Virus record (IMG/VR): IMGVR_UViG_3300014203_000012
Span: 1-64,000 of that record
Direction: 5' to 3' (one strand)
From: a virus
Lineage: Duplodnaviria > Caudoviricetes
Length of the DNA: 64,000 nt
Numbering within the stretch: position 1 is the first letter of the stretch; every line of letters starts with the position of its first letter. The notes under the pieces are model-generated. The model was not told where the DNA came from. It ran no database searches and saw nothing but the letters and a program-made list of their open reading frames with translations. A program made the translations under genes and the position numbers. Below are positions 1 to 64,000 of this stretch, piece after piece.

Positions 1-273
1 GATGTGGTAGTGGTCACCGAATCGGGCAGAATCAATCGTATATCAATTCACGGTGTTCCTATTTCAGCACGAGCTAGAGCAGGTTTGAGTATTATTAAAC
101 TTGCTAAATGTGATACTATTAAAAAGATTCTTGTATGCAAGAACACAAATACTATTAAGATAACAACTAAGGGTGAAGTTCAGCATATTAAAGTAGCAGA
201 TCTTCAAGAAGGATCTTCTATAAGCACAGGAATCAAACTAGTATCAAATCCAATTAAAGTAGAACTGGAATGA
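1..273 (+). CDS. DNA gyrase/topoisomerase IV subunit A, C-terminal beta-pinwheel (5' truncated by window)
   Basis: Pinwheel-type repeats VVVTESGRINR, RARAGLSIIKL, ITTKGEV; ORF open at window edge. Confidence 0.65.
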   Translation, partial: DVVVVTESGRINRISIHGVPISARARAGLSIIKLAKCDTIKKILVCKNTNTIKITTKGEVQHIKVADLQEGSSISTGIKLVSNPIKVELE

Positions 274-282
274 TGGGATAGT

Positions 283-462
283 ATGATTAAGAAATATAAA
301 ATTTTTAAATTAATACACGGAGCACCTGAAATGATACTACTGGATTCTAAGATCGATTCGTTTATAACTAAAGAAGAAGCTGAATTGACTTTGAAGACGA
401 TATTTAACTCAGATTCTATTTCTAGTAGGTATACAATTATTCCAATATATAGTAAAGAATAA
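283..462 (+). CDS. Small hypothetical protein (59 aa, MIKKYKIF...PIYSKE)
   Basis: Manually translated ORF between the topoisomerase stop and a terminator; GGGA upstream. Confidence 0.5.
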   Translation: MIKKYKIFKLIHGAPEMILLDSKIDSFITKEEAELTLKTIFNSDSISSRYTIIPIYSKE

Positions 463-468
463 GATATA

Positions 469-491
469 AGGGATAGCACAATGCTATCCCT
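469..491 (+). terminator. Hairpin terminator, GCA-N3-TGC apex family
   Basis: AGGGATAGCA-caa-TGCTATCCCT followed by T-tract. Confidence 0.8.
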
Positions 492-524
492 ATTATTTTT
501 TGTAATACTTAATATTTATAGTCA

Positions 525-540
525 TATATTATAAAGGTGA
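525..540 (+). promoter_or_regulatory. Early-type (virion RNAP) promoter
   Basis: TATATTAT-aaagg-TGA, one of 15 intergenic copies. Confidence 0.75.
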
Positions 541-611
541 ATATAAGAAATAGTATATCAATTACTATGATCCTGACTAATATAGCAGGCTATTTCACAG
601 GAGTCATTTAA

Positions 612-752
612 ATGGATAAAAGTATAATAGTTGGTGATAGTGATGAAGAGGACAAAGTAAAATCACCCACACCTACAAAAACAGAAAGATTTGAAACGTT
701 CGAAGAATTTAATAAATTCTTCATGAACCCAGACTCAGTATTAATACTATAA
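612..752 (+). CDS. Small hypothetical early protein (46 aa)
   Basis: AGGAG RBS, downstream of early promoter; manually translated MDKSIIVG...SVLIL. Confidence 0.5.
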   Translation: MDKSIIVGDSDEEDKVKSPTPTKTERFETFEEFNKFFMNPDSVLIL

Positions 753-776
753 AAATAAAAGGGGATATTATATACC

Positions 777-1193
777 ATGAAACGCTCAACAATTTTTAAA
801 GGAATCAAATTCCAAAACAACACAGCAGATCATACGCTGCATTGCTCTAACCAAGATACACAAATGGTATTCCATGTAATGACAGCCAAACCAATTGTTA
901 TTGATGATAATGTAAAGTATGATTGTGAAGCTGCATTTAATGAACTATTCGCAGCTCATCGTATGTTTGGTGAGGAAGAGATCTTCGGAAGAAAAGGTGG
1001 AGAAATTAAAATAGCCATTAATGGTCATACCTTCGCTAGCGAAGGATACGACGAAACTAGTATTGTGTTAGATGATGGGAATACATTTACAAATATATTT
1101 ATATCAACTAAGGGTGGATTTACAATAGATTCTTTATATCAATTTCATGATGATATAAAAGAATTTCTAGATCAGAATGAAATTGAGCTATAG
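777..1193 (+). CDS. Hypothetical protein
   Basis: ORF with GGGGA RBS, ends at hairpin terminator near 1202-1230. Confidence 0.7.
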   Translation: MKRSTIFKGIKFQNNTADHTLHCSNQDTQMVFHVMTAKPIVIDDNVKYDCEAAFNELFAAHRMFGEEEIFGRKGGEIKIAINGHTFASEGYDETSIVLDDGNTFTNIFISTKGGFTIDSLYQFHDDIKEFLDQNEIEL

Positions 1194-1236
1194 AAATATA
1201 TGGGCGATTTAATGTCGCCCTTTATTTTTTCTCGAT

Positions 1237-1248
1237 GACATCTATTTA
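1237..1248 (+). promoter_or_regulatory. Late-type (nvRNAP) promoter
   Basis: GACA-tctatt-TA. Confidence 0.55.
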
Positions 1249-1270
1249 ATTAGACGGAGGTGTTTTAATT

Positions 1271-2443
1271 GTGAAACCAACTACTGCTATTCTAAAGGGG
1301 TTATCCCCTAAAGCGGAAAAATCTTTAAGCAATATAAATAAATTTAAACTATGCGTAACGAAATTTATCAATGATAGGAATGCTCTATTATTCGATACAT
1401 GCCCGTGTGATAGAATATACTATGGGGAAAACGATGCCAATGCTATGTTCGAAGCACTAGGTATAACTAAAGCAGAAATTACTGAAGCTGTATCTGGCAC
1501 GTATTACTACCCTATTGTTTCTTTCAATCCTAGAGCAGCTAAAGATGAACTTACTGTATTAATGCTAACAGTGGTACGATACTTTGTTCAAAAGAAAGAT
1601 AGACAGAATGCAGAATTAGCAATGTTATATTTAGCATTCTCTGGTAAGTTTTATCCATCAATTCATTACATGTCCTTTCCAAAAGTACAACCTTCAGAGT
1701 ATAGACATGTAATGGAATATGTATTGAATAGTATGCTTAGCAATAAATTCGATTTAAAGACTAAAGGTTCTGTATTTGGCGCTGTAAAGAGTATAGGGTC
1801 TACATGGTTAGATTCTTATGCTAAAATGTTTGCATCATATAATGATGAAGATGTTGTGTATTTAATACAGCAGTTGCATAATCGTATTAAATCCTTTATG
1901 AAAAATATAGCATCATTATATTATGATGCATATGCCAATAAAGATTATATCACGTATGATAGTGATTCATTTGATGATTCTAATTATCATCTTGCAGATA
2001 ATGATTCGCTAAAAGCGGAACGATTTATTGAGAGATCAATGGAGAAAATCAATACCGGATCTGTAGATTATAAGATTTGTAAAATGTCTTCTGATAATAA
2101 TGTAAAAACAGAAGAGATCAAATCTATTATAGAATCTATCCTAAACGATAAGGAAAATATTCTAGAAGTTAAGGAACTTATTCGAATACTAGTATACTCG
2201 TACTTTGAACAAGCCAAGATTAAAGAAGTTTCTGATATATCATTTATAACCTTCTCAGTATCTCCAAAACCTAATACAAAAGACGTTAATATCATTAGGA
2301 TGAAAGAACTACTAGAAGATTGGCTTGATAGCACTTCTGTATCATATAGAAAGAGAAAGAAAAGATTGGCTACTAGAAATAGTTATAATCGTGCTCTTCT
2401 TATGTATTTCACTCTTATTGTGCACATTGCAAATAAATCATAA
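1271..2443 (+). CDS. Conserved-looking 390 aa protein, probable late/virion protein
   Basis: Long ORF, GGAGGT RBS, late-type promoter, own terminator. Confidence 0.6.
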   Translation: MKPTTAILKGLSPKAEKSLSNINKFKLCVTKFINDRNALLFDTCPCDRIYYGENDANAMFEALGITKAEITEAVSGTYYYPIVSFNPRAAKDELTVLMLTVVRYFVQKKDRQNAELAMLYLAFSGKFYPSIHYMSFPKVQPSEYRHVMEYVLNSMLSNKFDLKTKGSVFGAVKSIGSTWLDSYAKMFASYNDEDVVYLIQQLHNRIKSFMKNIASLYYDAYANKDYITYDSDSFDDSNYHLADNDSLKAERFIERSMEKINTGSVDYKICKMSSDNNVKTEEIKSIIESILNDKENILEVKELIRILVYSYFEQAKIKEVSDISFITFSVSPKPNTKDVNIIRMKELLEDWLDSTSVSYRKRKKRLATRNSYNRALLMYFTLIVHIANKS

Positions 2444-2478
2444 TATATAAGAGATAGCATAATGCTATCTCTTATATA
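2444..2478. terminator. Palindromic terminator, GCA-TAA-TGC apex
   Basis: TATATAAGAGATAGCA-taa-TGCTATCTCTTATATA. Confidence 0.8.
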
Positions 2479-2489
2479 AATTTTAGTTA

Positions 2490-2505
2490 TATATTATATA
2501 AATGA
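2490..2505 (+). promoter_or_regulatory. Early-type promoter
   Basis: TATATTAT-ataaa-TGA. Confidence 0.75.
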
Positions 2506-2541
2506 GCAATAAAACGATTGCATCTTAAGGAGGAATTTATA

Positions 2542-2940
2542 ATGACAGAAAAGAAGAGAGCAACTTTTGAAAAGCCATTAATAAAGACATTATGTTTTAG
2601 ATTAGGGATATCAACAGATGATATAGGTGTATCGACATCGAACTTATATACTGATATTACATCTGCTTGGTGTGTATTTAATGATAAAAATTGTAAAGAT
2701 GGAGGTATCTCAATACATACTGAGATACGAGAAGAAGTACTTACTGATAAAAATAAGAACCAATCTACTAGCGCAAATAAATATGTTGCTATTGAAGGAA
2801 TGGATGATCCCTTTGGTGGAGATGAAAACGTATATATAGAAAACGTTCTTAAGATATGTAAAATGCTAAAAGACCATTTTAAAATGGAAGATTTCGGTTT
2901 AGAGTTCTTCTATCAAGATGGATATCTCTACCTGGTATAA
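2542..2940 (+). CDS. Hypothetical early protein
   Basis: AGGAGG RBS favours ATG at 2542. Confidence 0.7.
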   Translation: MTEKKRATFEKPLIKTLCFRLGISTDDIGVSTSNLYTDITSAWCVFNDKNCKDGGISIHTEIREEVLTDKNKNQSTSANKYVAIEGMDDPFGGDENVYIENVLKICKMLKDHFKMEDFGLEFFYQDGYLYLV

Positions 2941-3003
2941 CTGAATATAAACTAACTCTTTATGGGTTAGTTTATTTTTTGTATATCTTCGTTATTTTAA
3001 TTA

Positions 3004-3019
3004 TATATTATATTAGCGA
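3004..3019 (+). promoter_or_regulatory. Early-type promoter
   Basis: TATATTAT-attag-CGA. Confidence 0.65.
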
Positions 3020-3055
3020 GTAGAGTCTAAACGTCTCTATATCTTATAACTGGAG

Positions 3056-3442
3056 ATGTTTTATATAATGGAAGATAAAAGAAGATTTGGTATAATGAGC
3101 ACTATGACTACGGAGTTAAGAAATTGTGAAACTATAAAAGCTAAGGTTGACTATTTCATGGCGCTATATGCAGATGAGTATAGTGAAATAAAAATAAATT
3201 TTGCAGTTTTTAATATAGACTGTAAATGTGTTAAAATACAAAAAAGTGTACAGATCTTTGAATTATTAAAATATATTGCATGGGCAGGGTTTAGAGGTTC
3301 GATTGACCAAATATTATTAAAAATGAAGTATTGTATAGAAGGTAATACTTCAACAATATATAATATTTGTTTAGCAAGAGATTTTAATCTTAATATACTG
3401 GTAGTAAAGAAACCAATTGAATTAGAAAGTAAACTAGCATAA
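3056..3442 (+). CDS. Hypothetical early protein (start may be 3068)
   Basis: ORF track; GGAG RBS; early promoter. Confidence 0.65.
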   Translation: MFYIMEDKRRFGIMSTMTTELRNCETIKAKVDYFMALYADEYSEIKINFAVFNIDCKCVKIQKSVQIFELLKYIAWAGFRGSIDQILLKMKYCIEGNTSTIYNICLARDFNLNILVVKKPIELESKLA

Positions 3443-3449
3443 AACTAGT

Positions 3450-4595
3450 TTATTTTTTATTTTTTTCTAATGCTGCATCAACTTTATCTAAGTTGTAAGT
3501 ATTCGTTATAAACTTACTAAACAAATCTCCTTCTTTAATATTATTAAACATGAAATCAAAGTATGCCTTTCTAGCAGTAAAGTATTTAGGAGTTTTGTTT
3601 ATATTAGCATACTGCATAGCCAAGAGATTAATATCAGATATTTGTCCCTCAAGTTCTTTTCTAAGTTCTGGTGTGAGGGACTTGTTTGTTTTAATCTCAT
3701 GCTCTAAAACTTGAATAGCAGATTTCATTCTAGCAGATAGCATTGGAGTAGAGGTAAACATAACTTCTGTAGACATACTTACTAAGCCATATAGTAAATC
3801 TAATAATTTAGATATTTCTCCACTTGGTTCTTTACGCTTCTTATCATAATCAATCTTAGATAATACTGATGCTAATTCTGGACCATACCCATACATAGTT
3901 GCAAATTGATCTGCAAACTTCTCATCTATATACCTACGTTTATCTGTGTTCCTAGAGCTAGTAATTAAAAGCTCTCTAGTAAATGGAGATTTAGGAATAT
4001 ACTTATCTACAAATCCTGGAGCGTTACTTACTATATTGCTTATAGATTGTACAATATTTGATATGATTGGAAGATCTTTAGCTTTCTGTGTGCATACTGC
4101 CATAAAGGATATAGCGAATGCTTTAAGAGAATCTTTAAACACATCAAAGCATAGCTGTATTGGAACTACAGCGTCGGTAAAACTATGCCCTATTTCATGC
4201 AATATAGTTGCAGTTACTTCACCATCAGTAATATTCTTATCAAAGAATAACGCTGTTGTAGCAACAATAAGAACATCACATTCGGCATCTTCTTTATATT
4301 TTACACCATCTTTAGTTACAGTGTACTTTTCAGTAAGATTTCCATATTTAGATTGTCTTACTGGAACGGTATAGCAGTTATAGTGAACATCTACATCGAA
4401 TCCAAAATACACTTTTCTAAAACCAAATGTATTGCTTATTTTATTACCCAACTCAAGTACGAGAGGATCGTTGACGATAGTATGTATAAGATCTGTTACC
4501 TTATATTTCTTTCTTATATCAGATATAGTTTTCTCTATACCCATTACTTCTGAGGTCTTCCCAAAATATGCTTCATTGATTGGTTCAAAGAACAT
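3450..4595 (-). CDS. Zinc metallopeptidase-like (M48-type) probable virion protein
   Basis: ILHEIGH zincin motif plus DEKFADQFATMYGYGPEL; late promoter. Confidence 0.7.
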   Translation of the reverse strand: MFFEPINEAYFGKTSEVMGIEKTISDIRKKYKVTDLIHTIVNDPLVLELGNKISNTFGFRKVYFGFDVDVHYNCYTVPVRQSKYGNLTEKYTVTKDGVKYKEDAECDVLIVATTALFFDKNITDGEVTATILHEIGHSFTDAVVPIQLCFDVFKDSLKAFAISFMAVCTQKAKDLPIISNIVQSISNIVSNAPGFVDKYIPKSPFTRELLITSSRNTDKRRYIDEKFADQFATMYGYGPELASVLSKIDYDKKRKEPSGEISKLLDLLYGLVSMSTEVMFTSTPMLSARMKSAIQVLEHEIKTNKSLTPELRKELEGQISDINLLAMQYANINKTPKYFTARKAYFDFMFNNIKEGDLFSKFITNTYNLDKVDAALEKNKK

Positions 4596-4612
4596 TTTAA
4601 TCACTCCTTCTT

Positions 4613-4624
4613 TATAATAATGTG
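4613..4624 (-). promoter_or_regulatory. Late-type promoter
   Basis: CACA-ttatta-TA on minus strand. Confidence 0.5.
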
Positions 4625-4633
4625 CTTTTAATC

Positions 4634-4645
4634 AACAATCATATA
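4634..4645 (+). promoter_or_regulatory. Late-type promoter
   Basis: AACA-atcata-TA, matches the AR9 late consensus AACA-N6-TA. Confidence 0.7.
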
Positions 4646-4669
4646 ATAGAGTAAAGGGAGGAATTAATA

Positions 4670-5257
4670 ATGGCAAGTACTACGTTTAATAAATGCACTA
4701 AAGTTTCTTTAACAGAGGTTAGACAAATGGCATTAGATGCTAAAGAATCTCTTTGGCAAATGGCAAGAGATGTCGGAATGCCTGGCCCAAAGATTTATCT
4801 ACATTGGACAGGTGGATGGTATAACAATCCAGATGATGATTATACTTTTCTAATTGCAGAAGATGGAACCATATACGCAACAGTTGATGATTTGTCTACT
4901 GTACTAGCTCATACATATCATAGAAATAGTGGATCGATTGGTATTGGGGCTTGTTGTTGTGCCTTAGCAACGACTGAGAATTTGGGAGATGCCCCACTAA
5001 CAGATGCACAGATAGAAGCGATGGCTATGCTAACTGCAGTATTGGCTAAAGCTTTAGACCTTACAATTAATATCAACTGGGTAATGACACATGGCGAGGC
5101 AGGAGATAATCTAGATGGAGAATCTCCGCACGAACCATATGGTCCTGATAGTACATGTGAACGTTGGGATCTGGCTATTCTTAAGAATGGCGATGAATGG
5201 AAATCGGGTGGAGATACTCTTCGTGGTAAAGCTAATTGGTATTCGCAAAATTCTTAA
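4670..5257 (+). CDS. N-acetylmuramoyl-L-alanine amidase (Amidase_2), endolysin candidate
   Basis: IYLHWT, AHTYHRNSGSIGI, VMTHGE Zn-amidase motifs. Confidence 0.85.
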   Translation: MASTTFNKCTKVSLTEVRQMALDAKESLWQMARDVGMPGPKIYLHWTGGWYNNPDDDYTFLIAEDGTIYATVDDLSTVLAHTYHRNSGSIGIGACCCALATTENLGDAPLTDAQIEAMAMLTAVLAKALDLTININWVMTHGEAGDNLDGESPHEPYGPDSTCERWDLAILKNGDEWKSGGDTLRGKANWYSQNS

Positions 5258-5267
5258 CTTAACATAT

Positions 5268-5290
5268 GAGGATAGCATTACGCTATCCTC
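5268..5290 (+). terminator. Hairpin terminator (TAGC...GCTA family variant)
   Basis: GAGGATAGC-attac-GCTATCCTC. Confidence 0.7.
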
Positions 5291-5323
5291 GTATTCGTTT
5301 GTAATATCTAGATATTACAAGTA

Positions 5324-5339
5324 TATATTATAGAAATGA
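5324..5339 (+). promoter_or_regulatory. Early-type promoter
   Basis: TATATTAT-agaaa-TGA. Confidence 0.75.
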
Positions 5340-5384
5340 ATAGTAATGAAAATTGCTATATCTTAATACTTGGAGTGATTAATA

Positions 5385-5609
5385 ATGAACGATATTAAAA
5401 GAGAAAATTATATAATGCTAATTGAAGAGATGAAAACTCGTATCGATGATACTAAAAAGAAAATGGAATACTTAGATGGTAAATGGAGCGACGCTAAAAA
5501 CGAAGGAAGATCTCCAGAGGCTGCTAAACTTGGTGTTAAACTTATGGTATTAGAAAATACTTTACAATTGATAGCTTCAGTTTTACTTGAAGGGTATGTA
5601 AGAGTATAA
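5385..5609 (+). CDS. Small coiled-coil hypothetical early protein
   Basis: GGAGTGA RBS; ORF track. Confidence 0.7.
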   Translation: MNDIKRENYIMLIEEMKTRIDDTKKKMEYLDGKWSDAKNEGRSPEAAKLGVKLMVLENTLQLIASVLLEGYVRV

Positions 5610-5682
5610 AATAAGACAGCATATATCCAGTAGCATTCAAAGTGCTACGGGATATATGCCCTCTTGAAAGGAGGTGAGAATA

Positions 5683-5814
5683 ATGATATTATTCGCAACT
5701 GAAGACCATAAAGTGTATGGTCAAAAAGAAATAATACTTCCAGTTAGTGCCGAACTCAGTGGAAGTATTGTGGTTGAGAAACCACAGTCAAAAAGCTACA
5801 TATACATTTTGTAG
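5683..5814 (+). CDS. 43 aa small protein in highly structured mRNA
   Basis: Perfect AAAGGAGGTGA RBS; MILFATEDHKVYGQKEIILPVSAELSGSIVVEKPQSKSYIYIL. Confidence 0.5.
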   Translation: MILFATEDHKVYGQKEIILPVSAELSGSIVVEKPQSKSYIYIL

Positions 5815-5924
5815 TGGATGTAGGGTTAGAGAATTAGAAGTTCTCTCTCCCTATATTAATGTTACCTCTTTATTTTTTCTTAGAAACGTAGACTTTGGTT
5901 TGTTATACTTCACTATTTTAAGCA

Positions 5925-5940
5925 TATATTATATAGGTGA
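5925..5940 (+). promoter_or_regulatory. Early-type promoter
   Basis: TATATTAT-atagg-TGA. Confidence 0.75.
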
Positions 5941-5985
5941 GTAGTAATAATAAATTGCTATATCTTATATCTGGAGTGATATAAT

Positions 5986-6195
5986 ATGAGTAAAATAGTT
6001 AAGATTACTTTCGAGGATAAAGGTTCTTTCAGTCCAATCAGTGTTATTGCAACTTTCGATAATGGAGTAGAGGAAAAGATATTTGATTACTTTTCTGATG
6101 AACTTCATTTTACAAAAGCTGAATTGATTGGTAAGACTAAAGAAGAAGCAATAGAATTACATTTCAAGAAAGATCAAGAATATTTAAAATCATAA
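5986..6195 (+). CDS. Small hypothetical early protein
   Basis: GGAGTGA RBS; ORF track. Confidence 0.7.
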   Translation: MSKIVKITFEDKGSFSPISVIATFDNGVEEKIFDYFSDELHFTKAELIGKTKEEAIELHFKKDQEYLKS

Positions 6196-6259
6196 TAGGT
6201 CCGATATAGAGGCTAGAATTTCTAGCCTCTTAATAATTAAAAAGAAAATAATATAAAAA

Positions 6260-6424
6260 TAGAAGCCCCTGCGTTACGCAGCTGGGCACCAGAGGTAGAA
6301 CCAATGCCGTGAGACAATGAATAGGCGTGGGGAAAAGCAACTTACTTAGAGCGGATTAGTAAGCCGCAGCGGATGTGAACCGCTCCAAACAAACAGGAAA
6401 TAAAAGTTAACGCTTTTATTTTTT
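6260..6424 (+). ncRNA. Candidate structured non-coding RNA
   Basis: GC-rich intergenic island with 4-5 hairpins and a terminal U-tract terminator; no sizeable ORF. Confidence 0.45.
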
Positions 6425-6438
6425 GTTAGTATGCCGCA

Positions 6439-6450
6439 AACATGGTAATA
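6439..6450 (+). promoter_or_regulatory. Late-type promoter
   Basis: AACA-tggtaa-TA. Confidence 0.7.
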
Positions 6451-6464
6451 AAGGATGTGATAAG

Positions 6465-7190
6465 ATGTTTAAAGCACGGAAAGAAGTCGAAGAACTCATA
6501 TATAAGACATTAGATGCAATGGACCCATCGGAGCAGAACTCTTCATTTTATAAAGAGAAGTTTGCTAAGATGAATGATGACGAATTTATGCAATTTTTTA
6601 AACAAGATTTTGCAATTAAATTTCAAATGAAATTATTTGAAATAGAACCTAAGATGCCACAGATAAAGAAGGCATTGGATATCATCAATGTTCCTCTTAT
6701 GGAAAAACTTAATATGCCATTTATATATAGGAATAAACAAGGAGTTCCAGTTAAGAGTGAAGACGCCATGGTTATCTACGTTCCTATAAAGAAAATGAAA
6801 CAATTTATCAGTAAGAAGAATTCTATGTCCACCAATATATCTAAACGTGATATGAAAACTGGATTGCTTTTGGATATAGATAAGAATGGTAATACATCTG
6901 ATCGTGAAATGGAATGTTTAGCGGTTATGGGATTAAATAGCACTATAGCTGAACTATCTACATATAGAGCAGATTCTATGGAGGCTAAAACTGAATTTTA
7001 TAATAGCATTAATACCACTGGTATGGTTTCACAGAAAGATGTGAAGGTATTGAAAGATGATTCACTCTCTAGAAATCTGCTAAACACTTACCTTATAGGT
7101 GCGGTATTAAACAGTAATCTGGTAAATGAAGAAGACTACTTGCCTTCTACGCTTAAGGATAAGGAAAGGAAAACCCAAAGAGAAGTATAG
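6465..7190 (+). CDS. Virion RNA polymerase beta subunit, C-terminal fragment (phiKZ gp149-like)
   Basis: KNSMS..RDMKTG...KNGNTSDREMECL resembles the beta C-terminal HARS..TQQP..GGQRFGEME region; late promoter as expected for a packaged enzyme. Confidence 0.7.
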   Translation: MFKARKEVEELIYKTLDAMDPSEQNSSFYKEKFAKMNDDEFMQFFKQDFAIKFQMKLFEIEPKMPQIKKALDIINVPLMEKLNMPFIYRNKQGVPVKSEDAMVIYVPIKKMKQFISKKNSMSTNISKRDMKTGLLLDIDKNGNTSDREMECLAVMGLNSTIAELSTYRADSMEAKTEFYNSINTTGMVSQKDVKVLKDDSLSRNLLNTYLIGAVLNSNLVNEEDYLPSTLKDKERKTQREV

Positions 7191-7193
7191 TTA

Positions 7194-7209
7194 TATATTA
7201 TAATAATGA
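7194..7209 (+). promoter_or_regulatory. Early-type promoter
   Basis: TATATTAT-aataa-TGA. Confidence 0.75.
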
Positions 7210-7255
7210 AGTTTGAAAATATAACTAACTTAAATTAATATAGGAGGTGGTTAAA

Positions 7256-7402
7256 ATGGCGAATGATTGTAAAATTGGAGTTATCCATGAAATCGGAGAT
7301 ATGGGTCTAGGATTTCAGGAATTAACTGCACAAGAAAAACTTGAACTCGAACGTGGAAAAGAAGAAACTGAAAGTAAACGTAAAGAAGGAAGCAGAGGTT
7401 AA
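7256..7402 (+). CDS. Small charged protein (48 aa)
   Basis: AGGAGGTG RBS; MANDCKIGVIHEIGDMGLGF...KEGSRG. Confidence 0.6.
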   Translation: MANDCKIGVIHEIGDMGLGFQELTAQEKLELERGKEETESKRKEGSRG

Positions 7403-7492
7403 AACTGCTATGCCAAATCCATACCAAAGATAAAGAGTTATACAAAAGTATAACTCTTTATCCTTTTGGGCAAATTTGAGGAGGAAATCATT

Positions 7493-8239
7493 ATGACTAG
7501 ACAAATTAAAAAAGAAGGCGTTATAAATCTAATAGTAATTATACTATTATTATTCACATTTGCGTTATCAATTGGTAGTTTTGGAAAAATCCAAACACTA
7601 AGTACTCGTATTATAACATTAGAAACCCTATTACAAGATAAACAAATTGCCGAAGATATATTAATAGAAAATAATAGAATATTGCAAGAAGAACAAGAAC
7701 GATTAAGACTTATTACTCAAGAACTTTTAGAGAAAGATCAAAGGAGAACAAGAAGTATCTCGAATTTACAATCTAGGGGATTTAGTAGATATAACGATAT
7801 CTCAGCAAATAAAGATTTGTCATCAGACGACATGAATAAAATTATTGATACTTGGGATAAACAGGTTAGTGGTGGAACACGCTTTAAAGGTCATGGGGAC
7901 GCATTTATTGCAGCATCGAAAGAAAGCGGATTAAATCCGATTATTATATTAAGCCATGCGGCAGCAGAATCGCAATGGGGAAATTCTCAAATAGCTAGAG
8001 AAAAGAATAATTTCTTTGGTATTAATTGTATAGACAGTAATCCTGGTGCAGGATATGCTATGGGTAATGACATAGACTCCGGTATTATATCTGGGGCTAT
8101 TTGGATAAAAAATAATTTTTATAATAATGGACATACAACTCTTCAGGCAATGCTAGATGCGAATTATGCATCTGATGGACAATGGGCTCGCACTATAGAA
8201 AGTATTGCCAATTCTTCTATAAGAATATTACGAACTTAA
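7493..8239 (+). CDS. Membrane-anchored glucosaminidase (GH73-type peptidoglycan hydrolase)
   Basis: N-terminal TM helix, coiled coil, HAAAESQWG, NNFFGI, YASD motifs. Confidence 0.8.
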   Translation: MTRQIKKEGVINLIVIILLLFTFALSIGSFGKIQTLSTRIITLETLLQDKQIAEDILIENNRILQEEQERLRLITQELLEKDQRRTRSISNLQSRGFSRYNDISANKDLSSDDMNKIIDTWDKQVSGGTRFKGHGDAFIAASKESGLNPIIILSHAAAESQWGNSQIAREKNNFFGINCIDSNPGAGYAMGNDIDSGIISGAIWIKNNFYNNGHTTLQAMLDANYASDGQWARTIESIANSSIRILRT

Positions 8240-8289
8240 TACATATAGAGGGGATAAATCCCCCTCTTTTTATTTTTTATTTCTTAGTT

Positions 8290-8301
8290 GACTTATAAGT
8301 A
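8290..8301 (+). promoter_or_regulatory. Late-type promoter, ACT variant
   Basis: GACT-tataag-TA. Confidence 0.45.
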
Positions 8302-8360
8302 ATGTAATTGGGTCCAACCCAATATAATTATAGACTTTATAAGAGAAGGAGTAGATAAAA

Positions 8361-9518
8361 ATGTTACAAGCAAAAGTTATTGGGATAGGGGCGGCTGGTA
8401 ATAAAGCTGCGATTAAATTAATTGAACGGGGTATTATGCAGACTAATGATGTGCTGTTATTAAATAGCACATTAAAAGACGTGCCTGCAGCGTATAAAGA
8501 ATACGCAATCGAATTCAAAGGTGCGACAAAAGGTTGTGCTAAAGAAAGAAATCTTGCTAATCAAATGGTAATGGATAATCTTAGAAATGGGGATATTACA
8601 CTTGACGGGTTCTTAGCTCCAGAAGATAAGATGGTCATCATTGTAAACAGTTCTGAAGGTGGAACTGGTTGCGGTGCAAGTACTGTAATTGCACAATATT
8701 TCGAACAAGTTTTGGATATACCAGTGCATATGTTTGTATTTGGTGGCTTTGAAGAAGATGCTCGCGGATTAAAAAATACAGTTGAGTATTTCAGAGATCT
8801 TTCTCCGAAATACGTGGTTCAAGCTATTTCTAATAAAAAATTCTTATCGGAATGCAATGGAAATAAAATCAAAGCAGAACAAGCAGCTAATGAAGAATTT
8901 GCTGCACGAATTGCTATTCTTCTCGGTAAAGGAATTGTAGAATCTGAAAATAATATGGATGATACAGATTTAATGAAGCTCACAACAATTCCTGGATATA
9001 TGACCATTGAACATGGTACCCTTGACAAGCTTAAAAATGTAGAAGCATTTGACAAAGCTGTAATTTCTATTATTGATAAAACTCGGTCTTACGATTTCGA
9101 TCCTACTTGCAGAGGGGTTGGCGTAATCCTTAATATCCATGAAAAAACAAAAGACTCTATCGACTATCTATTTAGAGTAATTAAAGAAAAATTTGGTGCT
9201 CCATTTGACATATTCTTTCATCTGCAAGATATACATGAGGAAGAATATATTCAAATTATTGTTGCCGGATTGAAAATGCCTACTGCTGATATTCAAGAGG
9301 TATATGATGAATATATTGCTAGAATGAATAAAGTAGACAAATCGAAAGATAACTTCTTTGGAATGAACTTTGATACAACTTCGAATGAATTCGATATGGG
9401 GGCCAAAACAACATCCGCTGCTAAGATCCAAGAAAATAAAGCAAATTTCTTTGGAAGTACTAGTGTACAAGTTAAAGGCGGAAAATTCCAAAACACTAAA
9501 CTTCGTGAAGATTTTTAA
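8361..9518 (+). CDS. FtsZ/tubulin-family GTPase (PhuZ/TubZ-like)
   Basis: KVIGIGAAGNK, signature EGGTGCG, T7-loop-like NMDDTD. Confidence 0.9.
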   Translation: MLQAKVIGIGAAGNKAAIKLIERGIMQTNDVLLLNSTLKDVPAAYKEYAIEFKGATKGCAKERNLANQMVMDNLRNGDITLDGFLAPEDKMVIIVNSSEGGTGCGASTVIAQYFEQVLDIPVHMFVFGGFEEDARGLKNTVEYFRDLSPKYVVQAISNKKFLSECNGNKIKAEQAANEEFAARIAILLGKGIVESENNMDDTDLMKLTTIPGYMTIEHGTLDKLKNVEAFDKAVISIIDKTRSYDFDPTCRGVGVILNIHEKTKDSIDYLFRVIKEKFGAPFDIFFHLQDIHEEEYIQIIVAGLKMPTADIQEVYDEYIARMNKVDKSKDNFFGMNFDTTSNEFDMGAKTTSAAKIQENKANFFGSTSVQVKGGKFQNTKLREDF

Positions 9519-9532
9519 TAGGGGGTAATCTA

Positions 9533-9700
9533 ATGCTTCATGCTGATAATTTGACGGAAACAAGTCTAGCCATAGATGGGAAATGGGTGGTGGCTAGACC
9601 ATTACCCTTTTTTGGTATATACGGAATGATAATGAGGGTGAAAGATGCATATGTAGTATTAACTGGAAAGGCAGATGCAGTAAAATTCTACAAGCAGTAA
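9533..9700 (+). CDS. Small phage protein (55 aa, GKWVVARPL...VLTGKADA)
   Basis: GGGGGT RBS; manually translated ORF filling the gap in the tubulin operon. Confidence 0.65.
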   Translation: MLHADNLTETSLAIDGKWVVARPLPFFGIYGMIMRVKDAYVVLTGKADAVKFYKQ

Positions 9701-9715
9701 TAGGAGGGGAACGCA

Positions 9716-10612
9716 ATGTTTGAGAAGTTCATTGCAAATATAAAAAATAAATCTAAGGTTGAACAAGAAAGGAATGTCGGCATAGATCTTCAACGTATAG
9801 TAGTCGGTCAAGCTGGAGCTTTATTGATTAAGCTGAAAAATATAGATGCAATGAGCGAGAAAGAAACTTATGAGGTTCTTAAGGATTCATACTCGCATAT
9901 TCTAGCAGATATATTTGATTGTAATAATAAAGAGTATAAATTCCTATTGGCATCTCCCAAGTTTCTGACTATCTTAACACAAGTAATTAATGAGTCTCCA
10001 ATTACTCACGATGAATGTGTTCATTGCAATAGGTTTATCTACGACTATATTGTATATGCCCGTCAAGATGAATATGTTAGGAAACTTCTATTCATGCTTG
10101 GAGAGGCAGTAAACAAAACTGTTACTAGAAAACTACTTGGTTGTGGAGTTGATGAGGAACTAGCTATATTCTTAGCAGTTGCAGTTAAATCCACATTCAA
10201 AGAAGAAGTAAATATTAAAAGATTAAACTTCACTCTAGCAACATCAAATCCTGGGTTTATGACAGTGCAGAAGATAATCGAAATATATGAAGCACTGTTT
10301 ACCAGAATTGGGTTCTTATTCACCACGACGATGTTTGATACTAGCATATCTAATACAGAAGATATATGGGTGACTAAAGAAGTATTAGATGCGAATGATA
10401 ATATCACATCAGCAAATTTATATATCCTTGAGAGTATGGAGCCAATTGAAATTACTAGAGTATTGTTGCTTTATTCAGAAGAGTTTAAGATGGTATACCG
10501 ATCTGAATATAAATCCACCAGATGCTCATTGCATACTTTAACTCCTCCGAATTTCATTAAAACCTCAATAATTGTTAAACAACTAGAAGGGGATGACATC
10601 GTACTTCCTTAA
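9716..10612 (+). CDS. Alpha-helical hypothetical protein co-transcribed with tubulin
   Basis: GGAGG RBS; ORF track. Confidence 0.7.
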   Translation: MFEKFIANIKNKSKVEQERNVGIDLQRIVVGQAGALLIKLKNIDAMSEKETYEVLKDSYSHILADIFDCNNKEYKFLLASPKFLTILTQVINESPITHDECVHCNRFIYDYIVYARQDEYVRKLLFMLGEAVNKTVTRKLLGCGVDEELAIFLAVAVKSTFKEEVNIKRLNFTLATSNPGFMTVQKIIEIYEALFTRIGFLFTTTMFDTSISNTEDIWVTKEVLDANDNITSANLYILESMEPIEITRVLLLYSEEFKMVYRSEYKSTRCSLHTLTPPNFIKTSIIVKQLEGDDIVLP

Positions 10613-10615
10613 TAC

Positions 10616-10640
10616 ATAAGAGAGGCAATGCCTCTCTTAT
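10616..10640 (+). terminator. Hairpin terminator, GCA-A-TGC apex
   Basis: ATAAGAGAGGCA-a-TGCCTCTCTTAT then T-rich. Confidence 0.75.
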
Positions 10641-10659
10641 ATCTTTTTATTTTTTCATA

Positions 10660-10671
10660 AACTTATGATTA
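10660..10671 (+). promoter_or_regulatory. Late-type promoter, ACT variant
   Basis: AACT-tatgat-TA. Confidence 0.45.
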
Positions 10672-10695
10672 AAAGGTTTAAGGAGGAATATATCG

Positions 10696-10917
10696 ATGTA
10701 TAACACACTCGATAATAAAAAGGAAAAAAATGTACTTTTATTGTTAAAAGGAAAAACAATCGAAGACGTTGAAAAACTTTCAGATGGCAAAATGGTTATA
10801 ATATTCAAAGAATTTGGGACTCCAATGCTAACTTTATCCGCTATTATGCGTACCAAAGAGAAATCTTCTATTGATATAGAATACACGTTTCCATCTGATG
10901 GTAGTATAACAATTTAA
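10696..10917 (+). CDS. Hypothetical protein
   Basis: AGGAGG RBS. Confidence 0.65.
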   Translation: MYNTLDNKKEKNVLLLLKGKTIEDVEKLSDGKMVIIFKEFGTPMLTLSAIMRTKEKSSIDIEYTFPSDGSITI

Positions 10918-10932
10918 AATGGAGGGGCCAGT

Positions 10933-12240
10933 ATGTCATTATTAGCATATAATTTTAGGAAAACTGTATCTAAAGACAAAGATTATCGAATGAAGAAAGA
11001 AGCAACTTGTGAAGTAGGATATTCCACTGGATTTTTAAATTTTGACTTTACAAATGGTAGTGTTATCCATGTAAAATCTGAAGAAAAGAATTTGGACTTT
11101 AACTATTATTCGGTTGGTTTAACAGATGGTAGCATATGTACATTTATAGGACGGTCATCTTCAGGTAAAACAACCCTTGTCGCTCAAATGTCGGCTAATA
11201 TAGTTAGACCATTTAAAACTGCATGTATATTTGAAGACTCTGTTGAAGTTGGATTAACTTGGTCTAGACGTGAAAACCTAAGCGGATTTCATGATGTAGA
11301 ATTACATAACAGATATATTGTTAGAAATGAAGGCGTTACTGCTGAGAATTTCTACAAACGTGTTAAAATGATCCATGATATGAAAATAGCAGATCCTGAT
11401 AAATATACATATAATACTGGAATGCTTGATAATTTTGGCGAGCCATTATTCAAATTAGAACCAACTGTATATATACTGGATTCATTAGCTATGCTAATGC
11501 CAGAAAATCTTACAACTGGTGAAGAGGCTGCCGGAAATATGGCAGGGGCTCAAGCAGCAAAAGTTATTACCGGAATATTTAGAACAATTGTACCTATGCT
11601 GAAGAGTGCTAATATTATACTTATGACAATCAATCATATATTAGACGACCCAGGTGCGGCTATGGCTAAAAAGAAATCATCTGTTGCGTATTTAAAACAA
11701 GGTGAAACTTTGCCTAGAGGCAAGACAATCATATATGTATCTAATACTATGATTCGGGTAGATGATATTAGTAAACTAAAAGATACAGAAAAATATAAAT
11801 TCCTAGGTTCTATAGTAGAATTAACCTTAGTCAAATCAAGAACTGGTGGGAATAAAAAGACATCTATGGTATTCAGCCAAGATAAAGGGTTTGATCCCAT
11901 TATGTCGCTATATTTGTTCTTATCCGAGCACGGCAGAGTAAACGGTGCAGGTGTAGGAATGTATCTTGATACCCATAATGAATTTAAATTCTCTATGGCT
12001 AATTTAAAGGATAAGTTCATCAAGAACCCTGCGTTCCAACAACTATTTATGAAAATTGCGCAGGAAGAATTATGCAAACTTCCAAAATTAATCTTTACCG
12101 ATGCTGAAAAAGATTATGCTGTGTCTAATAATATATTGGATATGTGCCTGCAGGTACGTCCTAAAATGGAAGATATATTAACGGATGACAGTATCGAAGA
12201 GTTGCAAATCGATTCGACCCTAGATGATGAGGATGAATAA
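10933..12240 (+). CDS. RecA/UvsX-like recombinase
   Basis: STGFLNFD, Walker A GRSSSGKTT, Walker B YILDSLA, INH; acidic tail. Confidence 0.85.
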   Translation: MSLLAYNFRKTVSKDKDYRMKKEATCEVGYSTGFLNFDFTNGSVIHVKSEEKNLDFNYYSVGLTDGSICTFIGRSSSGKTTLVAQMSANIVRPFKTACIFEDSVEVGLTWSRRENLSGFHDVELHNRYIVRNEGVTAENFYKRVKMIHDMKIADPDKYTYNTGMLDNFGEPLFKLEPTVYILDSLAMLMPENLTTGEEAAGNMAGAQAAKVITGIFRTIVPMLKSANIILMTINHILDDPGAAMAKKKSSVAYLKQGETLPRGKTIIYVSNTMIRVDDISKLKDTEKYKFLGSIVELTLVKSRTGGNKKTSMVFSQDKGFDPIMSLYLFLSEHGRVNGAGVGMYLDTHNEFKFSMANLKDKFIKNPAFQQLFMKIAQEELCKLPKLIFTDAEKDYAVSNNILDMCLQVRPKMEDILTDDSIEELQIDSTLDDEDE

Positions 12241-12298
12241 AGCCATAATCAGATAGAGCTTAGCTCTATCTGATCTAATATAAATATCCTTTGAGATA

Positions 12299-12314
12299 TA
12301 TATTATATAGATGA
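12299..12314 (+). promoter_or_regulatory. Early-type promoter (nvRNAP beta-C)
   Basis: TATATTAT-ataga-TGA. Confidence 0.75.
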
Positions 12315-12346
12315 AGCTAAATTAGTTATATAAGGGGGAAAGCTTA

Positions 12347-14767
12347 ATGGCGTCAAATCTAAACATAAAAGACACAACAGACGAAATTCAAGCGAGATTA
12401 CCTAGCCAAGAATATGCGCTAGGGAAAGGGTTATTGCAACCATTTAACAATACCAACTCTGGTAGTCGTAAGATTATGCAGGGAATTCAGAAAGAGCAAG
12501 GTATGCAGCTGGAACATACAGAACCGGCTATAATCATGACAGGCTCTGAAAATCAATTTGGGGAATTATCATCCTCATTCATTAGGGCAGAAGCTAATTA
12601 TATTGTAATTGATAAGATTCCAAAATACAGCGGAAATGATAGTATCAATTATTCCAATTATTGGTTAATACTATTGGATTCCGAAAATGGTATGCTACAT
12701 GGCATAGAAAGGACAGATTATAGACACATTACAGAAAGCTATGGTTATAAATTTGATAATTCGTACATGGACGATCTCAACACTGGAGACCTCGTTCCTA
12801 GAGGAACACCAGTAAAGAAGAGTGCATCTTTTGATAAAGCAAATAATAAATGCGATGGCATTAATCTAACTACAGTGTATATGGCAACAGCACTAACAAC
12901 AGAAGATCCTATTGTTATTTCTGAATCTGCCGCGAAGAAATTTGCCGCTCCATTGTTCGCTAAAATACAGTCTATTGTAAATGACAATGATATTTTACTG
13001 AATCTGTATGGAGATAATGACAATTATAAAACATTTCCGGATATTGGGGAGAACGTTAAAAATGGAATACTTTGCGGTGTTCGTAGAGAACGCAAAGATG
13101 ACGAAGCGTTATACTCTCAAAGCTGGGAGAGACTAAAAGACATCATGATATCTGATGAAAGATATACAGTAGAAGGTAAAGTAATCGATATCAGTGTATA
13201 CTGCAACAACCCAGAGAAGTTGCAGAATTCTATCTATAACAAACAGATAGCTAAGTATTACAATATGAATCAGGAGTTTTGTGCTAAGCTTATAGCATCA
13301 GTACAGCCTATTTTAGATACTGGTGTAAAGATGACTTATGATCTACAAAAAATATACTGCACCTGTAAAGATGTAGTAGAAGGTAAGCAATATATCAATG
13401 ACCAAAAAGTCTTTAACAATATCGTTATGGAAATAGTTGTTATGGACATAATTCCACTTATCGCAGGAGATAAGATCACGGATAGATACGGCGGAAAGGG
13501 AGTTGTATCTAGAATACAACCAGACGCTCTTATGCCTAAAGTAAAATTAAGAAATGGATGGGAGCCGGTTGAAGCGCAATATAATAGTTGCACAGTTGTC
13601 AATCGTGAAAATCCAGGACAGTTATTTGAAACATCTGTAACATTTGTCGGCGAGAAGATTCTTGAAAGGATTGCCGATGGTACCAATACAATGAAACTAA
13701 TAGAAGCCGAAGATATGATATATAGATATATGAAATGTATATCTATAACACAATCTGATTATTATAAAGAAATTATAGCCAGTATGAGTGAAACTGATAG
13801 AATTAGTTTTGTAAATTCAATGCTATGCGATGGGGCTATTTATATGAGCATTAAGCCTATATCTGAAAGTATGTGTTTAGATAAGCTTAGGGCGCTATAT
13901 GCAGAATTCCCATGGATCGAATTATCCGAAATGCTTGTTCCTATACTTGACTCCAATAATAATTGGAGATATGTAGTAGCAAGACGTAGATTAGTAACTG
14001 GTAAGAAATATATTTACCGGTTGAAACAATTTGCTGAAGAGAAGTTCAGCGCAGTTTCTCTAGCTTCTACAAATATTAGAAGTGAGAATACCAAATCTAA
14101 AATGAATAAATTACATAAGACCGTTCACGCATCTACTCCAGTAAGATTCGGGGAAATGGAACTTGAAGATCTTATGCATACCGCAGTAGAGAACGTAATA
14201 CAAGTTATTATGTTGCTCTCAACTTCACCGTTAGCAAGACGGTTACATCAACAACTTCTAACTGGTAATCCATTTGATATTGATATCAAATTGGATAAAG
14301 ATTCAGTTAGTAGAAGTGTGGAAATAGTCAATGCTTATCTTAAGACAGCAGGTCTTAGATTAAAATTTGATAAAATTCCTAAGAAGAAAAATAATACAGC
14401 GTTAAGGAATATAGCAACACGAGTTCCTGGAGCTGTAGGATTAACTGATATCATTGATAGAGTCCCTGGATTCATAGAATCTATTGATTCTCTCAAAGCT
14501 TTGGTTGCGAAGAACAACCAAATAATTGGAAAGCCCCTCAATATTGCGTTTAGAGTACCAGACCATATCAAAACGCAAGATGGGGCAAACTTATATATTA
14601 AAGACAAAGAATTGTCTGAAGGTATTAGTGCTGTTATCGATCTAGTAGATTTCGAGGTCAAAACCGAAAAAGAACTAGAACATCGTATAGTTAATATAAG
14701 CACAACTGCTAAGAATCTAAATGTAGTGAATAGATGGGTAGCAGAAAGACTTCCAAATAACTTTTAA
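12347..14767 (+). CDS. Non-virion RNA polymerase beta subunit, C-terminal part
   Basis: TTED, GDKITDRYGGKGVVS, RENPGQ, PVRFGEME conserved beta motifs; early promoter. Confidence 0.9.
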   Translation: MASNLNIKDTTDEIQARLPSQEYALGKGLLQPFNNTNSGSRKIMQGIQKEQGMQLEHTEPAIIMTGSENQFGELSSSFIRAEANYIVIDKIPKYSGNDSINYSNYWLILLDSENGMLHGIERTDYRHITESYGYKFDNSYMDDLNTGDLVPRGTPVKKSASFDKANNKCDGINLTTVYMATALTTEDPIVISESAAKKFAAPLFAKIQSIVNDNDILLNLYGDNDNYKTFPDIGENVKNGILCGVRRERKDDEALYSQSWERLKDIMISDERYTVEGKVIDISVYCNNPEKLQNSIYNKQIAKYYNMNQEFCAKLIASVQPILDTGVKMTYDLQKIYCTCKDVVEGKQYINDQKVFNNIVMEIVVMDIIPLIAGDKITDRYGGKGVVSRIQPDALMPKVKLRNGWEPVEAQYNSCTVVNRENPGQLFETSVTFVGEKILERIADGTNTMKLIEAEDMIYRYMKCISITQSDYYKEIIASMSETDRISFVNSMLCDGAIYMSIKPISESMCLDKLRALYAEFPWIELSEMLVPILDSNNNWRYVVARRRLVTGKKYIYRLKQFAEEKFSAVSLASTNIRSENTKSKMNKLHKTVHASTPVRFGEMELEDLMHTAVENVIQVIMLLSTSPLARRLHQQLLTGNPFDIDIKLDKDSVSRSVEIVNAYLKTAGLRLKFDKIPKKKNNTALRNIATRVPGAVGLTDIIDRVPGFIESIDSLKALVAKNNQIIGKPLNIAFRVPDHIKTQDGANLYIKDKELSEGISAVIDLVDFEVKTEKELEHRIVNISTTAKNLNVVNRWVAERLPNNF

Positions 14768-14829
14768 ATACTAATATAAGAAGAGTATAGGAAACTATGC
14801 TCTTCTATACTATTTTGAAAGGAGTATAT

Positions 14830-17163
14830 ATGGAATATTATATGAGTACAGTGAAAGACGTATTAAAATCTGTACGAAAAGGAGAACTAGATCTTCTTAA
14901 TACATTAACTATCGTTAATATTAACAAAAATGCTAGGATTTTTCTAGAGCATGATCCAGAAGTTAAGAGTGAATTAGAAATGATGCGAGATATACTGGAG
15001 ATCTCGAATATACTTTATAATAATACTGATAGGGAAATGCTTCCATTAGAAGATGGGGTGTATGATCTTCTTGTTGTAAAGTATAATAATCTAACAGGGG
15101 GCAAAGCTCCAGTTGGTGCTCCACCAATACAATTTAATCAAGTATATCAGTCTAATTTATTAGAGAAACATAAAGCTGGTGATGGACCAATTCAAGCTGT
15201 AGTTAGAGTTAAGAATAAAGATGATATGTTATTCTTTAATGCATTAACGGCTAATTCTAAACCTATACCTTCCGATTTTGAGCATACTGTGAATAATACT
15301 CTAATCGGAAGGAGAATATCTAATGTAGCGCATACGTATCCAGAACTAGTTGGTACGTTAGATAAATGCAAGTTTGTACTAAATGCGCAAGCTGGAGAAC
15401 GTGGTCTTCTAACTGGAGACGGTGCTGATACGGTCATGGTCTTTGAAAGAGATTTTCTTGGGTATTATTATGGAAATGGTATCGATGCCAATGAACTTAT
15501 AGCTGAAATAAAATACGATGGAGTTTCAGTTGAAGCAGAAGTTGATGGCGATACTATTATTTCTGCTAGAAGTAGAGGGGATACCAATAATAATGAGGCA
15601 ACTGATTTGACTCCTATCTTTGGAGGATATGTGTTTAAACGGGCTACTGGCTATGTTCCTAAAGGTACGATCTTTGGAATAAAGTTTGAAGCTATAGTTA
15701 CCTATTATAATATCGATCAATTAAAAAGTAGATATGGTAAATCATATGCGAATGCTAGAAATGCAGTTATCGGATTGACTAGTTCTTTGGATGCTAGAAA
15801 GTTTAGAGATTTTATCACTCTTGTCCCATTAGCATGTTCACCAAAAACCAGTTTAGGTATTCCAAATAGAGAGGTAGAAATAAAGTTCCTAAACAAATAT
15901 TATTCTTCTGGAATTGATTTGCGATATGAAGTATTACGTGGTGATTATACCACTCTACTATTCTTAGTAAAAAGATTTGTAGAAGAGGCTGAATATATGA
16001 GATCATTTCTGCCATTCATGTATGATGGTGTGGTGGTATCATATACCGATCCAGCTATTGTCCAAAGATTAGGTAGGTTCAATTCTGTCAATAAATATAG
16101 TATCGCCATAAAGTTTAATGCTTTAAAGAAGCAAACAATCTTTACAGGCTATACCTATTCTATAGGACAGAACGGATTAGTAACTCCAAAGGCGAACTTC
16201 AATCCAGTTGAGTTTATGGGAGGAATCCATGATAATACAACTGCCCATTCTCTTAATAGGGTTAATAAGTTAGCTTTAAGAGTTGGGGATATTGTAGATA
16301 TTGAACTGGTTAATGATGTTATTTGCTATATAACAAAACCGCAAAATATCCATAACGACAATAACCTTAATCCAATTTTACAATTTCCAGAAATGTGTCC
16401 ATCATGCGGAGAATCAATTTATGCATCAGATAGTGGCAACTCTGCATATTGTATAAACTTTGAGTGTCCAGAAAGAAATGTTAAACGAATGTCAAATATG
16501 ATGAAGAAGCTAAATATAAAAGATTTCTCAACCCAAGCAGTAAGGCTATTAGGTATTTATAGTTTAGCTGATCTTCTAGACGTTACTAAAAATACAGCAT
16601 GTGAAATATTTGGTGATGTTGTAGGGGCTAAGCTTATGGATAGAATAGACCAAATTAAATTTTCAAACTATCCTGACTATAGAATAATAGGAGCGATAGG
16701 ATTTAGTTCTATTGCCGCCGAAAAATGGAAACGGATAATGAGTAATATTTCATTAGATACTTTGATAAATACACCAAGTAATAAATTGAAAGGGTTGCTT
16801 GGGTGTATCAAAGGTATTGGGCCCGCTGCAGTTGAGACGGTATTGTTTGAACGACCTATGTTTAAGAAAGATCTAATCGCTATATTTAATATGCCAAATG
16901 TTGTACACACGTTTGGGGATGTCTCAGTTAAACAGAGTGTACGGTTTACTGGCATACGAGATGAGGCATTAGCAAAAGAGTTTGAAAAGTTAGGGTTTGA
17001 TGCAGATGGTGAAAAATCTGTTACCAAACAAACAACTATTCTTATTGTCCCGTACCAAGGATTCCATTCTAGTAAGATGAATAAGATTAGCCCAACGTGT
17101 ATGGTGTTACCATTAGAATTAGCTTGGCAGCATATTAAGAATGGGACAATAGGCACATTCTGA
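14830..17163 (+). CDS. ligA: NAD-dependent DNA ligase
   Basis: EIKYDG adenylation motif, SRGD, NARN, DGVV, AIKF, CPSCG Zn finger, HhH, BRCT-like C-terminus. Confidence 0.92.
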   Translation: MEYYMSTVKDVLKSVRKGELDLLNTLTIVNINKNARIFLEHDPEVKSELEMMRDILEISNILYNNTDREMLPLEDGVYDLLVVKYNNLTGGKAPVGAPPIQFNQVYQSNLLEKHKAGDGPIQAVVRVKNKDDMLFFNALTANSKPIPSDFEHTVNNTLIGRRISNVAHTYPELVGTLDKCKFVLNAQAGERGLLTGDGADTVMVFERDFLGYYYGNGIDANELIAEIKYDGVSVEAEVDGDTIISARSRGDTNNNEATDLTPIFGGYVFKRATGYVPKGTIFGIKFEAIVTYYNIDQLKSRYGKSYANARNAVIGLTSSLDARKFRDFITLVPLACSPKTSLGIPNREVEIKFLNKYYSSGIDLRYEVLRGDYTTLLFLVKRFVEEAEYMRSFLPFMYDGVVVSYTDPAIVQRLGRFNSVNKYSIAIKFNALKKQTIFTGYTYSIGQNGLVTPKANFNPVEFMGGIHDNTTAHSLNRVNKLALRVGDIVDIELVNDVICYITKPQNIHNDNNLNPILQFPEMCPSCGESIYASDSGNSAYCINFECPERNVKRMSNMMKKLNIKDFSTQAVRLLGIYSLADLLDVTKNTACEIFGDVVGAKLMDRIDQIKFSNYPDYRIIGAIGFSSIAAEKWKRIMSNISLDTLINTPSNKLKGLLGCIKGIGPAAVETVLFERPMFKKDLIAIFNMPNVVHTFGDVSVKQSVRFTGIRDEALAKEFEKLGFDADGEKSVTKQTTILIVPYQGFHSSKMNKISPTCMVLPLELAWQHIKNGTIGTF

Positions 17164-17219
17164 AAATAGTGCCGAGCCATAAATTAAAGTTTAAAAGTAG
17201 CTAAACTAAAATATAATCA

Positions 17220-17235
17220 TATATTATATAAGTGC
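17220..17235 (+). promoter_or_regulatory. Early-type promoter (operon with nvRNAP beta-N)
   Basis: TATATTAT-ataag-TGC followed by GCTAGAGAG/CTCTCTAGC hairpin. Confidence 0.7.
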
Positions 17236-17294
17236 TAGAGAGTTCTAATATAGTTCTCTCTAGCCAAATCAAAAAATAAAGGGGATATTACAAC

Positions 17295-17897
17295 ATGAAA
17301 AAATACGAAGAAACAGGTATCGACAATGAAATCCTTAAAGTTATGACCGAGAAGTTACATTACGGTTGGGATACTAGCTTCAGTCGCGATTCAGTTAAAA
17401 TGTTAATTGAAGGCTTGGCTAAATATCTTGGCGAAGTAAAAGATAAGAAAGTTGTAAAAGCTGCTGTATTGGAAGATCTTAAAGGTAATTTCCACTTCGG
17501 CGCATTCGTTGAATATAACCAAACTGAAGATGGTAAGGGCAGCTTTAGCTTAACTTATACATTTGATAAAGATGATATTAAACCAGAATTTGAAAAGGTA
17601 ACTGCGAGCAATCCAGTATTGCATCACATTCTTGCCGATGTTGGTCTTACTAAATATGGTATTAGTTTCAAATCATTTGAAGGTCAAGAATTTATCGTTC
17701 CTACAATGTGCGTTGTTGCTGATTGCATCAAAGCGTATTTACATGCGAATGTTAGTATTGACCCTACAGTTGAGCTAGAAGATTTCTTCGAAGCCACTGC
17801 ACAACTCGATGGTGATGCTGTATATTATAGCTTAACACCATCTGCTATTGTTAAACAACATATCAAAGCGGACGCTGATATTGAAACAGCTGCCTAA
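17295..17897 (+). CDS. Hypothetical acidic protein
   Basis: ORF track; GGGGA RBS. Confidence 0.75.
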   Translation: MKKYEETGIDNEILKVMTEKLHYGWDTSFSRDSVKMLIEGLAKYLGEVKDKKVVKAAVLEDLKGNFHFGAFVEYNQTEDGKGSFSLTYTFDKDDIKPEFEKVTASNPVLHHILADVGLTKYGISFKSFEGQEFIVPTMCVVADCIKAYLHANVSIDPTVELEDFFEATAQLDGDAVYYSLTPSAIVKQHIKADADIETAA

Positions 17898-17987
17898 TAC
17901 TTATTAATATAAGAGATACAGATATTCTGTATCTCTTATAAATTCTATTTAACGAAACTAGTAATTTTTTATAAGGGGCGAACAATA

Positions 17988-18611
17988 ATGATTAAGAAAG
18001 TAAGTATAGGGAAAAAACTAATGGACGTTATTGATGAGCGAGAATATCATAAACGTGCTAAACTTGAAGATCCTTTATTCGAAGATACGTGCGTAGAAAA
18101 AGATGGCTTGCTATATCCAATTCAGAAAAAATATGACGGAACTCCTGGCGTGTATGATGCTGGTCCGTTTTTAAAATTTACCAAACCAGTCAACGACATA
18201 GAACAATACAGTTCTGACAAAATTATTGACTTCAATAATGCAAAAAACTTCAGAGATCTAATATCAAAACAAGACGATCTCAGACATGAAGAAAGAGCCA
18301 TACTTAGTACAGTGAATAACGTCTTTGCTCCTGAAGTGTACGACGACGATACTCCTGAACTTGTAGCCATAAAGCAAATGATTACGTATAAAAATATTGA
18401 TCCCGAATCTTATCGTCATAGATTCGGTGATGATTTTAGTAATAATATGCGACCACTTAAGGACAAGAAAAACAAATCAGTATCGTTCTATAAAGTTAGA
18501 ACGTATTGTACCGTATTTGATACTAAGGCAACTCTTATCATCGAAGATAAAGAGGGTGCTATCAATCCTATGGGGCGAAGAATCGAAATAGAAATCACAT
18601 CGGAGACATGA
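17988..18611 (+). CDS. Hypothetical protein with C-terminal HTH-like domain
   Basis: ORF track; C-terminus paralogous to next gene. Confidence 0.7.
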   Translation: MIKKVSIGKKLMDVIDEREYHKRAKLEDPLFEDTCVEKDGLLYPIQKKYDGTPGVYDAGPFLKFTKPVNDIEQYSSDKIIDFNNAKNFRDLISKQDDLRHEERAILSTVNNVFAPEVYDDDTPELVAIKQMITYKNIDPESYRHRFGDDFSNNMRPLKDKKNKSVSFYKVRTYCTVFDTKATLIIEDKEGAINPMGRRIEIEITSET

Positions 18612-18904
18612 TAAATATGAATACGATTGATTTTAGTAATGAAAAAACAATTTTAGCTACAACGGATAATATCTTCGTTCCTAGTGTGAACGAAGATGAT
18701 TCTCCTGAAATAGTAGCAATAAAACAAATTATTGCTACTAAAAAAATAGATCTTAACGCGTATAAGCATAAGTTTGGTACTGATTATAGTCAGAATAAAA
18801 GAGTGTTAAAAACTGATATTAACACCATGAAAGAATTAGCAGCTAATTTTGATATAAAAGTAACTTTAGTGATACATGACAGCCCAATCCTAGGGGAGGT
18901 ATAA
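18608..18904 (+). CDS. Paralogue of preceding gene's C-terminal domain
   Basis: NIFVPSVNEDDSPEIVAIKQ..KIDLNAYKHKFG vs NVFAPEVYDDDTPELVAIKQ..NIDPESYRHRFG. Confidence 0.7.
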   Translation: MINMNTIDFSNEKTILATTDNIFVPSVNEDDSPEIVAIKQIIATKKIDLNAYKHKFGTDYSQNKRVLKTDINTMKELAANFDIKVTLVIHDSPILGEV

Positions 18905-18910
18905 CATATT

Positions 18911-19084
18911 ATGGAAAATTTAAAAAATAATACCAAATATATTGGGGCATTTGTAAAAGACCCAAATAATCCATCAATCCATCCATCTAGTCGTGATGTA
19001 GATTTCAAAAATATCGAACTTGATTATAGTGTATTGTATAATAATGAAAAATGTGCAGAAGTTTTAGCAAAAAAATATCTTTAA
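18911..19084 (+). CDS. Small hypothetical protein (57 aa)
   Basis: GGGGAGGT RBS; manually translated MENLKNNT...LAKKYL. Confidence 0.55.
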   Translation: MENLKNNTKYIGAFVKDPNNPSIHPSSRDVDFKNIELDYSVLYNNEKCAEVLAKKYL

Positions 19085-19132
19085 TATTAGAGAGTGCAAA
19101 AATTACACCATACCCCACAGGAGGAATAAAAT

Positions 19133-20899
19133 ATGGATCAAGCTGAGTTTATTCACGGATATATTGAGAAAACATCAGATAAGTTTAATACAAAGTTATT
19201 TACCAGATCGGATGAAGAGATCATCCAAGAAATACAAAAAATAGTTCTCTCTTGTCAAAGAGAGAGCTTCTTTACTATCAAAGTGAAGAAATTTAGAGTT
19301 GTTGAAGACTATCGTGAAATAAATGATATTCTTCAAAAATATACAGAATATCTGCAATCTAAGAGTTCCTCTAATTCTAGAGGAGACGAAGATAACAGAT
19401 ACAATTTCATTGACTTGAAATCTTCTGACCTTAAATTGTTAATAGTTACATACTATATAGCAATTAAGGACGAACATGACACGATTGATGTAATCATCGC
19501 AGTACCAAGAGTGGTCGACAAATTCTATTTTAGAATTAACGGCTCCTATTACTCTGCGATGTACCAAATCGTGGATGCATCGACATATAACAACTCAACA
19601 TCTAAAACCGCTAAACATAGCGTTACTTTGAAGACAACATTCCAACCAATAAGAATCTTCAGGAATGTATTAGAAGATAAGACCGCATTGAAAACCACTG
19701 CTAAGGAAGCAGTTAAATGCGTCAACTATGACAATAACACATTCACTAAGTCAGTAGAAACAGCACTATATATCTTAGCTAAAATGGGATATTATGGGGC
19801 TATGCAGTTCTTAGGAATATCTAATTCAATATTCCTTACTGAAGAAGATCCAGGTAATCCTGAACAGTATTATACTTTCCAGCCTAAGAAAACGGCTAAC
19901 GTATTTATCAATGTACCAAGAATGCTATTTGATGGTAATTTTGTCATACAGCATATGGTAAATACTTTATGTGCTAATACACATAAAGATGCGACACTGA
20001 ATGATATGTTTAGTACAGATTATTGGATCTCATGTTTAGGTGGTAACTTTAATCTTACTAATAGTTATGAAAAAGGACTTAGTGTTATACACTCTTTAGA
20101 GCATATATATGATATTAATACAAAGGAACAAATCCATCTTCCTATGGAATTTAAGAAAGATGTATATTGTATCTTGCGATGGATGATTAATGAGTATAAC
20201 AATCTTAAACTCAAAAATAATCTTAATATCATGACTAAGAAATTACGGTGTGCCGAGTACATCGCATCTATCTATGCGGCTAAGCTATCTAAAGGCATTT
20301 ATCGTTTATCAGACCAAGGTAAACGTGCCGATCTTAGTTCAATTAGAAAGGTAATAGTAACTAATCCTATGTTCCTAGTAACTAGTATGACTAGATGCCA
20401 GTTGATAAACTTTAGAAATATTGTGACTGACATGGATTCATTATTAGCATTGAAATTTACGTATAAAGGGATCAGTGGTATCGGCGAGAACGGCGGTAAT
20501 GCAATTCCAGAAATATATAAACTTCTTGATGTTAGTAACATGGGTGTATTAGATCCAGATTCTTCTTCATCAACAGATCCTGGTATTAGTGGATCTATCG
20601 TTCCACTTCTTAAGATCTATGGTGATGGATATTTCTCTGAATTCCAAGAACCATTAACTTGGGATGAGGAGTATGCTAAACTGTATAACTCTTATAAAGA
20701 AACAAGAGGGTTGACAGAGATACTGGAGTTTAAAAAGCTGGTCTTAGAAGATAAGACCGTTAGCGATAATGATATTCTAATGGCAAGAGATTCTGAAGAT
20801 ATTAATAGGGGTCTAGTCTCTATGGTTCTAACCGAAGATGAAGAACCAGAGTATATTGGATTGCCATTAGAGGGATCTGGAAGAATATATTGGGAATAA
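19133..20899 (+). CDS. Non-virion RNA polymerase beta subunit, N-terminal part (phiKZ gp123-like)
   Basis: VPRVVDKFYFRING and MGVLDPDSSSSTDPGISG (beta region D-like). Confidence 0.8.
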   Translation: MDQAEFIHGYIEKTSDKFNTKLFTRSDEEIIQEIQKIVLSCQRESFFTIKVKKFRVVEDYREINDILQKYTEYLQSKSSSNSRGDEDNRYNFIDLKSSDLKLLIVTYYIAIKDEHDTIDVIIAVPRVVDKFYFRINGSYYSAMYQIVDASTYNNSTSKTAKHSVTLKTTFQPIRIFRNVLEDKTALKTTAKEAVKCVNYDNNTFTKSVETALYILAKMGYYGAMQFLGISNSIFLTEEDPGNPEQYYTFQPKKTANVFINVPRMLFDGNFVIQHMVNTLCANTHKDATLNDMFSTDYWISCLGGNFNLTNSYEKGLSVIHSLEHIYDINTKEQIHLPMEFKKDVYCILRWMINEYNNLKLKNNLNIMTKKLRCAEYIASIYAAKLSKGIYRLSDQGKRADLSSIRKVIVTNPMFLVTSMTRCQLINFRNIVTDMDSLLALKFTYKGISGIGENGGNAIPEIYKLLDVSNMGVLDPDSSSSTDPGISGSIVPLLKIYGDGYFSEFQEPLTWDEEYAKLYNSYKETRGLTEILEFKKLVLEDKTVSDNDILMARDSEDINRGLVSMVLTEDEEPEYIGLPLEGSGRIYWE

Positions 20900-20921
20900 T
20901 TTTATTAAGAGGTGGTTTATT

Positions 20922-21155
20922 ATGAGTAATATTTATGAACGTTGTTTCGTGTTCTCCAGAGAACAGATGGATAATAAGATCAAAATAGAAACTTCTAATG
21001 GCGGCAAAAAGCCAAAGTTTGGCACTGTTATCATTAATGGTATTCCTAAAACATATACTGATATAGTATTGTCTATGGATAAGGTGAGATTTTCTGATGC
21101 CAGTCTATTAATTAGAGGCGATATCAGAACTGTCAAATTTACAGAGCCAAAATAA
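20922..21155 (+). CDS. Hypothetical protein
   Basis: GAGGTG RBS. Confidence 0.7.
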   Translation: MSNIYERCFVFSREQMDNKIKIETSNGGKKPKFGTVIINGIPKTYTDIVLSMDKVRFSDASLLIRGDIRTVKFTEPK

Positions 21156-21210
21156 TTACATACCCCTATGAGAAATCATAGGGGTTATTATTTTTTAAGG
21201 GGTGAAAATT

Positions 21211-21495
21211 ATGCAAGAAATAGTACAACGAAACAAGTTCGGTATCTGTCCAATATGTGGTAAAAAACTATTTCTATTTAATTCAACATATCAACTATAT
21301 GCTATGTCTGAGAATGCATGGATATCTAAAGAGCTTGGTAAACATACTGTCTCTAAGGGTATATGTAAAGCATGTGGATTTAAAATGGATATGAAAACAA
21401 CCATAGATGGATTGGTCCCAGTAAATTTTGTAGGAGCATCAACTCCTACTGAAGTACTGAAACCAAATCCAATAGGGAGTGTGCTAAAAGAATGA
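21211..21495 (+). CDS. Zinc-ribbon protein
   Basis: CPICG ... CKACG. Confidence 0.7.
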   Translation: MQEIVQRNKFGICPICGKKLFLFNSTYQLYAMSENAWISKELGKHTVSKGICKACGFKMDMKTTIDGLVPVNFVGASTPTEVLKPNPIGSVLKE

Positions 21496-22046
21496 AAGAC
21501 AAAATAATTGAATCTCTTAGAGTATTTGCAAAAGAGAATAAAGATCTATTTGTACAGCTATTTAGAGATAATCTTATACATGGAGATATTTTAAACCATA
21601 AAGAGTGTTTAGAATTAACAGAATTTGAAGTAAGAAGAATATATGGAAAAGAATATTTCAATAGTAGATTATATATTCAATTTATTATAGGAGTAGCTAC
21701 TATAAAAATAGTAAAATTTAATCAATCCTATAATGGAGCTTTTATATGCGATTATGAAAGAAAAGAGATATTAATAGGAGAAGAGTCATATTTTGTAAAA
21801 CGCATGATAGAATTTTGTAGAGCAAGCAATACAATAGAGGCGATAGACGGGTCTATCAAAGTATATTTATCATCTATTACTGAATTTATTATTTATATGC
21901 TCGCATTGCAAACTGATAATATGGAGTTGGTATTAACAGATTTTTATATAAGATCACATTTAAATTCCATAGTATCAGATATTGTACTTGAAATTGGTCT
22001 TGAAGTTAATAAAATAATAGAAAGTGAGGTAAATGTTAATGTTTGA
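21492..22046 (+). CDS. Hypothetical protein
   Basis: ORF track, ATGA overlap. Confidence 0.65.
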   Translation: MKDKIIESLRVFAKENKDLFVQLFRDNLIHGDILNHKECLELTEFEVRRIYGKEYFNSRLYIQFIIGVATIKIVKFNQSYNGAFICDYERKEILIGEESYFVKRMIEFCRASNTIEAIDGSIKVYLSSITEFIIYMLALQTDNMELVLTDFYIRSHLNSIVSDIVLEIGLEVNKIIESEVNVNV

Positions 22047-22584
22047 TTATATGATGCTAACTAGACTAATGCCTGTAATGTGTGATGCTCAAAGAATGAA
22101 ATATGCTAGTGCTTTAAGACTACCACCTAATGTGGAAACATATCTTAAAGATAATGGTGTAGACCCTAAAGGGTCTATAAATTTCTTTAATGATAAAACC
22201 CAAGAGATCCGTATCTTTATTGTATACGGAGAATGTAAGTATGCTATGATGCACGACATAATCGATAACAAACATACTTTTTGTATCTTTGCTGATTTTA
22301 TTCTTAAAGATGAAAATGATGCTATGGAAATCTTTGAGATAATCGATAATATAGTGCATCTTATCATATCATATGCATTTCCACCAGCTATGTACAAATC
22401 TAAAATAAAATATATTAAAGATACATTCTTAACTACGATCAATGAGCAACTTAAGAATGTATGCACATATAATGTTTGGGCTATTTTCGGTGATAAATTC
22501 TTGGATGATTATAAATTATTATACCCAGATGAGGCAAAAGATATTGATAAGATTATGGAAGTTTACGATCAAATTGAAAGATAG
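22033..22584 (+). CDS. Hypothetical protein
   Basis: ORF track, GAGGT RBS. Confidence 0.65.
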   Translation: MLMFDYMMLTRLMPVMCDAQRMKYASALRLPPNVETYLKDNGVDPKGSINFFNDKTQEIRIFIVYGECKYAMMHDIIDNKHTFCIFADFILKDENDAMEIFEIIDNIVHLIISYAFPPAMYKSKIKYIKDTFLTTINEQLKNVCTYNVWAIFGDKFLDDYKLLYPDEAKDIDKIMEVYDQIER

Positions 22585-22587
22585 AAT

Positions 22588-22618
22588 ATAAAGGATATGC
22601 ATTTTGCATATCCTTTAT
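22588..22618 (+). terminator. Hairpin terminator, GCA-N3-TGC apex
   Basis: ATAAAGGATATGCA-ttt-TGCATATCCTTTAT + T-tract. Confidence 0.8.
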
Positions 22619-22628
22619 TTTTTAGTTA

Positions 22629-22644
22629 TATATTATATAGCTGA
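22629..22644 (+). promoter_or_regulatory. Early-type promoter
   Basis: TATATTAT-atagc-TGA. Confidence 0.75.
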
Positions 22645-22679
22645 GTAAGAATAAAAATATAATTTTAGGAGATGTAATT

Positions 22680-22865
22680 ATGCAAACAAATGTAACAATC
22701 AAGGAGACAATTCGAAAGTTTAGAACAACACGGAACCTCAATGATATTCAAAATAATTTCATTAGCTCTGAGGAAGCTGAAGCTTTGACTAAAATTATTC
22801 AGAATATTACTGCTGGTAAATATTCTGAGCTAGAATTACAAAATTTTGTTGGGGGTAATAAATAA
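22680..22865 (+). CDS. Small early protein, paralogous to the C-terminus of the next gene
   Basis: FISSEEAEAL..IIQNITAGKYSELELQNF. Confidence 0.65.
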   Translation: MQTNVTIKETIRKFRTTRNLNDIQNNFISSEEAEALTKIIQNITAGKYSELELQNFVGGNK

Positions 22866-23791
22866 TGGCACAACACACATCTAGAATAACTTATGTAGTA
22901 CCAAAATATCATAATGATTTAATCAAATCATATTGTGCGGCAATAGGTGTGGATAAAGAAGTTTACCTCCAAACTACTGCTAATAATTGTTTAGAAAAAT
23001 TCGATAAAGAAAAACAATCTAATTTTGTAGACATGTTCAATAATTTAGTCTTATCTAAAAGTGTATCCGATGATATATATTCTATATTTGAAGAAGCTAT
23101 GAAATTTTATGGTGCTATAAAATCAGACTGTTTGCGATTTGGCTTATATGAATTAATATACAATCCCGTTTTGACACCTAGATTTAAAGAATTAGTTGCG
23201 ATAGCTAATACACCCCCAAGATCTATAGGATGTAACGTCGCAGCTATTCCTAAATATGTAGTCGAACATATTGCAAAAATGCAAAAATGTAATTCATTTT
23301 ATGGTATCATATTGGGAGACATAGTTCCTTTAGCCGTAGCTAAATTCGTAGAGCTTTATGAGAAAGATAAAGTTATTGGAAACTACACAAGATTCTTTCC
23401 AGAAAATGAGGATATTTTAGTTAAAGTTAAAGTATACAAAGATATCCATAAAATGTCTAAATATTATGGAAATATTCAACGGTGTGGTATTATAAGAAAT
23501 ATGGCTCTTTATTCCGTCATTATGGATGGGAATAAAAAAGAGGAGGTAATTCCTATGAAAGAAGAAGCCATTGTTACACCGCCAGTAAAGGAAAAAAATG
23601 TTATTATATCTAGTGGAGTTAAGTTTGACAATCCAAAAGTAAAAGATGTATTTACACATCTTTTACGAAATACAGATGTGGGAGAAATGTACATATCTGA
23701 AGCAGAAGCTGATTTCATTATTACGGTAATTTGTAATATGATAGGAGGTAAATATACAGAGGAAGAATTAGTAGATTTCGCTAATGTATAA
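22865..23791 (+). CDS. Hypothetical early protein
   Basis: TAATG coupling; C-terminal YISEAEADFI..VICNMIGGKYTEEELVDF. Confidence 0.7.
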   Translation: MAQHTSRITYVVPKYHNDLIKSYCAAIGVDKEVYLQTTANNCLEKFDKEKQSNFVDMFNNLVLSKSVSDDIYSIFEEAMKFYGAIKSDCLRFGLYELIYNPVLTPRFKELVAIANTPPRSIGCNVAAIPKYVVEHIAKMQKCNSFYGIILGDIVPLAVAKFVELYEKDKVIGNYTRFFPENEDILVKVKVYKDIHKMSKYYGNIQRCGIIRNMALYSVIMDGNKKEEVIPMKEEAIVTPPVKEKNVIISSGVKFDNPKVKDVFTHLLRNTDVGEMYISEAEADFIITVICNMIGGKYTEEELVDFANV

Positions 23792-23871
23792 AAATTATAA
23801 AGGATATAACACAATTGCCAATTGGATAAAGGCTAGCGAAAACTAGCCTTTTTCTTTTTTATATTCTAGTT

Positions 23872-23883
23872 GACTCTTATATA
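23872..23883 (+). promoter_or_regulatory. Late-type promoter, ACT variant
   Basis: GACT-cttata-TA. Confidence 0.45.
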
Positions 23884-23903
23884 ATAGGATAGGAGGTAAG
23901 GAT

Positions 23904-26573
23904 ATGAGATTACATAGCATGACTTTATATAACTACATAGGTATATATAATGGTATGGGTATATATATTATTTCTGTAGATTTTACTAAATGTATCAATG
24001 ATATTGTTATTATCAAAGGAGATAATGGATCTGGTAAGAGTACACTTTCAAAAGCTATATCTCCATCAAATGAGGCTAGCTCAGATTATATTCCTGGGCT
24101 TGAAGGTGGAAAAGATATAGCGTATATTATGGATAATGGGGAGATTGTTTTTATATCATATAGATCGCCAGTAAACGCTGAGGGTGAAAGAAAGAAAACA
24201 ACTTGCCATGTCAAGAAGCAATATTTAGATGGGCAATTGATAGAGTTAAATCCGAATGGTAATGTAAATGAAGGTAAGGATATTATCTTTGAACTATTCG
24301 ACCTCGACTCTAGTTTTATTACACTATCTCAATTGTCTTCTGAAGACAGAGGTTTAGCTGATAAGAAGCCTGCTGATAGAAAGAAGTTCATAAATTCTAT
24401 CATGGATTCGTTAGAAGTTTACAATCAAATTTATAAAGTCCTAAGTAAAAAATCAACAACGTTAAAAGCTTTAGTCAATTCGATAAGCACCAAGATAGAT
24501 AATATTGGTAATGTGGAACAGATTCAAAACTCTATCAAGGTATTAGAAAACACATTGGGTTCTATGGAAGATAGAAAAGTTCTTCTTATTGCTAGTATTT
24601 CTACTGCAAAGGAAAAGATATCAAATATCAATAAAGATGGAAATGTTATAGATATTTATAATAGTTTGAATCAAGAATTTTCTAATCTTAATGCGGTTCT
24701 ATCTTCTTCCCAGAATATTATAGATAGTATATTAACAGATAAGGATTTGACTAATTGCGAAAAAGAGCTATATATGGCAAAGACAAGAAAACAAGCTATA
24801 GAAGAGAAGCTTGGCGATCTTAATACACAATCGCTTGCCATCGCTAATGACATTGAAATTAAGAAGATAAAGCTCGGCTCTATTGGCGATATAGAATTAT
24901 ATAATACAATACAAGGGAGAGTGACCGAATTACAGCATTCTTTAGATGGAGCAATTAATATTTTTAAGGCTATAGGATTTGAAAATTATAATGCTGTATC
25001 CGAAGACGAGTATAAGTTCTCTTTAGGTACAATAGATAAGATCAACTTTATGATGGATACTATAAGAGAAAACTTTTCTTATTCTGTGATAGAATCTTCT
25101 TTCAAACATCTGTCTGGTTATCAACGAAAGTATACAGAAGAGACATTGCAGATATTAGTAGCCAATAAACAAGAGGCTGAGAAACTATTGGCTGGGCAAG
25201 AGATACTAAAACGGAGTTGTAAAGATTTTGATACTATTCCTACAGATTGCAACCATATTTCCAATTGCCCATTCATAACTTCAATAGTTAAAGCAAAATT
25301 AAATCTATTGCCTAATAAAGATTATGAAAATTTAGTAGGGTTAAATGAGGATTTGGATAAGGATATAAAACAGTTAAGGATAAATATCAATAAAGAAGAT
25401 GGTCTTCTTGAATGTATTAGATACGTTAAAGAAACTCTAACTATTATACTAGAATCCTACTCGATAATATCTAAGTTTCCAAATATGAAAGATATCGGAG
25501 AAGCTAAATTAAAAAAATTCTTATTAGGTGGTAAAAGTATAGATTTAGATACTAGAGTTTATATGGAATATAGTAATCTTATCTCTATGATTAAAGCTAA
25601 CCATGCCGATATAAAAACATTGAAAGATCAATTATCTTCTATCTCGGCTAACAAAGATATGATAGAAATGATTACAAGCGACCTCAATAAGCTTACCCTA
25701 TCATATAAAGAATTAACTAAGATGAAAGATGAATATATTACCCAAGTATTTGTTTTTGGTACTCGTATTATAGATTTGGAAAGAGATATAGATAGGATAA
25801 AATACATCTTAGAAGAGAAGGCTAAAATGAAAATTAGAATAGAAAGGAAAAAAGAGTTAGCTATTCAATTACCTAAACTAAACAACAGCTATATCGAAGC
25901 TCAAAACCTCAATCAAAGCATATCTAACAATATGATCGAATTGCAAGAACTTAATAGTAATACCATTCCAGAGGTATCAAACGAGATTAATAAGAATAAG
26001 TATAAAATAGTTCTACATACTGACTATATTAAGGAGTATACCGAATATACTAAACAGTATGATATGGTAGAAACTATTAAGTATTATAGCTCACCCACCA
26101 CTGGCATACAGACGATATTTATGGAAATCTATATGAATGATATCATTAAGATTTCTAATGAACTTCTAACTATGCTATTTGCTGGTGAATACGTATTACA
26201 TCCATTCACAATTAATGAAACTGAATTTAGAATACCATGTTTGGGTAAGGGTATAATAAACGATGATGTATCGTCTATGTCTACAAGCCAAGTGTGTATG
26301 ATATCTATGATACTTAGTTTTGCTTTGCTGAATAAAGCATCAGATAGATTCAATATTGTTAAGATAGATGAAATGGATGGAGGATTAGATACTAATAATA
26401 GATTACAGTTTATCGTCTTATTAAGAAAAATGATGCAGTTATTAAACTATACTCAATGCATAATGATATCTCATAATACAGAACTTACAATGTGCAATGC
26501 TGACATAATTGTATTGCGTAATAGCGATGTAAATCTTAAACTAGACGGTAATGTTATATTTGAAATGCCGTAA
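23904..26573 (+). CDS. sbcC: SbcC/Rad50-like SMC ATPase
   Basis: Walker A GDNGSGKST, long coiled coil with central C-x4-C(PF) hook, MSTSQ signature, IDEMDGGLD, ISH. Confidence 0.88.
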   Translation: MRLHSMTLYNYIGIYNGMGIYIISVDFTKCINDIVIIKGDNGSGKSTLSKAISPSNEASSDYIPGLEGGKDIAYIMDNGEIVFISYRSPVNAEGERKKTTCHVKKQYLDGQLIELNPNGNVNEGKDIIFELFDLDSSFITLSQLSSEDRGLADKKPADRKKFINSIMDSLEVYNQIYKVLSKKSTTLKALVNSISTKIDNIGNVEQIQNSIKVLENTLGSMEDRKVLLIASISTAKEKISNINKDGNVIDIYNSLNQEFSNLNAVLSSSQNIIDSILTDKDLTNCEKELYMAKTRKQAIEEKLGDLNTQSLAIANDIEIKKIKLGSIGDIELYNTIQGRVTELQHSLDGAINIFKAIGFENYNAVSEDEYKFSLGTIDKINFMMDTIRENFSYSVIESSFKHLSGYQRKYTEETLQILVANKQEAEKLLAGQEILKRSCKDFDTIPTDCNHISNCPFITSIVKAKLNLLPNKDYENLVGLNEDLDKDIKQLRININKEDGLLECIRYVKETLTIILESYSIISKFPNMKDIGEAKLKKFLLGGKSIDLDTRVYMEYSNLISMIKANHADIKTLKDQLSSISANKDMIEMITSDLNKLTLSYKELTKMKDEYITQVFVFGTRIIDLERDIDRIKYILEEKAKMKIRIERKKELAIQLPKLNNSYIEAQNLNQSISNNMIELQELNSNTIPEVSNEINKNKYKIVLHTDYIKEYTEYTKQYDMVETIKYYSSPTTGIQTIFMEIYMNDIIKISNELLTMLFAGEYVLHPFTINETEFRIPCLGKGIINDDVSSMSTSQVCMISMILSFALLNKASDRFNIVKIDEMDGGLDTNNRLQFIVLLRKMMQLLNYTQCIMISHNTELTMCNADIIVLRNSDVNLKLDGNVIFEMP

Positions 26574-26589
26574 AAAGGAGAGTGCAAAA

Positions 26590-26745
26590 ATGTTTATTCC
26601 AAAAGAATGTTATAATGCATATGGTGTAGATTTGGATGGTTGTATCACACAAGAGAATGAAGGGTGTTCTAAATGTTATTATAGAAAACGAAAAGAACAA
26701 GAACACACCGCTCAAGTAAAACGATCTGAAGCGAATATTAAATAA
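26590..26745 (+). CDS. Small Cys-rich protein
   Basis: AGGAG RBS; four Cys. Confidence 0.5.
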   Translation: MFIPKECYNAYGVDLDGCITQENEGCSKCYYRKRKEQEHTAQVKRSEANIK

Positions 26746-26750
26746 TATAT

Positions 26751-26779
26751 AAGAGATATAGCATAATGCTATATCTCTT
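26751..26779. terminator. Bidirectional terminator, GCA-TAA-TGC apex
   Basis: AAGAGATATAGCA-taa-TGCTATATCTCTT between convergent genes. Confidence 0.8.
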
Positions 26780-26787
26780 TATTTTTT

Positions 26788-27750
26788 CTAATATTCATCA
26801 ATTGCTCTATTACCAATAAGAACTAATGGGAAATCCATATTAGCTGAAGTGTTTCTAGCAACTCCAGATCTAACGTCTATTCTCATTTGCTGCAATAGAA
26901 AATCTGCAGGTCTTGGAACGTTAGGTACAGACTGTCCAGTTGAAGTATCCATTATATCAAAATATTTATCTTGCGTTTCTTGGTTGTATATAACAACAGC
27001 TTTAATGAAAGGATTATTTTCCATACTCATAGCATTCTGTTCTGGTGTTATATTACGCAGATAGTTTTCATATCCAGGTTCCCCACTAATAGGTTTGATG
27101 TCATTATCAATACCTATTCCAACCATACCCATAGTTGGACTATTAATTTGCATAGGGGTTATACCGCCGAATGGCATGCCCATACCTTGAACTGAACCGA
27201 CAGGAGTATTGATGAATGCATTATACATATCCATGATTTTTTTATCATCGTCATCCTTGTCATTAAGTTTGAATTCCTTAACCCGTTTCATATCAAGGTT
27301 ATGGCAGTTAGTAATAACAGAGTTTATTTCTCTAATAGCAGAAATCTTATTACCAACTAATCCTGCAGCGGCACCAGTTAAATCGCATAAATAATTATAT
27401 TTATTCTTAAGAGTTTTACTAGCACGGACCAAATGCAAATCTGCTTGTATATTGGCACTAAGACCATCAATCTGATTGATAGATGCGGCTAGCATATTTG
27501 TAGTATCTTCATATGTTTTTCTATATGATATATTACCATCGATAGGGGATAGTTCTGCTCTACCCTCAACTGCAACATATTCACCGCTACCATCATCTAT
27601 TCTTTTTTTACTAGGAGGGCGACCTCTTTTTTTAGCTGGCTCTTCAGTATTAGCTAGACTTAGAGCTTCTTCATCGTTGTTTACAAAGAATTTACTATTA
27701 AAGCCAAAACTAGTCGGTTCGACCCTGGATACTATTTTCTTTAATTCCAT
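26788..27750 (-). CDS. AT-hook-containing protein with coiled coil and G/M/P-rich segment
   Basis: KKRGRPPSKK; late promoter. Confidence 0.7.
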   Translation of the reverse strand: MELKKIVSRVEPTSFGFNSKFFVNNDEEALSLANTEEPAKKRGRPPSKKRIDDGSGEYVAVEGRAELSPIDGNISYRKTYEDTTNMLAASINQIDGLSANIQADLHLVRASKTLKNKYNYLCDLTGAAAGLVGNKISAIREINSVITNCHNLDMKRVKEFKLNDKDDDDKKIMDMYNAFINTPVGSVQGMGMPFGGITPMQINSPTMGMVGIGIDNDIKPISGEPGYENYLRNITPEQNAMSMENNPFIKAVVIYNQETQDKYFDIMDTSTGQSVPNVPRPADFLLQQMRIDVRSGVARNTSANMDFPLVLIGNRAIDEY

Positions 27751-27776
27751 AATTCTCTAACCACCTTAGTTTATTT

Positions 27777-27788
27777 TATTTAAGTGTT
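27777..27788 (-). promoter_or_regulatory. Late-type promoter
   Basis: AACA-cttaaa-TA. Confidence 0.7.
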
Positions 27789-27812
27789 TTGGTAATAATT
27801 TATAACCCTAGG

Positions 27813-27824
27813 TACAATATGGTA
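27813..27824 (+). promoter_or_regulatory. Late-type promoter
   Basis: TACA-atatgg-TA. Confidence 0.55.
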
Positions 27825-27852
27825 AATATATAAAAGAAAAGAGGAATTTATA

Positions 27853-28212
27853 ATGAAAGAATTAAAACATCCACTTTTAACCAGTAAGTACACAAAGATT
27901 TCACATGAGGATGAACCTCAATTTGGCGCTCCTCATCATTTTCAAGTAACTCCAGTTATTGCAACCGAAGGATATACTGTAGTTAAAGTAGATTTCCAAG
28001 AAGGTCCTATTAAAGAGAATGGTGTTAATGGCATCGCTAACGAAGATGCTCTTGTTATGGTATTGGCTCGTTTGGAAGGATTTCAAAATACCCAATACGC
28101 ATGCGCCGAAAACGAAGATGCTATTTTTCATATTGAAGCTGCATTAAAAGTATTACGATCGCGTACAGATAAACGTGTTGCTAGAAATGTTGAAGGTACT
28201 CATATCGTCTAA
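27853..28212 (+). CDS. tad1: Tad1-like anti-Thoeris/anti-CBASS nucleotide sponge
   Basis: GAPHHF..FQEGP..NG..EDAL..RLEGFQ..EN..A..HIEAA..R..KR..RNVEGT parallels Tad1 (GAYHEY..FQKG..HG..DLL..RLKSFQ..REN..ALTHVEEAL..RR..DR..RNVLGT). Confidence 0.8.
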   Translation: MKELKHPLLTSKYTKISHEDEPQFGAPHHFQVTPVIATEGYTVVKVDFQEGPIKENGVNGIANEDALVMVLARLEGFQNTQYACAENEDAIFHIEAALKVLRSRTDKRVARNVEGTHIV

Positions 28213-28223
28213 TATATTTAAAT

Positions 28224-28264
28224 GGGCTCGTAACTCAGCTGGTTCGAGTCCATTCGAGCCCACC
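28224..28264 (+). pseudogene. Internally deleted tRNA(Ile)-like remnant / minihelix
   Basis: GGGCTCG-TA-ACTCAGCTGGTT|CGAGTCCATT-CGAGCCC-ACC: acceptor stem, D-arm 5' half and T-arm 3' half fused at TGGTT; anticodon arm missing. Confidence 0.75.
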
Positions 28265-28292
28265 TTAATTCTAAAACTTTATAAAATACATA

Positions 28293-28317
28293 AGACCTAG
28301 TCTTTTTGACTAGGTCT
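28293..28317 (+). terminator. Hairpin terminator
   Basis: AGACCTAGTC-ttttt-GACTAGGTCT. Confidence 0.7.
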
Positions 28318-28351
28318 ATTCGTGTGTCTTATACTTTTTTAATATGTCTAG

Positions 28352-28363
28352 AACATATAAATA
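28352..28363 (+). promoter_or_regulatory. Late-type promoter (PolB-N)
   Basis: AACA-tataaa-TA. Confidence 0.7.
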
Positions 28364-28411
28364 AGGTTGTAATCGCACCTTATAAGGTGCAATTAGGGAG
28401 GAATTGAATAA

Positions 28412-30352
28412 ATGATTAGTGGATATAAAGATGGTAGTGATTTAACACTTATGAATGCTACGTATCATTATGGTAGAAAAGACGATGATGGTAAATTTAA
28501 AAAAGACAATATGGTTATTGTATTTAAAGACAATAAAACTGGTAAGAAAGATTGTCGAACTATATACGAGCCACCTTATACTTATTACAAAACTAAGGAT
28601 GATGCAACGGTAGGGTACAATCAGTTCTTTATAGATAGAGCTAAAGTTGAACCGATTACTGTTCCATATAAGAACTTAGAAAAGAGTATTGCCGAACAAA
28701 CAGGACAATTAGAATTGTTTTATGATAATATAAAATGTGGGAATAGGTATGCTAATAAAAGACTTCACTTAGATGAGCGTATTTTCGGATCTGACTTGCA
28801 TATTAATAATTTTTATAGAAAAGAATTCGATAAAGTATATGTAAACGATATCAAGCCTATAGATAAAGCATATCTAGATATAGAAGCAGATATTAAATAC
28901 ATGAGAGGAGACTTTCCAGAACCTGGAGAGTGTCCAATTAATGCCGTATCACTAATGGTTGAAAAGACCAATACGTTATACACTTTCGTCCTTAGGGATT
29001 CTCGTAATCCTTTGATTGCACAATTTGAAAAAGGATTAGATAAGAATAACTTCATTGAGAAATTTAAAGAGTTTCTACAAACAAATGTCGGCGGATATAA
29101 AAAACTTGTTGGGTTTAAACTCGATAAGATTCAAGTAAAACTCATATTCTTCGATGATGAACTTGATATGCTTATGAATCTATTCAGATTAATAAATATG
29201 ATTCAGCCGGATTTTGTATTAGCGTGGAACATGGGGTTTGATATACCTTATATTATCCAGCGTTTAATAAATTTAGGAGCTGATCCTAGAGAAGTTATTT
29301 GCCATCCAGATTTCTCTGAGAAATACTGCGAGTATTTCGTTGATGAGAGAAATAAGAGTATAATCGAGCAACGTGGTGACTTTGCAGATATATCATCGTA
29401 CTCTATATATCTAGATCAGATGATTCAATTTGCATCGAGAAGAAAAGGTCAATCTGCATTTAGTAGTAATAAACTAAATGATATTGGAGAAGCTGTATGT
29501 AAAGTAAGAAAATTAAGTTGGAAGCATATAACTTCAGAGATGGCAGAACTTCCTTACTTAGACTTTTGGACATTCATTATGTACAATATGATGGATGTTA
29601 TCGTACAGAAATGTATCGAAGAGAAGACAGGTGATATAAATTATATATATAGTAAGGCTATGGCTAACTCTACAATGTATCACAAAGCTCATAGACAAAC
29701 AGTTTACTTAGCCAATAGAGCAGTAACTTCATTCCTTAAGAACAATGATGTTATTGCTGGTAATAACGTAAATAAATTCAATGAAAAACCTACAGAGAAA
29801 TATGCGGGAGCGTTTGTTGCTGACCCTGTACTAGTTTCAGATATGGCTAAAGTTAAGATTAATGGCGTTCCTGTAATGGTTTATAAGAATGCGAATGATT
29901 ATGACTACAAACGTCTGTATCCTAGTATAACTCAAGAATTTAATATGGCTCCAAATACTCAAGTTGGTATGATTGAAATGCCAGAGACTATTTATAAAGA
30001 AGAAAATCCAAATAAAGATCCTAAATTCGTTAGAGCTGGAGCGTATGTGGAAAATCTAGCATCTCAAAATTATCTAGAATTCTGTAAGCGTTGGCTTCAT
30101 CTTGGCGGATTTAGAGAAGTCTACGATGACATTGTAGAGTATTTCACTATGAAAAGAACTCCACTAAATGGCACTATGGATCTACAATTATCCCAAGGTA
30201 TAAAAGACATAGTATTCAGATTGCATAAAGGGGAAAATCTACAAATTGCTCAACGTCATACTGGCAATATTAAGGTAGTAGATAGATATTTAGCAATGCC
30301 TAAACATGTAGAAGATGCAGTTAATGACTATAGGAAAGGGATGAAATTATAA
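28412..30352 (+). CDS. Family B DNA polymerase, N-terminal half (3'-5' exonuclease + motif A)
   Basis: ExoI DIEAD, ExoII WNMGFDIPY, ExoIII YNMMDV, motif A DYKRLYPS; motifs B and C absent. Confidence 0.88.
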   Translation: MISGYKDGSDLTLMNATYHYGRKDDDGKFKKDNMVIVFKDNKTGKKDCRTIYEPPYTYYKTKDDATVGYNQFFIDRAKVEPITVPYKNLEKSIAEQTGQLELFYDNIKCGNRYANKRLHLDERIFGSDLHINNFYRKEFDKVYVNDIKPIDKAYLDIEADIKYMRGDFPEPGECPINAVSLMVEKTNTLYTFVLRDSRNPLIAQFEKGLDKNNFIEKFKEFLQTNVGGYKKLVGFKLDKIQVKLIFFDDELDMLMNLFRLINMIQPDFVLAWNMGFDIPYIIQRLINLGADPREVICHPDFSEKYCEYFVDERNKSIIEQRGDFADISSYSIYLDQMIQFASRRKGQSAFSSNKLNDIGEAVCKVRKLSWKHITSEMAELPYLDFWTFIMYNMMDVIVQKCIEEKTGDINYIYSKAMANSTMYHKAHRQTVYLANRAVTSFLKNNDVIAGNNVNKFNEKPTEKYAGAFVADPVLVSDMAKVKINGVPVMVYKNANDYDYKRLYPSITQEFNMAPNTQVGMIEMPETIYKEENPNKDPKFVRAGAYVENLASQNYLEFCKRWLHLGGFREVYDDIVEYFTMKRTPLNGTMDLQLSQGIKDIVFRLHKGENLQIAQRHTGNIKVVDRYLAMPKHVEDAVNDYRKGMKL

Positions 30353-31065
30353 TGCAAAATATAATAGAATATAAAGTTGATGCGAAAACTATTCTATCTA
30401 TAATCGAAATATCTAAAAAGATTAAAAGTTTCTCTGTGGTGTGTATAAACACACCACAGGGTATAGACATGTATGGGTATAATATAGATTTTGGACTGAT
30501 GAAAACAATATCCGATAATAAATTAACATTACTATCTTTACCTATGGATATAGCAATATTATCTAGCGATATATCTTCTTTAGAAAAAGAAATAGTTGAA
30601 CAAAATATAACTGAAGTGTATATAGGGGTCAGTGCCAGTGAAGAATTGACAACTAGCCCAATAGATGGGAAACCCATACCAATTTTTATATTTGGAAAAT
30701 ATATTAGAGGTGGAAATATAGAAGTTCCACTGTGCGATTATGATTTTTTTCTCAATATAACTATTAGAATAAATGCAGAAGTTATATATTCTACAGTACT
30801 TGAGCAAAAAGAATTAACAGATGATCTAGAATTTATAACCATGCGTAATACAAAAAGCGAAGATGGAATGTCAATGCTGCATATAGGAGATCATTTAGTT
30901 TACGTTACTCCAAATATGCTCAGTATTCTTAAAGGTGACGAAGCTTCTATTGAGATAAGAAGCGCTAATGTTGGAAAGCTTGCATTATTTACTATAACTA
31001 AAAAAAAGAAAAAATGCATAGTAAAAATTATATTCAGGATAATGGATATAAGAAAACAACCCTGA
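30352..31065 (+). CDS. Hypothetical protein translationally coupled to PolB-N (clamp-like candidate)
   Basis: TAATG overlap; 237 aa alpha/beta pattern. Confidence 0.6.
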   Translation: MQNIIEYKVDAKTILSIIEISKKIKSFSVVCINTPQGIDMYGYNIDFGLMKTISDNKLTLLSLPMDIAILSSDISSLEKEIVEQNITEVYIGVSASEELTTSPIDGKPIPIFIFGKYIRGGNIEVPLCDYDFFLNITIRINAEVIYSTVLEQKELTDDLEFITMRNTKSEDGMSMLHIGDHLVYVTPNMLSILKGDEASIEIRSANVGKLALFTITKKKKKCIVKIIFRIMDIRKQP

Positions 31066-31077
31066 AACATCTAAATA
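31066..31077 (+). promoter_or_regulatory. Late-type promoter (portal)
   Basis: AACA-tctaaa-TA. Confidence 0.7.
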
Positions 31078-31099
31078 ATCTTAATGAGGAGGATTAACT

Positions 31100-33367
31100 A
31101 TGGCTGATAAAAGTAATATAAACAATTCACAAATAAAAAAGTTAGAGAAAAATGTACAAGATAATCTTAATAGCTTACACACAGACATACATTTTTCTAG
31201 CCCAGAAACGAATACTACTATCGATTATATGCGAAACAAAATGCATCGCAGTATTGATAAACTAATGGCTAATAATGTAAGTAATACTGGCATGACCAAT
31301 ATATCTAGTCTATATGCTAGAAGTAAGAATATTCAAACCGATAGAAGTATAATAGATGGGATTGCCAATACATTTGAGAATGAGGCTGTTATGAATAACG
31401 TAATGAGTCTTTATTCTCAAAATTCTTATCTGAGAGATCTTGATAAAGAAATAGAGGTTATATGTAAGTATATGCCTAAACTTGTAGACGCTATGGATAC
31501 AAGAAAAGAGCATGTATTATCAGCAGATCATTTCTCTAAAGATTCCATCAATATTAAAAATAGTTCATCTACAGATTTTGATGTTAGCTCAGCAAATAAT
31601 ATTAAAGAAATGAAAGAGAAATATGACATTGATGAGCTAATGGCTAAAGTGTATAAAGAAGCAGATTATAAGGGAGAATGTTTTGTATACATTGTCCCAT
31701 TTAAGAAGGCTATCTCTAGACTGTTGAAACCTGATACTGGAGGTGGTATGATTAGTGCTAATGAAGCTGTCAATTATACATATGATACTAAAGCTCAAAA
31801 ACTAATAAATGAAACAGTTACGGATATATCAGCTAACCCAAATGAAGGCGTTACCATAGAAATTAATAAAAACGGTATAATTGAATCTGCAATACAATCA
31901 CATCAACGCGCTGAGAAAGTTATAAGCGAAACTGCATTTTTATCTTTAAATGAAAATGGAAAAATAAGTAGAAAAGTAAAACAAGATGAAAACGCTGCAA
32001 TTAATGAAAGTAAGATCGCCGCAGCAACAAAAATTGGAATGCAGGGTCTTGCTAAGTTTGATAAATCATTGCAAGATGTAAAGAAAAAGTTCTATAATAT
32101 GGATGCTACAGCGGCTGATGGTTTTATTGTTGGTGATAAAAGTGAAGATATGGAGTTAAAAATTCCAGGATGTGTTGTCAAAATTCTTGACCATACAATG
32201 GTTAAGCCACTATATATAGAAGATATATGCTTAGGGTACTTCTATATAGAATGTGATAAAAATATGGATATGGATCAAAATACATTTGCTAATACGTTAG
32301 GTGGTATCAAACCTGGAGCTAATAGAAACTCTAATATGGGGTTAGACCAAGAACAAGATAGTGTAATTCTTAAAAAGATTGCTAGTGAGATTTCTGACAA
32401 TATCGATAAGAAATTCATTAATGCCAATCAAGATTTATCTAAAGAAATCTATCTTATTCTTAAATATAACCGTGATGTTGGCGCTGATGGTAAGATAAGT
32501 AAAATCAAAGTTACATTCATTCCGCCAGAAGATATGGTACATGCATACTTTGATAAAGATCCAAAGAGTAATCGTGGTATTTCTGGATTACTGAGAGCAT
32601 TGTTCCCAGCTAAGTTATATTCTTGTCTTTATATCACAAATACCATTACTATTCTTACCAGAGGTCAAGACAAACATGTGTACTATGTAAAACAATCGGT
32701 TGATACAAATATAGCAAATGTATTGCTTAGTACAATCAATCAAATAAAGAAATCTAACTTCGGTCTTAGACAAATCGAGAATATGAATAATATCATGAAT
32801 ATCACAGGTAGGTTTAATGATTATATTATTCCTAGAAGCCCAAGCGGTGAAGCTCCTGTTGATTTCGAAGTTATGCAAGGACAAAATGTAGAAATAAAAA
32901 CAGATCTCATGAATATGCTTGAAGAGATGGCGGTTAATAGTACAGATGTACCATTAGAAGTCATTGCCGCTAGACAGCAATTAGATTTTGCTACTCATTA
33001 CACAATGAGTAATACTAAATTCTTACGTAAAGTCTACAATAGACAATCCAAATTTAAGAAGATCTGTGATAGAATACTTACAAAGGTATATGATGCAGAG
33101 TTTGATTGCGAAGACAGCATTGATACAACTTTGCCCCCTCCAATGTATCTAAATCTTATCAATACTGGACAGATATTCCAATCAACAAATGAAATGGTTC
33201 AAAACACAACAGATATGTATGCCGGAGATCAATCTGCCGATGTACAAGCAAATTTTAGTAGATCTCTTAAAAAGTATTATCTGGCTACGTTCTTACCTAC
33301 CGATGAGATAGAAAAGATGCTTGATATGGCTAAGATGCTTGCTAAAGCAAATCCTACAGAACAATAG
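31100..33367 (+). CDS. Portal protein
   Basis: Size and T4 gp20-like segments (YKGECFVY, VYYV, DYIIPRSPSGEAPVDFEVMQG, DVP); late promoter; next to tail genes. Confidence 0.75.
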   Translation: MADKSNINNSQIKKLEKNVQDNLNSLHTDIHFSSPETNTTIDYMRNKMHRSIDKLMANNVSNTGMTNISSLYARSKNIQTDRSIIDGIANTFENEAVMNNVMSLYSQNSYLRDLDKEIEVICKYMPKLVDAMDTRKEHVLSADHFSKDSINIKNSSSTDFDVSSANNIKEMKEKYDIDELMAKVYKEADYKGECFVYIVPFKKAISRLLKPDTGGGMISANEAVNYTYDTKAQKLINETVTDISANPNEGVTIEINKNGIIESAIQSHQRAEKVISETAFLSLNENGKISRKVKQDENAAINESKIAAATKIGMQGLAKFDKSLQDVKKKFYNMDATAADGFIVGDKSEDMELKIPGCVVKILDHTMVKPLYIEDICLGYFYIECDKNMDMDQNTFANTLGGIKPGANRNSNMGLDQEQDSVILKKIASEISDNIDKKFINANQDLSKEIYLILKYNRDVGADGKISKIKVTFIPPEDMVHAYFDKDPKSNRGISGLLRALFPAKLYSCLYITNTITILTRGQDKHVYYVKQSVDTNIANVLLSTINQIKKSNFGLRQIENMNNIMNITGRFNDYIIPRSPSGEAPVDFEVMQGQNVEIKTDLMNMLEEMAVNSTDVPLEVIAARQQLDFATHYTMSNTKFLRKVYNRQSKFKKICDRILTKVYDAEFDCEDSIDTTLPPPMYLNLINTGQIFQSTNEMVQNTTDMYAGDQSADVQANFSRSLKKYYLATFLPTDEIEKMLDMAKMLAKANPTEQ

Positions 33368-33371
33368 ACAC

Positions 33372-33411
33372 TATATATCCCCGTATACCAATTGGTATAC
33401 GGGGATATATA
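33372..33411. terminator. 40 bp perfect palindrome, bidirectional terminator
   Basis: TATATATCCCCGTATACCAA|TTGGTATACGGGGATATATA between convergent genes. Confidence 0.8.
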
Positions 33412-33421
33412 TTTACATTTA

Positions 33422-34267
33422 TCAAACAATACTAGGGGAGACTGCTCCAGTAACACCAGTATTACCGGCAGTTGGCATTTTGGCGATTGCGCTATATCCG
33501 AATTTTGCATCTTCGAAGATAGTGTTTTCATTAATCCATGCAAGGAATGCAATTGCTTTAGCTGTAATAGCAGGACCAGTGATAGGGAAGCCATTGAATT
33601 GTACATTCAATTCTTTCCAGCCAATATCACCTTTTTCTGCATTGTACATGCTAGTTTCAGCAGTTGTTGGTTGTGCAGATACGATCAGGTAAGCCTTTTC
33701 AATCTTACGGCAAGTATTATCAGTTACGAAGTATAAGAACTGGAATGTTTCATACTCATATCCTGCTTCATCCATAATCGCTGTACCACCAGAAGTGCTT
33801 GCTTTTAACAGACCGTTGTATGTCTTAACTTGAGTACGAGGATCTTTAATACCACGAAGGAATAATTCATGAACCTTCGTAAATACAGAACCTTGGCGCT
33901 CGAAATACCGCATAGTGAATTGCGATGCAGATTGCATAGTTACTTTAGTAATTACATTCAGCGTCGAAATACCATTAGTGATTTCAGAAGTATCTGTAGT
34001 GATATCCTCGATACCATCAATACCTCTGAAGTCATACTCAAGAATATGGCGATAAATGTCAATCAACGTCTTATATTCTGAATTGCTTGTAGCAAGAGTT
34101 TCTAAGAACGTAGGAATCTTGAGCGTGATTAAAAACGGATACCCTGTCTCAAAATTATTAAACTGAGTCAGGTTCGAAAAGTCTGTAACGCCGCGACCAA
34201 GTGTATACGCGGTCACGTCGCGTGGACTTGCAGTGTTAGCAAAAATACTATTAATAGTCTCAGACAT
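33422..34267 (-). CDS. Tail tube protein
   Basis: Directly downstream of sheath; beta-rich 281 aa. Confidence 0.7.
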   Translation of the reverse strand: MSETINSIFANTASPRDVTAYTLGRGVTDFSNLTQFNNFETGYPFLITLKIPTFLETLATSNSEYKTLIDIYRHILEYDFRGIDGIEDITTDTSEITNGISTLNVITKVTMQSASQFTMRYFERQGSVFTKVHELFLRGIKDPRTQVKTYNGLLKASTSGGTAIMDEAGYEYETFQFLYFVTDNTCRKIEKAYLIVSAQPTTAETSMYNAEKGDIGWKELNVQFNGFPITGPAITAKAIAFLAWINENTIFEDAKFGYSAIAKMPTAGNTGVTGAVSPSIV

Positions 34268-34285
34268 AATCTAATTCCCCTCTCC

Positions 34286-36133
34286 TCACGATGATTTCAG
34301 AGCAGAAATCTTGAAGATTTCAGTCTGAACGAAGTCTTTAAATGTTACTTTGATAACAGCATAGAAGATTTTGTTAGCTTCATATGCCTTATCTCTTGTA
34401 TACACAAGTTCAATTGAATTGAACTTAGTTGTATATTTATCAATGATGGCTTGAACGTCATCCTTATATTTCGTTAAATCGTCACCAGTGATGAAGTTAT
34501 AACGAATTTTAGGACATCTAACACGGATTTCTTTGATAAGTTCTTGAGTCATTAATACATTATGCAACCAAGATAACTGAGTCAGTTTTTCTTGAGAAGT
34601 ATATTCAGATTCAAGAGTGAGTAAATCGCTGTAATACGTAGCATAGTTAATGCGACTATCATCGAAATACTGTTTCTGATCAACCTTGGGAGTATTTTTA
34701 GGAACGAAGTTTACAGTCCCTTTGATTACATCAGGGAATGTAACTTCATACAATTGACCGCAGAATGGACGAGATCTACCATTTAGGAAATGTTTAACGA
34801 AATTTGTACACAGCGTATACATAATCGTTACAGTGATTTGCTTCCTGGTATAAGGATCTTTAACATCCCAGCTGTTATGGTATGATGCACAGAAGCGTGA
34901 TTTGTAACTAGCTACATTAGCCAATGTAATTTCTGCAATTGACTGAAGTGCTAGACCCATATCACGGAAATAGAACATATCTTCACGGAAAACTGTAAGA
35001 TTTTCAATTGCCCGTTTTACGATGGCTGGATAGTCAGCATCAAAAACAACGTCTATTCTGCTATTATCCAAATCATAAATATCATCGCTTGCGGTGCCAT
35101 TGAACACTTTTACAAGTTCAGTTGGATATGTAGCTGCAGTAATAGGACGATCGCCAAATAATCCATTAGTACCACCCATAAGACTAATACCGGTCAAAGA
35201 ATCTAGTTGTACTGTCGCGTCTACAATAATTTGATCGTATGCCGCCCCAAATAGATTGCAACCAAACAATGCATCTGAATATTCAAATTCAGCTATATCA
35301 ATACCAGAAATATATGCAACATTTTCCATGAATGCGGTAATTTCATCTTCAAAAATTCTGCAGCGAACTTGATTGGATTCGGTAGCAATAACATTTTGAA
35401 GAGAAATATTAGAGTCGTTTTCAACAATATCTGGATTCAAGCAGAATGTCATTGATTCGAGATCATTACCATTTTCCATAACTTTTAAAATATATTTTAC
35501 ATAATCAACAGGCCTGCTTGCAGATGTATCTGCATAAAGACGGAATTTCTTATTTGAAACTCCTCGCCCATTATCAGCTATCATGAATAATGGATAATGC
35601 CCATCTTCGCCAACAACATTTGAATGGATATTATCTGCTAAGAATGCAGATGCCATTGAAGGTAAACTATTACCAGCAATACTAACAGTTTTTAATTCAT
35701 ATGAAATTTTACATTTCTGAATCATAACTGGAAGCGTACCAATGGCATTTGTACTTTCAGTAACCCCATCAGTATAAATAGGATTACCATTCTCATCAGT
35801 TTTTTGAATAGTTTCCTTAGAGACTACAGCAACAACCCCTATATTAGCAAGAGTTGCATCTTCAGCTACAATACGTTTGCAGAAAAGTCGACCGCCAGCA
35901 TTAATTACTTTAGCAGCCTGAATTAGAGTCTGCCCATGTTTGTAGAATGATGGAGTTGTTCCATACAATTTAAAGAATTTATCTCCCATAAGTTGTTGAA
36001 ATTCCTCAGGACCTTTATCTGAAGAGAATCCTGTCATAAAGACTGGGCGGTCTAACGTGTCTACTGTCGGAGAAGTTATAGAATCAATATTACTCTGGTC
36101 ATCCCAGATAAACTTCGATTGAGCATAAGACAT
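34286..36133 (-). CDS. Contractile tail sheath protein
   Basis: SDKGPE, RLFCKRIV, LMGGTNG, C-terminal sheath-like domain; late promoter. Confidence 0.8.
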   Translation of the reverse strand: MSYAQSKFIWDDQSNIDSITSPTVDTLDRPVFMTGFSSDKGPEEFQQLMGDKFFKLYGTTPSFYKHGQTLIQAAKVINAGGRLFCKRIVAEDATLANIGVVAVVSKETIQKTDENGNPIYTDGVTESTNAIGTLPVMIQKCKISYELKTVSIAGNSLPSMASAFLADNIHSNVVGEDGHYPLFMIADNGRGVSNKKFRLYADTSASRPVDYVKYILKVMENGNDLESMTFCLNPDIVENDSNISLQNVIATESNQVRCRIFEDEITAFMENVAYISGIDIAEFEYSDALFGCNLFGAAYDQIIVDATVQLDSLTGISLMGGTNGLFGDRPITAATYPTELVKVFNGTASDDIYDLDNSRIDVVFDADYPAIVKRAIENLTVFREDMFYFRDMGLALQSIAEITLANVASYKSRFCASYHNSWDVKDPYTRKQITVTIMYTLCTNFVKHFLNGRSRPFCGQLYEVTFPDVIKGTVNFVPKNTPKVDQKQYFDDSRINYATYYSDLLTLESEYTSQEKLTQLSWLHNVLMTQELIKEIRVRCPKIRYNFITGDDLTKYKDDVQAIIDKYTTKFNSIELVYTRDKAYEANKIFYAVIKVTFKDFVQTEIFKISALKSS

Positions 36134-36197
36134 TTAATTTTCCTCCTTTATTATACTATTTATTATTTAATTTATACTTACCACAATGCGGTAACTT

Positions 36198-36209
36198 TAT
36201 TCATATGTT
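36198..36209 (-). promoter_or_regulatory. Late-type promoter (sheath/tube)
   Basis: AACA-tatgaa-TA. Confidence 0.7.
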
Positions 36210-36267
36210 GGAATCTATACCTTCCAGTTAAACAAGAATTGATTTATCATTCTATTTATATTATTAA

Positions 36268-36279
36268 AACACATGATTA
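36268..36279 (+). promoter_or_regulatory. Late-type promoter
   Basis: AACA-catgat-TA. Confidence 0.7.
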
Positions 36280-36306
36280 AATATAAAAGAATAAGAGGTG
36301 TTTATA

Positions 36307-37155
36307 ATGGGGCAAAACTACCATTCATTAGTTTTATTAAACGATGGTACAGTAAAAGGATTTGGTTCTAATTATTATGGGCAATTAGGACTAGGTAATA
36401 ATACCGATAGCACTACTCCTACGTTAATACCTAGTCTAAGTAATGTAAAACAAATATCATGTGGTGTCAATTATACTTTAGTTTTACTTAATGATGGTAC
36501 AGTAAAAGGGTTTGGGCATAATGCTTATGGACAATTAGGATTAGGTAATACTACTACTACTATTAGTACTCCTACGTTAATACCTAGTCTAAGTAACGTA
36601 AAACAAATAGCATGTGGTGGTTATTATTCTTTAGTTTTATTAAACGATGGTACAGTAAAAGGATTTGGTCTTAATAGCAACGGTCAATTAGGATTAGGTA
36701 ATGTAGATACACCAAAGAGTACTCCTGTATTAATACCTAGTCTAACTAACGTAAAACAAATATCGTGTGGTAATAATTTTTCATTAGCTTTACTAAATGA
36801 TGGTACAGTAAAAGCGTTTGGGTATAATGTTCAAGGCGAATTAGGTTTAGGTAATGTTACATCCCCATATATGAGTCCTACGTTAATATCTAGTCTAACT
36901 AACGTAAACCAAATAGTTTGTGGTAATAATTTTTCATTAGCTTTACTAAATGATGGTACTGTAAAAGGATTTGGTCAGAATAGCAATGGTCAATTAGGTT
37001 TAGGTAATGTAGATACACCAAAGAGTACTCCTGTATTAATACCTAGTCTAAGTAATATAGTTTTATTATGGGATAATATAGTTCTATTAGTTATATTAAG
37101 AAAAAGATTTGTAATGTTTGTAACTGATACTAAATCAGCATATGGCATTAAATAA
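36307..37155 (+). CDS. RCC1/BLIP-II repeat protein, 5 repeats
   Basis: Five about 51 aa SLVLLNDGTVKGFGxNxxGQLGLG...NVKQISCG repeats; GAGGTG RBS favours ATG 36307. Confidence 0.9.
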   Translation: MGQNYHSLVLLNDGTVKGFGSNYYGQLGLGNNTDSTTPTLIPSLSNVKQISCGVNYTLVLLNDGTVKGFGHNAYGQLGLGNTTTTISTPTLIPSLSNVKQIACGGYYSLVLLNDGTVKGFGLNSNGQLGLGNVDTPKSTPVLIPSLTNVKQISCGNNFSLALLNDGTVKAFGYNVQGELGLGNVTSPYMSPTLISSLTNVNQIVCGNNFSLALLNDGTVKGFGQNSNGQLGLGNVDTPKSTPVLIPSLSNIVLLWDNIVLLVILRKRFVMFVTDTKSAYGIK

Positions 37156-37191
37156 TATAAGAGACTATTGCATTGCAATAGTCTCTTATAT
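37155..37191. terminator. Bidirectional terminator, GCA-T-TGC apex
   Basis: ATATAAGAGACTATTGCA-t-TGCAATAGTCTCTTATAT. Confidence 0.8.
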
Positions 37192-37192
37192 A

Positions 37193-37921
37193 TTATCCCA
37201 TTAATACTTTTTCTAAAGGAGAATTTACTTTCTTATCATTCATTGCAGCATGTACAATAGAATCATCAAAGTTTTCTGAAGTAAGGGCAGAATATGCACT
37301 AACCATCTTAGAAACATCTTTAACACTGATAGATTGGTATTCGTTCATGTTCTTAGAACCAGATAATCTAAATGGTGTATTTGGATCTTTTATTGCCCTA
37401 CAAAGTTCCGATATAACAACACCGAATATCTGTAGAGAAATACCATAACTATTACCGTTAAGATTCATATTGTCAACAAAATAATCTTGTAACACATCGT
37501 ATGGAATAGTGGTAGGGATATTACCAGTAATCACAAAGAGATTAATAAAATCTTCTACATTTTCAATCTCTTGTGGAACTTTAGTATCCACTATGATAGG
37601 ATCTCCTTTTTTAAACCTAAGAAGTCTATAGTCTTGTGTTGTAGAAGATCCGATAAGTTTAATTTCCTTAACCTTATCAACGGTATAAGGTTTAGTTAAA
37701 AACCTAGTAGGATAATGGAACTGTTTTAAAGGACCTTTCTTTCCACTCTTATCTTCTATGGAGTAATCTAGTATTCCTAATATATTGATATAATCACCGG
37801 CAACGAATGCAGTTTTAAGATCAAAATACTTCTCAGGAACATAGAAAACAAACTCTCCTTCTTGGTCGAATAGAATCGCATTGCCTTTCCGTTTTAAGAA
37901 CGGTGGTATTTTATTATCCAT
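37193..37921 (-). CDS. Probable virion RNAP beta' extreme C-terminal subunit (SPN3US gp244/phiKZ gp176-like)
   Basis: ISVKDVSKMVSAYSALTSENFDDSIVHAAM..SPLEKVL aligns by eye to beta' [29 protein letters not shown]..LKENV. Confidence 0.6.
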   Translation of the reverse strand: MDNKIPPFLKRKGNAILFDQEGEFVFYVPEKYFDLKTAFVAGDYINILGILDYSIEDKSGKKGPLKQFHYPTRFLTKPYTVDKVKEIKLIGSSTTQDYRLLRFKKGDPIIVDTKVPQEIENVEDFINLFVITGNIPTTIPYDVLQDYFVDNMNLNGNSYGISLQIFGVVISELCRAIKDPNTPFRLSGSKNMNEYQSISVKDVSKMVSAYSALTSENFDDSIVHAAMNDKKVNSPLEKVLMG

Positions 37922-38586
37922 TAACTATGTCCTCCCATTTTCCAAATATCTAAAGATATCTTTCCTTCATATACAAGCGTTAACCATTGTTTCTCTGGGC
38001 TTATAGGAGTATCGCTTTTTTCTAATAATTTCAATCCAAGAGAATTCCTTGTTTTGTAATTAGCACCATGCTCAACTAAATATTTAGCGACTTCATAGTG
38101 CTCAAATCTACATGCAAATATATATCCCATTTCATCATTGATATTTGGATCTACATGTTTTTCTTCTATAAAATATTTAACTGCATCAAATATCCCATAA
38201 TGGCAAGCTTCTGTAAAAATCATACCTGTTTTACCATTAGGATCTACATTGTGAGTTTCAATTAGAAATAGTAATATATCATTGATATTCTTCTTATAAA
38301 TATTACCAAAACAAAATATCAATAAATCTTCAAGATTAATAGTTGTATTATTTTGTACAACTGCATTTACAACTTTTTTGAATAATCCAAAAGATAAATG
38401 AGTCGCTTGTTCAAGCTCTCTGTCTCCTAATTCAGCTGGATGTACTTTTATAATATACTCTATGGCAGGTATAAGATTTTCTTCTATAACGCGACTGTAT
38501 AAATCTTGTTTATGTAGATAATCTTTCTTACTAATTCCTTTACTGTATAAGAAACTATAAAATTGTTGTTCATTTTTTATTACCAT
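37921..38586 (-). CDS. Ankyrin-repeat protein
   Basis: ACHYGIFDAVKYFIE..VDPN; ACRFEHYEVAKYLVEHGAN. Confidence 0.8.
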   Translation of the reverse strand: MVIKNEQQFYSFLYSKGISKKDYLHKQDLYSRVIEENLIPAIEYIIKVHPAELGDRELEQATHLSFGLFKKVVNAVVQNNTTINLEDLLIFCFGNIYKKNINDILLFLIETHNVDPNGKTGMIFTEACHYGIFDAVKYFIEEKHVDPNINDEMGYIFACRFEHYEVAKYLVEHGANYKTRNSLGLKLLEKSDTPISPEKQWLTLVYEGKISLDIWKMGGHS

Positions 38587-38599
38587 TATACTTCCCCCC

Positions 38600-38611
38600 T
38601 ATTTATGTGTA
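38600..38611 (-). promoter_or_regulatory. Late-type promoter
   Basis: TACA-cataaa-TA. Confidence 0.55.
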
Positions 38612-38626
38612 TACAAAAGAAAAAAT

Positions 38627-38654
38627 AAAGGCTATGGATTAATCCATAGCCTTT
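38627..38654 (-). terminator. 28 bp perfect palindrome terminator
   Basis: AAAGGCTATGGATT|AATCCATAGCCTTT with T-tract on minus strand. Confidence 0.75.
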
Positions 38655-38660
38655 TGTTTA

Positions 38661-39920
38661 TTATAGATTAACTGTTCCAATATTACTTGAAACTCCATTG
38701 ACTGATTCGTCTGTTACTATAAGACCATCCAATGGATCTGGCGATACCATATCAGGGCCAGATGTAGATTGAGTAACTGGATCACTAAATACATTTACAG
38801 GAATAGTGCCATATATGAGGGTACCATATTCTGTTTTACCGCCAACTGTAGTGTTACCAGTGCCAGTACCACCATAAATAATAGCTCCGACAATACTATT
38901 ACCAACAGTATATCCCCCTACAACTGTACCACCAGAGATAATTCCACCTGATGTTACACCACCAGTAGTCTTTCCTTCCAGTATAGTATAAGTTTTATCA
39001 TTAATATTACCAATAGCAGTGCCACCTTGGATGACACCACCGGTTGTGGTTCCACCTAATGCGATATCTCCGGTAACGACAGCGCCAACTGTTACCATAT
39101 CAACTCCAGTAAGAACTCCGTCGCTTACAGTGGAGTTGTATAAGATCGGCTCGATAACAGCACCACCAGTTGTGGTTCCACCTTCTATAGTACTATTCAA
39201 TGATATAACATGTGATACTTCTGTTGCAACAACAGTTGCCCCAACTGTTATATTTCCAGTTTTAACTCCACCTTCAACATTGCCTAAAACCATAATACCA
39301 CTAACAAAAGTTCCAACTGTGATTATACCACCAGCAGTGGAGCCCCCAGATGTAACTATAGTATTACCGTTAGGATTAGCACCAGTAGAAATTCCACCTT
39401 CAGTACTACCAGTTACGTCTCCACCAGTATTTGTACCACCACCAGGAGTTACTGTACCGCCAGTAATATTACCATTATCATCTATCGTAGCATTGGTAAG
39501 TGTAACATTCTTTACTGTACCTACTGTAGTTCCATTGGTATGCTTGCTATTAGAGATGGTAGTATCTTCATCTGCGTATTTAATGAAGACTTTAACCTCT
39601 CTTATCTGACTAGTCTTAATAGTCTTTACATTAGTGCTACAAGCAGCAGACGCATCTATTTTTATAAGATACTCAATTGCTGGCTGTGGAAAAGATTTAT
39701 CTCTCACGTCTGAGATTCTAGCAAGTCCAATTATCCTACCAACAACTTTATTTAAATTGGTAGATTCTAAATATGTAATATCATAAGTCGTTCCAACTTC
39801 TAATCTGATAGTGTAATCATTTTTAGGATCGGAATACCTTAGAGTTACATCTAAACGTAAATCTTGTTCAGTCTCTACATCTAGTAGTGTGATTATATTA
39901 TTTGTTAATAAACTGCTCAT
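38661..39920 (-). CDS. Gly/Thr-rich repeat structural protein
   Basis: Many GG/TTGG pentapeptide-like repeats; late promoter. Confidence 0.7.
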   Translation of the reverse strand: MSSLLTNNIITLLDVETEQDLRLDVTLRYSDPKNDYTIRLEVGTTYDITYLESTNLNKVVGRIIGLARISDVRDKSFPQPAIEYLIKIDASAACSTNVKTIKTSQIREVKVFIKYADEDTTISNSKHTNGTTVGTVKNVTLTNATIDDNGNITGGTVTPGGGTNTGGDVTGSTEGGISTGANPNGNTIVTSGGSTAGGIITVGTFVSGIMVLGNVEGGVKTGNITVGATVVATEVSHVISLNSTIEGGTTTGGAVIEPILYNSTVSDGVLTGVDMVTVGAVVTGDIALGGTTTGGVIQGGTAIGNINDKTYTILEGKTTGGVTSGGIISGGTVVGGYTVGNSIVGAIIYGGTGTGNTTVGGKTEYGTLIYGTIPVNVFSDPVTQSTSGPDMVSPDPLDGLIVTDESVNGVSSNIGTVNL

Positions 39921-39952
39921 TTATACAAAACCCTCCTCTATTATAAGTAATT

Positions 39953-39964
39953 TAATAAAATGTT
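39953..39964 (-). promoter_or_regulatory. Late-type promoter
   Basis: AACA-ttttat-TA. Confidence 0.7.
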
Positions 39965-39997
39965 AAGGCTACAGATTGCTCTGTAGCCTTCTATGAT

Positions 39998-41188
39998 TTA
40001 TACACTAAAAAGTTCAGTATGTCTTTTTTCAAGAACTGCAAAGAGAAGTTTAAGATGTTCAATGCATTGAGTAGAGAAATCGGTTTTTGTTGTCCCTGTT
40101 CTTGCAAGTGATACGATATTTCGCATAGAACTATACATGAACCAAATACCAGGTTTATCGTCTGGCTTGATATTCTTAGACACTTCTGCCAGCATAACAA
40201 TAAATGCTTTACATTGGTCTTGGCTTAATTGTAAAATGTGCGGCATGTCAATAAGAGCAACGTTTTTGAGTGCAGTTGTTTTTAAAATACTTTTACTCAT
40301 AACGAAGTCGAAAGAATCACAAGCACGCTCAAATCTTTTTACTTTCTTAGCTAGACCGCGAATGAACGCATCATCTTCAAGAAGTTTTAATTGACGTTTA
40401 AACGTATAAGCATCAGTGTATGCTTTAGACGTCGCAATTATAATAGCTTTTGTAACTTCATCTTCTGTCGCAGCTGCTTGTTCCAACAATTGAACTTCCA
40501 TAAGTTCACGAGTATGTTCAGCATACATATCAACAATTTCAGGGAATGCCATAGCTTTAGACAATTCATCTTGGAATGCTTTACACTCTTTATCTAAAGA
40601 CATTTCTTGAACAAGTTCAGTTACAACCATACGAGCGTATCGATTTATAACTGAATTTTGTCTAATATTTAAAGCTTTGCAGTTTTCTCGGATAACCTCG
40701 TATATTGCTGGTGGTAGTGCCGCAGCTACATTCATATTGGGATCTGCTTTTGCTTTCACCGCAACATTATAAAGTGTGATAAGATCTTTTTCATCTAATG
40801 AATCAATCATAAGGCTATTAATATTTTTAGATTCTGGCTTCTGATCGTAGATTGTGGAAGCAGATCCATCGCCAGCTTTAATATCGGTTGTTTCTTCAGC
40901 AACAGCTGCCTTAAGTTCCTCGTCGCTCATAGTAGCAATTCCAGTATAGAGTTTGTCTTCTTCTGCAGTATATTCTTTCTGGCTGTTAAGAAGAGCTTCC
41001 CTTGCAAATATATTCATAGGTTTCTCTTCTTCTTTAGGTGGAACTTCAGTTCCATCATCATCCATATCTTCCACAGTTTCTTCTAATACTGGAGTTTCCA
41101 CGTTCATTTTTACGTTTTCGTATACTGGAAATGAAGCATCTCCGTCAATTACTATTTCTGCACCTTTTAATTCATTCTCGATTGTCAT
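39998..41188 (-). CDS. Hypothetical protein, acidic N-terminus, helical
   Basis: ORF track; AAGGGG RBS. Confidence 0.75.
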   Translation of the reverse strand: MTIENELKGAEIVIDGDASFPVYENVKMNVETPVLEETVEDMDDDGTEVPPKEEEKPMNIFAREALLNSQKEYTAEEDKLYTGIATMSDEELKAAVAEETTDIKAGDGSASTIYDQKPESKNINSLMIDSLDEKDLITLYNVAVKAKADPNMNVAAALPPAIYEVIRENCKALNIRQNSVINRYARMVVTELVQEMSLDKECKAFQDELSKAMAFPEIVDMYAEHTRELMEVQLLEQAAATEDEVTKAIIIATSKAYTDAYTFKRQLKLLEDDAFIRGLAKKVKRFERACDSFDFVMSKSILKTTALKNVALIDMPHILQLSQDQCKAFIVMLAEVSKNIKPDDKPGIWFMYSSMRNIVSLARTGTTKTDFSTQCIEHLKLLFAVLEKRHTELFSV

Positions 41189-41206
41189 TTTAATTTCCCC
41201 TTCTTT

Positions 41207-41989
41207 TTAAAATTGTAAACTACTATTATTATCATTCGGCGTATTAATACGCTGAATTTCTAAACGTATTGCCGTAATCACTAAAGGATAGATTTCTTGG
41301 TTACGCAATAAAGAGCAATATGCTGATTGAAAGAAACTTACTTGTGGGAATAAATGCTGTAAGAATAAATTAGTTGCAATAATATTATTCCCGTAGATAT
41401 AATTTAGAATTGTTTCCATACTAAATTCAACCTGAGTGATATAACCAATTACTTTAGTAAGATTGGAATTGATTAAAGCAATCTTTGGATCGTTATATAA
41501 TTTTTTATTATATAACGTTGTGATATCTTTGGATTTTTTAGTTTCTTCTAAATGCAATGCTTGATAGATTCCATCTTTTTCTCTAGCAATAATCTTAGAG
41601 AAGAAAAGAGAAACATATGCATTGTAGTTAGAAATAAAGAAATCATACATATATTTTGCAGTGGTAAAGAAATCGACTGTCTCGTCGTATCTTATTTCCA
41701 TTTGGAATTCCCTAGCGATCAACTCTATAATTTCTCTATAGGTTTGATCTCTAACCTGCAGTATATTATCCCGATCAGACGGAAACTGAGCGAGAAGTGT
41801 TTTGAAATTGGCTTCGAATGATATTACCAAATTAGGTTTTGGTAATATATCAAAAGATCTGTGCCTTTCAGATAATATATCCTGAATCACGCCAAAGATA
41901 TATTCTGTGCTAAAATTAGATAAAAGAATTGCTACTTCGTTTTCGGCTTGAATATTATAAGCCTGAGAATTGGCAGTGAATGAACTCAT
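41207..41989 (-). CDS. Hypothetical late protein
   Basis: AGGAGG RBS; late promoter. Confidence 0.75.
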   Translation of the reverse strand: MSSFTANSQAYNIQAENEVAILLSNFSTEYIFGVIQDILSERHRSFDILPKPNLVISFEANFKTLLAQFPSDRDNILQVRDQTYREIIELIAREFQMEIRYDETVDFFTTAKYMYDFFISNYNAYVSLFFSKIIAREKDGIYQALHLEETKKSKDITTLYNKKLYNDPKIALINSNLTKVIGYITQVEFSMETILNYIYGNNIIATNLFLQHLFPQVSFFQSAYCSLLRNQEIYPLVITAIRLEIQRINTPNDNNSSLQF

Positions 41990-42016
41990 AAGAATAAACC
42001 TCCTTGTTATATTGAT

Positions 42017-42028
42017 TATAGTACTGTC
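42017..42028 (-). promoter_or_regulatory. Late-type promoter
   Basis: GACA-gtacta-TA. Confidence 0.55.
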
Positions 42029-42063
42029 ACGAAGGATATAAAAAATAAAAAGGGAGGATGCTA

Positions 42064-43206
42064 TTATGCATCCTCTTTTAAGTACTTAGCAAAATTAAGT
42101 CTCCTAAGAGCCTCAGACAATAGGTTAGAAGTATCTGTGTATATACCGCTGTGTTTTTCTTTCTCAGTTTCTACGAAAAGCAATATCATGATATATCTTT
42201 CTATATTTTTTATATTATCACGAATATTTTCCTTCTTAGTATTAACTGTGAAATTTGCGATATAATTAATTAGTGAAATTAATTTAGAGTTTGTAGATTT
42301 GATTTCTCCATAGTATTCAATAAATCTACAAATGTAACCTCTAAGTTTTATGTAATCGTATAGCTCATTATCATCGTATGTTTTAGTGCTGATGATAGTA
42401 TCTATAGTATTAATAATAAATATAATTGTATTAAGAAAATTTGCATTATACTTATTAGTGCAGTTTTTACTCATGCACTTGAATAGATCCTCTTCTGCAT
42501 ATTTGGTAAGCGTATAAATCGATGAGTCATTACATATTATATTTGTAGATGCCCCATTGATAAAAGAAAGTCTTTTGAGAGTGTATATTTTATTCTTCAA
42601 TACACCTTTATATTTTACGGCTTCATCCACTACACCCTTTCTTTCGGTTGGAGTATATGTAGATTCGGCTATATTGTAGTGAATATAATCTCCAAAGACA
42701 TTAAATCTTTCCGACTCCCAAATATCTACGTTTATTGAAGCGAAATTAACTAATCGGTTTAGAACTCTTATCGGTTCTACATATTGTGTATCGATAGTTG
42801 CTGCAATTTCTGTATTCATTTTTTTAATCTTCCCCCGCATAATGTATTCTTCATATATTTTATCATATTTCATATTGTTCAACGTTTCATAGATATATCT
42901 AATTAGATCACTATGGAACACGCAGACTCCTACTTTACGAAAAGTCTCTGAATGGTGTTTATCTCCAACTTTTATAGTTATAGTTCTATCAGAGTTAGAC
43001 TCATTGGATGTGATTACTATTATGCTGCCATCACTATTACATGGTTCTGACATTGGGATTGATGATACGAAGTCGTATAATACAATACTAAGGTTTATAC
43101 TACAATAGTTCATAAAATCTTCCAAAGTCAATTGTCTAGATAATTTATTATTAATATACACATCAATTTTGTCTTCATTAGATCTGAAAACAATCGATCG
43201 TGTCAC
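42064..43206 (-). CDS. Hypothetical early protein; N-terminus paralogous to upstream gene
   Basis: IVFRSNEDKIDVYINNKL; GTG start after GGGGG. Confidence 0.7.
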   Translation of the reverse strand: MTRSIVFRSNEDKIDVYINNKLSRQLTLEDFMNYCSINLSIVLYDFVSSIPMSEPCNSDGSIIVITSNESNSDRTITIKVGDKHHSETFRKVGVCVFHSDLIRYIYETLNNMKYDKIYEEYIMRGKIKKMNTEIAATIDTQYVEPIRVLNRLVNFASINVDIWESERFNVFGDYIHYNIAESTYTPTERKGVVDEAVKYKGVLKNKIYTLKRLSFINGASTNIICNDSSIYTLTKYAEEDLFKCMSKNCTNKYNANFLNTIIFIINTIDTIISTKTYDDNELYDYIKLRGYICRFIEYYGEIKSTNSKLISLINYIANFTVNTKKENIRDNIKNIERYIMILLFVETEKEKHSGIYTDTSNLLSEALRRLNFAKYLKEDA

Positions 43207-43607
43207 CCTAAAACCCCCCATAGATTTTTAATCGAGTCTATTTTAAATATTTTATCATATTTCATGCGCACCATTGTATCGACGATAGATTTGATAATGT
43301 CGCAATAAAATATTTTCTCCCCAACTCCATCTAAAAATAGAGTTTCTGTTTCTGTTCCCACTGTTATATAAATAATAAAGTTTACTGAAGACTCGGTAGA
43401 TTGTATAGTAAAGGCAGATATTTTTATCTCCCCATCTACAATACACCCGCCAATATTTGACTGAGATACTAAAAAATTGTGTAAGTTTATATCAATAATA
43501 GGATTATTTGGAGTTATAAAAATATTTACTGGTATTTGGTTTATCAATTTATTATTAATATACGTTTCTATTTTATTTTTATTTTGCTTAAATACAAGAT
43601 ATATCAT
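43203..43607 (-). CDS. Hypothetical early protein (paralogue)
   Basis: LVFKQNKNKIETYINNKL...MKYDKI. Confidence 0.7.
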   Translation of the reverse strand: MIYLVFKQNKNKIETYINNKLINQIPVNIFITPNNPIIDINLHNFLVSQSNIGGCIVDGEIKISAFTIQSTESSVNFIIYITVGTETETLFLDGVGEKIFYCDIIKSIVDTMVRMKYDKIFKIDSIKNLWGVLG

Positions 43608-44691
43608 TTAATAACCCCCATAGATTTTTAATTGATTTTTCTTTATATAACTTTAAATATTTTAAGTCGTTTAGCTTTTCAAAAATTTCATCAAACCCAC
43701 TACTAGTTATACCTGTAGTATCGGGAAACATTACACTATTATGCCGATTTCCGGCTATCATTATCATAAGGTTATTTTTATTTTTATATTTAACAAGTAT
43801 GATATTTAATTTATCTAGATGGATTGTTGGGTAATTGTATCCTTTATCATGATTATATATAAGCTCGGATAGCGAGTCCATCACTCTAAAATTATCAAAG
43901 TTCTTTAACAAAATAGATGAGCAACTATTCGTTTTCTCATCATTAATGAAAGGAGCTATTTGACCATCTTCAGTTTTATAAAATCCAAGATAACTTACAC
44001 TTTTTATTTCTGGATCGTCGTATTTTACATATTTTGATAATCCATTTGGATCTGCTTTCATACGAATAGCATCTATTTCCTTTTCAAACAGTGATGTAAA
44101 TTCAGCATCTTTTACATTGTAATTGACAAGAGGTGAAATAATTTCATTAGCTAAAGTAACTGTTGTACAATCTATTCTAATAGATTTTAAAATAGTATTA
44201 GCTTTAGTATCAAGAGTGGTAATTAGAGTATTAAGCATAGTTTTATAATTTTCAGCAAATGTTTCTTTATCACAACATTCCGATTTCAAAGATTTAATTA
44301 TAAACTCATCTAAATATTTATGTATCAATCTACCTGAAAGTACACCATAATATCTGTTAAGCATTGGTCCTATATCAGACGTACGAAGAATTTCTTTAAA
44401 ATGTAATCTGAGAGATTTGTATACACCGTATTCTCCATCACCTTGAGACACAGTGGTATTTAATATTGTTATACGTGGAATATCAGTAAGATCTAATATA
44501 GGATAGTGTATACTATCATACTCCTGAGAACAAGAAGTTATTCTGTAATCTGGAGATTTACCAGAAATGTGTATATCGCGATATACAGGATTGCCATTTT
44601 TCATAATAACCAGGGTTGTTAAAATATTTCCATTCATAGTTGGTAATTTGAAATGTTTTTCTAATTCGCTTAGTTTTCTCATGTGTGACAT
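43588..44691 (-). CDS. Hypothetical early protein
   Basis: AGGAG RBS; early promoter upstream. Confidence 0.75.
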   Translation of the reverse strand: MSHMRKLSELEKHFKLPTMNGNILTTLVIMKNGNPVYRDIHISGKSPDYRITSCSQEYDSIHYPILDLTDIPRITILNTTVSQGDGEYGVYKSLRLHFKEILRTSDIGPMLNRYYGVLSGRLIHKYLDEFIIKSLKSECCDKETFAENYKTMLNTLITTLDTKANTILKSIRIDCTTVTLANEIISPLVNYNVKDAEFTSLFEKEIDAIRMKADPNGLSKYVKYDDPEIKSVSYLGFYKTEDGQIAPFINDEKTNSCSSILLKNFDNFRVMDSLSELIYNHDKGYNYPTIHLDKLNIILVKYKNKNNLMIMIAGNRHNSVMFPDTTGITSSGFDEIFEKLNDLKYLKLYKEKSIKNLWGLLNDISCI

Positions 44692-44755
44692 CTCTCCTTA
44701 AATTTTGTTAAGAGTGTTTCTCTTACTATAATGATAGATAGGTTTTCAATTCCTA

Positions 44756-44771
44756 TCAGTTATATAATATA
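44756..44771 (-). promoter_or_regulatory. Early-type promoter
   Basis: TATATTAT-ataac-TGA. Confidence 0.75.
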
Positions 44772-44777
44772 TAAACA

Positions 44778-44789
44778 AACATAAGTATA
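44778..44789 (+). promoter_or_regulatory. Late-type promoter with no downstream CDS
   Basis: AACA-taagta-TA. Confidence 0.65.
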
Positions 44790-44948
44790 ATCATATGTAA
44801 AAGTATGGTTGCTTCCTTACATTTCCTTTTTCTCGAAATTGTTCATCTCTCTTTCCCCTTATTTTACACGCCTAATGCCCATGCCACCTGCCCTGGCATG
44901 GGCACCGGTCTGTCAAAATACTCCCTCTATAGCAATGCTATAGAGGGA
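44789..44948 (+). ncRNA. Candidate late small RNA (about 160 nt) with CU-rich anti-SD-like tracts
   Basis: Promoter, 5' hairpin, pyrimidine tract, 11 bp GC hairpin with CCTGCCC loop, terminator; no RBS. Confidence 0.55.
44922..44948. terminator. Bidirectional terminator, GCA-A-TGC apex
   Basis: TCCCTCTATAGCA-a-TGCTATAGAGGGA. Confidence 0.8.
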
Positions 44949-44959
44949 TATATTATGTT

Positions 44960-47194
44960 TTATCTAAAATTGAAATTCTCATCCATCATTTTTTTATAAT
45001 CCTCTTCAGGATCTGATGCAAAATTAGTAAACACTGAGTCTGGAATTGCCATGTTATCAAGATCTAAATTAGAATTCAAGTCGTCAATAGTACAGTTATT
45101 TTGTCTAGCATATGATTCTTTAACTGCTCTATTTTGTAGCATCATTCTAAGCATGACATTTTCTTTTTCCATTTCACTTTTCTTCCAATCGCTCAAAAGA
45201 ATACCACTAGCTGCTTTCATTTCTTTAAGTTCTTTATTTACTTCTTCGTTTAAATCATTATCAATATATTCTATTTCTTCTACAATGCTAGAATACTTCT
45301 CTTCTAGCCCATTTATAACTTCATCAATCTGTTCATCCGTCTTGATTGAACTTTTTTCGATATGGAATAATTCCTTAAGGTTCTTGCCTTCATACCATAC
45401 GTATAGAGCCATCAAATATGAGAATACTTGGTCATCATGACTTGTATCTGAATGCTCTACTCTACCGCTTCTTTTAACTTGCATACCCTTCAATTCTCTA
45501 TGAAGTATAGGAGAGATAAATTTATCTTTATGAAGCTCCATTCTCTCTCTAAGTATTTCAATTAATAATTCACGGCTAGCTTTACCAGAATCGAAACCAT
45601 AAACTTTTGTTTTCTGTTTCTTTCGTACTATACGTAATCCATCATTTGTTTCTTCTATTACTCTATCTTTAATTTCGTAATAGAGATTCTTCTTGATCTT
45701 AGATTCTATAAGCTTAGCAAGAACAGATGCACCATAACCGCCATTTCGCTCTACGTTTATTACAACGTTCGGCATCATAGTTGTTGTTATCTCATATATT
45801 ACTCTGGCTAAATCTATAGGAGATATATAGTTGCATTTGAAATCTGCAAAGACTCTGGTTGTTTTAGAATCAATGATAGTTATGGCGGAAGCATCTTGAT
45901 TGTAACCACCAGATACATCGACACCCATAACAGGTGGATATTTTGGAGTATAATCTGATTTCAAAGGAATCTTCTCGTAGATATTTAGAGTCCACTTACC
46001 AAGAATAAGTCTAGCATCAATAGGATCATGAACTAACCGACCTACTGTTTCTAAATCTTCCTTATTAAATGGAGAGTTCTCTGGACTATCGCTCCATTCT
46101 AATAATATTTCGCGACGTATTTCGTTCCATTTCCACTGCATTTCCTTACATATATCTTCAAACCATTTTTCATCTCGACCAACTTGTTTATATGTAAATT
46201 TTACATAGACAAAGTTAGAAGAACTATTAGCATTTATAATACCCATGATTTGTTGATAGCTTAGATCGTACCATTTTTCTGTAAAGTTTACAGCACCTTG
46301 AAGCATACGATATGCTTCTTTACCTTCATTAGTAGTTAGGATACCAGGAGTTGTAGAAAGTAGTATACCATAAGGAGCTCCAACTTTCTTAGCATTCAAT
46401 GCTGCAGTTTTAAATGCAGGAATTGTGTTAATATAGATAATGTCATTATATGGAATAAATGCCCACTCATCTGCCCATAGTGCAGGAATGGTTCGACCAC
46501 GAAGTAGATTAGCTGCTGCTATTTGATTTCTAGCAGATGGTGCTGTTTTTATTACGTTCTTATTAATAGGATGCTGAATAGTTTCTACAGTTGATGGCAT
46601 CTTAAGTTTCTTATTATCCATACTATAAGGCTGATCCATTCGTAAATATGATGGAAGAGAATCTCGTATGTCTTTAAGTCGCTGTAGATTCAGCTTGGAA
46701 TCTTTCATTGCTTTGTTTAAGAATGTAATTTCAGAGTTAGACGTAGCAAAGTTATATACGTACAAATACCAAATAACTGCAGATACTGATTTACCTTGCT
46801 GCCGTGGTAGTTCGAAAAAGATATTCAAATTATACATTAAGCAAAAGTTTAATGCTAAGTTACCCCTATGAAGATTATATACATCTCCTGTAGCTTTACC
46901 TGCAACTGGAACCCGTACAACTTCTCTTAGATAGTACCAATAATTAAATCGTACTTCTCTAAGAATTTTAGCTTTTTGAACCTGACTCAGATTAGGATCG
47001 TGTGGATCTACGCCAGCCAAATCCGGATCTAATAGTGTAAGCATGAATTTGTTATTTTCTACACCAGTCTTTTTTAGATAGTAGTGCATCTCTAAAAATG
47101 ATCTATTGGTTGTAGACATTTGATATACTCTAGCTGGAGCAGCTTGTCGTTGTTGTGGTAATCGACTGTACTGCGCACCACCCTGTTGTATCAT
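44960..47194 (-). CDS. terL: Terminase large subunit
   Basis: Walker A PRQQGKS, WADEWAF, STP, nuclease GVDVSGG, VERN, HDDQVFS. Confidence 0.92.
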   Translation of the reverse strand: MIQQGGAQYSRLPQQRQAAPARVYQMSTTNRSFLEMHYYLKKTGVENNKFMLTLLDPDLAGVDPHDPNLSQVQKAKILREVRFNYWYYLREVVRVPVAGKATGDVYNLHRGNLALNFCLMYNLNIFFELPRQQGKSVSAVIWYLYVYNFATSNSEITFLNKAMKDSKLNLQRLKDIRDSLPSYLRMDQPYSMDNKKLKMPSTVETIQHPINKNVIKTAPSARNQIAAANLLRGRTIPALWADEWAFIPYNDIIYINTIPAFKTAALNAKKVGAPYGILLSTTPGILTTNEGKEAYRMLQGAVNFTEKWYDLSYQQIMGIINANSSSNFVYVKFTYKQVGRDEKWFEDICKEMQWKWNEIRREILLEWSDSPENSPFNKEDLETVGRLVHDPIDARLILGKWTLNIYEKIPLKSDYTPKYPPVMGVDVSGGYNQDASAITIIDSKTTRVFADFKCNYISPIDLARVIYEITTTMMPNVVINVERNGGYGASVLAKLIESKIKKNLYYEIKDRVIEETNDGLRIVRKKQKTKVYGFDSGKASRELLIEILRERMELHKDKFISPILHRELKGMQVKRSGRVEHSDTSHDDQVFSYLMALYVWYEGKNLKELFHIEKSSIKTDEQIDEVINGLEEKYSSIVEEIEYIDNDLNEEVNKELKEMKAASGILLSDWKKSEMEKENVMLRMMLQNRAVKESYARQNNCTIDDLNSNLDLDNMAIPDSVFTNFASDPEEDYKKMMDENFNFR

Positions 47195-47220
47195 ACTGGT
47201 TCACCCCTTTATTGAGCTCT

Positions 47221-47232
47221 TATACTCTAGTT
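47221..47232 (-). promoter_or_regulatory. Late-type promoter, ACT variant
   Basis: AACT-agagta-TA. Confidence 0.5.
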
Positions 47233-47277
47233 AATTCAATAAAGGGGTAAATATGCTGAACGCATTTAGCGTTCAGT

Positions 47278-47658
47278 CTAGTAATGTTTTTTACTATAAT
47301 CTAAATTGGTTAGTATTCGTGGGGTATATGTATAGTTTCTTTGAACGATAGTATCGATTTCACCGCGAATCTTATCAATTGCAACTATAGTATTGCTGTT
47401 ACGACATATACAATTAAATATACTATTATGTATTTTTATTTTTCTACGTCTAAGCAATACATCTTGAAGCATCGAATACGCTTTCCATCCATCATATGCA
47501 TTTAATTTAGAAAATTCTATATAATGTTCTATATCTGTTTTTTCTAAATCTATTTTAGAGAGTGCATCGTTATGCTGTTTTAGAAATTTATCAATTTCAC
47601 CCTTATTCTTTCCGGTCAATAATAATAAAGTATCAATAATATTTATTATTTCATCCAT
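47278..47658 (-). CDS. Hypothetical coiled-coil phage protein
   Basis: DIEHYIEF..LNAYDG..RRKIK..YTPRIL. Confidence 0.7.
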   Translation of the reverse strand: MDEIINIIDTLLLLTGKNKGEIDKFLKQHNDALSKIDLEKTDIEHYIEFSKLNAYDGWKAYSMLQDVLLRRRKIKIHNSIFNCICRNSNTIVAIDKIRGEIDTIVQRNYTYTPRILTNLDYSKKHY

Positions 47659-49234
47659 CTATTATCACCCTTTCTACAATGGTGCGCTCTACTATGTTTC
47701 TCTGTGCCATATTCATTTGATAGTTGTATATCTGTTGAATATAAGCAATTTGTCTAGCGGCAACAATTTGATTATATTTCACATCAAGCTCTTTATCACT
47801 AATGAATATATCGGTAGACTCTGTAGCATACTTATCGAATATCTGTTGTTTCTGCTTATAATATTTCTTGATAGATAAGAACCCTCTATCTACTGCTTCT
47901 ATATAAACAGTATCTCTGGCTCTTGTTCTCCCCAATGTTTGTCTAGCCAACACTTCAGACTTAAAAGGTTCAGCTAATACAATAGTTAATACAAGCCCAG
48001 GAATATCTATTGCTGCACCGCAGGACTTAGTAGTTGAAAGTATAACCCTCTTATTCAACTGCTCAGCCTTTATATTCTTAGGAACTAGAGAATTATATAT
48101 TCCTATCTGACCAAGATACTCTGGGAAATAATAACTCATCCAATTAAATACTATTTGTATCGCACTATTAGTGCCTATATATATTAAAGTTTTACCATTC
48201 TTTTTCCTACTAATTTCCATGAGAATATAGATTAACTTATAGAACTCTGGTCTTGTTACTGCATAATTTGTATAATTGTTTCTATCAAACCCATAAGCAT
48301 TCTTACAATCATTTATTTGAAATGCAGTAGGATGAGAGTTATAACTGATCCCTATATATTTTGTTCTAGGATCTTCCTCCTCATTAAATAGATCAATAGC
48401 AGGAACGTTCTTAAAGCACATTTGGTAGATTATATTTTCTTCTTCATCACTTCTAGCGGGAGTTGCAGTAAGATATATAGTCTTCATTGTATTAGTGAAG
48501 AAATCTATCTTACAAATATTATCGAAATTAAGATGAGCTTCATCGTATATCTTAATCCCAACCCCAAGTAGTTTAAATAACCCTCCAACTTTATCCCAAC
48601 CGTGTTTATCTCCATAACTCTTTATAGTATCATGGGAAGCTAGAATAAACTTATACTTTGTAAAATCATTCATTCCATTTAATAGTCTAGCGATAGATCC
48701 ACTGCCAGCAATAATATAAACTTCTTCTTTCTTTATATCTGTATACTCTACAATATTATTTTTCCATTGATCTATCCATCCTAAAGATGAAGTAATCATC
48801 ATTGTCATTATAGACGTGTATGATGCCATAGCTATACTTACATACGTCTTACCAACTCCAGGATTTAGATTTACTGATAGTTGAGACTTTGCTTTAGTAT
48901 AGCTATACTCATCCTTACCAAGAACAAATCTAATAGCTTCTTTTTGAACGTCATCTCTTGGTAAATATTTAATCCTAATTGGTTCTACTTTTCTACATGG
49001 ATCGCATTTACTATCTAAATATGCCTTGCAACCAAATACACCTTCTATAAAGTATATATCTGCTCCTCTTGGAAGATACAATTTTTTATTCTCTTCATCA
49101 TAATAAATTGCTTTAGGAAAACTTATATGTCTTATTTTATCATACGTACTAAAAAACTTTTCTAATCTAGGAGCATTTCCAAGCTCATAGTTATTAATAA
49201 CTATGCTTGAATGTCTCACTTCTATTTTATTCAT
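47651..49234 (-). CDS. Superfamily 2 DEAH helicase (UvsW-like)
   Basis: NPGVGKT, DEAH, TAT, AIDIP, QTLGRTR. Confidence 0.88.
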   Translation of the reverse strand: MNKIEVRHSSIVINNYELGNAPRLEKFFSTYDKIRHISFPKAIYYDEENKKLYLPRGADIYFIEGVFGCKAYLDSKCDPCRKVEPIRIKYLPRDDVQKEAIRFVLGKDEYSYTKAKSQLSVNLNPGVGKTYVSIAMASYTSIMTMMITSSLGWIDQWKNNIVEYTDIKKEEVYIIAGSGSIARLLNGMNDFTKYKFILASHDTIKSYGDKHGWDKVGGLFKLLGVGIKIYDEAHLNFDNICKIDFFTNTMKTIYLTATPARSDEEENIIYQMCFKNVPAIDLFNEEEDPRTKYIGISYNSHPTAFQINDCKNAYGFDRNNYTNYAVTRPEFYKLIYILMEISRKKNGKTLIYIGTNSAIQIVFNWMSYYFPEYLGQIGIYNSLVPKNIKAEQLNKRVILSTTKSCGAAIDIPGLVLTIVLAEPFKSEVLARQTLGRTRARDTVYIEAVDRGFLSIKKYYKQKQQIFDKYATESTDIFISDKELDVKYNQIVAARQIAYIQQIYNYQMNMAQRNIVERTIVERVIIDG

Positions 49235-49248
49235 TCTAATCACCCCAT

Positions 49249-49260
49249 TATAAAGCTGTT
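49249..49260 (-). promoter_or_regulatory. Late-type promoter (helicase)
   Basis: AACA-gcttta-TA. Confidence 0.7.
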
Positions 49261-49332
49261 GGATAGCAAATTAAAATAAAATTATAAAAAAGAAAAGAGA
49301 GTGATATTTCTAGCACTCTCATATTACACACT

Positions 49333-50187
49333 TTATTCTTTGATTGGATAAACATTTTGCTCGTGTATGAACGATTTATATTTTATATCTTTTGTGGCAG
49401 CATGATAAACAAATCTAAGTATATTACCATCAAAGAGCAATTTAGGAACTACCATTGTGATGATTCCATTAGTCATACTAGCTTTATAAGATACAATATC
49501 TTCCTTTATAGCTTTAGGCAAGCTATCACCTTCATTGTCAATAAAATAAGATGATATATCATAAATTTTATTGAATACGTGAGGCGGAACTATACTACCA
49601 ATTATCTCCGATATTAATGGATTATTTCTTTCTGGTTTGTGTATAAATATGAAATGTGAGATTAATGGTATTACAAATTTGACAAATAGACTAGTTTCCA
49701 TAAGAGAAATAGTTTCCTCGTCGGTATAGTCCAATACCTTATATTTAGATTTTTTATAATGCATTTCTGAATTATAATTATCTAAATTCATTTTCTTAAT
49801 CTTTTCAGATATAACTCCACTTAGTATATAATTTTGAATATCTGAAATAAACAATTCTTTAGTATACTCTTCTGTTTTGAAATTCATTAAAAGGCTCATG
49901 CGTTCATATGCTGAGAGTAAATTCTTCTCAGGATCATAGAACTTTTCGAAGTAATTAAGATAATGAGTTAAATGCTCGCGCATATACTCACTATTATATG
50001 CACGTTTAGATGTCATTACAAAATGATTTACGATACTATCTTGAGGTTTTACCGCAATAGATATAGTACCCTGTGAATGTTTAAATATTTGATCCTCTTC
50101 TGGAATGTTGTGAATATACACATTGGAGTTAGGACGTACCAAACACCATTTGTCCGCTGGAATAAAATTAGACTGTTCTGCTTTCAT
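49333..50187 (-). CDS. Hypothetical early protein
   Basis: AAGGAG RBS; early promoter. Confidence 0.7.
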   Translation of the reverse strand: MKAEQSNFIPADKWCLVRPNSNVYIHNIPEEDQIFKHSQGTISIAVKPQDSIVNHFVMTSKRAYNSEYMREHLTHYLNYFEKFYDPEKNLLSAYERMSLLMNFKTEEYTKELFISDIQNYILSGVISEKIKKMNLDNYNSEMHYKKSKYKVLDYTDEETISLMETSLFVKFVIPLISHFIFIHKPERNNPLISEIIGSIVPPHVFNKIYDISSYFIDNEGDSLPKAIKEDIVSYKASMTNGIITMVVPKLLFDGNILRFVYHAATKDIKYKSFIHEQNVYPIKE

Positions 50188-50230
50188 TGTTATCAATCTC
50201 CTTCAAGATATAATGCAATTGTCTTATTGC

Positions 50231-50246
50231 TCACTTATATAATATA
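50231..50246 (-). promoter_or_regulatory. Early-type promoter
   Basis: TATATTAT-ataag-TGA. Confidence 0.75.
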
Positions 50247-50259
50247 TAATCAAAAAATA

Positions 50260-50285
50260 AAAGGCTACCTATATAGGTAGCCTTT
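50260..50285 (-). terminator. 26 bp perfect palindrome terminator
   Basis: AAAGGCTACCTAT|ATAGGTAGCCTTT. Confidence 0.75.
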
Positions 50286-50288
50286 ATA

Positions 50289-50660
50289 TTAGATATCAAA
50301 ATACGGATTAAATAGTCTTAGCATTGCTTGTATGGATGCATTCTTGGCTGATAGTAAGAGGGTTATACCATTTCTGAAATCCTCCTCGGTCATTCTTTCA
50401 TCATAACTATAAAAGACAACACGATCACAATCAAAGCTACAATCTTGCATAAACTCAAATCTTGGACCGTTGTATATTTTTTCAATTCGTTCAGTAAACA
50501 TAGCAAGAGGTCTATCCCATACTTGGAATTCTCCATCTTTAATATACATTGCTTTATAAATAACTCTTTCTTCTAGAGTTTCTGTGTCTTTAGCAATGTT
50601 CAATATAACGTAATAGTTACCCTTAAAATGTCTGTAAATCTGCCCTACTTTAACTTCCAT
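50289..50660 (-). CDS. DUF1653-family protein
   Basis: GQIYRHFKGNYY..AKDTET....VIYKAMY..VWDRPLAMF. Confidence 0.8.
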   Translation of the reverse strand: MEVKVGQIYRHFKGNYYVILNIAKDTETLEERVIYKAMYIKDGEFQVWDRPLAMFTERIEKIYNGPRFEFMQDCSFDCDRVVFYSYDERMTEEDFRNGITLLLSAKNASIQAMLRLFNPYFDI

Positions 50661-50661
50661 A

Positions 50662-51108
50662 TTAAATATTCTCCTCTTGTATAAACTCATTAGCTTGCTT
50701 TATGAAATTAGCGTATAACATATTCGATAATAATTCTATTCTTTGTTGGTTGGCTTTAATAGCAAACGCTGCTTCTTTATCGATTGGTAACACTAATACC
50801 ATCTCGACACCTTCAGTGTTTAATAATTTATCTATAAAATCTTTATCCTCATCATCAAGTGGAGATTCTGGAGTTTTATAAGTAGACGGGTCTATAAATA
50901 CATATATAAATTTATACCTTTCTTCTTTAATTATAGAGAAGTTTGGATATAAATTTGCAATATCATATTTACCAGAACCTACTCTTTTAAGCAACTCTAT
51001 CAGCTCAGTATTCTTTTTATATAATACTCTAGCCGTGCGAATATCTCCTTTATTTTTATACCAAATTACCAGAGATCCAGCTTTATTGTAATCAAACATA
51101 TTAATCAT
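50662..51108 (-). CDS. Hypothetical protein (paralogue of upstream gene)
   Basis: MFDYNKAGSLVIWY..GD.R..KKN..L..LL.R. Confidence 0.7.
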   Translation of the reverse strand: MINMFDYNKAGSLVIWYKNKGDIRTARVLYKKNTELIELLKRVGSGKYDIANLYPNFSIIKEERYKFIYVFIDPSTYKTPESPLDDEDKDFIDKLLNTEGVEMVLVLPIDKEAAFAIKANQQRIELLSNMLYANFIKQANEFIQEENI

Positions 51109-51551
51109 TCCTCTCTTTTTATAATACCTCTAACTCGCATTTCAAAACTTGTAAGTATTGAAGAGGAAAACGATTCCGCGTTTAATGGTATCGTTTTCAT
51201 ATGATCTATTAAATTTTTATTAATATCGATAGATACTACCATTTCAAAACCACCCATTTCTATTAGTTTAGGTATAAGAATATCAGTACTACCATCAAAT
51301 GGCGATTTTAGTTTCATCTCACAGTAGTACTTACTATCTGCAAATATATACATAAAATTATATTTATCTTTAATCAAAGAACAGTTAGGGATTAGTTTAC
51401 AAATGACAATTTCGTTTCCGTGTGAATATAATCTTTGCAATAATTTCACAAGAGCATCGTTCTTTTTATTTAGCGATGTGTCGCAACGCGTATCCCCATT
51501 AACAATATACCAAATATTTAGCGAGTCTGGTGTGTTAAAAAGGTCAAACAT
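51105..51551 (-). CDS. Hypothetical protein (paralogue)
   Basis: MFDLFNTPDSLNIWY..GD.R..KKN..L..LL.R. Confidence 0.7.
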   Translation of the reverse strand: MFDLFNTPDSLNIWYIVNGDTRCDTSLNKKNDALVKLLQRLYSHGNEIVICKLIPNCSLIKDKYNFMYIFADSKYYCEMKLKSPFDGSTDILIPKLIEMGGFEMVVSIDINKNLIDHMKTIPLNAESFSSSILTSFEMRVRGIIKREE

Positions 51552-51969
51552 TGGCTATCTCCTTTCTCACACTTTCTATATACTTTTCATATAAAACTCT
51601 ATATTGATTATCTTCAGAATCGCATATTAGATTTCCTACACATATTTTAGCCAATATACCAACAGCCATTCCAATTTCTTTATATATTTTAATAACTTCA
51701 TTAGTATTAAAATATTTATCTTCTATAAAGATGCTAATCTTTTCAACCATATTATCAGTGGCGTGTTTAAATATTATATTAAATAATTCGTCTGATACTT
51801 TAGTTAATCTTCTCTGCAATAATTGATTTTCAGAGAAGCGTAAATCTTTTATTTTAATATTAAATAAATCAATTGAGTTATTACATATAATATCAATAGG
51901 ATAATTATCGATAATTTTTATATCTTTATTTAATTGAACATCGTCTATTTCTATATTTGAAAATATCAT
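51544..51969 (-). CDS. Hypothetical protein
   Basis: AAGGAG RBS. Confidence 0.65.
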   Translation of the reverse strand: MIFSNIEIDDVQLNKDIKIIDNYPIDIICNNSIDLFNIKIKDLRFSENQLLQRRLTKVSDELFNIIFKHATDNMVEKISIFIEDKYFNTNEVIKIYKEIGMAVGILAKICVGNLICDSEDNQYRVLYEKYIESVRKEIANV

Positions 51970-51993
51970 ATAATCATCTCCTTATAAAAATAA

Positions 51994-52018
51994 AAGAGAG
52001 TGCATATTGCACTCTCTT
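51994..52018 (-). terminator. Hairpin terminator, GCA-N3-TGC apex
   Basis: AAGAGAGTGCA-tat-TGCACTCTCTT. Confidence 0.75.
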
Positions 52019-52024
52019 ATGTAA

Positions 52025-54187
52025 TTAATTTGTATCTTTGACTCTATGCCGTATAGCTGGACAGAAGTTTTCTTGCTTAGGATTGTCGTCTATGATATTA
52101 GACGTATCACTAAGAAAGTTCTGTGGCTGTTTCATGAAGAATAGATCCATATATGATGGAGAATCCTTCTTGAAGGATAGTGGATAATACAATGCTTTGC
52201 TTAAGTTTTGATAGAGCATAGATATTGTAATACTAGGATTATCAGTAAGCGCCTGATTCAAAGTTATAACCTGATATGGCTCATCTGGGCAATCCCAATC
52301 TGGATTGTCTAGAATACTACCTGCACTTCTTATTTGATTCATAAGAAGTATTTCTAAATGGACAGCCATAATATGTAGATTACCTTCTAATATAAGTTCC
52401 ATCAAAGCCTGCAGTATAGCATCTTTAGTATAACTCTCTGGGCTTTCTTTCCTTTTCTTAGGATCTATTTTCTTATTTAGTGTGCTTTGAATATCATCAA
52501 GTGTCTTGCTTAATTCATTATTGTGAAGTTTAATAAAGAATAAAGCCAGGTCTTGTTTATTCAGTTCAAATAGATCTAGCTGCAACATATCATCTTCAGT
52601 TGTAATCGCATGTTTCTTTAAATATGTATTAAACTCTGACGATAAATACATTGGGTTATCATCTTCTGTTTTTATAATTGTACGTTCTCCCTCTTTATCC
52701 TCCATATAGAATTCTGTGGTGAACGTATTATAATCTCCATCTACAACGTCTTCTTCGTCGTCATCATCCAAATAGTCTGTTTTCTTATAATCATCTTCAT
52801 TCTCTTGAATAAGTTTAAGAGGATCAAAAACCATATAAGTTCCTTTTGGAAAGTTAAAATCTGTTGATAACTGAAGGATATTAATATTAATCGCAAAATA
52901 ATTAGTGAATTCTGGAACCCATGACATTTTCCGAATAATAGTTTCGAGTAAATGCTTAGCCGATAGTTGCCGCTGAGTAAGTTCGGATGAAAGGTTTTCA
53001 GCAGCGAACTTACCAATCTTGATATTATTATTGGTATACGCCAAGTCTCCGTAACATTTATAACATACACCATTACCTCTAGCGGCAGATGCACATGTCA
53101 TTGGACTACGAAGATAAATTGTTTTACCTATTAGAGATGTATCTTTTGAGTGTATGGAATATTCTATTCCATTTGGATTGAACCGATAATATCTATCGGT
53201 TAGAAGATCAAGTATCTTTTTATTTTTAATATTTACTATTTGGAAATTACTAGTATGACAATCATAAGTAGAATCGTCATGTATCGTCGTATCTATATTA
53301 TTCAAACCTAAGATACGAGCAAAGTTACCACTATACCCTACATTGTTCTTCATCTGAATTTGTGCAACCCGAGAAGAACTAGAGTCTATAAATTGGTTAA
53401 GAATACTATTCAGTGAACCACTAAGATAACTACCATCAATGATAGCAGGATGAACCCCGCCTTGACCATTGGGTTTGGACCCGATGTGGATTGCAAATTC
53501 TTTATATTGTCTTTCATTAATCCCTTCTCTAGATAAGAACGGATCTCTGAGACAATGATGGTACCCTATTAAATTTTTAGAATCGTTAATGATAATAGCT
53601 TTAGCTCTTCTAGCTTTTATCATACCGAAATCCTTAACATCTTCGATAGGAGTATTAGGGAATGTAGTATGCATGATAGCATCAAACTCTGGGCTAGCAT
53701 TCATTAATGCAATATCATCTTCCAAATTAATTGTGTTTGCAATAAACATAGAGAACCTGTCGACATCAACAAAGTTATGTAAAGTATCATCGATAATGTT
53801 ATTCATACGCACACTATCCATTTCCTTTCTAACCTCATCAACAAAATGATCGTCAATAAATCCTTTAATATTATCCTGAGTAATTGCAGTATGAAAATAC
53901 AAATGTTTACCTGTGATCTGTTTCGCCGAACGTACAATCAGATACCAGTGAATTATATTAAAATAGAGATCCATTATAGACATATCGACGATGTCACCAT
54001 CACCAAAGTCTACCGTGATAAAAGTTTTTTGTAGAAATTCGGTTTCGATACCGTCTCGCATTAGGTTTAGAACACCATCATAGTGCTCGTGCCAATTATT
54101 CATGGTTATATCACTTGTGTGCAAAACCATCTTTCCTGTCTTTACAAGCTCTTGGTAAATATGATAATTATTAAAATTAGTTAGCAT
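52025..54187 (-). CDS. Non-virion RNA polymerase beta' subunit, C-terminal part (phiKZ gp74-like)
   Basis: Bridge-helix-like SSRVAQ..VGYSGNFAR, LRSPMTC..VCYKCYG Zn site, IGKFAAENLSSELTQRQLSAKH trigger loop, VHLEIL. Confidence 0.9.
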   Translation of the reverse strand: MLTNFNNYHIYQELVKTGKMVLHTSDITMNNWHEHYDGVLNLMRDGIETEFLQKTFITVDFGDGDIVDMSIMDLYFNIIHWYLIVRSAKQITGKHLYFHTAITQDNIKGFIDDHFVDEVRKEMDSVRMNNIIDDTLHNFVDVDRFSMFIANTINLEDDIALMNASPEFDAIMHTTFPNTPIEDVKDFGMIKARRAKAIIINDSKNLIGYHHCLRDPFLSREGINERQYKEFAIHIGSKPNGQGGVHPAIIDGSYLSGSLNSILNQFIDSSSSRVAQIQMKNNVGYSGNFARILGLNNIDTTIHDDSTYDCHTSNFQIVNIKNKKILDLLTDRYYRFNPNGIEYSIHSKDTSLIGKTIYLRSPMTCASAARGNGVCYKCYGDLAYTNNNIKIGKFAAENLSSELTQRQLSAKHLLETIIRKMSWVPEFTNYFAININILQLSTDFNFPKGTYMVFDPLKLIQENEDDYKKTDYLDDDDEEDVVDGDYNTFTTEFYMEDKEGERTIIKTEDDNPMYLSSEFNTYLKKHAITTEDDMLQLDLFELNKQDLALFFIKLHNNELSKTLDDIQSTLNKKIDPKKRKESPESYTKDAILQALMELILEGNLHIMAVHLEILLMNQIRSAGSILDNPDWDCPDEPYQVITLNQALTDNPSITISMLYQNLSKALYYPLSFKKDSPSYMDLFFMKQPQNFLSDTSNIIDDNPKQENFCPAIRHRVKDTN

Positions 54188-54245
54188 TGCCCTGCCCCCT
54201 TACCTCGTAGTAATAATAAGTTGGATGAGATTTCAAATCCAATTC

Positions 54246-54261
54246 TCATGTATATAATATA
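54246..54261 (-). promoter_or_regulatory. Early-type promoter (nvRNAP beta'-C)
   Basis: TATATTAT-ataca-TGA. Confidence 0.75.
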
Positions 54262-54277
54262 TAATTGAGACAGAATA

Positions 54278-54306
54278 TAGAAGGATAGCAAAATGCTATC
54301 CTTCTA
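54278..54306. terminator. Hairpin, GCA-N3-TGC apex
   Basis: TAGAAGGATAGCA-aaa-TGCTATCCTTCTA. Confidence 0.75.
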
Positions 54307-54323
54307 ATAAAAAATAAAAGGTA

Positions 54324-54719
54324 TTACCCTTTTATTTTTCGTATTTTATATATCTCTTGAATTACTCTATCATTGAATATGGTATAATCAACTTGATGAT
54401 TGTAGGGATTAATTTTATTAAAATATCTGCCATCTACCTTCTTGCACATCTTCCCAATCCATTTCATCATTTTACTATATGCTTCATTTGTCGATTCTGA
54501 TTCTTTGTAGTTTAGAACGGTGTATATCTTATGATCGAAAAAGTCTTCGTAGTCGAAACATCCTACAAACTTATCTATTTTTATAATTATTACACCTTTA
54601 TCTCCTTTAGATACTATCGCATAGTCAATTTCACCTTTCTTTAAACCTCTACCTACACACATCTCCACACTAGATATATTAGGTATTCTATCAACTATAG
54701 CCTCTCCAAAAAATGACAT
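54324..54719 (-). CDS. Hypothetical early protein
   Basis: GGAGGT RBS; early promoter. Confidence 0.7.
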   Translation of the reverse strand: MSFFGEAIVDRIPNISSVEMCVGRGLKKGEIDYAIVSKGDKGVIIIKIDKFVGCFDYEDFFDHKIYTVLNYKESESTNEAYSKMMKWIGKMCKKVDGRYFNKINPYNHQVDYTIFNDRVIQEIYKIRKIKG

Positions 54720-54743
54720 AATTTAACCTCCAATATTATTTAT

Positions 54744-54759
54744 TCACATATATAATATA
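54744..54759 (-). promoter_or_regulatory. Early-type promoter
   Basis: TATATTAT-atatg-TGA. Confidence 0.75.
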
Positions 54760-54771
54760 TAACCAGAATAT

Positions 54772-54798
54772 AGAGGGATAGCATAATGCTATCCCTCT
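54772..54798. terminator. Hairpin terminator, GCA-TAA-TGC apex
   Basis: AGAGGGATAGCA-taa-TGCTATCCCTCT. Confidence 0.8.
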
Positions 54799-54813
54799 TA
54801 TTATATTCTTCTC

Positions 54814-55236
54814 TTAGCGACCAAGTGGTTTAGTGAATGCATTAGGAGTGATTTTAAGCAAGCTGCGTTGAGCAACAACTGCATCTTTCTTAACACGGGT
54901 TGCATACTTATTCATAATCTTACCAATTAGTTCGCGTTCTTTGATACGGTTTTTACGCAACATTCCCCAGTTGGCATCCCCATCTTCTTTTGCTTTTTGG
55001 AAAGCAGCGATTTTGATACGGCGAGTTAAATCATCGATTTTGGAAAGACGTACAATTGTTTTCTTTCCGATAACACCAGCTTCTTCTAGTGCTTTTACTT
55101 CATCTGAAGCCAAGTATTCGTTTCTTTGATCTTCGTTCATCATTCCAACGGTTTGAACAAAGATCTGCTCCATTACAGCAGTCATGTCAGTTACACCAGT
55201 TTCGTTTATTGCGGTGTCTTCATTAAAGAATCCCAT
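54814..55236 (-). CDS. Probable head/internal virion protein (acidic N-terminus, basic C-terminus)
   Basis: Two late promoters; FNE/INE/LEE candidate maturation sites. Confidence 0.6.
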   Translation of the reverse strand: MGFFNEDTAINETGVTDMTAVMEQIFVQTVGMMNEDQRNEYLASDEVKALEEAGVIGKKTIVRLSKIDDLTRRIKIAAFQKAKEDGDANWGMLRKNRIKERELIGKIMNKYATRVKKDAVVAQRSLLKITPNAFTKPLGR

Positions 55237-55267
55237 TTTCAAAAACCCCCTAAGGTATATTTTATTT

Positions 55268-55279
55268 TATAAATATGTC
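55268..55279 (-). promoter_or_regulatory. Late-type promoter
   Basis: GACA-tattta-TA. Confidence 0.55.
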
Positions 55280-55300
55280 CACAGTATAGCACCTGTAGTT

Positions 55301-55312
55301 TATTTAGATGTT
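55301..55312 (-). promoter_or_regulatory. Late-type promoter
   Basis: AACA-tctaaa-TA (identical to the portal promoter). Confidence 0.65.
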
Positions 55313-55365
55313 TGGTAAATACAAACCTGTTAAAATCATACGATATTAATTTTTAATACAATGGC

Positions 55366-55377
55366 TACATTAATTTA
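55366..55377 (+). promoter_or_regulatory. Late-type promoter (PolB-C)
   Basis: TACA-ttaatt-TA. Confidence 0.5.
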
Positions 55378-55412
55378 ATGAGCTATACGTATTGATAAAG
55401 GGGAGATTAGAG

Positions 55413-57506
55413 ATGTTTAATGGCAAATTAATGGAGAGATATACTGGAATACTAAAGAGGATTATGCCTTTGTCTATTCCGGCTTTAACAGACGAAGAGT
55501 TGGATGAGGCAATTCAATACTCAATTCAGAAAAGATTTAAGGATAGTGATTGCTCTATCCATAATAATTATAAACACAAAACGGTTAATACCACAATTGC
55601 ACAGCTTACAAACTATATCTTAGACAAAGAACCAATCATGACTTCTTATGGCTGTTTATTTACTAAACATGGTAAAGTAAAGAACCCACTGTATGACTTG
55701 ATTGAAGAGATTGTAACTATCAGGGATAAGTTTAAAAAGGAAATGTTTAAATATCCTAAAGGTAGTGATGAATACGAAAAATACTATCTATTGCAGTTAT
55801 TAGCCAAGGTCGACTCAAACGCCCTGTATGGTTGCTTAGGCAACTACAGTTCTATGTTTTACAACATTTATGTTGCCACCAGTATCACCCGCCAGGGTAA
55901 GTCCTGTATTTCTGCTTCGATCATGCTGTTTGAAGGGTTACTTGCAAACAATGTAAAATTCGGATCTCTTAATGAGATTATTACATTCATTGACAACACA
56001 AGAACTGAAAAGAGAACCTTTAATGACAATGATATTCTAGATAGAGAAATATCTCTTGCAGAATCTTATTGCAAAATTATGGGCACTTGTGGATATAACT
56101 GGATTCCTGATAAGAAAGACGCTTTACTAGTATGGGATATTATGAGTAGATTAACTCCACAAGATTTGACTAGGTTATATTATAAGAATAATATGTATGA
56201 GTTCTTTAACAATAGCCGAATGAATGCTCTTCTTATTAAGATCCTTTGCACACTGAAGCTCCCATTCTTAGACCCTAACAAACCACCAAAAGAAATAAAG
56301 GCCGATATGCAACAACTAATCGCATATGTAAAAGAGTATGTGTATTACAGTTACCAAATCATTGATAAACTTGAGAGAGTAGAAACGATGATGCGTGATA
56401 TCGTATTAGTTACAGATACTGACTCTTGTATCATTAGTTTAGAGCCATGGTATAGGTTTGTTTTGGAAAAGACAAAGGGTGTCGAAATGAATATCAAGCA
56501 TGAGATAATTGATATAGTCGAGTATATGGAAATGGATTCTTTTGGGGATAGAGAGTTACTTTCTATCGTTGAACGAGTTGACCATTCATACGATTACGAT
56601 TTCTACAACGAAGAGCTTATCGAACAGGCAAGAATGATTAATCCAGTACAGATGATCCCACAGGATGGTCTGAGACATTCTATCATAAATATCATGTCGT
56701 ATTGCGTAAGTGAACTTATCTTGGATTACATGTATAAATATACGGTAAACCATAACTCTGCAGCACCAAATAGAAAGTGTCTTCTTATTATGAAGAATGA
56801 GTATCTATTCAAGAGTATTCTTCTTACTGATGGTAAAAAGAATTACGCATCTATACAAGAAATACAAGAAGGTAATATTGTTCCAAAAGATGCATCTCTA
56901 GCAATATCTGGTCTGCCAATTGATAAGGTTGGTATACCGCAATCTACAGCTAAAGCTCTTAAAAAGATTCTTTATGAAGATATTTTAAACTCTGATGGTA
57001 TAGATCAGATTAAAACTCTTAAAGGAATAGCGATTCTTGAAAGAAAGATCTTTAATTCTATTGAGAATGGGGAAACTATGTATCATAAACCTGCTAGAAT
57101 CAAATCTATCGGTACATATGATATGCCATTCAGAATTCAAGGTATAAAAGCATCCGTCGCATACAATGCTTTGAGGGATGAACATGAAGAAGCTATTGAT
57201 TTGGAAAAGAGAAATAGTATTCTTATCATTAAGGTAAATATAAACAAGAAGAATATTGAAGGTCTTAAAATATCTAATCCTAGTAAGTTTGAACAGATGA
57301 CCAAGCTTCTAGATACTAAAGAGTTTAACGGAGATGCAATAGCAGTAGCTATTCCGTCTAGTAATTCTATTCCTAAATGGCTAATTGAGTTTATCGATTA
57401 CACCACAATCATTCATGACAATTTAACTAACTTTCCACTAGAGTCTATTGGAATTACACGTCTTAATAATAAAAATATAACATATTCCAATATATTGGAA
57501 TTATAA
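55413..57506 (+). CDS. Family B DNA polymerase, C-terminal half (motifs B, C, thumb)
   Basis: Motif B KVDSNALYG, ITRQG, motif C TDTDS, KKNYA. Confidence 0.88.
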   Translation: MFNGKLMERYTGILKRIMPLSIPALTDEELDEAIQYSIQKRFKDSDCSIHNNYKHKTVNTTIAQLTNYILDKEPIMTSYGCLFTKHGKVKNPLYDLIEEIVTIRDKFKKEMFKYPKGSDEYEKYYLLQLLAKVDSNALYGCLGNYSSMFYNIYVATSITRQGKSCISASIMLFEGLLANNVKFGSLNEIITFIDNTRTEKRTFNDNDILDREISLAESYCKIMGTCGYNWIPDKKDALLVWDIMSRLTPQDLTRLYYKNNMYEFFNNSRMNALLIKILCTLKLPFLDPNKPPKEIKADMQQLIAYVKEYVYYSYQIIDKLERVETMMRDIVLVTDTDSCIISLEPWYRFVLEKTKGVEMNIKHEIIDIVEYMEMDSFGDRELLSIVERVDHSYDYDFYNEELIEQARMINPVQMIPQDGLRHSIINIMSYCVSELILDYMYKYTVNHNSAAPNRKCLLIMKNEYLFKSILLTDGKKNYASIQEIQEGNIVPKDASLAISGLPIDKVGIPQSTAKALKKILYEDILNSDGIDQIKTLKGIAILERKIFNSIENGETMYHKPARIKSIGTYDMPFRIQGIKASVAYNALRDEHEEAIDLEKRNSILIIKVNINKKNIEGLKISNPSKFEQMTKLLDTKEFNGDAIAVAIPSSNSIPKWLIEFIDYTTIIHDNLTNFPLESIGITRLNNKNITYSNILEL

Positions 57507-57521
57507 GGGAGAAGATTTATT

Positions 57522-57812
57522 ATGAAATGCATGAAGGAAATTAGACGGGATAATAAAAATCTTATTATCCCTCCCACAACTGCTGAAAATTTTCAAAAAG
57601 TATTAGATTATCATAAATTATCATTTTTCGAAGATATTAAAAGCTATAATGAAAACCTAAAAAAGTCTATTGAAATTCGGAGAAAAATGCTAACGGAATC
57701 AACAATATACCCAAATCCAGAAGACCGTAAAATTGCAATAGAAGCTTCTCTAGAAATATTAATTTTTGAACAGAAACATTTGCAGCGTATTATTGATAGA
57801 CATACCATATAG
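57522..57812 (+). CDS. Hypothetical protein
   Basis: GGGGAG RBS. Confidence 0.6.
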   Translation: MKCMKEIRRDNKNLIIPPTTAENFQKVLDYHKLSFFEDIKSYNENLKKSIEIRRKMLTESTIYPNPEDRKIAIEASLEILIFEQKHLQRIIDRHTI

Positions 57813-57836
57813 TGTAAATATACCATCTTATATTTA

Positions 57837-57848
57837 AACACATCAATA
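57837..57848 (+). promoter_or_regulatory. Late-type promoter
   Basis: AACA-catcaa-TA. Confidence 0.7.
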
Positions 57849-57877
57849 ACTATATAAGAATATAAGAGGTGTTTATA

Positions 57878-59017
57878 ATGGGATTAAATAATCATTCATT
57901 AGTATTAATCAATGATGGTATAGTAAAAGGATTTGGATATAATGGTGAAGGAGAATTGGGTTTGGGTAATACAACAACCCCATATACCTCCCCTATATTA
58001 ATACCTAATATAAGTAACGTAAAACAAATATCGTGCGGTCAATCTCATTCGCTATTATTACTTAATGATGGTACGGTAAAATCATTTGGAAGTAATAGTA
58101 ACGGTGAATTGGGATTGGGTATTACGACTCAACAAAACACTCCTATATTAATATCAGGGTTAAGTAATGTAAAACAAGTAATAGGAGGGCAATCTTATTC
58201 ATTAGTTTTACTAAATAACGGTACAGTATATGGATTTGGTCGTAATAGTAGTGGTCAATTAGGATTAGGTAATACTATCTCTCCGTATACTAGCCCTACG
58301 TTAATACCTAGTCTAACTAATGTAAAACAAATATCATGTGGTAGTAGTCATTCATTAGCATTACTAAACGATGGTACAGTATATGGATTTGGTGGTAATT
58401 ACTATGGTCAATTAGGGTTAGGTAATAATACATCTATAATTAATACTCCTACATTAATATCAGGGATGAGTAATGTAAAACAAATATCATGTGGTACTAA
58501 TCATTCATTAGCTTTACTAACAGATGGTACGGTAAAATCATTTGGTCGTAATATATATGGTAATTTAGGTTTAAATAATACTAATGATTACAATAGACCC
58601 ACGCTAATACCTAGTCTAAGTGACGTATCTCAAATAACATGTGGCGCAGATCATTCATTAGTTTTACTAAATGATGGTACAGTAAAAGGATTTGGTGCTA
58701 ATCAGTTTGGTAATTTAGGATTAGGTAATACTACGTACCAATATAATAGTCCTACATTAATAACTGGTCTAACTAACGTAAAACAAATATCAGGTGGTGG
58801 CAATTATTCAGTAGTTTTACTAAATGATGGTACAGTAAAAGGATTTGGTGATAATACATATGGTCAATTAGGTTTAGGCAATACTACATCACCATGTACT
58901 ACCCCTACTTTAATAACTACTCTAAGTAACGTGGTATTATTGTGGGATAATATAGTAGTTCGAACAAGATTTGTAATGTTTGTAGATATTAACAAAGTTA
59001 GTTATTCTAAAATATAA
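57878..59017 (+). CDS. RCC1/BLIP-II repeat protein, 7 repeats
   Basis: Seven RCC1 repeats; same leader and C-terminal tail as 36307 gene. Confidence 0.9.
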   Translation: MGLNNHSLVLINDGIVKGFGYNGEGELGLGNTTTPYTSPILIPNISNVKQISCGQSHSLLLLNDGTVKSFGSNSNGELGLGITTQQNTPILISGLSNVKQVIGGQSYSLVLLNNGTVYGFGRNSSGQLGLGNTISPYTSPTLIPSLTNVKQISCGSSHSLALLNDGTVYGFGGNYYGQLGLGNNTSIINTPTLISGMSNVKQISCGTNHSLALLTDGTVKSFGRNIYGNLGLNNTNDYNRPTLIPSLSDVSQITCGADHSLVLLNDGTVKGFGANQFGNLGLGNTTYQYNSPTLITGLTNVKQISGGGNYSVVLLNDGTVKGFGDNTYGQLGLGNTTSPCTTPTLITTLSNVVLLWDNIVVRTRFVMFVDINKVSYSKI

Positions 59018-59044
59018 TAGCTTATGGAAAATTATTGATATGCA

Positions 59045-59056
59045 TACAATATAGTA
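59045..59056 (+). promoter_or_regulatory. Late-type promoter
   Basis: TACA-atatag-TA. Confidence 0.55.
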
Positions 59057-59081
59057 AAAATAATAAAGGAGGTTTATTCAA

Positions 59082-59360
59082 ATGAAATTAGCAGAAATTA
59101 AAACAGTGAAATTATTATTGGTATTTTTAGCAGAATTTATTGTCAAAAAAGCAAATTTAGAAGCGGTGCAAAATGTTGTGGCTGTTCAAAAAGAAGTTAA
59201 TACTATCAAAGCATCAATCGCCTTGGGTGACGATCGTAAAGTAGCAGCGGCTCTTACTCGTCTAAACAAACTTGAGGGTGGATTAGATCGTATCCAAAGA
59301 TTGTACAAATCAGTCAGTGGAGAAACGGCTAAATCTTGTTTTGCAAAATACATAGCGTAA
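59082..59360 (+). CDS. Small helical late protein
   Basis: AAGGAGGT RBS; hairpin terminator near 59373-59407. Confidence 0.7.
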   Translation: MKLAEIKTVKLLLVFLAEFIVKKANLEAVQNVVAVQKEVNTIKASIALGDDRKVAAALTRLNKLEGGLDRIQRLYKSVSGETAKSCFAKYIA

Positions 59361-59431
59361 AATGATATCTCATAACTCCCATATCTCCATTGGAGATATG
59401 GGAGTTATTTTCTATTAAAGGAGGAATATAT

Positions 59432-59872
59432 ATGGAAATATCAAAAGAAGAATATCAAGAGTTACAAGTAAAAGTACTTAATCTAACTATTCAGCTAGAA
59501 GATGCAGATATAAAAGCAGAAGAAAAAGTTATACTTAATCTACTCTATGCTGAAGATAAAACTATAAATAAAATTATTCAACGAGCAACCACTGCCGAAA
59601 AGGAACTTATTGATTTGAAAGAACGATTTAGTAAACTTTCAGAGATAAATACTCGGGTACTTAAAGATCAAACTAATATTATAAAAAGTGCATATACCTT
59701 AGCATGTAAATATGAAGAGCTAAAGAAAAAAATTCTTAAACCCGAAACTTTAGATGTAATACCACACGATGAGGTTGTTTGTCTTTGCCCAGTAACTGGA
59801 TATGGGACTATTTGCACATATAGCGAATGTCGATTAGCTGATAAGACTACATGTTGGCAGAATGGCGGATGA
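59432..59872 (+). CDS. Coiled-coil protein with C-terminal Cys cluster
   Basis: AGGAGG RBS; CLCP..C...C......C. Confidence 0.65.
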   Translation: MEISKEEYQELQVKVLNLTIQLEDADIKAEEKVILNLLYAEDKTINKIIQRATTAEKELIDLKERFSKLSEINTRVLKDQTNIIKSAYTLACKYEELKKKILKPETLDVIPHDEVVCLCPVTGYGTICTYSECRLADKTTCWQNGG

Positions 59873-59886
59873 AAGGATCATAGAAA

Positions 59887-60168
59887 ATGGATAACAGATT
59901 TGACGAATTATTAAGAAATATAACTCTTGTGTATACCACTGGAGAGAAGATAAGAATTGCTGAATGTATCAAATTAGCTAAAAGCTTATTGCTTACCGAG
60001 GATAATGAATTAAATACAGAGAACTGTATGCGTATGCTTAAATCTACCCCATTGCACCTTGTTTGCAAAACCTCAAAGGATATTGTAAATAGAAATTTAT
60101 TTGCAATCCGATATAAAGATATTGCGATAGAATTCCATAGTACTGATACTCCTCCTTCTCAAAATTGA
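59887..60168 (+). CDS. Hypothetical protein
   Basis: AAGGA RBS. Confidence 0.6.
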   Translation: MDNRFDELLRNITLVYTTGEKIRIAECIKLAKSLLLTEDNELNTENCMRMLKSTPLHLVCKTSKDIVNRNLFAIRYKDIAIEFHSTDTPPSQN

Positions 60169-60203
60169 TATATCTATAGTGTCAATAGTCGATATTTCAG
60201 TTA

Positions 60204-60219
60204 TATATTATATAGGTGA
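60204..60219 (+). promoter_or_regulatory. Early-type promoter
   Basis: TATATTAT-atagg-TGA. Confidence 0.75.
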
Positions 60220-60282
60220 GAATGAATAAAATATATAGGCTGAAGTTGAAATTATCGACCAGCCACGAAGGAGAAATTAACT

Positions 60283-61539
60283 ATGTTCCAAGACGCTAAA
60301 ACCTATGCCGATGTGTCCAAGGAGGAACAAGATGTTTACACTAAAGAGGTAAATCTGCTTGATATCATCACAGTTCTTGAGAACCAAGGGATCTCTATTG
60401 ATTACAAAGACAGTCTTGCGGTGACTTGTTCTAAAATGAAAAAGATCTTATTTGATCGCGTTTCGGCTGCGATGTTTACCAAGAAAGCATTGTCGGTTTC
60501 CGATCAAGAGCTTACCTCTAAAATACAAGAATTTCTTGGTGAAGCAAATGATATCTTTATGCTAAGTGGCTATTGCATGAAAATCAATTTAGTTGCAAAA
60601 ACAGTAAAAATATTTGATGGCGACAGATTGCTTATGACTTATCAAGATGGTAAAATGGAACTGAGTGCGGCATTATCTAAAGAAGAAGTTCAAGATATTA
60701 AAGATTCTAATCCTGATGTACCAATAGTGGATACACCGCTGCTTATCTCAGAGGTTATAGTTTTACCACCATTGGAAAAAACAGTAACTAAACCATTGCA
60801 GAAGTCTATTGTAGTAGACTCTACTGTGGTTGATGAAACTCCTAAATCTACAGAGATTGAAATTAATCGAGGCGGAGAAAAATTCAAAGTAGTTGATGGA
60901 AAATTCATTAGTAAAGATGATAAAACTAAAGCTACTGAGCAGCAGTTTATTGACGCTGCGAATGCTCGTGCTGCACAAATAATGGCCAAAACTCCTAAAT
61001 CTGCAGAGATTGAAATTAATCGCGATGGAGAAAAATTCAAAGTAGTTGATGGAAAATTCATTAGTAAAGCTAATAAATCTAAAGCTACTGAGCAGCAGTT
61101 TATTGACGCTGCGAATGCTCGTGCTGCACAAATAATGGCCAAAACTGCTAGAAATGCTAGTGCCACAATTGCAAAGAATAAAAGTGTAGTAGAAGGCGTG
61201 AAAGTTATTAATAATCCTGAAACTACAATCACGTTAGAGAACACTCAGCAGATAGCCACAAGAATTGATATTGATCTGTTAAAGAAATATATCAATATCG
61301 ACAGTCTGAAAAATGCTCCAGCTGAGCTCAAAGCTAAAATTATGGCTAGGCTGGAAGGTGCAATAAAAACAGTATTGAAGGCTGGTGGTTTCGACAAATT
61401 TCTTAATCTTAAGAATGCCAAATATGGTCTTTCTAAATCTACGTTTTTCGATAAGGATAGATATATTTTGTTTAATGGTAAGCATTATATGAAGTTTATC
61501 GATGCAGAGAACTTTGAATTCGATAATAAGCTTAATTAA
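60283..61539 (+). CDS. Hypothetical early protein with internal 51 aa duplication
   Basis: AAGGAG RBS; ORF track. Confidence 0.75.
   Translation: MFQDAKTYADVSKEEQDVYTKEVNLLDIITVLENQGISIDYKDSLAVTCSKMKKILFDRVSAAMFTKKALSVSDQELTSKIQEFLGEANDIFMLSGYCMKINLVAKTVKIFDGDRLLMTYQDGKMELSAALSKEEVQDIKDSNPDVPIVDTPLLISEVIVLPPLEKTVTKPLQKSIVVDSTVVDETPKSTEIEINRGGEKFKVVDGKFISKDDKTKATEQQFIDAANARAAQIMAKTPKSAEIEINRDGEKFKVVDGKFISKANKSKATEQQFIDAANARAAQIMAKTARNASATIAKNKSVVEGVKVINNPETTITLENTQQIATRIDIDLLKKYINIDSLKNAPAELKAKIMARLEGAIKTVLKAGGFDKFLNLKNAKYGLSKSTFFDKDRYILFNGKHYMKFIDAENFEFDNKLN
60836..61146 (+). repeat. Near-perfect 153 bp tandem duplication (2 copies)
   Basis: actcctaaatct.cagagattgaaattaatcg at 60838 and 60991. 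Confidence 0.9.
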
Positions 61540-61602
61540 TATAACGGGGGAGATTATCTCCCCTTTTATTTTTTTAAGATCGTAAATGGGGTGTACTAAT
61601 AG

Positions 61603-62343
61603 ATGCAGGAATTAAAGTTCGAAAACTATAACAAGATGGAAGATATAATGTATTATCTTGGGCCTAATGCGGTTTTAAAGATGAATCTTTCTATGTTCCA
61701 AAGCTCTGAAAAATATGGGCGAAGAAGTTATCATCAAGAAGTACAATATTACAATGAAAAAGCAGGACAAAAGGTGGTCAATTTAAAACGGTCATTTGAT
61801 TACTTCGCATCAATAGAAAATCTGAAAGCAGTTAATAGAGTTAAAGAATATATCATGATACGGCAACAAGATATATTCTTATTGCGTAAGGTAATAAATT
61901 CTGTATTTGACTTGTTCAATAAAGAATTCGACAATATGTTTGTCAAGAAAAACGGTATCGTTACTATTAGAAATAAAATAACTCCAGTAGAGTTTACAGG
62001 ATTGAGTTTGGGGAAATATTTAGTATTTTCTCCTGATATAATGGATAGTTATAATGGAGAAAAAATTGGATGTATCCGTATGAACTTATCTTCTCCAAAT
62101 AACTTTGTTCTTATGCCTATAGGTAAGTATAGTGGCTTCCTTGAATGTATAAATAATATGGATATGTTTTCATATGCTCAGGGTATGCTATCTTATTTTG
62201 GTAAGCCTGCATATGGCACAAATATGTATGACTTTACAGACTCTCAATCCATAGAAGACACAGTTGTGGCTAGAAGTGGAAGGAAGATACAGTCTAAATC
62301 TAATAAATCGTATTTCGCGAATAAGATAGCGGAATTGGATTAG
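61603..62343 (+). CDS. Hypothetical protein
   Basis: GGGGTG RBS; ORF track. Confidence 0.75.
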   Translation: MQELKFENYNKMEDIMYYLGPNAVLKMNLSMFQSSEKYGRRSYHQEVQYYNEKAGQKVVNLKRSFDYFASIENLKAVNRVKEYIMIRQQDIFLLRKVINSVFDLFNKEFDNMFVKKNGIVTIRNKITPVEFTGLSLGKYLVFSPDIMDSYNGEKIGCIRMNLSSPNNFVLMPIGKYSGFLECINNMDMFSYAQGMLSYFGKPAYGTNMYDFTDSQSIEDTVVARSGRKIQSKSNKSYFANKIAELD

Positions 62344-62348
62344 AATAG

Positions 62349-62373
62349 GAGGTATAGCATAATGCTATACCTC
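62349..62373. terminator. Bidirectional terminator, GCA-TAA-TGC apex
   Basis: GAGGTATAGCA-taa-TGCTATACCTC + T-tract. Confidence 0.8.
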
Positions 62374-62381
62374 TTTATTTT

Positions 62382-63149
62382 TTAGTTTGTTGTATACATA
62401 ACTGGCTGATTAGTATTAGCCGCACTGACATAATTATCTTCCATCTTCTGTACTACTTCATCTCTCTTATTAGCTTTATCTTCTAAACTAGATAATTTGA
62501 GATCAGTTGTTGCAAATATAGTATCTACTCCATCGTAATGTTTAAGATACTCATATAAGAATAATGCAACGTCTGCTGTAGCAAGAGCTTCAAACAATTC
62601 CATCTTAGTTGGAGCTATAGTCATTAAATTAGTTGGGTGTTTTACTAATAAATTGATTGGAATGCTTCTTACAAAATCAAGATAATTATTAGCCATAGTA
62701 GCTGATAGTCTTACTTTATTTGGCGGTATCCAATCTACATAAATACCATTAGTGAATAAAGAACTATGATCTGCAGACATTTGACCCATGCAAATATCTT
62801 CTACATCATACCCAGTAGCCATCATATCAAGAGTGCCATATCCTCCACCACCTTGGTATGCAGTTGATTTGGCACTAAATTCATGCCAGTCTATATCTGC
62901 TGCACCTAGGATATCTTGATTTTCACAAGTATCCTCATCTATCAGATAATAGTTTCCTTTTTTATTTGATGGTCCCATAAGGTATAATATCTTATGGGGG
63001 TAATACCTACTGAATGAATCTAAAGTTTCATTAGCTATTACCTCCTCTGCCCATTTATTTTTAGCAATATCTGGTGGGAGACTAAGTGGTTTTGTTCCAA
63101 GTCTGCGCTCTATCTTATTTAAAAGATCCGTCATTCGATTCATTGGCAT
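62382..63149 (-). CDS. Late structural protein, possibly neck/head-completion
   Basis: KIERRLG..TLDSFSRYYPH N-terminus reminiscent of T4-like neck proteins; late promoter. Confidence 0.5.
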   Translation of the reverse strand: MPMNRMTDLLNKIERRLGTKPLSLPPDIAKNKWAEEVIANETLDSFSRYYPHKILYLMGPSNKKGNYYLIDEDTCENQDILGAADIDWHEFSAKSTAYQGGGGYGTLDMMATGYDVEDICMGQMSADHSSLFTNGIYVDWIPPNKVRLSATMANNYLDFVRSIPINLLVKHPTNLMTIAPTKMELFEALATADVALFLYEYLKHYDGVDTIFATTDLKLSSLEDKANKRDEVVQKMEDNYVSAANTNQPVMYTTN

Positions 63150-63162
63150 ATTATCAACTCCT

Positions 63163-63174
63163 TATTAAAATGTA
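63163..63174 (-). promoter_or_regulatory. Late-type promoter
   Basis: TACA-ttttaa-TA. Confidence 0.55.
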
Positions 63175-63184
63175 AATTTAATTA

Positions 63185-63200
63185 TATATTATATAACAGA
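63185..63200 (+). promoter_or_regulatory. Early-type promoter
   Basis: TATATTAT-ataac-AGA. Confidence 0.65.
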
Positions 63201-63222
63201 GAATGGATTGGGGGTAAGCAAA

Positions 63223-63981
63223 ATGAAGTATTCAAATTATAAATATTATATTGATGCTGCAATGAAATTATTAAATGGACAGGTGAATAGAAATCTACGC
63301 TGTTATAAATTCTCTTATGTATATTCTAATGATGAGGTACATGCAAGAGAATGTAATGGCGCTATAACTTTTAATCTTCAAAGTATGGCATATGCACTAA
63401 AAGACATGGAACCGCTTATAAGGTTTACGTACATTATAAGGACGGTCGCACATGAGCTATCACATATAGATCAAGATGTGAACTATTATAAATATGAAAG
63501 AGACTATTCATATAGAGCATGGATAGAAAAATCTAATGAATTAAATTCTATTTGTTTTATTATGGATAATCTTAATATGATAAAAATGAATTTAGGAGAC
63601 TTCAACCATACAATCTTAGAAGATCTCCATCAGTATGCAAAAATAAATGGCACAAAATATGTGCCATCATCTAAAAGTAAAATGGTAGCCAATATAATGG
63701 AAACCTATATGATAGATACGAATAGAGCCAGATATAAAGATCTTGACACTATCCTGTTAAATCTTAACGGGGTGAGATATATGATAAAACATAAGGGAGA
63801 GATAATAGATCCTAACGTGATCTATCCAGTAATAAATGAACTAAGTAACTTCAATAGTATGAAGGTATTCAATATGATTAAAGAGGATAATAGTTTAATC
63901 ATCAAAGTGCAAACTGAAGATGAACAAAAAAGACTAGAAGAAATAATATATCGTATAGATAAAAAATATATTATGGCATAA
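63223..63981 (+). CDS. HExxH metallopeptidase-like early protein
   Basis: VAHELSHIDQ. Confidence 0.65.
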   Translation: MKYSNYKYYIDAAMKLLNGQVNRNLRCYKFSYVYSNDEVHARECNGAITFNLQSMAYALKDMEPLIRFTYIIRTVAHELSHIDQDVNYYKYERDYSYRAWIEKSNELNSICFIMDNLNMIKMNLGDFNHTILEDLHQYAKINGTKYVPSSKSKMVANIMETYMIDTNRARYKDLDTILLNLNGVRYMIKHKGEIIDPNVIYPVINELSNFNSMKVFNMIKEDNSLIIKVQTEDEQKRLEEIIYRIDKKYIMA

Positions 63982-64000
63982 GGAGTGATAAATTATGATA

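Follow-up and report, generated by a model that had tools for sequence, protein, structure and literature searches.

A lineage-specific peptide on the tails of replication and transcription enzymes of an AR9-like jumbo phage, with a clamp-fold protein as candidate receptor

The β-C subunit of the nvRNAP of a 184-kb AR9-like jumbo phage (G000) ends in a long extension that carries repeated copies of a short peptide of the form [IV]-[AVI]-x-R-[VIL], and similar peptides are found in unrelated enzymes of the same phage. Are these copies a shared docking signal and, if so, what reads it? An earlier note, made from the letters of a 64,000-nt stretch of this genome (the window) alone, had regarded them as a candidate docking or targeting system and had proposed a single phage-encoded hub as reader. 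We have followed up this proposal with the full genome, five comparison genomes (G001 to G005) and Bacillus phage AR9; motif tallies are given separately for the window and the whole genome.

All the peptides quoted in the note are present where it had placed them, and the case for the motif is stronger than it had stated. Set against within-protein shuffles, the window has 16 matches to [IV][AVI].R[VIL] (5.0±2.2 expected) and the whole genome 31 (13.2±3.8 expected). The excess of [IV][VAI]xR[VI] over shuffles in G000 ranges from 2.4- to 19-fold depending on how tightly the motif is defined; as examples, IVER is observed 9 times versus 0.65 expected, and I[VAI].R[VI][PD] 11 times versus 0.59. 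In unbiased scans IVER ranks fifth among 55,675 gapped patterns, and IV.R ranks first in terminal 30-aa segments (16 segments versus 1.5 expected). AR9, which is of similar composition, remains at background level (18 versus 17.2, 1 versus 1.1, and 1 versus 0.67). The consensus in G000 is the six-residue peptide [IV][VAI]xR[VI][PD]. Its copies differ from each other in synonymous codons, which places the signal at the level of the peptide; an element at the DNA level as the source of the motif was rejected on the same ground.

The copies occupy tails, linkers or insertions that have no counterpart in the AR9 orthologues (Table 1). The β-C extension of roughly 120 residues with five copies was correctly described, and it lies past residue 672, where homology to AR9 stops; the corresponding limits are residue 564 in PolB-N and residue 473 in the helicase, while the PolB-C copy falls within a 17-aa insertion relative to AR9 in the BLAST alignment. 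The helicase copies are in the sole segment with pLDDT <50 (residues 514–530) of a good AF2 model. Overall, 13 of 22 copies are at most 25 aa from a protein end, versus 17% expected (p = 1e-5), and the terminal bias is seen in all six genomes, with p-values from 6e-3 to 4e-13. Both N- and C-termini are used, and some tails contain 2 to 5 repeats. One copy of the note did not hold: that at the C-terminus of the PolB-coupled protein (31027–31041, residues 226–230) is a core β-strand of a confidently folded clamp-like protein and no linear motif. Chance or core-strand matches do occur, another being at PolB-N residue 281. The copies in the products of 60283–61539 and 54324–54719 are present, but their orthologue support is poor, and for the latter, a 131-aa protein, no orthologue was found.

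Table 1. Motif copies and candidate receptor in the window, with the basis of each assignment.
Feature	Position	Strand	Basis or remark
nvRNAP β-C, C-terminal extension (residues 686–806), five copies	14402..14764	+	translation; AR9 homology stops at 672
nvRNAP β-C, individual copies	14411–14425, 14450–14464, 14543–14557, 14723–14737, 14738–14752	+	translation
NAD-dependent DNA ligase, N-terminal linker, weak copy AVVRV	15196..15210	+	canonical lineage motifs there in G001–G005
AT-hook-like protein, 320 aa (26788–27750), N-terminal copy, residues 6–10	27721..27735	-	orthologue comparison
PolB-N tail, three copies 10–12 residues apart	30209..30289	+	beyond AR9 homology (residue 564)
PolB-N, individual copies	30209–30223, 30245–30259, 30275–30289	+	own peptide in tails of 28 other genomes
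Candidate receptor, 237-aa protein of sliding-clamp/PCNA fold	30352..31065	+	start overlaps PolB-N stop codon
SF2 helicase, extreme C-terminus, two tandem copies (residues 517–526 of 530)	47666..47695	-	AF2 pLDDT, homologues
nvRNAP β′-C, weak copy AIRHRV, 10 residues from C-terminus	52040..52057	-	orthologue comparison
131-aa protein 54324–54719, N-terminal copy IVDRI-P	54684..54698	-	no orthologue found
PolB-C, copy IVERV-D in 17-aa insertion	56565..56579	+	BLAST versus AR9; kept in G001
Protein 60283–61539, internal copy, uncertain status	61252..61266	+	95 aa from C-terminus; G001 orthologue only a weak match
257-aa protein 63208–63981, C-terminal copy IIYRI-D	63943..63957	+	kept in G001 and G005

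The lineage peptide is found on the nvRNAP β-N, β-C, β′-C and sigma-like subunits, PolB-N, two helicases, the ligase, SbcD, RNase H (in G000 the RNase H-like protein has a C-terminal copy), the AT-hook protein and HNH endonucleases; the client list, HNH endonucleases included, amounts to about 15–25 proteins per genome. The three HNH proteins are paralogues. While 41 of 124 DNA-acting proteins carry the motif, only 1 of 128 virion proteins does, this second class being defined by orthology to virion or late proteins of AR9, and the split is significant in each genome separately (p = 0.0009 to 0.03). The note had asked for such a comparison, having noticed no copies in the tails of portal, sheath, tube or terminase. 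The motif is absent also from the vRNAP subunits, and a capsid-targeting signal of the T4 CTS type could be rejected, since neither virion proteins nor vRNAP subunits bear it. At the level of sequence, the addition of a shared peptide to the tails of selfish nucleases as well as of replication and transcription enzymes is confirmed. As an aid to annotation, small unknown proteins with a terminal copy become assignable to DNA transactions.

The behavior of the peptide across genomes bears on the nature of its reader. Copies are kept in relatives of 50–80% identity, and all five β-C copies are retained in relatives of 80, 68 and 49% identity; at orthologous sites the motif is conserved while its flanks diverge. 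In more distant complete genomes the equivalent tails bear another, genome-specific peptide (LFHKI, VPATI, PIRFV, and others). PolB-N tails in 28 other genomes contain two or three copies of that genome's own peptide; the approximately 20 nearest homologues of the SF2 helicase end in the identical motif, and remoter ones in other repeated peptides. The AT-hook-like orthologues of G001, G002, G003 and G004 have their own lineage peptide at the N-terminus, and the β′-C orthologues of G001–G005 and of many other genomes have it at the C-terminus; the weak β′-C and ligase copies seen in the note are validated by canonical lineage motifs at the equivalent positions of relatives. Each genome has its own peptide, common to one set of orthologous tails, and the motif-by-genome matrix is diagonal: IVxRV scores z = 4.6, 6.0 and 1.8 in G000, G001 and G005, LFxKI (z = 3.4) is confined to G002, PAxI (z = 21) to G003 and PIRF (z = 5.8) to G004, and AR9 has none. 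More than 12 unrelated motif types are found among phages whose helicases are 50–60% identical. Across 47 dereplicated genomes the similarity between helicase and β′-C tails is 15.3 within the same genome and 12.8 between genomes, a difference reached in 0 of 10,000 permutations. That the tails switch peptide in concert between lineages implies a single co-evolving receptor; genome-private peptides, the permutation test and the split between DNA-acting and virion proteins strongly support the single phage hub of the earlier note. Few natural cases of a hub evolving together with its linear motif are as clean as this wholesale re-coding of a docking peptide across about 20 proteins of related genomes, and the lineages would supply ready-made orthogonal peptide–receptor pairs.

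A candidate for the hub is the protein translationally coupled to PolB-N, which folds confidently as a sliding-clamp/PCNA-like structure with two topologically similar β-α-β-β-β domains, and whose fold matches include PDB 6drt, the T4 ligase peptide bound to gp45. Among uncultured AR9-like jumbo phages, this unannotated family (632 representatives at 50% identity) belongs to the core of a large clade, with members in 22 of 22 complete genomes, and is absent from AR9, whose orthologues are also without motif tails; this is the distribution expected of the receptor. The protein is among the fastest-evolving orthologues (38.6% identity versus a median of 63.8%). In 123 homologues K22 and K25 (helix 11–24), K194 and K217 are nearly invariant basic residues that may lie on DNA-facing helices. 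Between-genome motif similarity tracks clamp identity better than that of three control proteins (partial Mantel, rho = 0.165, permutation p = 0.008), a weak signal that may reflect matched evolutionary rates instead of coupling. No match to the clamp loader family PF13177 was found in G000, G001 and G003, so the clamp-fold protein may be a monomeric processivity subunit similar to UL42 or Rhc, although a divergent loader or loader-free operation is still compatible with this result; the protein may equally form a ring around DNA or act as a monomer. To our knowledge, monomeric subunits of this type do not serve as multi-client hubs. The clamp-fold protein is probably the missing processivity or hub factor of the split PolB. 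Clade-specific proteins with no BLAST match in AR9 (9716–10612, 17295–17897, 17988–18611 and 54814–55242) are possible alternative receptors; the first three gave no PHROG, Pfam or PDB-profile matches.

The reading that we prefer, with a probability of about 0.6, is that of a clamp-interaction network which resembles the one around T4 gp45 but also takes in the RNA polymerase of the phage itself and works with motifs private to each lineage, with the clamp-fold protein as candidate receptor. In T4 the interchangeable C-termini of gp43, gp55 and gp33, hydrophobic and acidic in nature and on unstructured linkers, bind gp45 (PMC2988020). Here too short hydrophobic peptides, in part with an acidic residue, are found in disordered tails or linkers, as indicated by the terminal bias, the helicase pLDDT and the extensions absent from AR9, and within one genome they occur both on the replicative polymerase (PolB-N and PolB-C) and on further enzymes that act in DNA transactions (ligase, helicases, SbcD, RNase H, RNAP subunits). 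Clamp binding was the first option listed in the note, and it is now favored by the discovery of the clamp-fold protein coupled to PolB-N. The docking frame would be aliphatic-x-x-x-aliphatic-[acidic/Pro], realized in G000 as [IV]-[VAI]-x-R-[VI]-[P/D]. Almost every DNA-acting protein outside the virion would bear it on a flexible tail at either terminus, on a linker or on an insertion. One phage-encoded receptor, most likely the clamp-fold protein, would read it, and several copies per tail would add avidity. Sitting on phage DNA as a toolbelt, the clamp or clamp-derived processivity factor would recruit the nvRNAP and the split PolB as well as the helicases, ligase, RNase H and SbcD. Homing endonucleases of the HNH type that reside in the genome would exploit this toolbelt. 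The nvRNAP would attach via the tails on β-N, β-C, β′-C and the sigma-like subunit, and its tethering would tie late transcription to DNA that has been replicated, as is the case in T4. We infer both the identity of the receptor and this coupling, as well as strand or groove insertion as the mode of binding. If true, four subunit tails would hold the nvRNAP at the same hub as the replisome, and the T4 family would not be alone in linking late transcription with replication.

Besides the lack of a PF13177 match, further observations speak against the clamp. The motif matches neither of the canonical clamp-binding consensus sequences (PIP box, QL[SD]LF). A number of copies sit at N-termini, a less common place in clamp ligands, and this motif turns over fast, whereas the motifs that bind clamps as a rule hardly change during evolution.

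A tentative and broader possibility is a genome-private address code, in which a fast-evolving receptor, clamp-fold or other, would be re-coded between sister lineages jointly with the tails of about 20 clients, such that only proteins bearing the resident code would reach the replicating phage DNA. Resident homing endonucleases would copy the code, and the force behind its diversification would be conflict, be it with relatives that co-infect the cell, with the selfish nucleases of these relatives or with host mimics. If true, viral replisome and transcription machine would share an orthogonal layer of access control, beyond a T4-like toolbelt.

It is rather unlikely that the clamp is a processivity subunit only and that the peptide serves as an address tag for another phage receptor, which concentrates DNA-acting proteins in a replication/transcription compartment, factory or condensate in the manner of an NLS or cargo-loading peptide. 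Such a tag could explain why the carriers comprise essentially everything that needs phage DNA, selfish HNH endonucleases and the AT-hook protein included, and why the copies are terminal, multivalent and functional in either orientation; fast private diversification fits gatekeeping better than a replication hub, and among the proteins of the clade are an FtsZ/tubulin-like one and several conserved unknowns with no AR9 BLAST match. However, the clamp already covers the carrier set, and searches with Pfam, PHROGs, PDB profiles and the Atlas brought up no candidate for a shell or a receptor. Import into a phage nucleus, another option of the note, has lost support: single-sequence phmmer queries with phiKZ gp54 and gp69 found no chimallin or Imp1 homologue in the six proteomes (best E-values 0.3 or weaker), AR9-like phages are without chimallin, and chimallivirus import does without terminal signals (PMC13282480). 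Among individual candidates, the 602-aa protein 76798–78606, considered as a shell, is the major capsid protein (PDB 7x30); RCC1-like propeller paralogues were rejected as receptor, since they occur in G000 only and are absent from G001–G005; the G001 protein 184632–185327 is by its motifs a PD-(D/E)XK nuclease and likely a client; and the 518-aa protein 161175–162731 gave no Pfam, phage-database or Atlas lead.

A host receptor (β-clamp, SSB, chaperone, or an AAA+ protease adaptor with the peptide as degron), with the motif changing with the host, is improbable. G000, G001 and G005, though about 50% divergent, do share a motif type, which might be expected of phages that infect a single group of hosts; degrons typically are terminal tags, and the LF- or F-centered cores of G002 and G004 faintly recall bacterial clamp-binding motifs. 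But host hubs have highly conserved binding pockets, so that more than 12 motif types within so narrow a range of helicase identity would demand an equally diverse host receptor; the phage has its own clamp-fold protein beside PolB, and multivalent degrons on all essential replication and transcription enzymes are implausible. Finally, although the motif is short and degenerate, some matches are accidental or in core strands, and the three HNH proteins are paralogues, a functionless by-product of composition, β-strand propensity, paralogous tails or a translated DNA element is practically excluded by the shuffle and AR9 controls, the motif-by-genome matrix, the permutation test, the terminal bias, the synonymous codon variation, the unrelated carriers with unrelated flanks, the conservation at orthologous sites, and the genome-specific motifs found de novo at termini.

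The clamp network proposed here can be placed among known systems. Chimallivirus import (Imp1/PicA) selectively handles the same class of proteins (replication and transcription enzymes, homing endonucleases), but it recognizes surface patches of folded cargo (PMC13282480), and no chimallin or Imp1 homologue came up here in the phmmer queries. PhiKZ Rhc and the herpesvirus processivity subunits UL42/UL44 are also among the nearest systems. In PhiKZ, RNase H is fused to a clamp-like domain (PMC13648687). The RNase H-like protein of our phage is instead separate, and its clamp-fold protein has no RNase H domain and no profile similarity to PhiKZ gp155 (Rhc; hhalign probability 0.2). For its contact with the polymerase, Rhc uses a large folded interface instead of a shared peptide, and we know of no multi-client peptide network described for it. 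With the PIP box and bacterial β-clamp motifs there is likeness in the hub-and-peptide logic, the disordered regions and the overlapping clients (polymerase, ligase, nucleases, helicases). Their consensus (Qxx[ILM]xx[FY][FY] or QL[SD]LF) is, however, not matched by [IV][VAI]xR[VI][PD], LFHKI, VPATI or PIRFV, and it is conserved across domains of life, whereas the code described here changes between phages with core proteins about 50% identical. The gp45 ligands of T4 and RB69 (the gp43, gp55 and gp33 C-termini and the ligase peptide of PDB 6drt) also have a different consensus. Unlike them, the copies here are found also at N-termini, in linkers and as 2–5 repeats, no loader of the PF13177 family accompanies the clamp in the three genomes searched, far more proteins are on the client list, subunits of the multisubunit RNAP that the phage itself encodes take the place of accessories of the host RNAP as clients, and related lineages differ by a wholesale replacement of the motif.

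The window covers the first 64 kb of an IMG/VR virus record of 183,919 bp (32.7% GC, about 75% complete by CheckV estimate), which encodes a split PolB as well as virion and non-virion RNA polymerases (vRNAP, nvRNAP) that are likewise split. In the nearest isolates, Bacillus phages AR9 and PBS1, the counterparts of its nvRNAP beta-C share only 34% identity with it, and the record thus belongs to a so far uncultured phage related to the AR9-like jumbo phages. The peptides from which the earlier note had derived a shared motif, [IV][AVI].R[VIL], were all found at the translation level, and the recurrence of this degenerate pattern is borne out by 31 instances in the 193-ORF proteome against 13.2±3.8 in within-protein shuffles (16 vs 5.0 inside the window). 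Tighter forms are enriched far more (IVER, 9 vs 0.65; I[VAI].R[VI][PD], 11 vs 0.59). When 55,675 gapped patterns were enumerated without bias, IVER came fifth, after patterns of Cys and Gly; in an equally unbiased scan confined to the 30 residues at either end of the proteins, IV.R came first (16 segments vs 1.5 expected). No enrichment was found in AR9, which is similar in composition and fold content, and proteins of this kind therefore do not show the motif in general. The copies differ in their codons (ATA/ATT/ATC; AGA/AGG/CGA/CGT), which shows that selection is on the peptide rather than on a DNA element.

Of 22 copies, 13 are no more than 25 residues away from the end of a protein (p = 1e-5), and the segments that bear them are additions with respect to the AR9 orthologues: beta-C past residue 672, the SF2 helicase past residue 473, PolB-N past residue 564, the first 36 residues of the gp226-like nvRNAP subunit and, in PolB-C, an insertion of 17 residues. 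In an AF2 model with a mean pLDDT of 85.8, the only part of the helicase not predicted with confidence is residues 514-530, the site of its tandem copies. One assignment of the earlier note has to be withdrawn: IIFRI at the C-terminus of the PolB-coupled protein is a false positive, since in the AF2 model it forms a strand in the core of a well-folded domain. The full-length gp226-like subunit has an N-terminal docking peptide, which a paralogue of its N-terminal half lacks.

All five beta-C copies are kept in two beta-C relatives at about 80% identity. Five complete related genomes (G001 to G005) were retrieved for comparison. The motif is enriched again in G001 and G005, whose core proteins are about 64% and about 50% identical, respectively. 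In these two genomes it occupies orthologous sites at the helicase C-terminus, throughout the beta-C tail, in the PolB-N tail, the PolB-C insertion and the ligase linker, at the N-termini of the AT-hook protein and the gp226-like subunit, and at the C-termini of the 63208, 118461 and HNH proteins. It is also found there at the N-terminus of an SbcD-like nuclease and, in three copies, on the C-terminal end of a DnaB-like helicase, both genes being missing from the incomplete genome under study. The two or three copies with which the DnaB-like helicase (AR9 gp007 homologue) ends are spaced evenly, and Pro-rich spacers come after them (RVPIP).

The same orthologous tails in G002, G003 and G004 contain no IVxRV; each genome has its own peptide, namely [KRP]LF[HRNY]KI in G002, [IV]PA[TFEY][IF] in G003 and [PKV]I[RKS]F[VI] in G004. 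The motif-by-genome matrix is strictly diagonal, each motif being at background in the other genomes and AR9 having none: PAxI occurs 30 times in G003 against 1.9 expected (z = 21; 24 of 30 terminal), PIRF 17 times in G004 against 4.3 (14 terminal), and LFxKI 19 times in G002 against 9.1 (11 terminal). A frame of aliphatic-x-x-x-aliphatic-[E/D/P] is common to all variants, with positions 2-4 lineage-specific. Four nvRNAP subunits (beta-N, beta-C, beta'-C and the gp226-like one) are carriers, and so are PolB-N, both helicases, ligase, SbcD, RNase H-like proteins, the AT-hook protein, HNH endonucleases and small unknown proteins. In a count limited to proteins whose AR9 orthologue is annotated, a genome's own motif is present on 41 of 124 DNA-acting proteins and on 1 of 128 virion or late proteins, a split that is significant in each genome on its own. 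Helicase and beta'-C tails, compared by their best 6-mer similarity over 47 dereplicated genomes, score 15.3 within a genome and 12.8 between genomes, and the observed same-genome value was reached in none of 10,000 permutations; PolB-N tails from 28 further genomes likewise carry a genome-specific peptide in two or three copies. Because the shared peptide switches in concert on about 20 unrelated proteins, these comparisons imply the existence of one co-evolving reader.

In G002 (L103/L105) and G003 (L104/L106) beta-C is broken near residue 600, by an insert of about 2 kb and a gap of a few hundred bases respectively. An intron or the insertion of a homing endonuclease may be the cause, and the lineage-specific tail peptides are kept on the piece that lies downstream.

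Coordinates of the genes and sites discussed
Feature	Window	Whole record or other genome
FtsZ/tubulin-like gene	8361-9518	
298-aa conserved neighbour	9716-10612	
Clamp-fold protein, 237 aa	30352-31065 (+)	
RCC1-like paralogues (seven)	36298-37155, 57869-59017	84010-85158, 87707-88858, 138472-139611, 151149-151685, 181017-182171
Helicase tandem copies	47666-47695 (-)	
gp226-like paralogue, 287 aa	49333-50196	
63208 protein, 257 aa	63208-63981	
GroEL-like chaperonin		72226-73977
518-aa clade-core protein		161175-162731 (L010:11175-12731)
DnaB-like helicase		G001 187640-189460; G005 66765-68570

As reader we favour, at a probability of roughly 0.6, the PCNA-like clamp-fold protein at the centre of a clamp-interaction network, for which we infer the binding of peptide to clamp, the oligomeric state and a functional coupling of nvRNAP to the clamp. 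Its start overlaps the PolB-N stop codon, and each of the five relatives has a positional, fast-diverging homologue 3' of PolB-N, where AR9 encodes a DEDD exonuclease instead. The family comprises 632 representatives in a profile search and is present in all 22 clade genomes at least 90% complete; with 123 homologues, AF2 gave pLDDT 96.3 and pTM 0.89. The protein is among the most divergent orthologue pairs with G001 (38.6% vs a median of 63.8%), and its identity between genomes tracks motif similarity somewhat, if weakly, better than three control proteins do. No clamp loader (PF13177) was found in G000 (the genome under study), G001 or G003.

That the peptide instead addresses proteins to a compartment or condensate, with a receptor other than the clamp, is a less probable alternative. 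Homologues of chimallin and Imp1 were not detectable in six genomes (phmmer, phiKZ gp54 and gp69), AR9-like phages have been placed outside the nucleus-forming family, and chimallivirus import makes no use of terminal signals (PMC13282480). Most clade-core proteins without an AR9 BLAST match gave no annotation in Pfam, PHROGs, PDB-profile and Atlas searches. Clade-core genes without such a match include an FtsZ/tubulin-like gene (weak PF00091 match; FtsZ PDB matches down to E = 8e-7), its neighbour, with no family detectable in PHROG, Pfam or PDB-profile searches, and three consecutive genes for proteins of 518, 215 and 173 aa. The first of these found nothing in Pfam or the phage database, its nearest named Atlas clusters being kinase-like at low score; the G003 orthologue of the second bears the lineage peptide at its C-terminus. 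The RCC1-like beta-propellers, whose near-identical repeat frameworks dominate the over-represented peptide patterns of G000, are absent from the five relatives and AR9; they are thus a very recent lineage-specific expansion and cannot be a clade-wide reader. The GroEL-like chaperonin, 23% identical to its AR9 counterpart and inside the primase/gp226-like operon, was set aside as a candidate reader, AR9 having a chaperonin without the tails. A host receptor, or a peptide acting as a degron, is unlikely, and mere chance recurrence is hardly credible.

In the literature we found no description of the motif, the clamp-fold family or concerted docking-peptide recoding in jumbo phages. For the clamp network the closest precedent is T4, of the same architecture as proposed here, in which gp45 is bound by interchangeable C-termini of gp43, gp55 and gp33, hydrophobic and acidic in nature and attached by unstructured linkers, and in which ligase is also peptide-bound to gp45 (PMC2988020; PDB 6drt); the client list here is much larger and includes the phage's own RNAP, the copies are repeated, and both termini are used. 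The split PolB of PhiKZ uses as its monomeric processivity subunit Rhc, in which RNase H and a clamp-like domain are fused (recent preprint, PMC13648687). Homology of the clamp-fold family to Rhc was not detectable by hhalign, and the RNase H-like protein here is, in contrast, separate and carries a C-terminal peptide copy, which fits the idea that peptide docking stands in for the fusion. A clamp toolbelt with linear motifs is a known kind of system; the one proposed here would differ from it as a variant whose evolutionary behaviour is unusual.
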